Shown one piece after another: positions 1 through 64,000 of a stretch of DNA of 64,000 nucleotides (positions are counted from its first letter, which is position 1; the number at the start of each line of letters is the position of its first letter). Below the pieces are notes generated by a model. That model saw only the letters and a program-made list of their open reading frames with translations, did not search any database and was not told the origin of the DNA. Both the position numbers and the translations under genes were made by a program. This DNA is from Ranitomeya imitator (Eukaryota), in the NCBI RefSeq assembly GCF_032444005.1, contig NC_091285.1:11594001-11658000 (forward strand), given 5' to 3'.

Positions 1-17
1 TACTGCTTTCCTCCCAG

Positions 18-3000
18 TTACTTAAGGCTCAGAAGAAATCCGTCAGACGGGAGCAGGTCCAGAAGACTGAGGCGGAGAAGAAGCGTCTGCGCTCGGTGCT
101 GGAGGTCCAGTACTTGTTACAGGCGTTCTGCCAGGATCACGTCCAGCAGGACTTCAAAGATGGCGTGAACGGAGCCATGTACATCTCCTCTAAGGAGCTG
201 GACGGTCTCTCAAAATTCGCCAAACTCGTCTGTCACAAAAGGTTTCCACACATGAGGTGAGATGGTTGGAAAAAAAAAATGATGGACTCCGGAGCTGCAC
301 TCGCTTTTTTTGCTTGGTGCATACGTTACTGATTCAGTTCTGGACTCCAGTGCTGCACTCGCTGTGCTGCAGTGTTATTGGTGTTGTCTCTTTTCAGTCT
401 AGAAGACGAGATGGATCAGTTGTCTGTTTATCTGTGGAACCTTCTGGAAGGCAATGATAAGACGGTGGCAGGGACGAACTGTGAGTAGTCCTGGAGTTCT
501 TGGCCTTCACTTTATGGTGGTGACTTCTGACATTGGGGAGGTAGATTGTCCCGTGCTCCATATTGACCTCCCAGGGTGTCGTACATCACAGCATCTACTC
601 GTCATTGCCTTGTGACTTCTTCTAGTCTGAAGTCTCTTGTCTGTTGTATCCCTTAGATAAGTCCCTGAAGGACCTGGTGGCCCGGATGCTGGACTGTGGA
701 TACTTCGAAAGTGTGCCAGATCCTCCACCTGAGAAACCGGTAATCTTACCGGAGAAACCATTGAAAACTGAAACCAGCCCAGTGTCTCCAACTAAAGCAG
801 ACGATCAAGGAGTAAAGTCCAACATGGCAGGAGGTGGAGGTGACAACCGTTCTATTCACGCCGGTCAATAGCTTGTTTCTGTAGAACACTACCTATGTCT
901 ACCGGCCATGTTTGGTATGGCAGTTCGGCTCCACTGAAGTGTGTGGGTTACCTCTCAACCCCCTACAAAGGGGATGGTACTCCTGCGTGGTTGCCCAAAA
1001 AAAACTACAGCCATGTTGAGGGAGGGTGGAATTAGCAGGAACTTCAGTGTATATAGCATGGATCAAGTGGACTGCTGAGTCTCAGAGATGGGTATAAAAT
1101 ACCTGTGACAGTACAGATCAGGTGGAGTGATTGATCAATGTCAACTAACTTGCAGATTTTGTCCCTAGAGTCTTCTGTGGTGCATGTGAAGTCAGGCCCT
1201 CCTTCTCTCCAGGATCAAATGACAGTGAGTCGGGTAATTCAGCCACTAAGGACACCTAGGATAAGTCTATGGCCGGCTTGTTGTATTGGGCATACCTGGT
1301 ACCGGCAACCTTGTGTTCTTCCTGCTGCCCTAACTGTTCTCCTGACTTCTAGCCCGCCATCAGGCATTGTGAACCAAAAATCGAGCGCTCTCCTCAAACT
1401 ACTGAGATGCCGAAACCAGTGCTGGTGATGAAACCCTGGACGGGGGCCACTGCTGTGAAGCTACAAGAACAACCAAAGAGGTGGCAATCTCCATTATCGC
1501 TGTTGCCTCTGACAAAGCCCTGGGAGACTAAGAGTGTCCCTCAACCTGCAGTCCCTCAACCAAAGAAATGTGAACTGGAGGCCCCGAAGGAGGTAATCGG
1601 TTCCTGCCTGGTGCAGAGTCTGGGCATCTAGATGCCCATCCATCTAATAGCTGGGGTTTCTTAGATGTGCGGTGGTGGCACGTCGCAATTTTGACTTCAT
1701 TGCCAAAAAATAGAGGGGGAGAGACTTAATGGAGTAATGGGCAAGTCTCCTAGAAGCTGGTATTTCTGAGATCTGAAACCTGGCATCCTACTGGGTCTTC
1801 TGGTGCAGGAACATGGACATGGCCTTTTAAGTGGGGCATGGTAATGCATTGGCTATTCCTTAAAGGAGAAGGCTGGGACTATTTCTTCAAGGTGAAATTA
1901 GTCTTTTGTTCCCTAGTGGGTTCAGGAACAGTTATGTTTCCTTGATAAATCAAGCTTCTGGGTGTAGGTGCCAGCGAGGCCACTTAGACCTGGTACCTCC
2001 ACCAAGACTCTCCCATCTTGGACCCATGAGCTACCAGTTCTCACTTCATGAATGTTGTCTCTTGTTTTAGAGACGTGAGCGGATGCCAAAACCTCAACCG
2101 GAAGTAAAAGTTGTGACTCTACTCAAGGTGAGGGGTTTTCTTCTGCTTGTTCTCTGGAGACCTCAACCATGTGGGCCACAGTTGACTTCAGAGCAAAGAA
2201 TTGACAGGTGGCACACGAGGGACACATTCATTCTATCACCTCCACATATCATTCACAATTTCGATTCTCTTACTGATTGGCACAACGTGTCCCTTTATCG
2301 CCAGGATGTGAAGATGCCCCCTGTTCCTAGTGTGCAGACTGCAGTGAAGAGGAGGGAATCCCCTGCACCGATCTCTATCGCCCATCTTTCGTCATCTGAA
2401 AACGGCACCCAGGTCTGTGTGAAATGCTACATGTACGAAAAGCCTAGAGGTGGTCTTGTTCTCTCCCCCCCCCACCTTGGGTTGCTATAATTGGGGGCAC
2501 CATGGGCAAAATGGAGTGTGAACATGGCAAAAGACTTGCCAACATTACAATAAAGGGTACTGTTGTGTAGCCTTCAGGCACTGGAGGACAATGTGGATGA
2601 TATTCTGGTGTTTCTGCTCCTCCAGCCTCATCGTGTGACCTCCCAACCAGCAGCTGAATTCTGCTTCTCACCAACTCTTCCGAAAGATCCTGAACTGCGT
2701 AAACAGAAACTGGAGGATCTCATTGATGAGATCAAAGGCACCTACAACTTCATGCAGGCAAGGCTAGCCTGGATAGCTACCAGACTACCCTGAGTGAGGG
2801 AAAGGATTGCTTTGGGGAACATGCTGTTCAGATACAATAGTCAAAGCCCGTGTTTTTTTCCCATAGGACTCAATGTTGGATTTTGAGTTTCCATCTCCAA
2901 GAGCAGCATCACCGGGGCTTGTGATAGAAGGTGAGTGACTCCAAAGACAACGGAAAGTGTGTGACAGTGGAGAACTTCTTGTTTACTTTTGACCTAGTGT

Positions 3001-6000
3001 AATGACCAGAGGTCCGAATAAGATCCAGTGAGTCACAAACCAAGACCAAGGCAGAAATCTCCAACGGTATTTACTCAAAAGCAAAATAATAAAGGTAATA
3101 TGGAGAATATTAAGGCAGATGCACCCCAAAGATACACTAGCTCAGCAGCAGCTGAAATCACTGTGCCACTCCAAGGTCTCCTGAGAACTGTTTCTATAAA
3201 GACTAGTAAGAAATTTACCTAACAGAGTAACTAAAAAAACAGGAAACAAGTGTAAATTGAATGTAGTGTTATCAAGGGAGCCCCTGGAACGGCACACTGA
3301 GTATAACTTACACAACTCTAATATAAGATACACCTCTAAAGTAACCATTAAACACTCAGAGCAGAGATACCCGGGTATCTATAACTATGGTACCGTATCC
3401 TGAGATAGATTTCCTCTCAGGCAGGAATCCGCACAGGCTGCAGCCAGTCCATATCTTCAGCGCCAATAAGTTACAGCAAGCTCGTCTTGTCTTGTCGGCC
3501 GATGCCGAGCCCAAACGCCGGGGACTTAGTTAGTGGTCTCACGATGTTGTCTCTGCTTCTGTAGCTCCTAGGAATGCTTCCACGACAACCCGTCCGTCTC
3601 TGAATCAGCAGTCTGCCCAGACTTGTTTCTCCACTCAATGCACAGGGAATCCACAGCCTTCCAAATACGTATTGGGTTTTAGTAAAGTCTCAGTCTTTTC
3701 TTAGATCAAGGGTTAGCTCTTCTCCAGGAAACGTTAGCAGCAAAAGTCTCTCAAAAGCTTCTTTTCCTCCAAACACACTCGCAGTAAATCCACACAGTCT
3801 CTTTTTAAGGTATCACAGCAGCTTCTGCCTTTTCTTCCCGCCTTTTTCTCTCAGCTCTCACTTCCTTGTTTCACTTTACACACAAGACACCAGACCCCCC
3901 CCCCCCCCCCAGCACACGTTGTCTCCGGGAGTTTTGCAGGGTCTGTCCTCTGCTGCAGCAGGCAAAAACCACAGGGTCCTAGTGCCCTCTCAGTGGTACT
4001 ACAGTTCACTCTCTTATACTAGTCTGACTGCTAACAACCAATAGCTTATGATCTAACTTATTACCATGTGGTTTCTTCTAGTTCCAACGGTGCCATCTGA
4101 AACCATAGAGGGTCTGAAGGATCTGATTGTACCAACTGAAAAGGTAACCATTTTTGTCATATGGCACCTCAGTATAACAACCCCTGGTTTGCTCTGTTGT
4201 AAGGCTGCATGTTCTTGGTTTTTGCCTTTGGATGGTTGGCCCATCAAGTTATTGGCCTACTGAAAGTTTATTCTTTTCAGGTTTCCACCTCACCACTCTC
4301 AACAGAACCATCAGTTGATCCAGTCTGTCCTGTTCCATCTGAACCAGAGGACCTTCCGACACCTGTCTGCTCCCCCATAAAAGTTGGTACAAACTCCTAT
4401 TGGTCACTACATAAGGCTTGGCAGTGCAGGTTCATGAGCTTCCATCTATCCTTGGCAGGTTCCCATCTCACCAGCCCATAAGGTGGAGGTTCTTGTGTCA
4501 GCACCTGTGTCAGCACCTATCTATGTCCCAATTGCTCAGCTCCCTGAGGCTCTTCCAGAGAGAAGTCCGGTGAGTTTGCAGTTTTGAGATTAATGTATTA
4601 GGATCTACTGAAGATGGTGGCTTGAGGAGCTGTTCCTGGTTTCAGAAAGTTTGGCCTTCATAAGTTTCTTGTAGTTTTCCGTAGAGCTATCACCAGCTTT
4701 CTGACAAAGTTGTAGAGGCATTTCCCAAATACTTGAATTGGTGCATTGTAGTTATCTTCTGTGATCATGGGTGGTATGGTTTATGTAGCACTAGGAGGCC
4801 CCTGGTGAAGCCTTGGGATCTTCTATATGGTGTTTCATATTGATGGAATATTTTTTTTTTTTTTTGTCCTTCCAGACTCCTGTGCCTCTGCAAACCGAGC
4901 CGCTGCAGTCTCCAAAGACTCCGACCAATGTGCCACTTTTGCGGCCTAAACGGGAAGGAACCCCATTATCTGCCAGGAGCACCCCAACATCCACCCACAC
5001 TTCTCCCTTCCAAGGAATGCAGGCCGTAAGTCTTGGCTGTCATGGATCAGGACCCTAAAGTCAGGAGTTCTGTGCTTCCTGTCACAACTGGGGGGAGGTA
5101 TCATGCCAATCGGAGTTAAATAGCTGTAAACAGTTCACCCCCACCACTCCCAGCCATAGTAATGGGTTGAAAAGTGGGGTAAAGGACCCTCTTAAAAATG
5201 TATTGTCATGACTAGAGATGGGATTTGATTGTTAACATGTCGCACTCCTCCATCCAGGTTTTTAAAGTGAGCCCTCCCTTGCCGGCTCGTAAGGAGATAG
5301 ATATTAAGGAAGAACCATTGTATCCCCTTGAGTATCAGCAGACCTACAGCACTGCGAGTACTCAGACTCTTCCTCATGGCTTACTAGACCAAAACAGTGG
5401 AGATCTGCCCTCCTTTATACCAGAGCCGCTAGTAGGTAAGCTACGGGATTGGCTTCCCCCTGTATGTGACTGGTAACCTACTGGTAGTGCAGTTAGTAAC
5501 TGGTGGGCTTCGGTTTGCACTCACGAGTCTGTCCAGACAAATAAAGCTGCAGAATCGGAAGGTGTGAGATTAAGAGCTAATTTTTCCCAGAGAAACGAGT
5601 GTTCATTAGTCCCAGACCATTTCTCTGTGTCCATCTTAGGTGGTCACTATCCTGGAATCCCACCTGTGAGCAATGGAAGCATGCCGGTCTACACCTCCAC
5701 CCCCAACCTCCTCCCTCGCATCCCCCAGCAGTGTATGGGCACCAGAGGTGGGATCTTAAGGGGAACCAGCCGCGGAGCCCGGCTCATGACCAACGGCTAT
5801 CGCTGCCAGACAAGTTTTAAAGGCAAGTACGCTTGTATGTTGTACATGACCTCATTCTTTACCATAATTAAACTTTCATTATTTGTTTAGGGCCGGAGAC
5901 CTATAGAGGAACCCAATGTCCCCCTAATGGAAGCTTTGGACATGCTCCCTGCCCTGGGAGAGACTACACAATCGCACAGTTTATACCACGGGTAAGACTA

Positions 6001-6978
6001 CCTCCATAGGAGGATGAAAGTCTACAGCTCCTCTCCTAGTTTCCCCCTGGTCTTCATGGCTTTGGGTTAGACATCTAGAAACATTGTCTAGCCTTGTGCA
6101 TGAGCCGCTGACTTTCATTGCATTCTTTAACTTGTGTTCACCATTTTAGGATGCCACCTCCCATCTGTGCCATAAGCGAGGATCTGTCGCTCCGGTCAGC
6201 CGCTCCACCTCAAGAAGTACGTACTCCGAGGAGCCTAATCGAAGTCACTGCTCAACTTTGCTGAGGCTTTGCTTGGCCCTGTATGTCGCTGGTAGACATC
6301 TTGCCGAGCTAGCCCTGAGTCAGTTTATTGGATGACTTGGGAAGCCATATCAAATTTGAGATGAAGATAGGAGCTGGCTATGCCTTCTTATAATCTATGG
6401 TTTTTCCAACAGGTTGGAGTGATTCATCCCAGCTTGGGAACCCAGAAATGGAAGAAAGCTTCAACAGTACAGACTCCGGACAGGGGGACTCGCGTAGCAT
6501 GACGCCAGTAGATGTGTCCATGAGCAGCGGCCAAGCTGCCACCATACTGCCGGTCCATGTCTATCCTCTTCCTCAGCAGATGAGGGTAGCTTTCTCCTCA
6601 GCCAGAACATCTAATTTTGCTCCTGGGACACTTGACCAACCAATCGTGTTTGACCTCTTGCTCAACAATCTGGGCGATACCTTCGACTTCCAGGTCGGGC
6701 GTTTCATGTGTCCAGTTAACGGCACCTACGTGTTTATATTCCACATGTTAAAACTTGCTGTGAATGTCCCGCTGTACGTCAACTTGATGAAGAATGAGGA
6801 GGTAATGGTGTCTGCCTACGCCAACGATGGAGCTCCTGACCACGAGACTGCCAGCAACCACGCTGTCCTGCAACTTTACCAGGGTGACCAGATCTGGCTG
6901 CGGCTGCACCGAGGAGCCATTTATGGCAGCAGCTGGAAGTACTCCACTTTCTCTGGGTATTTACTGTATCAGGATTGA
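18..6978 (+). CDS. CAPRIN2: Caprin-2, 3' portion (gene starts left of the window), multi-exon
   Basis: Exons read with AG acceptors and GT/GC donors: 18-256 (LLKAQKK...KELDGLSKF), 398-480, 657-~811 (end uncertain; 739 also possible), 1353-1592, 2071-2127, 2305-2412, 2626-2757 (LPKDPELRKQKLEDL...YNFMQ), 2867-2930 (DSMLDFE), 4082-4143, 4281-~4382, 4459-4569, 4876-5025, 5258-5435 (VFKVSPPLPARKE...STASTQT), 5640-5822, 5891-5991, 6150-6216, 6413-6978. Peptides match my recollection of vertebrate CAPRIN2 in order and phase. Central low-complexity exons are less certain. Confidence 0.95.
2998..4003. mobile_element. Possible solo LTR in a CAPRIN2 intron
   Basis: ~1 kb insert in an otherwise short-intron gene. 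Begins TGTAATGACC and ends GGTACTACA (TG...CA, short imperfect inverted ends). No clear target-site duplication. Confidence 0.3.
6413..6978 (+). CDS. CAPRIN2: CAPRIN2 terminal coding exon, C1q globular domain
   Basis: ...PLPQQMRVAFSSARTSNFAPGTLDQPIVFDLLLNNLG...HRGAIYGSSWKYSTFSGYLLYQD* is near-identical to the recalled CAPRIN2 C1q domain. Confidence 0.98.
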
Positions 6979-7475
6979 CTAGATGTTAATTTGGACCCAC
7001 TGGTGGAATGGTGGGAAGGACCAGAGACTTAAAGTTGGACCTCATGACCTGGATGCAGATCAAAGATGTTGTGACTTTGCACGGTTGATGCACAATATAA
7101 AGTTGTGATGGGTCGGTGGCATAAATAAATGATTGCAATCCAGTTGTGTGGTCTTGTGTTCCTGGTGGTGACCATGTTGCCCTATTCCATTCATAATAGA
7201 AGGGGTATATAAGGGGGAACTTTGCTGTGTAGACTGGGACAGAATCTGGAAGGGATTAAAAAAAATGAATGATTGCTATGTAGACCTATCTAGGGCTCAA
7301 TGTACAGGATAGTAACACGATGTGCCGAGGAGGGTATTATGTCCCACTCCTTGGCCATGGACCATCCTTAACGCAAAAGGTGAAGTTGGACACTTTTTTT
7401 TGTTTAACTTCTCCTTCTGTACATACGTGTATTGTAATTAATGGAAACTGCTTCAACATGGCTGCCCCACTTGTG

Positions 7476-7609
7476 TCATAGGTTTAAAGTATGTGAACGA
7501 AAATAAACAAGTTCAGGATGATCCCAATCACATGAATATCTCATTGTGGAGGTGATGAACGTCGGGTTAGGAGTTTGGGGTTTCCTTTGCTGCCTTTCTT
7601 TTATGATAC
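7476..7609 (-). CDS. TIM-like gene cytoplasmic-tail exon (antisense to CAPRIN2 3' UTR)
   Basis: Acceptor tttttgttttcccacag, phase 1; reads (C)IIKERQQRKPQTPNPTFITSTMRYSCDWDHPELVYFRSHTLNL*, with a basic juxtamembrane cluster and two Tyr. Confidence 0.6.
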
Positions 7610-10600
7610 CTGTGGGAAAACAAAAATCTGATTTTAGAACTGAGAATCAGGTCTCTTCCTCTCGTTCACTTTGCTAAGAGCACTCCCCCACCCCCAGGGA
7701 TCTTATCTAAAGGTCCAGTAGCTTTTGTGTGCAGGTGATGTCATTACTCAAGTTTCTCGCCTGTGATGCTCTTTACTTCTGGCCGTACTTTAACCTCCAT
7801 GATTATAATAATGGTTGTCAATCTGTTACTAAAATCCATCAAATCTCACTCTGAGCAAAGTTATTAAGCTTAGTCTAAAATGTTTTATTAACTAAAACAA
7901 TAAAAATATCAAACCCTTTTGGCACTTACATCTGTAGATGAGAAGTGGCACAAAGGCCAAGGAGCAGATAATGGTGACTCTTATAAAGGTGATGAAGCTT
8001 CTCTCAGTCACAATCTGCAATAAAAGCATTGAAAAAAAAATATTTGGGGAGCTCCCTGTATACAGAGATACATGATAAGATCCTGTCTGCAGTCACCACT
8101 AGGGGGAGCTCCCTGTATACAGAGATACATGATAAGATCCTGTCTGCAGCCACCACTAGGGGAGCTCCCTGTATACAGAGATACATGATGAGATCCTGTC
8201 TGCAGCCACCACTAGGGGGAGCTCCCTGTATACAGAGATACATGATAAGATCCTGTCTGCAGCCACCACTAGGGGGAGCTCCCTGTATACAGAGATACAT
8301 GATAAGATCCTGTCTACAGCCACCACTAGGGGGAGCTCCCTGTATACAGAGATACATGATAAGTTCCTGTCTGCAGCCACCACTAGGGGAGCTCCCTTTA
8401 TGCAGAGATACATGATAACATCCTGTCTGCAGCCACCACTAGGGGGAGCTCCCTGTATACAGAGATACATAAGTTCCTGTCTGCAGCCACCACTAGGGGG
8501 AGCTCCCTGTATACAGAGATACATGATAAGATCCTGTCTGCAGTCACCACTAGGGGGAGCTCCCTGTATACAGAGATACATGATAAGATCCTGTCTGCAG
8601 ACACCACTAGGGGAGCTCCCTCTATACAGAGATACAGGATAAGTTCCTGTCTGCAGCCACCACTAGTGGGAGCTCCCTGTATACAGAGATACATGATAAG
8701 ATCCTGTCTGCAGCCACCACTAGGGGAGCTCCCTGTATACAGAGATACATGATGAGATCCTGTCTGCAGCCACCACTAGGAGGAGCTCCCTGTATACAGA
8801 GATACATGATAAGATCCTGTCTGCAGTCACCACTAGGGGGAGCTCCCTGTATACAGAGATACATGATGAGATCCTGTCTGCAGCTACCACTAGGGGGAGC
8901 TCCCTGTATACAGAGATACATGATGAGATCCTGTCTGCAGCCACCACTAGGGGGAGCTCCCTGTATACAGAGATACATGATAAGATCCTGTCTGCAGCCA
9001 CCACTAGGGGGAGCTCCCTGTATACAGAGATACATGATAAGATCCTGTCTGCAGTCACCACTAGGGGGAGCTCCCTGTATACAGAGATACATGATAAGAT
9101 CCTGTCTGCAGCCACCACTAGGGGGAGCTCCCTGTATACAGAGATACATGATAAGATCCTGTCTGCAGTCACCACTAGGGGGAGCTCCCTGTATACAGAG
9201 ATACATGATAAGATCCTGTCTGCAGTCACCACTAGGGGGAGCTCCCTGTATACAGAGATACATAAGATCCTGTCTGCAGCCACCACTAGGGGGAGCTCCC
9301 TGTATACAGAGATACATGATAAGATCCTGTCTGCAGCCACCACTAGGGGGAGCTCCCTGTATACAGAGATACATGATAAGATCCTGTCTGCAGCCACCAC
9401 TAGGGGGAGCTCCCTGTATACAGAGATACATGATAAGATTCTGTCTGCAGCCACCACTAGGGGGAGCTCCCTGTATACAGAGATACATGATAAGATCCTG
9501 TCTGCAGCCACCACTAGGGGGAGCTCCCTGTATACAGAGATACATGATAAGATCCTGTCTGCAGCCACCACTAGGGGGAGCTCCCTGTATACAGAGATAC
9601 ATGATAAGATCCTGTCTGCAGTCACCACTAGGGGGAGCTCCCTGTATACAGAGATACATGATAAGATCCTGTCTGCAGCCACCACTAGGGGGAGCTCCCT
9701 GTATACAGAGATACATGATAAAATCCTGTCTGCAGCCACCACTAGGGGGAGCTCCCTGTATACAGAGATACATGATAAAATCCTGTCTGCAGTCACCACT
9801 AGGGGGAGCTCCCTGTATACAGAGATACATGATAAGATCCTGTCTGCAGCCACCACTAGGGGGAGCTCCCTGTATACAGAGATACATGATAAGATCCTGT
9901 CTACAGCCACCACTAGGGGCAGCTCCCTGTATACAGAGATACATGATAAGATCCTGTCTGCAGCCACCACTAGGGGGAGCTCCCTGTATACAGAGAATAC
10001 ATTTAACTCTGTAACACAACAGTATAGGCTAAACTTCCACTAGTGGTGGCTGCTGGCAGAAATTTACTACATAGTACATTTACTACAGAGTATTTGAAGC
10101 TCATGAGTTAGAAAAATAATGTCCTGGCATTAACCAGCACAGAATTGTGGATCGAATAAAATAAACAAAATGTCTGTTCGCTTTTTTTTTTTTTTCTCAG
10201 AAGAGCACTTACTGGAAACACCTTGCTTGTCATTACAGCTGTTTCACAGGGTGTTGTGGTCTTCTCCTCTGTAGGAGGTGTAGGTTCCTATGGAAGGAGA
10301 ACAGAGAACTTGCTGGATTCCCCTTTCGCCAAACTGAGTCTTGTTTACACGTTACCTGTTATGTCCTCTCTGTATGGCCCTGTCGGGTCTCCTCACTCAC
10401 TCTGTATGATGCTGTCGGGTCTCCTCACTATTTCTGTATTGTATGGCCCTGTCGGGTCTCTTCACTCACTCTATATGGCCCTGTCGGATCTCCTTACTCT
10501 GTATGATGCTGTTGTTTCGCCTCACTCATTCTGTATGGCCCTGTCGGGTCTCCTCACTCACTCCGTATGGCCCTGTCGGGTCTCCTCACTCACTCCGTAT

Positions 10601-13600
10601 GGCCCTGTCGGGTCTCCTCACTCACTCCGTATGGCCCTGTCGGGTCTCCTCACTCATTCTGTATGGCCCTGTCGGGTCTCCTCACTCATTCTGTATGGCC
10701 CTGTCGGGTCTCCTCACTCACTCCGTATGGCCCTGTCGGGTCTCCTCACTCACTCCGTATGGCCCTGTCGGGTCTCCTCACTCACTCCGTATGGCCCTGT
10801 CGGGTCTCCTCACTCATTCTGTATGGCCCTGTCGGGTCTCCTCACTCACTCCGTATGGCCCTGTCGGGTCTCCTCACTCACTCCGTATGGCCCTGTCGGG
10901 TCTCCTCACTCACTCCGTATGGCCCTGTCGGGTCTCCTCACTCACTCCGTATGGCCCTGTCGGGTCACCTCACTTTTTGTATGGCCTTGTCGGATCTCCT
11001 TACTCTGTATGGCCCTTTCGGGTCTCCTCACCTGGTTCTCTTATGCGAATACTATGGCTATTTACTATATGGACATATTATTTAGACCCTATATGATGAT
11101 ACTATTAGACAATAGCAATAATGACAGGGTAATGTCTCATCCGATGTTTCGCTACGTAATCACAGGACCTACAGGAATCAATTGACTTGCACTAATTACA
11201 CAGGTCTGCAAGAGTAAAATTGTTAAAGTAAGATGTGTTGTTTTTTTTATAGACTTTTGATCACTTAACTCAGTAAAAATATCGATTAAAATTCCATCAC
11301 ATACCGTTTTTTTTTTTTTTTTCACAAACCCTGACTCCATTGGTTTTTTTCTTACACTGAACTTTGACCCCTTCTTGTGACTTTTGGTGTCATTAAGATT
11401 GGTTAGAAATTAATGGATACTGTGCTGTGATTGGCTGCTGTGGGCAGAGATCTTTTTAACAGTGTGGTGGTGTCCATAGCATCCAATCGGAGAATATCTT
11501 AAGTTTACCTCAGCAGTGTAAGAAATGAAAGCTGTGATTGGTTGTTATGGGCAGAAAAGACTGTTTTGTTTTATTAGTCCACAGTTCATAAGTGTGATGT
11601 CCAGAGCAACCAATCAGAGCACAGCTTTCACTTTACCTCAGCAGTCTAAGAACTGAAAGCTGCACCGTGATTGGTTGCTATGGGGAGCAAAGGCAGATTT
11701 AATTTTATTCATAAGAGTGTGGCGGCGCTGCTTACCACGATTCCGTTCAGTATTTAGTGGTTGTGGTGGATTAATCAAAATGGCTACAAGGGGCTGTCGT
11801 TAATCATCCCAACAACTTTTCCTACATTTGCAGTTGTTTTGTAGTGAAGAAACATGATGGGTTTCGTTAGAAACGTACATTATGGGGTACTGTGGTGCAA
11901 AACTAGGTGATCAGGACAAGTCGTCGGCACTACATGTGTTTCTGAATGTGTAGACGAACTACAACAGTGGTCTAAAGCAGGGGTCCCCAACTCCAGTCCT
12001 CAAGGCCCACCAACATGTCATGTTTTCAGGATTTCCTTAGTCTTGCCCAGGTAATAATTGCATCACCTGTGCAATGCAAAGGAAATCCTGAAAACATGAC
12101 CTGTTGGTGGGCCTTGAGGACTGGAGTTGGGGACCCCTGGTCTAAAGAGAAGGAAGCTTTTGTTTTGGCGTGCCGATGATCCGGAGGGAAGCGGGCACTC
12201 ATAGTGATTGCTGCTACTTTTAGAAGTGGAAGGATTCACACTGAAAAATAAGAAGGAAATTATATACCCGGACCTCTCATCAGCGAGTCGCCCGGTGCCT
12301 CACGGTCCAGGAATACCTGTCACTTCACCTTCGGAGAAACTTGAAGGTTCACGCGATTCAGAACATGAAGAGCAGGATTCTGACCAAGACTTTCATGCTA
12401 GTCCAACGAGCCTCAGATTTTTTATTTTTTTTTACAGCTGTAATTGAATTAGTCTGGGACTTGGACTTTCCTTAATATTCTGTTGAACTTTTAGGCTCTA
12501 GACCAGAGGTCCCCAATGTATCTGACCTTGAGAGCCACATTCATCTCTGAGAGAGGGTCGCGAGCCACATCCAGCCTTGAGAGAGGGTCGCAAGCCACAT
12601 TCAGTTCCCAACCCCCTCACAATAGTGGTAACCAAAGCCCCCATTATAGACATAATGGTAACCAAATCTTTTCCACAAAAATCACTCCAAAGCAGTATAC
12701 TTAGACCCAGGGGTTCCCATAATACCCCCCATTCAATATTCTCCTATAAAGCACTCCCAAGACACTGCCACATCCAGATTCAAACACCTCCTCTGACAGG
12801 TGGTATCATCTTGTCTCCAGCGTACTATACTTAAATTATCTCAAAACACCTAAGGGTACCGTCACACTATACGATTTACCTACGATCACGACCAGCGATA
12901 TGACCTGGCCGTGATCGTAGGTAAATCGTAGTGTTGTCGCTGGGGAGCTGTCACACAGACAGCTCTCCAGCGACCAACGATGCCAAGGTCCCTGGGTAAC
13001 CAGGGTAAACATCGGGTAACTAAGCGCAGGGCCGCGCTTAGTTACCCGATGTTTACCCTGGTTACAAGCGTTAAACTAAAAAAAAAAAAAAACAGCACAT
13101 ACTTACATTCTGGTGTCCGTCAGGTCCCTTGCAGTCTGCTTCCCGCACTCAGTGACTGCCGGCCGTAAAGTGAAAGTGAAAGCACAGCCGCTGTGCTCTG
13201 CTTTCACTTTACGGCCGGCAGTCACAGTGCGGGAAGCAGACGGAAAGGGACCTGACGGACACCGGAATGTAAGTATGTGCTGTTTGGTTTTTTTTAGTTT
13301 AACGCTTGTAACCAGGGTAAACATCGGGTAACTAAGCGCGGCCCTGCGCTTAGTTACCCGATGTTTACCCTGGTTACAAGCGAACGCATCGCTGGATCGC
13401 ATCGCTAGATCGCTAGATCGGTGTCACACACACCGATCTAGCGATGACAGCGGGAGATCCAGCGATGAAAGAAAGTTCTAAACGATCTGCTACGACGTAC
13501 GATTCTCAGCAGGATCCCTGATCGCTGCTGCGTGTCAGACACAGCGATATCGTAACGATATCGCTGGAACGTCACGAATCGTACCGTCGTAGCGATTGAA

Positions 13601-16600
13601 ATGTTATAGTGTGACGGTACCCTAAGACCAGTAGATGTGCATCCAGATCTGCTCTTCTGTGGAGGGCTGCTCACAAAATTCACAGTTTTCAGATATGCTC
13701 TTCATACCTGTTTGCTAGACCTGGAGCTAATGCACCCACATGGCAGACAGCCTCGAGCCACAATTCATGGGCCTGCGAGCCACATGTGGCTCCCGAGGTA
13801 CAGGTTTCCCCTGCTCTAGATTAAAGAAAAAGAACCTATTTTTCATGGTCCAGAAGAAGAGAATAGGAATTCCTTCCATACTTTTCTCAAGATGGTGCTT
13901 TAGTGTATAGCAGTGATGTTCCTGGGCTGATGGAAAATTTTTACATTGAGTACAATGTGGCCAAGTACTTAATCCGAAAAAATGTCTGAAAGCTGCTACT
14001 GCACAATAGCAGTAAGTGTGCGTCAGTGCCTGCATCGCATTCTGTGCACTCGGTGGAAGGCTATGAGACCGTAGACTTTATTCTCGAGAAACTTAACTAC
14101 AAGAATCAAGGATGGTCAATATAAAAATTCTCTCTTTGCTCTGTCGGCAGCAAGAAGAATACACAAAGTACCCAAGCATATGGTGTGAATGGAACAGCCG
14201 GGATAGGACTCCTCACTGGAGCCAAAAAAAGTTGGCCAACGAGAACATCTTTGCAACCTGGACTCGAGAACATAGCTGCAGAACGTTTAGTTGATCCTAC
14301 TAAAGTTTTTCTGCCACCACTTCACATTAAGCTTGGAATGAACAAGCATTTTGTAAAAGTTCTAACGAATGAAGGAGAGACTTTTAGGTACCTGTGTACC
14401 AAATTTAAGGAACTGTCCGAAGCAAAATTGAAGGAAGGCATTTTTGTAGGTCAGGATATACACGCAAACTCATGTGTTCGAAACAAAAAAATGAAAGCTG
14501 TTGAGAAAAAGGCAAAAGGTTTGGGATTTTTTTTAAGAAGTTGTGAAGAAATTTCTAGGTAAGAACAAAGATCCAAAATTTAGGCCATCATGGAGAACAT
14601 GCTGAAACATTTCAAAGCCTTGGGTTGTCTGATGAATTTGAAGTTAAATTTTTTACATTCCTATGTGGATGACTGTCCTGAAAACCTTGGTGCTGTTAGT
14701 GAAGAGCAAGGAGAAAGATTTCATCAAGATGTTAAGAGGATGGAACGACAATACCAAGGTGACACCGCTGCTGCCTCACCAACACCGGAGCTACTGCCTC
14801 ACCAACACCGGAGCTACCGCCTCACCAACACCGGAGCTCCTGCAACCCTCAACCTACTGTCTCCTTCCCCATAATCCTGTAGAATGTAAGCCCGCAAGGG
14901 CAGGGTCCTCGCCCCTCTGTATCAGTCTGTCATTGTTAGTTTGTTTACTGTATGTGATATTTGTAACTTGTATGTAACCCCTTCTCATGTACAGCACCAT
15001 GGAATCAATGGTGCTATATAAATAAATAATAATAATAATAATAATAAGGTAGATGGATTGTGAACATGATGGGGGACTACTGTTGGATACTAAATAGAGA
15101 AGATGCGCAGGCCTTCTGTAAGAGAAAAGGGATCAAGAGAAAAGGAAAAGGCGCAGGAAATAATTTACAACAAAGTTGTAGAATGAATGTTCAATACATT
15201 TTTATGTATAAAATATTGTGTACATTTTTGGCTACAATAAATATTTTTCTTGTTCATCTCAATTGTACATACGGTAATTTCACACTCGTTTTGTGCAAAA
15301 AACTACGTAATGGTTAAAAGCAGAAGTTTTTTTTTATATCAAGCCATAAAAAAAAACATACGAATCAGCCATTTGATTTCAAACAACTTTCATAAACCCA
15401 AATTTTGCATACCTGTGTTATTGGCAATTAATTCACTGCCACCTTGGGTTTTGAGGGGTTGTTGGTTGTAACTAGAGATGGGCGAACTTGAACAGAAAAG
15501 TTTGGGGCCTGTACCGAGCACCTACTGTTCGGGCATGGACTCCAAACACGGACTTCACCGTGAAGTCCGTGTTGCTGTTCGGGTTTGACAGCGCCGAACA
15601 CAGGGTGTGTCTCACGCTGACTTGTGCATGACAGAGCGACAAACACTGCCTCTGATCAGCGGTAAAATCATTACCACCCGACAGACAGCCATGGTTGACA
15701 CGCTAACAAATGACAGCGTGAGCCTGCAGCTGTGATCAGAGGTAAAAAGTTTACCTCTGGCCACTGGCGTCGGCTGTCTTTTATTTTCAATTAAAACCCC
15801 CCACATTTTTCCTTTTTTATTTAAAAATAACAAACACAGTTATACTCACCTAACGCACATTTCACTGAAGCCAACGTCACCTGTAAAAAAAACAAACAAA
15901 ACAAAAATAAAACCCAACCACCTCCCTCTCCTGTCCGTCGTTTTGTCCCACGCCGCAATCCATGTCTGAGGATAAACAGTTTACAACCTGGACAGTGCCA
16001 AAATGAAACCATCCAGGCTAAGAACCACTGATGAATAAGCTGCTGCGAGATAAGTCTCAGTGACCAGCGGTGACGTCATCAAGGTTACCAATGGTGACTT
16101 AGGCTGCGTTCCCAGCCAGACCCCTGAACTGCGATGACCTCGGTGAGATCACTGCGAGCACAGTGAGAAAAAGTCTTACGGTACAGCGCTATGGTCAGAG
16201 AGTTCTCCGGGAGAAATGAGACTTTTTCTCACTGTGCTTCTGGTGATCTCATTTGTTTTATTACAGGAGACGAGGGCTTCAATTAAATGGTCATTAGGTG
16301 AGTATAACTGTGTTTGTTATTTTTAAATAAAAAAAGAAAAGTGTGGTTTTTTTATTTCAAATAAAAGACTTTCTGTGTTTTTAATTGTCATACAACTATA
16401 AGATTAGTAATGGATAGGTGTCTCATAGACGCCTCTCCATTACTAAGCCATTGGCTTGATGTCACCAAACAATACAAGGGTGACGTCAACCCCACAAATA
16501 TGAAACTCACCGCAAAGAGCCAGAATTGGAGCATCTAATAGATGTGCCTCTTCTGGGCGGCTGCTGGCTCCTATTTTTAGACTGGGGAGGACAATATCCA

Positions 16601-19600
16601 TGGCCCCATACCAACCTGAGAATATCAGCCCCCAGCTGTCTGCTTTAAGGAACCCATGACATTTTTTTAAATTATGGATGGTAGCAGTATGATATTACCG
16701 CTGATCAGAGACAGTGTTTGCCGCGATGTCATGCACGTGGTAAACATTGGAAGTTCGGGCCACCAAACTTTATTTTAACTGTTCTGCTGAAGCCGCTGGA
16801 CCAGAACATCCAGGGGTCCGCCCATCTCTAGTCGCAACCACACACATTTTCTGGAAAGTTTAAGAAATAAAATACAAGAACTTAGAATTTTATATAAATG
16901 ATGCAAGAAGACAAAAGAACGAATAGGGCAGCACGGTGGCGCAGTGGTTAGCACAGCAGCGCTGGAGTCCTGGGTTCTAATCCCACCCAGGACAACATCT
17001 GCAAAGAGTTTGTATGTTCTCCCTGTGTTTGCGTGGGTTTCCTCCGGGTTCTCCGGTTTCCTCCCACATTCCAAAGACATACTGATAGGGAAATTAGATT
17101 GTGAGACCCAACGGGGACAGTGATAATAATGTGTGCGGGAAATGTTAGCGCTATATAAAAATAAAGATTATTATTATTATTATTACAGCCACAATGTCTC
17201 TCCTCACAAAGAAAGGCCGATACCTCAGTTTCTGAAGGAATCACTTTAGGGTGAGACATTTCAGGTTCTAGAGGAACAAAGACCAAAGCAACCCGAGGAC
17301 CATTCATATCATCATCTTCATGATCAGCTTCTTCTTCCACATGCTCTGGTCCCAAAATAAAATACATGTGGAAATGTTCATTACTAATTTCAATATAATT
17401 GTCAGCTATGTACAAGAATATAACTACTATAATACTGCCCCTATGTACAAGAATATAACTACTATAATACTGCCCCTATGTACAAGAATATAACTACTAT
17501 AATACTGTTCCTATATAATAGAATGTAACTACTATAATACTGCTCCTATATACAAGAATGTAACTACTATAATACTGCCCCTATGTACAAGAATATAACT
17601 ACTATAATACTGCCCCTATGTACAAGAATATAACTACTATAATACTGCTCCTATGTACAAGAATATAACTACTATAATACTGCCCCATATGTACAAGAAT
17701 ATAACTACTATAATACTGCCCCCTATGTACAAGAATATAACTACTATAATACTGCCCCTATGTACAAGAATATAACTACTATAATACTGTTCCTATATAC
17801 AAGAATATAACTACTATAATACTGCTCCTATATACAAGAATGTAACTACTATAATACTGCTCCTATATACAAGAATGTAACTACTATAATACTGCCCCTA
17901 TGTACAAGAATATAACTACCATAATACTGCCCCTATGTACAAGAATATAACTACTATAATACTGCCCCTATGTACAAGAATACAACTACTATAATACTGC
18001 CCCTATGTACAAGAATATAACTACTATAATACTGTTCCTATATACAAGAATGTAACTACTATAATACTGCCCCTATGTACAAGAATGTAACTACTATAAT
18101 ACTGCCCCTATGTACAAGAATATAACTACTATAATACTGCCCCTATGTACAAGAATATAACTACTATAATACTGCCCCTATGTACAAGAATACAACTACT
18201 ATAATACTGCTCCTATGTACAAGAATATAACTACTATAATACTGCTCCTATGTACAAGAATATAACTACTATAATACTGCCCCTATGTACAAGAATATAT
18301 CTACTATAATACTGCCCCTATGTACAAGAATATAACTACTATAATACTGTTCCTATATAATAGAATGTAACTACTATAATACTGCTCCTATATACAAGAA
18401 TGTAACTACTATAATACTGCTCCTATGTACAAGAATATAACTACTATAATACTGCTCCTATGTACAAGAATATAACTACTATAATACTGCCCCTATGTAC
18501 AAGAATATAACTACTATAATACTGTTCCTATATAATAGAATGTAACTACTATAATACTGCTCCTATATACAAGAATGTAACTACTATAATACTGCCCCTA
18601 TGTACAAGAATATAACTACTATAATACTGCCCCTATGTACAAGAATATAACTACTATAATACTGCTCCTATGTACAAGAATATAACTACTATAATACTGC
18701 CCCATATGTACAAGAATATAACTACTATAATACTGCCCCCTATGTACAAGAATATAACTACTATAATACTGCCCCTATGTACAAGAATATAACTACTATA
18801 ATACTGTTCCTATATACAAGAATATAACTACTATAATACTGCTCCTATATACAAGAATGTAACTACTATAATACTGCTCCTATATACAAGAATGTAACTA
18901 CTATAATACTGCCCCTATGTACAAGAATATAACTACCATAATACTGCCCCTATGTACAAGAATATAACTACTATAATACTGCCCCTATGTACAAGAATAC
19001 AACTACTATAATACTGCCCCTATGTACAAGAATATAACTACTATAATACTGTTCCTATATACAAGAATGTAACTACTATAATACTGCTCCTATATACAAG
19101 AATGTAACTACTATAATACTGCCCCTATGTACAAGAATATAACTACTATAATACTGCCCCTATGTACAAGAATATAACTACTATAATACTGCCCCTATGT
19201 ACAAGAATACAACTACTATAATACTGCCACAATGTACAAGAATATAACTACTATAATACTGCCCTTATGTACAAGAATATAACTACTATAATACTGCCCC
19301 TATGTACAAGAATACAACTACTATAATACTGCCCCTATGTACAAGAATACAACTACTATAATACTGCCCCTATGTACAAGAATGTAACTACTATAATACT
19401 GCCCCTATGTACAAGAATATAACTACTATAATACTGCCCCTATGTACAAGAATATAACTACTATAATACTGCCCCTATGTACAAGAATACAACTACTATA
19501 ATACTGCTCCTATGTACAAGAATATAACTACTATAATACTGCTCCTATATACAAGAATGTAACTACTATAATACTGCCCCTATGTACAAGAATACAACTA

Positions 19601-21508
19601 CTATAATACTGCTCCTATGTACAAGAATATAACTACTATAATACTGCTCCTATATACAAGAATATAACTACTATAATACTGCTCCTATGTACAAGAATAT
19701 AACTACTATAATACTGCCCCTATGTACAAGAATATAACTACTATAATACTGCCCCTATGTACAAGAATACAACTACTATAATACTGCTCCTATGTACAAG
19801 AATATAACTACTATAATACTGCTCCTATATACAAGAATGTAACTACTATAATACTGCCCCTATGTACAAGAATATAACTACTATAATACTGCTCCTATGT
19901 ACAAGAATATAACTACTATAATACTGCCCATATGTACAGGAATATAACTACTATAATACTGCTCCTATGTACAAGAATATAACTACTATAATACTGCTCC
20001 TATGTACAAGAATATAACTACTATAATACTGCCCATATGTACAGGAATATAACTACTATAATACTGCTCCTATGTACAGGAATATAACTACTATAATACT
20101 GCTCCTATGAACAAGAATATAACTACTATAATATTGCTCCTATGTACAAGAATATAACTACTATAATACTGCTCCTATGTACAAGAATATAACTACTATA
20201 ATACTGCTCCTATGTACAAGAATATAACTACTATAATACTGCCCATATGTACAGGAATATAACTACTATAATACTGCCCATATGTACAGGAATATAACTA
20301 CTATAATACTGCTCCTATGTACAAGAATATAACTACTATAATACTGCTCCTATGTACAAGAATATAACTACTATAATACTGCCCCTATGTACAGGAATAT
20401 AACTACTATAATACTGCCCCTATGTACAAGAATATAACTACTATAATACTGCTCCTATGTACAAGAATATAACTACTATAATACTGCCCCTATGTACAAG
20501 AATATAACTACTATAATACTGCCCCTATGTACAAGAATATAACTACTATAATACTGCCCATATGTACAGGAATATAACTACTATAATACTGCCCCTATGT
20601 ACAAGAATATAACTACTATAATACTGCTCCTATGTACAAGAATATAACTACTATAATACTGCCCCCTATGTACAAGAATATAACTACTATAATACTGCCC
20701 CTATGTACAAGAATATAACTACTATAATACTGCTCTTATGTACAGAATATAACTACTATAATACTGCCCATATGTACAAGAATATAACTACTATAATACT
20801 GCCCCCTATGTACAAGAATATAACTACTATAATACTGCTCTTATGTACAGAATATAACTACTATAATACTGCCCATATGTACAAGAATATAACTACTATA
20901 ATACTGCCCCCTATGTACAAGAATATAACTACTATAATACTGCTCTTATGTACAGAATATAACTACTATAATACTGCCCATATGTACAAGATATGTGAAT
21001 GATCATGTGTTTTTACCTGTATTCACATTTATGTTGCGCTTTATGTCATTGAATAGCCCGGGGATCTCCACTCGGCAGCAGTACGCCCCTGCATCCTCCT
21101 CCGTCGCCCCGATGATAGAGAGGGTCACGTCCCCCTGTTCTATATTCCCCAATATCTGGTATTTGGCGGATTTTCTCCAGGTCACTTTGTCACCATCGGT
21201 GTTGATGATCACATTATTACACCCAAACATTGGGCAGAGTCCTCGCCCCCAGCAGACGCTGTTCGTCCCCCTGTGTACCGTATACGTGCAGGGGAGCCTC
21301 ATAATACCGCCATATGTCTGTACCTTGTCTGATCCTACGAAATCTGTGGAAAAACTCCGCTATTGAATGGTTTCTGGATAAATTGGATTGGAAACATTTT
21401 TGAACTCCGTATTAGGGGAAGCATAAGGGATACAAGGCTGCATGATGCAGTCCTACCTGGGTGAAGCAGGAGGATCAGTCCAACAGTGAGGAGGTCCTGG
21501 TGCACCAT
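7476..21508 (-). CDS. TIM/HAVCR-family type I membrane receptor (IgV + acidic/Thr-Pro stalk + TM + Tyr-containing tail), 6-exon model
   Basis: Exons 21508-21457 (leader), 21343-21017 (IgV), 17345-17224, 10287-10213, 8014-7930 (TM), 7609-7476 (tail + TGA). All have AG/GT boundaries and phases 1,1,0,0,1 chain without stops. Specific TIM orthology is not assignable by eye. Confidence 0.75.
7899..7904 (+). terminator. Likely distal CAPRIN2 polyadenylation signal (AATAAA); alternatives at 7124-7129 and 7502-7507
   Basis: AATAAA hexamers downstream of the stop codon. Which one is used cannot be determined from DNA. Confidence 0.55.
7930..8014 (-). CDS. TIM-like gene transmembrane exon
   Basis: Acceptor ttttattgcag, donor GTAAGT; reads IVTERSFITFIRVTIICSLAFVPLLIYR, a hydrophobic stretch ending in YR. 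Confidence 0.7.
8046..9995. repeat. 57-bp minisatellite, ~34 copies
   Basis: Unit GGGGGAGCTCCCTGTATACAGAGATACATGATAAGATCCTGTCTGCAGCCACCACTA. An inverted CTAGTGGTGGCTGC follows at ~10040. Confidence 0.97.
10213..10287 (-). CDS. TIM-like gene mucin-like exon
   Basis: Strong acceptor ttctctgttctccttccatag and donor GTAAGT; reads EPTPPTEEKTTTPCETAVMTSKVFP; phase 0-0. Confidence 0.65.
10370..11030. repeat. 32-bp minisatellite
   Basis: Unit GTATGGCCCTGTCGGGTCTCCTCACTCACTCC, degenerate at both edges. Confidence 0.95.
11978..12139. mobile_element. 162-bp palindromic hAT MITE inside the Chapaev transposase
   Basis: CAGGGGTCCCCAACTCCAGTCCTCAAGGCCCACCAACA arms are inverted; perfect 8-bp TSD GTCTAAAG (11970-11977, 12140-12147). 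Confidence 0.92.
12504..13813. mobile_element. Non-autonomous hAT (Charlie-like) element
   Basis: Ends CAGAGGTCCCCAA...GTTTCCCCTG; 8-bp TSD CTCTAGAC/CTCTAGAT, the NTCTAGAN target typical of Charlie elements. Confidence 0.8.
12854..13622. mobile_element. PIF/Harbinger-type MITE nested in the Charlie-like element
   Basis: Perfect 18-bp TIR GGGTACCGTCACACTATA, TAA TSD on both sides, multiple internal hairpins. Confidence 0.9.
14761..15045 (+). mobile_element. L2-type LINE/SINE 3' fragment inserted in the Chapaev transposase
   Basis: TAGAATGTAAGCCCGCAAGGGCAGGG...TGTACAGCACCATGG...GGTGCTATATAAATAAAT(AAT)n tail. AAGGT is duplicated at 14756-14760 and 15046-15050, splitting YQG|RW. Confidence 0.8.
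15473..16830. mobile_element. Non-autonomous hAT element (TAGAGATG TIR)
   Basis: TAGAGATGGGCGAAC ... GTCCGCCCATCTCTA; flanks GTTGTAAC/GTCGCAAC are consistent with a decayed 8-bp TSD. Confidence 0.75.
16926..17185 (+). mobile_element. tRNA-derived V-SINE
   Basis: A-box TGGCGCAGTGG, B-box GGTTCTAATCC, V-domain-like core GTTTGTATGTTCTCCCTGTGTTTGCGTGGGTTTCCTCCGGG, L2-like tail ending (TTA)n. Confidence 0.88.
17224..17345 (-). CDS. TIM-like gene acidic stalk exon
   Basis: Acceptor ttttattttgggaccag, reads EHVEEEADHEDDDMNGPRVALVFVPLEPEMSHPKVIPSETE, donor GAG|GTATCG; phase 1 to 0. Confidence 0.6.
17408..20990 (+). repeat. 35-bp AT-rich minisatellite, ~100 copies (fills the intron after the IgV exon)
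   Basis: Unit TATGTACAAGAATATAACTACTATAATACTGCCCC. Confidence 0.98.
21017..21343 (-). CDS. TIM-family IgV domain exon
   Basis: 327-nt phase 1-1 exon: LPCTY...VCWGRGLCPMFGC...TDGDKVT...GDVTLSI...DAGAYCCRVEIPGLFND. Shows the six-Cys TIM pattern and an FG-loop (W/L)FND motif. Confidence 0.95.
21457..21508 (-). CDS. TIM-like gene exon 1, signal peptide
   Basis: ATG...MVHQDLLTVGLILLLHP followed by phase-1 donor CAG|GTAGGA, 113 nt from the IgV acceptor. Confidence 0.8.
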
Positions 21509-21765
21509 AGTCTGCGACAATATGATCAGTGCTGGGGGCCATTGTCGTATGATGCATGTTACATGACGGAAATGTGGCTGCAGTGGTTACCGGTCAGACA
21601 GCCACGATCAGAGCACAGGATGTGTCTGACTAACGCGTGGGGGGCGCACTATATGGGGCATCTATGTGACGGTTCATTTACAGGGTCCAAACCAGAGACC
21701 CCCAAACTCTGTCCAGGTCCGGCTGTGAATTCTGAGGAATGTCAGTCAAAAAGAAATTTATATAT

Positions 21766-24700
21766 ACGGCAGTTATATTCTTGAGGATAGGAGCAGTATT
21801 ATAGTAGTTATATTCTTGTACATAGGAGTATTATAGTAGTTATATTCTTGTGGATAGGAGCAGTATTATAGTAGTTATATTCTTGTACATAGGGGCAGTA
21901 TTATAGTAGTTATATTCTTGTACATAGGAGCAGTATTATAGTAGTTATATTCTTGTACATAGGGGTAGTATTATAGTAGTTATATTCTTGTGGATAGGGA
22001 CAGTATTATAGTAGTTATATTCTTGTACATAGGGGCAGTATTATAGTAGTTATATTCTTGTACATAGGAGCAGTATTATAGTAGTTATATTCTTGTACAT
22101 AGGGGCAGTATTATAGTAGTTATATTCTTGTACATAGGGGCAGTATTATAGTAGTTATATTCTTGTATATAGGGGGCAGTATTATAGTAGTTATATTCTT
22201 GTAGATAAGAGCAGTATTATAGTAGTTATATTCTTGTGGATAGGGACAGTATTATAGTAGTTATATTCTTGTACATAGGGGCAGTATTATAGTAGTTATA
22301 TTCTTGTACATAGGAGCAGTATTATAGTAGTTATATTCTTGTACATAGGGGCAGTATTATAGTAGTTATATTCTTGTACATAGGGGGCAGTATTATAGTA
22401 GTTATATTCTTGTATATAGGGGGCAGTATTATAGTAGTTATATTCTTGTAGATAAGAGCAGTATTATAGTAGTTATATTCTTGTACATAGGGGGTAGTAT
22501 TATAGTAGTTATATTCTTGTATATAGGGGGCAGTATTATAGTAGTTATATTCATGTACATAGGAGCAGTATTATAGTAGTTATATTCTTGTACATAGGGG
22601 CAGTATTATAGTAGTTATATTCTTGTACATAGGGGGTAGTATTATAGTAGTTATATTCTTGTATATAGGGGGCAGTATTATAGTAGTTATATTCATGTAC
22701 ATAGGAGCAGTATTATAGTAGTTATATTCTTGTACATAGGGGCAGTATTATAGTAGTTATATTCTTGTACATAGGGGGCAGTATTATAGTAGTTATATTC
22801 TTGTATATAGGGGGCAGTATTATAGTAGTTATATTCTTGTACATAGGGGGCAGTATTATAGTAGTTATATTCTTGTATATAGGGAGCAGTATTATAGTAG
22901 TTATATTCTTGTACATAGGGGCAGTATTATAGTAGTTATATTCTTGTACATAGGAGCAGTATTATAGTAGTTATATTCTTGTACATGGGGCAGTATTATA
23001 GTAGTTATATTCCTGTATATAGGTGCAGTATTATAGTAGTTATATTCTTGTACATAGGAGCAGTATTATAGTAGTTATATTCCTGTACATAGGGGCAGTA
23101 TTATATTAGTTATATTCTTGTACATAGGGGCATTATTATAGTAGTTATATTCTTGTACATGGGGCAGTATTATAGTAGTTATATTCTTGTACATATTGGG
23201 CAGTATTATAGTAATTATATTCTTGTACATAGGAGCAGTATTATAGTAGTTATATTCTTGTACATAGGGGGCAGTATTACAGTAGTTACATTCTTGTACA
23301 TAGGGGCAGTATTATAGTAGTTATATTCTTGTACATAGGGGCAGTATTATAGTACTTATATTCTTGTAGATAAGAGCAGTATTATAGTAGTTATATTCTT
23401 GTACATAGGGGGCAGTATTATAGTAGTTATATTCTTGTATATAGGGAGCAGTATTATAGTAGTTATATTCTTGTACATAGGGGCAGTATTATAGTAGTTA
23501 TATTCTTGTACATAGGGGCATTATTATAGTAGTTATATTCTTGTACATGGGGCAGTATTATAGTAGTTATATTCCTGTATATAGGTGCAGTATTATAGTA
23601 GTTATATTCTTGTACATAGGAGCAGTATTATAGTAATTATATTCTTGTACATAGGAGCAGTATTATAGTAGTTATATTCTTGTACATAGGGGGCAGTATT
23701 ACAGTAGTTACATTCTTGTACATAGGGGCAGTATTATAGTAGTTATATTCTTGTACATAGGGGCATTATTATAGTACTTATATTCTTGTAGATAAGAGCA
23801 GTATTATAGTAGTTATATTCTTGTACATAGGGGGCAGTATTATAGTAGTTATATTCTTGTATATAGGGGCAGTATTATAGTAGTTATATTCTTGTACATA
23901 GGGGCAGTATTATAGTAGTTATATTCTTGTATATAGGAGCAGTATTATAGTAGTTATATTCTTGCACATAGGATCAGTATTATAGTAGTTATATTCTTGT
24001 ACATAGGGGCAGTATTATAGTAGTTATATTCTTGTACATAGGAGCAGTATTATAGTAGTTATATTCTTGTACATAGGAGCAGTATTATAGTAGTTATATT
24101 CCTGTACATAGGAGCAGTATTATAGTAGTTATATTCTTGTACATAGGGTCAGTATTATAGTAGTTATATTCTTGTACATAGGAGCAGTATTATAGTAGTT
24201 ATATTCTTGTACATAGGAGCAGTATTATAGTAGTTATATTTTTGTACATAGGAGCAGTATTATAGTAGTTATGTTCTTGTACATAGGAGCAGTATTATAG
24301 TAGTTATATTCTTGTACATAGGAGCAGTATTATAGTAGTTATATTCTTGTACATAGGAGCAGTATTATAGTAGTTATAATCTTGTACATAGGAGCAGTAT
24401 TATAGTAGTTATATTCTTGTACATAGGGGTAGTATTATAGTAGTTATATTCTTGTACATAGGAGCAGTATTATAGTAGTTATATTCTTGTACATAGGGGT
24501 AGTATTATAGTAGTTATATTCTTGTACATAGGAGCAGTATTATAGTAGTTATATTCTTGTACATAGAGGCAGTATTATAGTAGTTATATTCTTGTACATA
24601 GAGGCAGTATTATAGTAGTTATATTCTTGTACATAGGGGTAGTATTATAGTAGTTATGTTCCTGTACATAGGAGCAGTATTATAGTAGTTATATTCTTGT

Positions 24701-24870
24701 ACATAGGGGCAGTATTATAGTAGTTATATTCTTGTGTATAGGAGCAGTATTATAGTAGTTATATTCTTGTACATAGGGGCAGTATTATTGTAGTTATATT
24801 ATTGTACATAGGGGCAGTATTATTGTAGTTATATTCTTGTGTATAGGAGCAGTATTATTGTAGTTATACT
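21766..24870 (-). repeat. Same 35-bp minisatellite in reverse orientation, ~90 copies
   Basis: Unit GGGGCAGTATTATAGTAGTTATATTCTTGTACATA is the reverse complement of the 17408-20990 unit. Confidence 0.98.
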
Positions 24871-25224
24871 GTAACTATTTTTTATTTTTTTAATTATTTT
24901 TAACATTAGATATTTTTACTATTGACGCTGCATACGCAGCATAAATAGTAAAAACTTGGTCACACAGGGTTAATAGCTGCGTTACCGGAGTGCGTTACCC
25001 GCGGCATAACGCGGTCCGTTAACGCTGCCATTAACCCTGTGTGAGCGGTGACCGGAGGGGAGTAAGGAGCGGCCATTTTCTTCCGGTCTGTGCCCGTCGC
25101 TGATTGGTCGTGGCTGTTTTGCCACAACCAATCAGCGACTTGGGATTCCCGTGACAGACAGAGGCCGCGACCAATGAATATCTGTGACAGAAAGACGGAA
25201 GCGACCCTTAGACAATTATATAGA
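24870..25224 (-). mobile_element. Possible non-autonomous Helitron-like 5' end running into the 35-bp array
   Basis: Minus strand begins A|TCTATATAATTGTCTAAGGG followed by TCTGTC-like repeats and hairpins (CACACAGGGTTAAT...ATTAACCCTGTGTG). No 3' CTRR end seen. Confidence 0.4.
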
Positions 25225-25517
25225 TTAGTGCCACACAGCGAGATGATGAAACCTCCATAGAATTTCCTCAATACAATAAAACCGCCATTTACTGCTTCTT
25301 GTTGCAGCACCAGTGTCAGTAACAGCAGAGCCCGCACCTCCGGCAATCACTGCTGTCAGGACGCATCCGACGCCCTAATAATAACAATCCGCCATAGAGC
25401 GATGTCTGACATCATTATCCCGGATCATCTGCCAATAGCAACAACACAGTGCAGAACCGAGCGGACGCCGTATAGCGCTGTTATTAGGGCAGAGGATTAC
25501 AGGGCGATCAGACACTC

Positions 25518-27600
25518 TGCTGTATCTCATTCTCCCCCGTGATACTCTGTTGTATCTCATCCTCTCCGCTGTATCTCATGCTCTTCGCTGTATTCCTTGA
25601 TTGGGCGTTGATCCAGGGAACTAGTCTGATTGCCGTATGTGGAGTCGGGAAGGAATTTTTTTCCCCAATGTGGAGCTTTCTCTTTGCCACATGGTTTTTT
25701 TTGCCTTCCTCTGGATCCACATGTTAGGGCATGTTAGGTTAGGCTATGGGCTGAAGTAGATGGACTTATAGTCTTCCTTCAACCTTAATAACTATGTAAC
25801 TATGTATCTCATCCTCTCTGCTGTATCTCATCCTCTCCGCTGTATCTCATTCTCTCTGCTGTATCTCATCCTCTCTGCTGTATCTCATCCTCTCTGCTGT
25901 ATCTCATTCTCTCCGCTGTATTTCATCCTGTCCGCTGTATCTCATTCTCTCTGCTGTATCTCATCCTCTCCGCTGTATCTCATTCTCTCCGCTGTATCTC
26001 ATCCTCTCCGCTGTATCTCATCCTCTCTGCAGTATCTCATTCTGTCCGCTGTATCTCATCCTCTCTGCTGTATCTCATCCTCTCTGCTGTATCTCATTCT
26101 CTCCGCTGTATTTCATCCTGTCCGCTGTATCTCATCCTCTCTGCTGTATCTCATTCTCTCCGCTGTATTTCATCCTGTCCGCTGTATCTCATTCTCTCTG
26201 CTGTATCTCATCCTCTCTGCTGTATCTCATTCTCTCTGCTGTATCTCATTCTCTCTGCTGTATCTCATCCTCTCTGCTGTATCTCATTCTCTCCGCTGTA
26301 TTTCATCCTGTCCGCTGTATCTCATTCTCTCTGCTGTATCTCATCCTCTCTGCTGTATCTCATTCTCTCTGCTGTATCTCATCCTCTCTGCAGTATCTCA
26401 TTCTCTCTGCTGTATCTCATCCTCTCTGCTGTATCTCATTCTCTCCGCTGTATCTCATCCTCTCTGCTGTATCTCATTCTCTCCGCTGTATCTCATCCTC
26501 TCCGCTGTATCTCATCCTCTCTGCTGTATCTCATCCTCTCTGCTGTATCTCGTCCTCTCTGCTGTATCTCATCCTCTCTGCTGTATCTCATCCTCTCTGC
26601 TGTATCTCGTCCTCTCTGCTGTATCTCATCCTCTCTGCTGTATCTCATTCTCTCCGCTGTATCTCATTCTCTCTGCTGTATCTCATCCTCTCTGCTGTAT
26701 CTCATTCTCTCTGCTGTATCTCATCCTCTCTGCAGTATCTCATTCTCTCTGCTGTATCTCATCCTCTCTGCTGTATCTCATTCTCTCTGCTGTATCTCAT
26801 CCTCTCTGCTGTATCTCATCCTCTCTGCTGTATCTCATCCTCTCCACTGTATCTCATCCTCTCTGCTGTATCTCATCCTCTCTGCTGTATCTCGTCCTCT
26901 CTGCTGTATCTCATCCTCTCTGCTGTATCTCATCCTCTCCGCTGTATCTCATTCTCTCCGCTGTATCTCATCCTCTCCGCTGTATCTCATCCTCTCTGCT
27001 GTATCTCATCCTTTCAGCTGTATCTCATCCTCTCCGCTGTATCTCATCCTCTCCGCTGTATCTCATCCTCTCTGCTGTATCTCATCCTCTCTGCAGTATC
27101 TCATTCTCTCCGCTGTATCTCATCCTCTCCGCTGTATCTCATCCTCTCTGCTGTATCTCATCCTCTCCGCTGTATCTCATCCTCTCCGCTGTATCTCATC
27201 CTCTCCGCTGTATCTCACTCTCTCCGCTGTATCTCATCCTCTCCGCTGTATCTCATCCTCTCTGCTGTATCTCATCCTCTCTGCTGTATCTCATCCTCTG
27301 TGCTGTATCTCATTCTCTCCGCTGTATCTCATCCTCTCCGCTGTATCTCATCCTCTCTGCTGTATCTCATCCTTTCAGCTGTATCTCATCCTCTCCGCTG
27401 TATCTCATCCTCTCCGCTGTATCTCATACTCTCCGCTGTATCTCATCCTCTCCGCTGTATCTCATCCTCTCCGCTGTATCTCATTCTCTCCGCTGTATCT
27501 CATCCTCTCCGCTGTATCTCATCCTCTCCGCTGTATCTCATCCTCTCCGCTGTATCTCATCCTCTCCGCTGTATCTCGTCCTCTCCGCTGTATCTCATCC
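25518..27600. repeat. 19-bp pyrimidine-rich minisatellite upstream of ARFGAP3
   Basis: Unit GCTGTATCTCATCCTCTCC/T, interrupted by a CR1 fragment. Confidence 0.97.
25595..25806 (+). mobile_element. CR1 LINE 3' end
   Basis: GGGCTGAAGTAGATGGACTTATAGTCTTCCTTCAACCTTAATAACTATGTAACTATGT, a CR1-type terminus with AACTATGT repeats. Confidence 0.8.
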
Positions 27601-27607
27601 TTTCTAT

Positions 27608-27803
27608 CGGTGACGTCAGTGACACACTATGGGGCGGGGCTTCCAGCCGGGCAGTGGGCGTGGCTGTGCACTGTGCTTAGGGCGCGCGTTGCGACGGTGA
27701 CGTCACTCGGGGGCGGGGCTGCGTCAGGTGACGTCGCGGCGGTTGCTGACGTGGCTCTCCTGTCCGGCGCCGGTGGTTCTGTCAGTCGGAAGTTCCCGGA
27801 GAG

Positions 27804-27810
<7 letters not shown>
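27608..27810 (+). promoter_or_regulatory. ARFGAP3 CpG-island promoter
   Basis: Full CREs TGACGTCA at 27611 and 27698, CRE-like TGACGT at 27729 and 27747, GC boxes GGGGCGGGGC at 27631 and 27710, ETS CGGAAGT at 27787, YY1-like GATGGCGG over the ATG; no TATA box. Confidence 0.8.
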
Positions 27811-41683
<13,873 letters not shown>

Positions 41684-43081
41684 CCTCGTCCCTCCTCAGA
41701 TAGAAGTCGCTTTTGGTGCGTTGCCGGGGGTCCCGTTTGTCGTGCCCCCTCCTCGGAGGCGGTGAAGGATATGGGCGGTACCTCGGTGTCCCTGCTTGGC
41801 AGGAAGGGAAACCCGTACACATTCTTTGTGCCTTTAATAATTAGCTGCAGTGCATTGTGGGAATGTATGCGCTCTTTGTTTTTTACTTTGATCTCTAATA
41901 ATCTGGTTGATCGGCCATCGCCCCTCAGACCTGGAACTCTTAGGCGCCCCTTTAAGACGTATCCTAAGGAGACGGTGTGCGCCGACCCAGCAGATGTTCT
42001 GGGCTTAGAAGCCGATCTGTGTAATTTTTAATTGAGAATTTAAGTTAAAAAAAAAATTTCCTTTAATCCGTTGGAATGAAACATTCCGGATTATCAGACG
42101 TTTGCACGGAATTAGATTGAGTTGAGGTGAAGATGAAACACTAAAGTAATATTTGTCACAGCCCCAACAGGTCGTCAGACTATCTGGATTATCAGATGCC
42201 GGATTAAAGGAATTGTGCTGTATATAATGTCTGTAGGGTACACGCAATGTTGGTTCCGGATTATTGGATTGTAGGTTAAATTGGGCAGACGCATGGATCC
42301 TAAATATAATCCTGTGGTCAGTCATGGATCCGGATTATAGGATGCCGGATTACTGGACGTGTATGTGGGTAAGATTTGTGCTAGGTTAGGGGATTATTGT
42401 GCGGTGTCGTGGGGCTGCACGGAACAAGGTGAATGGTCCTCCGGTATACGGCAAGATCCGCCCTGTGTATATACGGTATACGCGGTGTGGCATGGACCCG
42501 CCGCCCGTGTGATCTATAGTCATTGCTCACATTGGATGCCGATGATCAGGGGGCCGGAGTTACTCCACCAAAACACACAAACATTACTCTTAAAGGTTAC
42601 AGTTTATGGTGGGAGATGAAGGGTTAAAATTGGGGGTAGGACTTACATCTGTAGTGGAGAACCTGGGACCAGACGACCACCTCTCTGTGACCAGAGCATC
42701 AGACTGATTCCCAGCAGCAGACGACAGCAAAGCCGACGCAGCTTTGGATGTGACTGGAGCATAAATCACGGCGCACCTCGGTATGAACATGGTTTTGTAC
42801 CTTTTATGCACAATGACAATCAGAGGTGGCGCTTAGGTTTCCACTCTCACTTAAGATTTTTTTTTTTTCTTTAGGAAGTTAACTTAATTGTAAAAATTTT
42901 TGGATTCGTCAGTGAATGGAGCAGAAATTTGCTGTGTTTTAGACAGCAATATAACTACATTCGTAGAAAAGTGATGGGTGTGTGTGTTTTTTTTTTGTTT
43001 TTTTTTCCCCCCCTCTTTTTGTTTATTTGTCTAGTTTGTTAATCCCCACGCCAAGTCTCTTTGTAATAATTTGTATTCCAG

Positions 43082-43087
43082 AATAAA
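43082..43087 (+). terminator. Likely ARFGAP3 polyadenylation signal
   Basis: AATAAA after a U-rich tract, ~1.4 kb past the stop codon. Confidence 0.6.
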
Positions 43088-46000
43088 CTTTACATTACAA
43101 CAAGATGGTTGACTGGGTCTGTTCTTAAATGAGCACCGCCCCTTTAAAAAGCAGCTTTAACCAGAGTTTGTTTTTAATTTTTATCATTCTTACTTTTCCC
43201 CTGAGTATTCTGATTTTTATTTTTTTTAAATCCACCATACAGTTCCGGAGATATGACACTTTTTATGTAGCGCTACTTTTTGTTGGTACCGCAGGGGCGG
43301 TGCTTAAGGTAATTATGCGGCGCTGCCTCTGGGTACGCCCCCATGGAATCCTGTGAACTAGGTTTGCTTATATCTCTGGAACCGTATGACGGATTTGAAA
43401 AACGAAAAAAGCGGAAAAATCAAGGGAGGAGATGCAGTAACATTTGGGCACATTTATGTATAATAAAAAAAAAGTATTAGAACGAAGTGTCAATTAATAA
43501 CCAGAACTCGCAGCTGTAACATCCCCTAATAGACCAAGTTGGTAACCTGTAGCTCTCCATTATTTGTAAGAGGACAAATCCCGCCGTGTTGGGAGGAAAC
43601 CCATATACTGGAGCCTCCTATAGCACAAAGAGTATATGATACATACGTATGGTCAGAAGTACAGGAGACATGATTCAAGAGCGTCACTGAACAACGTAAA
43701 GGCTTGTGGTTTCTACCTTCTATCGCCTAGTGTATTATCTCCTTGACAAATGACGGAGGACAGGCGTCATTAACCACGCGGATTTAAAAATACATTATTC
43801 TCTACCTTTTGTAGATGTCCATTATTCCATCTTTGTGCCATTGAAAGGTGATACCGAGAGCTCGGTGCTGGGCTCGGTGCCACCTTGTGTCTTGTTTCTC
43901 CAGCACACACTGATACGCTGCAGTACAAATGTTTGGTTTGTAAAGGAAACATTATCCCCCTACCACCTGTGAGCTGCCGCTTATATTTCCACATCCCCCT
44001 AATCAGTCACCTGCAAACGAGTCTGGCTGTCGCCCGAGCGGAGATAAGCGGCGGCTCAAGGGGAGTGGAGAGAGCGCCCTGAAGCACACAATTGTTTCAT
44101 AGTCTACTCAGTATGACTTTTAGCTATTCATCTAAATGTATCTGTGCCTTTAATACTTGAATGAGAAATGTATCTAAACTAGGGTTCAGCAATAAGATGC
44201 GCAGGACCTTGGTCCAGTGGCCGCTGGATTTTAGCCCTGCAAACCACCTATCTTCTGGGAACATCTGCGCCTTTTCTGACCCAGCATATCATCATGCATT
44301 TGTGGCTCCACAAGGACTATGCTGCATTGGGTCTACTAATTTAAAGAGACACGGGGAAGCCAGCAGGTAGGAGGAGGTTTGCAGGATTTTGGCAACTGGA
44401 CCAGTCCTCTGAATGTTTTTGATCAACTCTAATCTAAATGTCATGGGTTATCATGCCCCCATCTGATAAACCGTGTCCCCTGTCTATCCTAATGCTACTT
44501 TGTCTTTAAATAAAAAATGTTTCTTGTAAAATGAAAGCAGTTGTATATTTTTTTTTTTCAAATTGGCTAGATTTGTCTCTTTCATTTAGATATATTTCAC
44601 GTTATAAATCATATATATATTTTCATGTAGTTTTCGGCAAAGGGTACAGCAATGGGCTCCTGATTTACCCCTAATGATATTAACTTCTGTATGGGAGCTT
44701 TTTGAGATGACTGAATATCAGATCCTCCCCTCCATAATAAAGAGATTAGCCTTAGGCTTCTATACATAATACATGACTTCTGATCATACGGTCTACTGAA
44801 TCCATTATCTAGCCTGTAATGTGTGAAACAAATTAGTTTGTGTAGCCACTATCCTCAACATCACTTAGCACATCTGTTCAGGTGTATGTCACTTGGGCAC
44901 ACAATGAATTTCCCTTTTAGTTTTGACATGGGATGCATAGATGTGCACTTGGTTTATCCCAAGTGATATTAAACTATATAATGGAGCTTTTCAGGACAAG
45001 TAGAGACATCCCCTTGCCCCAAAAAATATTCATATATTTTTAAACATAATATAAAAGTGTGGAGAGATGGGGGAGGGTGAGGGGGGTCAGAAGGTCTCCT
45101 GGACCACTAGCTGAAACCGCATGGACCAGGGATCATCCCACTGAATGCCTGCTCTCCTTTCACGTGGGCTTAACGCTACACAGAAAACAGGGGGAGGGTA
45201 AAGCAGTGTGGCAATACTTTATTGAACCAGAAAACGGGCAGATGACATGTAGAACAGTCACAGCAAAATACCTAAGATGGGTACACATTAGAGTCTCGCC
45301 CTTCCGCTGACTCGCCGGAATAAGAGCAGCTGTTACTTCCAGGTGGACTACCAACCCCTCTGTGATACATACAGAGAAGAGATAACGACAGTCTTTGGAA
45401 GATGACAGTCCATTCAGGTATAAGGCCAGTTGACCGGAGGGTCACAGCCTGGCTTCTCTGAACATCTCCATGGAGCCAGGTGACTGAAGGAACCCATTCC
45501 GGGATTTCACAAACGTATCCATGGTTCAGCGATGGTCAATGGAGCAGATCTGTATTCTTCCAGCTGGTGCCAAGGTCCCCTTAGCTGGCATTCTGAAGAA
45601 TAATAAATCTGTGTGCCTCATGATGGAGCCGTGATGTCTTGGCTGCTGAACTGGAGAGAGTCTCTGGTCCTTTGAATGTCTTGGCTGAATCTGTGTCTCA
45701 TACAGAGGCATATAACCAATTTTTATAGATAACAAGCGCCCTTCATTCAGTAGTCACAGTTGGAATGGTGACAAGATCAACTCGCATTATTTGATTATTT
45801 AATTTATTTGCATAGTTTTTCCTCCTATTTTTAAAAGTCAACAAACTAGCTGGCCTGGACAATACAATCAACATATCAGCAAACATCATTGTTTCGTGAC
45901 TCTTTATCGCTCGTCATCCAGGATAAGAACACAATGTTACAACAAATTCTTAACTTACAAGTCAATATTACAAGCATACACAAACAAAAGTCTGTTTTCT

Positions 46001-46588
46001 TTGACGCCCATGAAGGCACCACGGAGAGAAGGGGATCCGCCCACCAAGCACAGGAAACCTACAGATAAAAAGGTGGTACCTCTCTCCCGTATTAGTTGGT
46101 TTCCTGTCCTTGATGGGAGACCTACAGACTTACCGACAGAAAGACGTCGTGGGATTTCGGGGCCAATTAGTCCTACTCAGGCAGCTGGGGTCTCCCTGCC
46201 TCGGCTGGTGTGGTGACCCAAAGCGCCACCGCTGGGGCTAGTGGGCCTTTAGGGTGTGCGGGTGGATTTGCGGCCACCTCCCCAGGTAAGATACCTGCAG
46301 CAACGACAACATCTAAGGGGGTCCCTCTGTGGTTGGGGGGGGAGTGGCGCGGCTCCCTCCTGAGCGTCAGCCTGCACACTGCAGAAAGCCGGGAGTTCCA
46401 GTGTGCAGAGTCCCGCGTGTCATGCGCTGCGCCATTTTTTATTTGACTGCGCGTGCGTGGGATTTGGCTGAGATTCTAGCGATGCAGGCCATTGCGCATG
46501 CTCCGACTGCAGCAGAGCGCTATCTGCACAGGCACAGGAAGAGAAAGGTTGCCCAAGTCAGGCGCTTTGGTGGGCTTAACCAAGCATC

Positions 46589-47890
46589 ATGAGCGACCTA
46601 AAGGCATCACCCCTCTCAAAATCGCCACCATCACCAGTGTCGCAGCAGCAGCAAAAGCGATGACAGCAAAAAGGACACCAAGATGTTACCGATAAAGAAC
46701 GCCAAAGGTCTCTGCATAGCAAGGAGTCCAGTACAGCGTCCAGCAAAAGGACAGATGCAGAGCATCCCCAACCGGTATTTATGGGTCCATAAGGTGGTAA
46801 GTGATCTCCGTGAAAGTCAGTGACAGTAAGGACATATTTGTCTTTCTTGCTTTAGGGGAACAAAAGCTTAGGCAAATCTAAGCATAGGATTTGTGCCCTT
46901 TGTAGAGAAGACCTTCCGACTACCTGGGAGAAAAGGCTTTGTAGCGCGTGTGTACAACAGACAGTATCCGAAGGGCTTCCCTGGTTCGCAGCCGACCTCA
47001 AAACCCTGATAAAAAAATCAGGTGGAAGACTCCTTTAGATCCCTAAAAGGCGGTAAAAAGGGGAGGAAGACTAGACACAGGTCCCCATCTCCTGGGTCTA
47101 ATATCACGGATAGTGATGATATGGACTCAGATACATCTAACTCCTCTTCTTCTTCATCATCCTCTTCTTCCTCTGGGGGTCACAGTTGTTTTCCCTTGGA
47201 AGACACAGATGACCTCAATAAAGCGGTTAGAAGCCCCTAAAGTAAATGTCGCCATAGCTAAGGCATCAAAGAAATTCGCCCTCCCATTTGAGGACATGGG
47301 GAGGTCTTGAAAGATCCCATGGACAAAAAGGCGGAAGCCTTTCTCAAAAGTTCCTGGGAAGCAGCTGGGGGAGGTCTAAAGCCGGCAGTCGCCGCCGCAT
47401 GTACATCCCGTTCATTAATGGTATGGTTAGACCAACTGGAAGGCCAGCTAAAAGGGAAATCATCCCAGGACTCCATAGTAAACACCTTGCCGGTGATCAG
47501 GGGGGCAGCCGCTTTCTTAGCAGATGCTACTGCCTATTCAATCAGGTTGGCTGCTAGGTGGCCAGTTTTTTCTAACGCGGCTAGGCGCGCCCTCTGGCTT
47601 AAGTGTTGGCCAGGGGACCTGCAGACAAAATCCAAATTGTGTACCATCCCCTGTGAGGGCAAATTCTTATTTGGCTCCACCTTAGATGACATCTTCGAAA
47701 AGGCGGGGGATAAAAAGAAATCCTTTCCCTCCCTGGGTTTCCCTTCCTACAGAAGACCCTTTCGGAGCAAGAGGTTTTTCCGAAGGAAGCTGGAGAAAAA
47801 CCAAAAAAAGTGGAAGGATAAGAGAAACAAGAATAAAGGATTCTTGTTCAATAAGAGCCCCAGTGACAACAAAAAACCTTCCCAATTAAT
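46589..47890 (+). pseudogene. DIRS gag/ORF1 (CxxC...CxxC finger, Ser-rich, LAP2alpha-like region), disrupted
   Basis: ATG 46589; KSKHRICALC...LCSAC from 46856; KDPMDKK...NAARRALWLKCW...CEGKFLFG in ORF 47307. Contains frameshifts and stops. Confidence 0.75.
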
Positions 47891-47894
47891 GTTT

Positions 47895-49784
47895 GCCCCA
47901 GGTGTGGGGAAGACTGTCCCTCTTTCTCTCGGCCTGGGAGAAAATTACCTGCAGTCCATGGAACCTGAACATAATAAAATCGGGACTGAAACTGACATTT
48001 ATCAAACCCCCTCGTCCCTCCTTTATGGTGACATCGCCAAGATCTTAAGGAGAGGAGCAACTGGCATTGGAAAACGAGGTCATTGGACTAGTGAACAAGG
48101 GGGTTCTCCTAGAAGTTCCCCCCCCCCCCAAGAAAAAGGGCAAGGATATTATTCCCCACTGTTCCTGAGGAAAAAGCCGGAAGGGTCATACAGGACTATC
48201 ATAAACTTAAAAAAAACTAAACAAATACCTAGAGGTTCAAGATGGAAACAATAAAGACATCTATAAAAATGCTGTTTCCTCTGTGTTTCATAGTAGTCCT
48301 GGACCTGAAGGACGCTTACTATCACGTCCCTATCCACAGAGATCACCAAAAGTTTCTCAAGATAGCAGTTCACATCAGGCGGGTGTTAAACCACTTTCAA
48401 TTTTCAGCCCTCCCCTTCGGGCTAGCCATAGCTCCAAGAGTATTCACCAAGCTAGTTGCAGAGGTAATGGCTCACCTGAGGGAACAGGGCACACTGTTCT
48501 TGCCATACCTAGACCTTTTGGTAATCGGCTCCTCTCCCCAACACTGCAGCAAACAATTAGAGGCAATAATGGACTCTCTAGAAAAGCTGGACTGGCTGAT
48601 AAACTTAAAAAAATCCAGGTTATTACCATCCCAAATCCAAGAATATCTGGGTCTTACTCTAGACTCCGTAAAACAGGAATGCCGCCTTCCTGCGGAAAAA
48701 ATACAAAAAATATCGGGGCTGGTGTCCAAAATGCAAGATCTCCCCTCCATAACCCTCCGCCAAGCCATGTCCCTCTTGGGATCCACGACATCATGTATCC
48801 CTGCAGTCCAATGGGCTCAGCTACATTCGAGAGACCTTCAATGGCAAATCTTGTCAGAAGAAGTCTCTCTAAAAGGGAATTTAGAAGGTCGGTTCAGTTT
48901 ATCTCCGCACACAACTCAGGCACTAAACTGGTGGACATCGCAAAGCAATCTTTCCCAGGGGGTCCCGTGGGTAACTCCAATTTCAAAAAATAGTAACCAC
49001 GGACGCAAGCAAGCGGGAGGGGGGCTCATCTGAACGACCTATTAGCCCAAGATACTTGGCCACCGACTCTAGCAAAAGAATCTTCCAACATAAAAGAACT
49101 AGTGGCGGTCAAGTTTGCACTACTGGAGTTCTTGGGGCCCCTTCACTCCCACCATGTCAGGATTATGTCAGACAACAGGGTAGTGATAGCGTACCTGAAT
49201 CACCAAGGGGGTACTCGCTCTCAAAAACTGATGGAAGTAGCCAAATCAATATTCCACATAGCCGAAAGCAACCTTCTATCCCTCTCAGGCCTTCACATAA
49301 AAGGGTGGACAATTACAGAGTGGACTTTTTGAGTCGTTCCCGTCTAAAGCAAGGAGAATAGGAGCTAAATCAAACAGTGTTCACCCAGATTACAGAAAAA
49401 TGGGGGGTACCGAGCATAGACCTATTCGCAAACAACCTGAACAAAAAAGTAAACACTTTTTGCTCCATAACTCCATTGGGGAACCCAGTATCGGTGGATG
49501 CGTTCCTGATTCCATGGCTCCATCAACTAGCATATGCCTTTCCCCCAATTGCTCTGATTCCGGCAGTGCTGAGGAAGATTCGGGAGGACGGGGCCGATGT
49601 GATCTTGATAGCCCCGTTCTGGCCGAAGAGGCCTTGGTTCTCTTGGATGATGAGGATGTCAATATCCATCCCTTGGGTAATTCCGGACCTTCCAAACCTC
49701 CTCTCCCAGGGCCCAGTTCATCATCATCATCCGCAAGTTGCAAGCTTACACTTGACAGCCTGGCATTTGAGAGGCAGCTACTAG
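47895..49784 (+). pseudogene. DIRS pol: RT, RNase H and N6-adenine methyltransferase-like domain, frameshifted
   Basis: YSPLFLRKKPEGSYRTIINLK, LDLKDAYYHVPI, LPFGLAIAPRVFTK, PYLD-LLV (YLDD lacks one Asp), SDNRVVIAYLNHQGGTRS, IDLFA...YAFPP...LIAPFWPKRPWF. Confidence 0.9.
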
Positions 49785-50794
49785 AAAGCAGAGGATTCTC
49801 TCCGGGGCTGGTATCTACTCTACTACAAAGTAGGAAACCAATTACGACCAAACAGTATAGGAAAATATGGAAAAAATTCCTTTCATCCTCGGGTGCTAAA
49901 ATAAATGAAGGAGTCCCTCTTAAATCCATATTGGAGTTCCTACAAAACAGGTTGGAAATCGGTCTAGCCACAAGCACCCTGAAAGTCCATGTAGCAGCAT
50001 TGGGAGCCCTATTTAACTATGATTTGGCAGGGAATCGGTGGGTTTCCAGGTTCATCAGGGCAGCAGGTAGATCGAGACCTCTTCCAGTAAGGGTTACCCC
50101 TAAATGGGATTTAAATTTGGTCCTTAAGGCCCTGACTAAACCTCCCTTCGAACCCTTGGAGGATATCCCATTGAAAATCCTATCCCTCAAAACATCCCTG
50201 CTGGTCGCCCTCACCTCTGCACGTAGAGTTAGTGACATACAGGCTCTATCTGCTAACCCTCCTTACACCCAGTTTTTGGAGGATAGGGTTGTTCTCAAAA
50301 TAGACCCAGCATACCTCCCAAAAGTAGCATCCCAATTCCATAGAACTCAAGAGATATCTCTTCCCTCCTTTTGTCCCAACCCTAAAAACAAGGAGGAAGA
50401 ATCCTTACATACATTAGATGTCAGAAGATGCCTCATGCATTACATAGAAGCCACCAGAGAGAGTAGGGAGGACGCCTCTCTTTTTGTGTGTTTTCAGTGG
50501 CCCCGGAAGGGGAAAAAAGCCTCCAAAGCCACTTTGGCAAGATGGATCATGGACGCCATCAGCCTATCGTACTCATCAAGTGGGATGCCCGTCCCGGGAG
50601 ATGTCAAGGCTCACTCAACAAGAGCAGTAGCAACCTCTTGGGCAGAGAAGGCCGGAGCTTCAGTTGACCAGATATGTAGAGCTGCTATCTGGTCCTCACC
50701 ATCTACATTCTATAGGCACTATAGATTGGACATTATCTCCTCTTCAGACCTTACCTTTGGTAAAAGGGTTCTGGAAGCGGTGGTCCCTCCCTGA
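49781..50794 (+). CDS. DIRS tyrosine recombinase, open frame
   Basis: SARRVSDIQAL (R), KAHSTRAVATSWA (HxxR), AIW, TFYRHY (catalytic Y); no stops in the ORF track. Confidence 0.9.
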   Translation, partial: LESRGFSPGLVSTLLQSRKPITTKQYRKIWKKFLSSSGAKINEGVPLKSILEFLQNRLEIGLATSTLKVHVAALGALFNYDLAGNRWVSRFIRAAGRSRPLPVRVTPKWDLNLVLKALTKPPFEPLEDIPLKILSLKTSLLVALTSARRVSDIQALSANPPYTQFLEDRVVLKIDPAYLPKVASQFHRTQEISLPSFCPNPKNKEEESLHTLDVRRCLMHYIEATRESREDASLFVCFQWPRKGKKASKATLARWIMDAISLSYSSSGMPVPGDVKAHSTRAVATSWAEKAGASVDQICRAAIWSSPSTFYRHYRLDIISSSDLTFGKRVLEAVVPP

Positions 50795-53794
50795 ATATAC
50801 AATCTCTGCAAATCTCTCCGAGGTGCCGTCATGGGTGTCAGAGAACAATATAGTTCTTACTGATTACGGTATTTCTCTGAGCCCATGACGGCACCCGTAC
50901 ATTCCCTCCCTTCACTTATGGGTGTGCACACTAATATAGTGCCATATGCTAAGTACCTGAATAGTCACGCGGTATGTCAATTAAGTTTAAGTAATGTTAA
51001 AAGTCAAAACTCTATTCCTTAGCCTCCCATCGTTCTCTAGTAAACAACTGATGCGGGAGAGAGGTACCGCCTTTTTATCTGTAGGTTTCCTGTCCTTGGT
51101 GGGCGGATCCCCTTCTCTCCGTGGTGCCGTCATGGGCTCAGAGAAATACCGTTACCGGTAAGAACTATCTTTTTCTTGACCAACCAGAAAGATGCACACA
51201 AATTCAAAAGTCTATTCTTCCTGGCTTGGTGAAAATAGAAGTCTGGATAATTAAGATACAATGCTATGTCCTCACAAAAAAGAATAATATAGGCTTGGTA
51301 AACCAAGTATCTAGGCTTATCATGTGTATCTAAGCCTATTACTTTTGATTACATAGCTTAACAATCATTTCATGTGTAATACGGTCTGCTGAGCTTTTAT
51401 CCTAGTGGGCTATAATTTGTAATATTTTCTGCTCAGTTGCTTTATCTAAGTCTGTCATGATGTGTAGTCTTTTATTTAGACACACAGTGTATTTCCATAT
51501 AATTTGAATAGAAAATACTGCGTCAAACAGCAAACAGTTCTGCAGAGAGAATCACATGGTACACTTGTGTATGTACACATTCGGGTAAGTGTACCATGTG
51601 ATACACTCTGCAGAACTGTGCACCCAAGATTCTGGTAAGTGAAAGAAATCTGCTAAACCCCTGTCTTTGTGCCCCAACAACAAATAACTTGATTGTTAAG
51701 AGATTGCTCTGTTTATTTAAACACAGTCTGGGCGATTTATCAAAAGCTTGCTTCAAATCCACAACATAGGTGGAATTGGAATGAGGTGTGGCTACGCCCG
51801 ACCATGAAATTCAGCAAAACTGTCATTATTTATATTGCCAGAAATGCTACTGGAGTAGCATTTTTGGTAGGGCGTAATGAAGGCGTATGCCGCTGGGAAG
51901 AGCACCAAATTCATTGAGATGTGCACCCCGTAATGAATTCGGCGCATTGTTCTCTAGCAAGAACTTCATTAAGACTGGCGTATACAATGCCTGTCTTAAT
52001 CAATTGTGCTCCATGTATTTCCCTTTACTTCACAGGGTACAGCGATGGGCACCTCGTGCACCCTTAGTGATGCTAAGCACTCTATGGGGAATGTTTTAAG
52101 GATGAGCATATATAGAGGTCTTCCCTGGGGTAACAGAAACAAGTTTCAAGTGATGAGATCGCTTCATAATATGGAAGGAGGTTAGGCTTAGAGATCTATG
52201 TGTCTGAGCCTGGCATGTTTGATACTTGGCTGCTGAATGTTTTGGCTACCTTGCCAAGTTTAAAACTATATTTTTTTCTGTCTATTATGCATTGATAACA
52301 ATTAGCTCTTCTGTGTGGGGGGTATGTCATTTGGGCCCATTATGTATTTCGCTTCTAACAACGGATACATTAAAGATCACCTAACTTACCCCTTGTCATT
52401 CAAATTAAACCATAGGAGCTTTGCTGGAGACAAATATATTGAGACCTTCCCTTCTCAACAAAAAAACAATTTCACATGCTACATTGAGATAACTTCACAA
52501 TAAGGAAGAGTTCTCAAGAGAATAGAGCCACTAATGCATGTATCTAAGCCTATGATGTTTGATACTATCTGCTAAGCCATTTTTCTCTACCACCAAGTTA
52601 TTTTCTGCACGGCTTTGTAAGCTTGTAATTTACTTTACTGAGCTATGACTACAGCATCACATGATATTCATAAATAGCTGTTGCATAATGTTTCTTATGA
52701 AACTGTAATTTCATCTGACTGTTTTTCTTTTTTTTGGCAGTGTTCCACAGTGGCGTATCCGGGGGGGGGGCAGCCGGGGCATATCCATGGGGGGCAGAAA
52801 ACTGAGGAAATTTTAGGGGGCAGAAATCTGAGGACATTATGGGGGCAGAAATCGTATGGATGAGGAAACAGTACTGTGGAATGGGGGGCATGTTTGAGGA
52901 AACAGTACATGGGAATGGGGGGCATGTATGAGGAAACCGTATGGGGGAATGGGGGGCATATCTGAGGAAACAGTATGGGGGAATGGGGGGCATATCTGAG
53001 GAAACAGTATGGGGGATGGGTGCAGACAGTGTAAGGAGTCAATGGGGTTATGTATGCGGGCACAGTATGAGTATCGATGTGAAAAATGTATGTGGATAAA
53101 GTACGGGGAGTGAGGGTGATGGGATGTGTGCAGACACAGTATGGGGAGTCAGGTGAGCAGGCAGTGTATTAAGTGAGGAGGTAAATATATGAGGAGACAG
53201 TATGGTGAACAGGGGAATGTGTGGAGACAGTGGGAGGAGGGAGGGGAATAGTGTGAGGAGACAGTATGGGGGGAGGAAAGTGAGTGGGCACAGAATAGAA
53301 ACTGAGTAGTGGGGCGTGGCATGGGGGGACAGTGTAAGGGCACAGCCAGGAGGGGACAGTATACCAAGGAGGGGGCGTGTGATGAGAGGGTCCGGTATAA
53401 ATACTGGGCCCTATAGGGGGGCACAGTATGAGAGGACAGTGTGAAGAGGGGGCCAGTATGGAAAGGAGAGGTCAGTATGAAGAGCATGTACCATAAGAGG
53501 GACCATATGGGGGTCATATTTTGTGCAGACAACATAGTGAGGGGCAATTTTTTATTCAGGAGCATTATAATGACACTTGTATCTTTAAGGGCATCATGTG
53601 GAGATTTTCTGCAAAAGAGCGTAGAAGATGGAAGTCTGCAGAGACGGCTGTGGATGAGAAAACTCATCATGGGGTCTGAACAAGATGAAGAAAAGAAGAA
53701 CGGCTCCAGAGTCAACGCCATCTATAAGGTACCTGGATGTAAATGTTATTTGTGATACTGACTAACATGTTTTTATTTATGTTAGGAGCATTAA

Positions 53795-54119
53795 AGGGAC
53801 ACTGTCACCTGAATTTGGAGGGAACAATCTTCAGCCATGGAGGCGGGGTTTTTGATTCACCCTTTCCTTACCCGCTGGCTGCATGCTGGCTGCAATATTG
53901 GATTGAAGTTCATTCTCTGTCCTCCGTAGTACACGCCCATAGTACACGCCTGTGCAAGGCAAGATTGCCTTGTGCAGGCATGTACTACGGAGGACAGAGA
54001 ATGAACTTCAATCCAATATTGCAGCCAGCATGCAGCCAGCGGGTAAGGAAAGGGTGAATCAAAAACCCCGCCTCCATGGCTGAAGATTGTTCCCTCCAAA
54101 TTCAGGTGACAGTGTCCCT
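53795..54119. mobile_element. T2/Kolobok-type palindromic MITE
   Basis: TTAA on both sides; AGGGACACTGTCACCTGAATTTGGAGGG arm is matched by a near-perfect inverted arm of more than 120 bp. Confidence 0.9.
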
Positions 54120-54532
54120 TTAAAGGGGATGTCCAGGTTTGTAATGAGTCTGCAGTTATTCTTTGTGACTGCAGATTTCTGAGTTCTCACAGTGCGCACT
54201 GCACGATGTCAGGATTCTCTCGTGCTGGCGATTTAGATACATGCGGTCACGTGCTGACTAGACATGTGTGGCCTCACTCAGTGAGAATGAACTGAGTGAG
54301 GCCGGGCACGTCGAGTCGGAATGTGGTCAGAAGTATACGAATCACATACTTGTGCTGACATGACCGTCCTCCGGTAAGGGAGAATCCTAAAAGTGTGCAG
54401 TGCACGAGTTGTGAGAATTCAGTAGCCTGCGATGTCAGGATTCAGCTCTGCAGGTTCCAGTAGTCGTCACATGGACACTTCACTCATATGCGACTTTCAC
54501 ACTTATGGTCCTGTGCATCGAGCTTCTCTTTG

Positions 54533-54770
54533 TTATTATTATTATTATTTATTGTTATAGCACCATTTATTCCATGGCGCTTTAAATGTGAGGAGGGGTA
54601 TACATGATAAAAACAAGTACAATAATCTTAAACAATACAAGTCATAACTGGTACAGGAGGAGAGGACCCTGCCCGCGAAGGCTCACAATCTACAAGGGAT
54701 GGGTGAGGATACAGTAGGTGAGGATAGACTTGGTCATGCAGCGGTTTGGTCGATCGGTGGTTCTCTTCTG
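54533..54770 (-). mobile_element. L2-type 3' fragment
   Basis: (ATT)n, GCACCATTTATTCCATGGCGCT and GAGGACCCTGCCCGCGAAGGCTCACAATCTA form the reverse of an L2 tail. Confidence 0.7.
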
Positions 54771-55284
54771 CTTCTCTCAGTTTTTCACTGAACAATGAGA
54801 GCGTTAGGAAAAGCGGATCGCCAGTCCTGTGGGGGGAGGGGGAGGCACCAAAATGAATTCTTGCCCCGGGTGCCAGAAACCCTAGATACACCTCTGGTGT
54901 TCCATTTTAACCTTTATCAGGGGTAAATCTCGTACCCATCGCTGTACTCTGTTGGATTTAATGAGAAATACATTGTGTTTGAATAAACAGAATATTCTTC
55001 CAACAAAGACATTTTAGGAGAAGCATATATCAAAGCCTTCCCCTACCCAACAATAGCAATGCTCAGATAAAACAATGAGACAACTTCTTAACAGAGAAGA
55101 GATTAGGTTTAGAGAGCAAAGTATCTAAGCCTATCGTGTGTGTGTGATACTACTTGCTTTGCTTCTGTATCCACTATGCCCTTTCAACAGTAAGCTTGTC
55201 TGAGCTAAGTTTACCTCCAGTAATAGAGGCTCAATCCTTACCTTATTAAATTATCTCGTTCATGCATGTGGCACCACCCATATA

Positions 55285-55453
55285 TTACTTGTAGATTGTA
55301 AGCTGACGAGCAGGGACCTCACTGCTAATGTCACTGTTTACATTGTCTTAACTTGTACTGAATTTATTGTCTGTACATGTCCCCACTTAATTGTAAAGTG
55401 CTGCGGAATATGTTGGCGCTATATAAATAAAAAATTATTATAAAAATTATTAT
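55285..55453 (+). mobile_element. L2-type 3' fragment
   Basis: TAGATTGTAAGCTGACGAGCAGGGACC...TGTAAAGTGCTGCGGAATATGTTGGCGCTATATAAATAAA. Confidence 0.72.
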
Positions 55454-55490
55454 AAAGGGGTTGCCCACTACTAGGACAACCCCTTCTTAA

Positions 55491-58400
55491 CCCCTCTGTG
55501 ACCTTAGACGTACTATCCCGTCGAGGTGCCCTGGGCTTATCTGACCCTGGACGGGATAGTACATCATAGCCGATCGGCCGCGCTCACGGGGGGAGCGCGG
55601 CCGATCGCGGCCGGGTGTCAGCTGCTTATCGCAGCTGACATCCGGCACTATGTGCCAGGAGCGGTCACGGACCACCCCCGGCACATTAACCCCTGGCACA
55701 CCGCGATCAAAGATGATCGCGATGTGCCGGCGGTGCAGGGAAGCACCGCGCAGGGAGGGGGCTCCCTGCGGGCTTCCCTGAGACCCCCGGAGCAACGCGA
55801 TGTGATCGCGTTGCTGCGAGGGTCTCACCTCCCTCCCTGCTCCCTCCAGCCCCGGATCCAAGATGGCCGCGGATCCGGGTCCTGCAGGGAGGGAGGTGGC
55901 TTCACAGAGCCTGCTCAGAGCAGGCACTGTGAAGCCTGCAGCGCTGCATGTCAGATCAGTGATCTGACAGAGTGCTGTGCAAACTGTCAGATCACTGATC
56001 TGTGATGTCCCCCCCCCCTGGGACAAAGTAAAAAAGTAAAAAAAATTTTTTCCAAATGTGTAAAAAAAATAAAAAAAAATATTCCAAAATAATGAAAAAA
56101 AAAAAAAAATTATTATTCCCATAAATACATTTCTTCATCTAAATAAAAAAAAACAAAACAATAAAAGTACACATATTTAGTATCGCCGCGTCCGTAACGA
56201 CCCGACCTATAAAACTGTCCCACTAGTTAACCCCTTCAGTAAACACCGTAAGAAAAAAAAAAAAAAGGGGCAAAAAACAACGCTTTATTATCATACCGCC
56301 GAACAAAAACTGGAATAACACGCGATCAAAAGGACAGATATAAATAACCATGGTACCGCTGAAAGCGTCATATTGTCCCGCAAAAAAAGAGCCGCCATAC
56401 AGCATCATCAGCAAAAAAATAAAAAAGTTATAGTCCTGAGAATAAAGCGATGCAAAAATAATTATTTTTTCTGTAAAATAGTTTTTATCGTATAAAAGCG
56501 CCAAACCATAAAAAAATGATATAAATGAGGTATCGCTGTAATCGTACTGACCCGAAGAATAAAACTGCTTTATCAATTTTACCAAACGCGGAACGGTATA
56601 AACGCCTCCCCCAATAGAAATTCATGAATAGCTGGCTTTTGGTCATTCTTCCTCACAAAAATCGGAATAAAAAGCGATCAAAAAATGTCACGTGCCCAAA
56701 AATGTTTTCAATAAAAACGTCACCTCGTCCCGCAAAAAACAAGACCTCACATGACTCTGTGGACCAAAATATGGAAAAATTATAGCTCTCAAAATGTGGT
56801 ATTGCAAAAAATATTTTTTGCAATAAAAAGGGTCTTTCAGTGTGTGACGGCTGGCAATCATAAAAATCCGCTAAAAAACTCGCTATAAAAGTAAATCAAA
56901 CCCCCCTTCATCACCCCCTTAGTTAGGGAAAAATAAAAAAAAATGTATTTANNNNNNNNNNNNNNNNNNNNNNNNNNNNNNNNNNNNNNNNNNNNNNNNN
57001 NNNNNNNNNNNNNNNNNNNNNNNNNNNNNNNNNNNNNNNNNNNNNNNNNNNNNNNNNNNNNNNNNNNNNNNNNNNNNNNNNNNNNNNNNNNNNNNNNNNN
57101 NNNNNNNNNNNNNNNNNNNNNNNNNNNNNNNNNNNNNNNNNNNNNNNNNNNNNNNNNNNNNNNNNNNNNNNNNNNNNNNNNNNNNNNNNNNNNNNAGGGT
57201 TTAGATTACATTTACAGTTGGGAATAGGGTTGGGATTAGGGTTAGGGGTGTGTCAGGGTTAGAGGTGTGGTTAGGGTTACCGTTGGAATTAGGGTTAGGG
57301 GTGTGTTTAGATTAGGGTTTCAGTTATAATTGGGGGGTTTCCACTGTTTCGGCACATCAGGGGCTCTCCAAACACGACATGGCGTCCGATCTCAATTCCA
57401 GCCAATTCTGCGTTGAAAAAGTAAAACAGTGCTCCTTCCCTTCCGAGCTCTCCTGTGTGCCCAAACAGGGGTTTACCCCAACATATGGGGTATCAGCGTA
57501 CTCAGGACAAATTGGACAACAACTTTTGTGGACCAATTTCTCCTGTTACCCTTGGGAAAATACAAAACTGGGGGCTAAAAAATAATTTTTGTGGGAAAAC
57601 AAAAAGATTTTTTATTTTCACGGCTCTGCGTTATAAACTGTAGTGAAACACTTGGGGGTTCAAAGTTCTCACAACACATCTAGATAAGTTCATTGAGGGG
57701 TCTAGTTTTCAATATGGGGTCACTTGTGGGGGGTTTCTACTGTTTAGGTACATTAGGGGCTCTGCAAACGCAATGTGACGCCTGCAGACCATTCCATCTA
57801 AGTCTGCATTCCAAATGATGCTTCTTCCCTTCCGAGCCCTCCCATGCGCCCAAACGGTGGTTCCCCCCCACATATCGGGTATCAGCGTACTCAGGACAAA
57901 TTGGACAACAACATTTAGGGTCCAATTTCTCCTGCTAACCTTGGAAAAATACAAAACTGGGGGCTAAAATATAATTTTTGTGGAAAAAAAAATTTTTTTT
58001 ATTTGCATGGCTCTGCGTTATAAACTGTAGTGAAATACTTGGGGGTTCAAAGCTCTCACAACACATCAAGATGAGTTCCTTAGGGGGTCTACTTTCCAAA
58101 ATGGTGTCACTTGTGGGGGGTTTCTACTGTTTAGGTACATTAGGGGCTCTGCAAACGCAATGTGACGCCTGCAGACCATTCCATCTAAGTCTGCATTCCA
58201 AATGGCGCTCCTTCCCTTCCGAACCCTCCCATGCGCCCAAACGGTGGTTCCCCCCCACATATGGGGTATCAGCGTACTCAGGACAAATTGGACAACAACT
58301 TTTGGGGTCCAATTTCTCCTGTTACCCTAGGGAAAATACAAAACTGGGGGCTAAAAAATAATTTTTGTGGGAAAAAAATTTTGTTTTATTTTTATGGCTC

Positions 58401-59659
58401 TGCATTATAAACTTCTGTGAAGCCCTTGGTGGGTCAAAGTGCTCACCACACATCCAGATAAGTTCCTTAGGGGGTCTACTTTCCAAAATGGTGTCACTTG
58501 TGGTGGGTTTCAATGTTTAGGCACATCAGTGGCTCTCCAAACGCAACATGGCGTCCCATCTCAATTTCTGTCAATTTTGCATTGAAAAGTCAAACTGCGC
58601 TCCTTCCCTTCCGAGCTCTCCCATGCGCCCAAACAGTGGTTTACTGCCACATATGGGGTATCAGCGTACTCAGGACAAATTGGACAACAACTTTTGAGGT
58701 CCAATTTCTTCTCTTACCCTTGGAAAAATAAAAAATTGGGGGCAAAAATATAATTTTTGTGAAAAAATATGATTTTTTATTTTTACGGTTCTGCATTATA
58801 AACTTCTGTGAAGCACTTGGTGGGTCAAAGTGCTCACCACACCTCTAGATAAGTTCCTTAGGGGGTCTACTTTCCAAAATGGTGTCACTTGTGGGGGGTT
58901 TCAATGAGCTCTCCCATGCGCCCAAACAGTGGTTTACTGCCACATATGGGGTATCAGCGTACTCAGGACAAATTGGACAACAACTTTTTGGGTCCAATTT
59001 CTCCTGTTACCCTTGGTAAAATAAAACAAATTGGAGCTGAAGTAAATTTTTTGTGTAAATGTTCATTTTTATTTAAACATTCCAAAAATTCCTATTAAAC
59101 ACCTGAAGGGTTAATAAACTTCTTGAATGTGGTTTTGAGCACCTTGAGGGGTGCAGTTTTTAGAATGGTGTCACACTTGGGCATTTTCTATCATATAGAC
59201 CCCTCAAAATGACTTCAAATGAGACGTGGTCCCTAAAATAAAATGGTGTTGTAAAAATGAGAAATTGCTGGTCAACTTTTAACCCTTATAACTCCCTAAC
59301 AAAAAAAAAAATTGGTTCCAAAATTATGCTGATGTAAAGGAGACATGTGGGAAATGTTACTTATTAAGTATTTTGTGTGACATATCTCTGTGATTTAATT
59401 GCATAAAAATTCAAAGTTTGAAAATTGCGAAATTTTCAAAATTTTCGCCAAATTTCCGTTTTTTTCACAAATAAACGCAGGTACTATCAAAGAAATTTTA
59501 CCACTATCATGAAGTACAATATGTCACGAGAAAACAATGTCAGAATCACCAGGATCCGTTGAAGCGTTTCGGAGTTATAACCTCATAAAGGGACAGTGGT
59601 CAGAATTGTAAAAATTGGCCTGGTCATTGACGTGCAAACCACCCTTGGGGGTAAAGGGG
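55491..59659. mobile_element. Non-autonomous piggyBac-like element with internal ~390-bp tandem repeats (spans the gap)
   Basis: TTAA|CCCCT...AGGGG|TTAA. TATGGGGTATCAGCGTACTCAGGACAAATTGG-like motif recurs at ~57484, 57873, 58260, 58652 and 58945. No transposase seen. Confidence 0.72.
56952..57195. other. Assembly gap (244 N)
   Basis: Run of N. Confidence 1.
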
Positions 59660-59932
59660 TTAAATGAAATGTTTGGCCCTGATAAAATAGTAAAGTGCGT
59701 ACTCTCCTCCCGTGCTGGCTCCGTTTATGTAATGTTGGCACTCGCTCTCCCCGGAGAGTGGACAACCCTTTAAGTACCAAGTGAACAATCCATATTTCAC
59801 AATGTTGACAATACACTGTGCCAAATAGCATCATTACGACACAGGAGTGATTCACAGTGTCTAGTACCCACTGCATACCTGAAATTGGTCAGGGTGTAAC
59901 CATTGCCACCATCTCATCTTAGCATGGGTGAA

Positions 59933-62622
59933 ATAGGGCCAGAAATATTTGGACAGTGACCGAATCTTCGTGATATCAGCGCCTCTGCAGGCCACTATTT
60001 GCAATTTTTAAAGGAAACAAATGAGATGCAATTGGAGTGGAGACTTTCAGATTTAATTAAAAGGGTTAAACAAAAATATCAGGTGAAATGTTTAGGAATT
60101 GTAGCCATCTTTCTACAAAGCCGCCTCATTTCAGGAGCTCAAAAGAAATTGGCCAAATTAACTTTCCAATAAATAAAATGTTCACTTTAACTAATTTGTA
60201 GAGAATTCGTTGCAGCAATAACAGCCTGAACATTGGAGACCAAGGACGTCAACAATCACCATCACTGGTGTCCTCCTGTTAGAGGCTTTGCAGCAATAAC
60301 AGCCTTAAGTCTGGAGGCCATGGACGTCACCATCGCTGTCTCCTGCGTGAGGCTTTATATCAATGACAGCCTGAAGTCTGGAGGCCATGGACGTCACCAT
60401 CGCTGTCTCCTCCTGTGTGAGGCTTTATATCAATGACAGCCTGAAGGCTGGAGGCCATGGACGTCACCATCACAGGGTTCCCTCCTGTGTGAGGATTTAT
60501 AGCAATGATGGCCTGAAGTCTGGAAGTTGTAGACGTCACCATCGCTGTCTCCTCCTGCGTGAGGCTTTGTAGCAATGATGGCCTGAAGTCTGGAAGTTGT
60601 AGACGTCACCATCACTGGTCTCCTTCTGAGTGAGGCTTTGTAGCAATGAGGGCCTGAAGTCTGGAAGTTGTAGACGCCACCATCGCTGGGTTTCCTCCTG
60701 TGTAAGGCTTTGTAGCAATGATGGCCTGAAGTCTGGAAGTTGTAGACGTCACCATCGCTGGTCTCCTTCTGAGTGAGGCTTTGTAGCAATGAGGGCCTGA
60801 AGTCTGGAAGTTGTAGACGTCACCATCGCTGTCTCCTCCTGCGTAAGGCTTTGTAGCAATGATGGCCTGAAGTCTGGAAGTTGTAGACGTCACCATCACT
60901 GGTCTCCTTCTGAGTGAGGCTTTGTAGCAATGAGGGCCTGAAGTCTGGAAGGTGTAGACGTCACCATCGCTGGTCTCCTTCTGTGTGAGACTTTGTAGCA
61001 ATGACGGCCTGAAGTCTGGAAGCCATGGACATCACCATCGCTGGGTTTCCTCCTGTGTGAGGCTTTGCAGCAATGATGGCCTGAAGTCTGGAAGTTGTAG
61101 ACGTCACCATCGCTGGTCTCCTTCTGTGTGAGACTTTGTAGCAATGACGGCCTGAAGTCTGGAAGCCATGGACGTCACCATCGCTGGGTTTCCTCCTGTG
61201 TGAGGCTTTGCAGCAATGATGGCCTGACGTCTGGAAGCAATGGACATCACCATCGCTGGTCTCCTCCTTTATGAGGCTTTGCAGCAATGACAGCCTGAAG
61301 TCTGGAAGCCATGGAGGTCACCATCGCTGGTCTCCCGTGTGATGTTTTTCAGCCTTGATGGCTTTAAGTCTGGAGGCCATAAACATCACCATCGCTGGTT
61401 TCCTCCTGTGTGATGGTTTGCCACCTTTTCTGCAGTGACTTCAGTTGTTGCTTGTTTGTGGGTCTTTCTGCCTTAAGTTTTGTTTCCAGCATGAGAAATG
61501 CGGCTCGGTGGGGTGAGATCTGGGGATGTCTCGGCCATTGCAAAATAATCCACTTCTTTGCTTTCGAGGGATGTTTTGGGTCATTGGACGACACTTCACA
61601 GGACAGATGGACAATCAACTTTGCTGCATGTGGATGAATCTGAGCAGAAAGTATGGCCCTGTACATACAGGAATTATCCAGCCTCTTCTGTCTTCAGTCA
61701 CAACATCAATAACCAATAGTGACTTGGTGCCATTGGAAGCCAAGCATGCCCGCACTATCACACCGCCTCCACCATGTGTTAGAGGATGTGCTTTGCCAAA
61801 GATTAGGAGCTGCTCCAAGCCTTCTTCATACTTTCTTCTTCCCATCATTCTGGTATAGGTTGATCTTAACTTTGCTTTTCCAGAATTTGGCGGCTTCTTA
61901 GATGTGTTTTTGGCAAAGAATAATCCAGCCTTTCTATTTTTAAGGCTGATTTATGGAAGGTTTAAACCCTCTGTATTTGCTCTCATGACGTCTTCTCTTT
62001 GTGTTAGACTTAGATACTGAAACACCGACTTCCTGGAGCGATTCTTGGGTGGATGTTGTGAAAGTTTTTTTCTTCATCATGGAAAGGATTCTGCGATCAT
62101 CCACCAATGTTCTCTTCCGTGGACGTCCAGGCCTTTCAGAGTCCCCAGGCTCATCAGTGTGCTTTTTCGTTTTGCAAACTGTTGATTTAGCCACTCCTAA
62201 CATTTCTGCTATCTCTCTGCTGTATTTCTTCTTCATTTTCAGCCTAAGGATGGTCTGTTTCTCTTCCATTGAGAGCTTTTTTTTCCCGCATGCTGTGGGT
62301 TCACAGCAACAACTTTCCAATGCAAATGCCACCCCTGGAATGCGCTCCAGACCTTTTACCTGCTTAATCGATGATGGATTAACGAGGGAAAAGCCTACGC
62401 AGTCTATTAAAGAGCTGCTGAGATAATGGTCTAATTACCTTTGGTCTCTTAAAAAAAATAGGGAGCTCCATATTTAATTCCTAAACCCTTCCTCCAATGA
62501 GATTGTGAATACCCTCAAATTAAAGCTGAGAGTCATCACTTCCAGCCCAGATTGATTATTAAATGTGTTTGAGTAAATGACCAAAACTTGTGTCACTGTC
62601 CAAATGTTCCTGGACCGAATGC
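59933..62622 (-). mobile_element. Tc1/mariner transposon, decayed transposase
   Basis: TIRs GGGCCAGAAATATTTGGACAGTGAC and GTCACTGTCCAAATGTTCCTGGACC. Minus-strand fragments LSMEEKQTILRLK..REIAEMLGVAKSTV, RPGRPRK, HGGGGVIVRACLASNG, NDPKH, ILQWP, LKTKLKAERPTNKQQL-like. Confidence 0.92.
60210..61430 (-). repeat. ~71-bp tandem array derived from the Tc1 transposase C-terminus, ~17 copies
   Basis: Minus-strand units translate as variants of QSLTQEET..VMSMASRLQAVIA. Confidence 0.88.
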
Positions 62623-62914
62623 TAGAGGAGGTGACAAGAACCCTCAGAAGTCTGAGCCTCTATTGTTGATTGTCATGAGAAGGAGGTTATAATTACCAGT
62701 AAATTAATCTGATATAACGTCAACAACCTGTGATATGCGACCAACCTAAACACGCTGGGAGCCAAGGCTTTGTGTCATGTTTGTTTATTTTTACTTTTTA
62801 CCCATTGGTTGTCTGCTTAATTGTTGTTTTTTTAGTGTTTCCCATCTACTAATAATGATGGGAATGTTTTCCAGATATGAAGAGTATTAACCCCTTAAGG
62901 ATCTAATAGTTCAT

Positions 62915-63640
62915 AGAATAATGCACACAGTGAAGTCACGGTACAGGGATAATACACAGTGATGTGACAGTACAGGGATAATGCACACAGTGATGTCACA
63001 GTACAGGGATAATACACACAGTGATGTCACAGTACAGGGAAAATACACAGCGAGGTCCCAGTAAAGGCATAATACACACAGCGATTTCACACTGCGGGGA
63101 CAATGCACACAGTGATGTCACAGTGCAGGGTAATGCGCACAGTGATGTAACAGTACAGTGATAATACACACAGTGATGTCACAGTACAGGGATAATGCAC
63201 ACAGTGATGTCACAGTACAGGGACAATACACACAGTGATGTCACAGTACAGGGATAATGCACACAGTGATGTCACAGTACAGGGATAATACACACAGTGA
63301 TGTCACACTACAGGGATAATGCACACAGTGAAGTCACAGTACAGGGATAAAGCACACAGTGATGTCACAGTACAAGAATAATGCACACAGTGATGTCACA
63401 GTACAGAGATAATGCGCACAGTGATGTCACAGTGCAGGCATAATACACACAGTGAAGTCACAGTAGAAGGATAATGCACACAGTGATGTCACAGTACAAG
63501 AATAATACACAGTGAGGTCCCAGTAAAGGCATAATACACACAGTGATGTCACAGTGCAGTGATAATGCCCACAGTGATGTCACAGTACAGGGATAATGCA
63601 AACAGTGATGTCACAGAACAGATAATGCACACAGTGATGT
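62915..63640. repeat. 31-bp minisatellite
   Basis: Unit GCACACAGTGATGTCACAGTACAGGGATAAT. Confidence 0.95.
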
Positions 63641-64000
63641 CTGTTATGGCTGGCAATCAGGCAACACAGCGTGCAGTAATCAGCGCACATACAGAGATCT
63701 GGCAATAACCAAAAACAATAGGACGAGCTCTGAGACGTGGAATCTCTGTAGACTGCAGTACCTGATCTATCCTCACACAACTATAAGCAGCAGTGGATTG
63801 CGCCTATCAACTACCTATGCAACTCGGCACTGCCTGAGGAGCTGACTAGCCTGAAGATAGAAATACAAGCCTGACTTACCTCAGAGAAATACCCCAAAGG
63901 AATAGGCAGCCCCCCACATATAATGACTGTTAGCAAGATGAAAAGACAAACGTAGGAATGAAATAGATTCAGCAAAGTGAGGCCCGATATTCTAGACAGA
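63641..64000. mobile_element. Probable LTR (Ty3/Gypsy-type) running off the window
   Basis: Abrupt TG start (TGTTATGGCTGGCAATC) directly after the minisatellite; resembles anuran LTR sequence from recollection only. No internal domain in the window. Confidence 0.5.

What the first reader, a model, noticed from the sequence alone, without database searches (positions are those of the whole stretch)
7476..21508. Complete TIM/HAVCR-like receptor gene hidden between CAPRIN2 and ARFGAP3
Seen: six exons scattered over 14 kb of repeats splice in frame into leader, IgV, stalk, TM and tail; the ORF track shows only fragments of it. The IgV has the TIM six-Cys pattern and GLFND. Known: the Asn-Asp of the (W)FND FG loop forms the metal-dependent phosphatidylserine pocket, and mammalian TIM genes cluster at one locus near ITK/MED7, not beside CAPRIN2 or ARFGAP3. 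Inference: a relocated, possibly lineage-specific PtdSer receptor likely to be missed or fragmented by annotation.
Basis: partly seen in the sequence, partly recalled or inferred. Interest (0 to 1): 0.8.

Follow-up and report, generated by a model that had tools for sequence, protein, structure and literature searches.

The report
Annotated frog TIM-family receptor gene
A real, expressed six-exon gene for a TIM-type (phosphatidylserine-receptor-like) immune receptor lies between CAPRIN2 and ARFGAP3 in this poison-frog genome. It is already in the public RefSeq annotation and sits in the same place in other frogs, so it is not hidden or new.

Summary
On the minus strand, six exons with GT-AG introns splice into a 795-nt CDS of 264 aa: 21508-21457, 21343-21017, 17345-17224, 10287-10213, 8014-7930 and 7609-7476. 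The IgV exon is TIM family: E 5e-33 to human TIM-4, six Cys and LFND retained, and the model lies 1.1 A from mouse TIM-1. RNA contigs show the exon 5-6 joint and the exon 4-5 junction. Other RNA runs hold words of exon 3 and of the leader-IgV stretch.

The novelty claim fails. [quoted passage not shown] That model has the same 14,033-bp span and the same ArfGap and Caprin-2 neighbours. Annotated orthologues lie tail-to-tail with caprin2 in Dendrobates tinctorius and Hyla sarda. One older annotation did fragment the gene.

"Relocated" could not be tested. Frog TIM-like IgVs form one clade apart from amniote TIM-1/TIMD4.

The residual interest is its build. It has a short acidic stalk instead of a mucin domain, a conserved Arg in the TM helix, and a short tail without a Tyr motif whose reading frame differs between species. 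That is an activating-receptor build unknown in mammalian TIMs. The same scan had noted the TM arginine on this window.

The parts
21457..21508 (-). Exon 1: ATG plus signal peptide (MVHQDLLTVGLILLLHP), ends in phase 1
   Evidence: 17/17 identical to the D. tinctorius orthologue. Donor is CAG|gtagga.
21017..21343 (-). Exon 2: TIM-type IgV domain (109 aa), with six Cys and the FG loop PGLFND
   Evidence: Pfam V-set 6e-11. PDB phmmer 4.7e-33 to human TIM-4 and 1.4e-32 to mouse TIM-1. AlphaFold model pLDDT 83.8. The top 19 PDB fold matches are all TIM-1/-2/-3/-4. RNA runs hold up to 0.50 of the words of the 20990-21560 stretch that contains this exon.
17224..17345 (-). Exon 3: acidic stalk (41 aa, 13 D/E)
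   Evidence: tblastn 86% to the D. tinctorius protein. Splice sites. RNA runs X6, X16 and X17 hold 1.00 of its words.
10213..10287 (-). Exon 4: 25-aa Thr/Pro-rich stalk, a phase 0-0 cassette that is skipped in D. tinctorius isoform X2
   Evidence: Loose ends at 8014 in RNA contigs of X1, X3 and X6 equal the reverse complement of this exon's 3' end.
7930..8014 (-). Exon 5: transmembrane helix SFITFIRVTIICSLAFVPLLI with an Arg at position 7
   Evidence: 25/28 and 27/28 identical in D. tinctorius and R. variabilis. RNA contigs cover it.
7476..7609 (-). Exon 6: cytoplasmic tail (44 aa) and stop TGA at 7478-7476
   Evidence: RNA contigs of X1 and X6 join 7606|7927, skipping 320 nt with CT..AC on the + strand, which is GT..AG on the - strand; this is intron 5. 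The contigs show 0 other letters and 0 gaps. The tail is read in other frames in relatives.
17406..20991 (.). 35-bp minisatellite (102 copies) filling intron 2
   Evidence: TRF.
21771..24868 (.). The same 35-bp unit in inverted orientation (88 copies), upstream of exon 1
   Evidence: TRF. The consensus is the reverse complement of the intron-2 unit.
8046..10002 (.). 57-bp minisatellite (34.5 copies) in intron 4, the source of long spurious ORFs
6394..6978 (+). Last coding exon of CAPRIN2 (C1q domain). Its stop is 498 nt from the TIM stop, tail-to-tail.
   Evidence: PDB Caprin-2 8.7e-83. RefSeq context.
27804..27872 (+). First coding exon of ARFGAP3, head-to-head with the TIM gene and 6.3 kb from its ATG
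   Evidence: PDB ARFGAP3 3.6e-06 against ARFGAP2 1.6e-04. An ArfGap gene of 540 aa in the RefSeq context.

Best explanation

Shown:
- Six exons are spliced as predicted and encode a type I membrane protein.
- The parts are a signal peptide, a TIM IgV, a 66-aa stalk (an acidic exon plus a short Thr/Pro-rich cassette exon), one TM helix and a short tail.

Inferred from the family:
- The IgV keeps the three TIM disulfides and the hydrophobic-hydrophobic-Asn-Asp tip of the FG loop.
- It therefore most likely binds phosphatidylserine through a Ca2+ ion held in the pocket between the CC' and FG loops, on apoptotic cells, vesicles or enveloped viruses.

Inferred from its build:
- It lacks the tyrosine motif of TIM-1/TIM-3 and of the frog 'N-I-Y' TIMs.
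- The tail is read in different frames in sister species.
- An Arg in the outer third of the TM helix is conserved in all five orthologues.
- So it probably signals through an ITAM adaptor (FcR-gamma or DAP12 type) rather than through its own tail. That would make it the activating partner in a frog TIM family built as paired receptors.

The locus beside caprin2 is shared with Dendrobates and Hyla.
For: - Gene structure and identity to P0158.
- RefSeq name and neighbours.
- Spliced RNA: the joint 7606|7927 in X1 and X6, and exon-4 sequence as loose ends at 8014 in X1, X3 and X6. Exon 3 words are at 1.00 in three RNA runs. Words of the leader-IgV stretch are in RNA runs.
- TIM IgV: PDB 4.7e-33 to TIM-4, 1.4e-32 to TIM-1 and 5e-26 to TIM-3. 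The six Cys, F98, N99 and D100 are invariant or nearly so in 35 sequences, while hamster TIM-2 has SFSF at that site. Fold match has TM 0.83 and rmsd 1.1 A to 2or8, and the PtdSer complexes 3bib and 3kaa are among the top hits.
- Orthologues with the same exon order: D. tinctorius X1/X2, R. variabilis and Hyla sarda. They group together at 99/89 and 94/87, and the bullfrog joins at 94/91.
- Synteny with caprin2.
- TM Arg and tail classes. Per-exon identities (TM 25/28, tail 7/44).
- TIM-1 definition (IgV with MILIBS, mucin domain, TM, Tyr-motif tail, 5q33.2): PMC11592376.
Against: - No binding or signalling data exist for any frog TIM, and I found no paper on them.
- The tip of the FG loop is Leu-Phe, not the Trp-Phe of TIM-1/TIM-4. 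TIM-3 also lacks Trp there (own knowledge), and LFND is the commonest form in the frogs aligned.
- The stalk is not a mucin domain: 21 of 66 residues are S/T/P and there is no N-glycosylation sequon.
- The Arg lies near the outer end of the helix. In Hyla the hydropathy window places it just outside, so it could be a juxtamembrane residue.
- The link between a basic TM residue and loss of the Tyr tail rests on only 4 independent contrasts, so it has no statistical power.
- The 3' end of the mRNA is unresolved.
- The tissue of expression is unknown because run labels are coded.
Confidence: 0.6

Rival explanations
1. It is a tethering-only PtdSer receptor in the manner of mammalian TIM-4. The IgV captures PtdSer-bearing targets and other receptors do the signalling. 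The TM Arg is a stop-transfer or juxtamembrane residue with no adaptor.
For: The IgV is as close to TIM-4 as to TIM-1. The tail has no conserved motif. In Hyla the Arg falls at the edge of the hydropathy window. TIM-1 phagocytosis does not need tail phosphorylation (PMC11592376).
Against: The stalk is 66 aa, against over 170 aa in the turtle and bird TIMD4 examined. The Arg is conserved in all five orthologues. Basic TM residues recur in other frog TIMs that have short tails, and never in the 13 with a Tyr tail.
Confidence: 0.3
2. It is a paired-receptor decoy whose ligand is no longer, or not only, PtdSer. For example, pathogen pressure may drive fast change in the loops around the pocket.
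For: Between two dendrobatid genera the IgV is less conserved (92/109) than the leader (17/17) or the TM exon (25/28). The differences cluster in the BC and CC' loops. In Lithobates and Xenopus, pairs with a Tyr tail and a basic TM have near-identical IgVs, as in paired receptor families.
Against: The Asn-Asp pair and the six Cys are intact. No dN/dS could be computed because no orthologous DNA could be fetched.
Confidence: 0.15
3. It is a decaying paralogue. The shifting tail frame and the shrunken stalk would then mark relaxed constraint on a gene that is on its way out.
For: The tail exon is read in different frames in R. imitator, R. variabilis and D. tinctorius, and in the older R. imitator annotation.
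Against: The ORF is intact with six canonical splice sites. It is spliced in RNA in several runs. Orthologues are kept from dendrobatids to Hyla and the bullfrog, with the TM exon nearly unchanged.
Confidence: 0.05

Closest known systems
[quoted passage not shown]
   Same: Identical 264-aa product, the same 14,033-bp ATG-to-stop span, and the same ArfGap and Caprin-2 neighbours.
   Different: Nothing: it is this gene. The name comes from automatic annotation, and no function has been tested.
TIM-4 (TIMD4) of mammals, birds and turtles
   Same: IgV with three disulfides and the FG-loop Asn-Asp pocket. Human TIM-4 matches at E 4.7e-33 with about 50% identity. The tail has no Tyr signalling motif.
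   Different: TIM-4 has a long mucin stalk and no basic residue in the TM helix, has Trp-Phe at the loop tip, and lies at 5q33 (PMC11592376). In the tree, frog genes are not one-to-one orthologues of it.
TIM-1 (HAVCR1) and TIM-3 (HAVCR2)
   Same: The same IgV fold: rmsd 1.1 A to mouse TIM-1 2or8 and 1.3 A to the TIM-3/PtdSer complex 3kaa. Type I layout.
   Different: They carry a tyrosine phosphorylation motif in the tail (PMC11592376). Frog paralogues ending in N-I-Y keep that motif, and this gene does not.
Activating members of paired Ig receptor families (for example CD300, which also binds PtdSer/PE; own knowledge)
   Same: A single IgV, a short stalk, a basic residue in the TM helix and a short tail without a motif. 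Tyr-tail relatives exist in the same genomes.
   Different: The IgV is of TIM type, not CD300 type: CMRF35/CD300 structures match only at 1e-4. Adaptor pairing is untested.

Membership tests
TIM (HAVCR/TIMD4) family | V-set Ig domain with six conserved cysteines (three disulfides) | tested here: met
   C19, C31, C42 and C90 are invariant, and C37 and C89 are kept in at least 90% of 35 aligned sequences. All six are present here and align to human TIM-4 and mouse TIM-1.
TIM (HAVCR/TIMD4) family | [quoted passage not shown] | tested here: met
   P-G-L-F-N-D. F98, N99 and D100 are kept in at least 90% of the alignment, while hamster TIM-2 has SFSF there. This shows the sequence only; no binding was tested.
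TIM (HAVCR/TIMD4) family | Three-dimensional fold of the TIM IgV | tested here: met
   The model has pLDDT 83.8. PDB ranks 1-19 are all TIM-1/-2/-3/-4 with TM 0.72-0.83. The next fold, CAR D1, is at E 1e-05.
TIM (HAVCR/TIMD4) family | Mucin-like Ser/Thr/Pro-rich stalk | tested here: inconclusive
   The stalk is 66 aa. Exon 3 is acidic (13 D/E of 41), and only the 25-aa exon 4 is Thr/Pro-rich (13 S/T/P). This is far shorter than the amniote TIM-1/TIMD4 examined, at 104-228 aa.
TIM (HAVCR/TIMD4) family | Single TM helix and cytoplasmic tail (with a Tyr motif in TIM-1/TIM-3) | tested here: not met
   The TM helix is present (KD 2.19). The tail has no N-x-Y motif, unlike 13 frog paralogues and mouse TIM-1. 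TIM-4 also lacks the motif, so this does not exclude membership.
TIM (HAVCR/TIMD4) family | Ca2+-dependent binding of phosphatidylserine | not testable with these tools
   Needs recombinant IgV and liposome or apoptotic-cell assays.
TIM (HAVCR/TIMD4) family | Position in the TIM cluster near ITK/MED7 (the mammalian arrangement, not strictly defining) | tested here: not met
   The gene is flanked by CAPRIN2 and ARFGAP3, and the window holds no second TIM IgV. Where the other frog TIM genes lie relative to ITK/MED7 could not be found.
Adaptor-coupled (activating) Ig receptors | Basic residue inside the TM helix | tested here: met
   Arg at position 7 of the 21-aa window. It is conserved in R. 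variabilis, D. tinctorius and the bullfrog, and lies at the helix edge in Hyla.
Adaptor-coupled (activating) Ig receptors | Short cytoplasmic tail without ITIM, ITAM or other conserved motif | tested here: met
   Tails are 6-46 aa. Only CIIK is shared, and the frames differ between species.
Adaptor-coupled (activating) Ig receptors | Physical and functional pairing with FcR-gamma, DAP12 or DAP10 | not testable with these tools
   Needs co-expression and co-precipitation.

The most novel reading that the evidence does not exclude
Frogs run their TIM family as paired receptors. Tyr-tail members stand beside members with a basic TM residue and a throw-away tail, sometimes with near-identical IgVs. 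This caprin2-linked gene, kept from dendrobatids to Hyla and probably the bullfrog, would be an ITAM-adaptor-coupled 'activating TIM' that turns PtdSer recognition into an activating signal. No such class is known among mammalian TIMs.
Probability: 0.35. Interest if true: 0.55.

Novelty: already known. Interest (0 to 1): 0.22.

Why it matters
As a gene discovery it does not matter. The model is in RefSeq for this very assembly, and orthologues are annotated at the same place in other frogs. It is a useful check that a tool-free reader can rebuild a six-exon gene across 14 kb of minisatellites to the exact base.

The point worth carrying forward is comparative immunology. Frogs have a large TIM-like family of their own, and no paper in the held library treats it. 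The family includes members built like activating receptors. If those couple PtdSer sensing to ITAM adaptors, they would show a mode of dead-cell or enveloped-virus sensing that mammals handle with CD300 and TREM receptors rather than with TIMs.

Tried and rejected
- Context look-ups failed for the shorter isoforms P0013 and P0153, because only the longest product is on record.
- Contexts of other frog TIM genes showed only other V-set genes or nothing within 10 kb. These were X. laevis chr3L (P0078), Ascaphus (P0175), R. variabilis (P0060), bullfrog (P0264) and Bufo (P0269). So neither deeper synteny with caprin2 nor linkage to ITK/MED7 could be settled.
- tblastn of the window's Caprin-2 C1q exon and ARFGAP3 exon 1 against the fetched Xenopus and Ascaphus loci found nothing.
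- No orthologous DNA could be fetched ("sample's file is too large"), so per-exon dN/dS was not done. Only protein identities are given.
- The independent-pairs test of basic TM residue against loss of the Tyr motif has only 4 contrasts and no power.
- Mammalian TIM-3 and TIM-4 full-length sequences were not retrieved by the word-based searches. The tree is therefore anchored on mammalian TIM-1/-2, sauropsid TIMD4/HAVCR1 and one Varanus HAVCR2 on a long branch.
- I did not lay reads on stretches containing the long minisatellites. I chose 6800-8040, so the exon 1-2, 2-3 and 3-4 joints were not seen directly.
- The claimed antisense overlap with the CAPRIN2 3' UTR is neither shown nor excluded. 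There was no contig coverage at 7052-7470 in four runs, and there are poly(A) signals on the + strand at 7124, 7255, 7502, 7899 and 8019.
- Pfam found nothing in the intronic ORFs at 14185-14871.
- Three literature searches found no work on amphibian TIM genes.
Full report
**What is in the sequence**

The finding spans 7476-21508, and the gene is on the minus strand. The mechanical ORF list shows only pieces. The best is a 99-aa ORF at 21003-21302 that reads as an Ig V domain. Reading the minus strand at 20900-21700 shows an ATG at 21508, a hydrophobic leader, and a donor CAG|gtagga. An acceptor ccacag| then opens a 327-nt exon that ends ACAG|gtaaaa. That exon hits Pfam V-set at 6e-11.

Against all PDB sequences, its best matches are:
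- human TIM-4 at 4.7e-33;
- mouse TIM-1 at 1.4e-32;
- mouse TIM-4 at 6e-29;
- TIM-3 at 5e-26.

Non-TIM Ig domains appear only from 1e-05. The printed alignments put all six cysteines and the Asn-Asp of G-L-F-N-D opposite those of TIM-4 and TIM-1.

**The full gene model**

A HMMER scan of 1.84 billion representative proteins with the IgV exon gave 778 hits. One of them was 86% identical and 209 aa long (P0013). [quoted passage not shown] Its cluster mate is isoform X1 of 230 aa.

tblastn of P0013 on the window located the leader, the IgV, a stalk exon near 17346-17221 and a TM exon near 8047-7928. Isoform X1 adds a 21-aa Thr/Pro-rich piece that matches the window at about 10287.

[quoted passage not shown] Threading the window against it gave a unique solution with GT-AG at every intron:

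| Exon | Coordinates | Length | Content |
|---|---|---|---|
| E1 | 21508-21457 | 52 nt | ATG and leader |
| E2 | 21343-21017 | 327 nt | IgV |
| E3 | 17345-17224 | 122 nt | acidic stalk |
| E4 | 10287-10213 | 75 nt | Thr/Pro stalk |
| E5 | 8014-7930 | 85 nt | TM |
| E6 | 7609-7476 | 134 nt | tail, stop at 7478-7476 |

The CDS is 795 nt, and the translation equals P0158 residue for residue.

**It is already annotated, and in the same place in other frogs**

In GCA_032444005.1 the gene for P0158 spans 14,033 bp. Upstream, on the other strand, lies an ArfGap-domain gene of 540 aa. A 999-aa gene with Caprin-1_dimer, Caprin-1_C and C1q domains starts 498 bp past its stop. That is the arrangement of this window.

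I confirmed the flanks in the window:
- The last + strand exon before 6978 matches the solved Caprin-2 C1q domain at 8.7e-83.
- The 23-aa first exon at 27804-27872 matches ARFGAP3 (2crw) at 3.6e-06, better than ARFGAP2 at 1.6e-04.

The orthologue in D. tinctorius is followed, tail-to-tail, by a Caprin-2 gene and then an importin gene. The Hyla sarda orthologue (XP_056373750.1, 252 aa) is followed by Caprin-2 and preceded by another TIM-like gene of 215 aa.

One older annotation of R. imitator (GCA_958301615.1) did break the gene into two IgV-less fragments, CAJ0960716.1 and CAJ0960710.1.

**Transcription and splicing**

- RNA runs hold up to half of the sampled words of the 20990-21560 stretch that carries the leader and IgV exons.
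- Three RNA runs hold all sampled words of exon 3, and five more hold 0.75.
- Contigs of runs X1 and X6 join 7606 to 7927, skipping 320 nt. The ends are CT..AC on the + strand, which is GT..AG on the minus strand. With the stated 3-base ambiguity this is intron 5 (7610-7929).
- In X1, X3 and X6 the contigs run off at 8014 into TGGAAACACCTTGCTTGTCATTACAGCTGT. This is the reverse complement of the last 30 nt of exon 4.
- The loose parts are 172 and 207 letters long. That is enough to reach exon 3 and, in X3, the IgV exon if they are colinear. Only the first 30 letters are shown, so this stays an inference.
- The contigs match the tail exon with no differences, so the window's tail frame is the transcribed one.
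- The exon 1-2, 2-3 and 3-4 joints were not seen directly.
- The mRNA 3' end is unresolved. The contigs stop at 7469-7475 with fold-back joints, and the first AATAAA on the minus strand is 1149 nt past the stop.

**What the protein looks like**

An alignment of 35 IgV domains shows the following:
- C19, C31, C42 and C90 are invariant.
- C37, C89, F98, N99 and D100 are kept in at least 90% of sequences.
- Hamster TIM-2 has SFSF in place of FND.

Mouse TIM-2 is known to lack the metal site (own knowledge).

An AlphaFold model built from that alignment has mean pLDDT 83.8. Its first 19 PDB matches are all TIM IgV domains. They include mouse TIM-1 (rmsd 1.1 A, TM 0.83) and the PtdSer complexes of TIM-4 (3bib) and TIM-3 (3kaa). 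The next fold follows at 1e-05.

[quoted passage not shown] It lies at 5q33.2 with HAVCR2 and TIMD4. This frog protein meets the IgV criteria but departs downstream:
- The stalk is 66 aa. It consists of an acidic exon (13 D/E of 41) and a 25-aa Thr/Pro-rich cassette.
- There is no N-glycosylation sequon.
- The TM window SFITFIRVTIICSLAFVPLLI holds an Arg at position 7.
- The 44-aa tail has no N-x-Y motif.

Between R. imitator and D. tinctorius the per-exon identities are:

| Exon | Identity |
|---|---|
| leader | 17/17 |
| IgV | 92/109 |
| stalk 1 | 35/41 |
| stalk 2 | 18/25 |
| TM | 25/28 |
| tail | 7/44 |

After the shared CIIK, the tail is read in different frames in D. tinctorius and R. 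variabilis and in the older R. imitator models.

**Family context**

A word-based search with the IgV part returned 246 proteins. Dozens are frog proteins named HAVCR1 homolog, HAVCR2 homolog, TIMD4-like or polymeric-immunoglobulin-receptor-like, the last being multi-IgV proteins.

I built a maximum-likelihood tree of 57 IgV domains on 109 columns. Many forks on so few columns are weak, but these results stand out:
- All 32 frog sequences form one clade (95/92), apart from a clade of mammalian TIM-1/-2 and sauropsid TIMD4/HAVCR1 (93/83). The name "HAVCR1 homolog" therefore does not mean one-to-one orthology.
- The window's gene groups with R. variabilis and D. tinctorius (99/89), then with the caprin2-linked Hyla gene (94/87), then with a bullfrog "TIM-2-like" protein (94/91).
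- Mammalian TIM-3 and TIM-4 were not among the rows. The only TIM-3-type anchor is a long Varanus branch.

Among 27 single-IgV frog proteins:
- 13 have an uncharged TM helix, apart from one Glu in a bullfrog protein, and a 37-49-aa tail ending in N-I/V-Y.
- 9 have Arg or Lys in the outer part of the TM helix and a short tail without that motif.

None of the amniote TIMs examined has a basic residue in that outer part of the helix. In Lithobates and Xenopus the two kinds have near-identical IgVs. This is the pattern of paired receptor families. The state changes at least four times on the tree, but four contrasts give no statistical power.

**Mechanism, with confidence**

- Real, expressed TIM-family gene: about 0.97.
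- Ca2+-dependent PtdSer binding by the IgV: about 0.7, inferred from retained residues and fold only.
- Signalling through an ITAM adaptor via the TM Arg: about 0.35-0.4, inferred from the build and its conservation.

The main rival is a TIM-4-like tether without an adaptor. A ligand shift under pathogen pressure and slow decay are less likely.

**Relocation**

I could not test it. All context look-ups for other frog TIM genes showed only Ig neighbours or none within 10 kb. The fetched Xenopus and Ascaphus loci hold no Caprin-2 or ARFGAP3 exon. In each species the TIM-like genes share one chromosome-sized record. That fits one or two clusters but does not say where they are.

**Verdict**

This is an ordinary, already annotated member of a frog-expanded TIM family. 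Three notes of this scan cover the same window: the TM arginine (s1-295222), the inverted minisatellites (s1-294848) and the CAPRIN2 overlap (s1-295150). The activating-type build is the only part I would carry forward.

Noticed in passing
window 17406-20991 and 21771-24868: The same 35-bp minisatellite, in opposite orientations (102 and 88 copies), brackets the 780-bp island that holds the promoter region, exon 1 and the IgV exon.
   Followed up: partly
window 8046-10002 and 10368-11031: A 57-bp array (34.5 copies) and a 32-bp array (21 copies) lie in introns 4 and 3. The 57-bp array gives stop-free ORFs of up to 465 aa in several frames, which are artefacts of the repeat.
   Followed up: partly
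window 27000-27680 and 28000-28900: Tandem repeats flank the first ARFGAP3 exon, with peptide-like periodic ORFs. GC reaches 0.68 at 28-30 kb, which looks like a CpG-island region shared by the divergent ARFGAP3 and TIM promoters.
   Followed up: no
GCA_958301615.1 contig of 236,699 bp (no DNA fetched); proteins P0159 and P0156: The older R. imitator annotation carries two fragment models with exons 3-6 and 4-6 on one contig. Their tail exons are read in other frames than the window's, and no caprin2 gene is called within 10 kb of the first. This could be a second copy, an allele or an assembly difference.
   Followed up: partly
window 7476-7609 (exon 6) compared with P0151, P0152, P0159, P0156: After the shared CIIK, the cytoplasmic tail is read in different frames in sister species. 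The window's frame 1 reads KKGSKGNPKLLTRRSSPPQ, which resembles the R. variabilis tail.
   Followed up: partly
frog proteins (for example P0176/P0041 of Lithobates, P0268/P0078 of Xenopus laevis): Frog TIM-like proteins fall into a Tyr-tail class (N-I/V-Y at the C-terminus) and a class with a basic TM residue and a short tail. IgVs are near-identical within species pairs, a paired-receptor pattern.
   Followed up: partly
window 6329-7478, minus strand; 7124-8019, plus strand: There is no AATAAA or ATTAAA on the minus strand within 1149 nt of the TIM stop. The first, at 6329, lies beyond the CAPRIN2 last coding exon. CAPRIN2 has candidate signals at 7124, 7255, 7502, 7899 and 8019. Some antisense overlap of the two 3' ends is likely, but the four runs laid do not show it.
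   Followed up: partly
Hyla sarda locus: In Hyla a second TIM-like gene (P0174, 215 aa, tail ending ENVYVKMES) lies about 4.7 kb upstream of the caprin2-linked orthologue. The window has ARFGAP3 in that position and no second IgV.
   Followed up: partly
   Followed up: no
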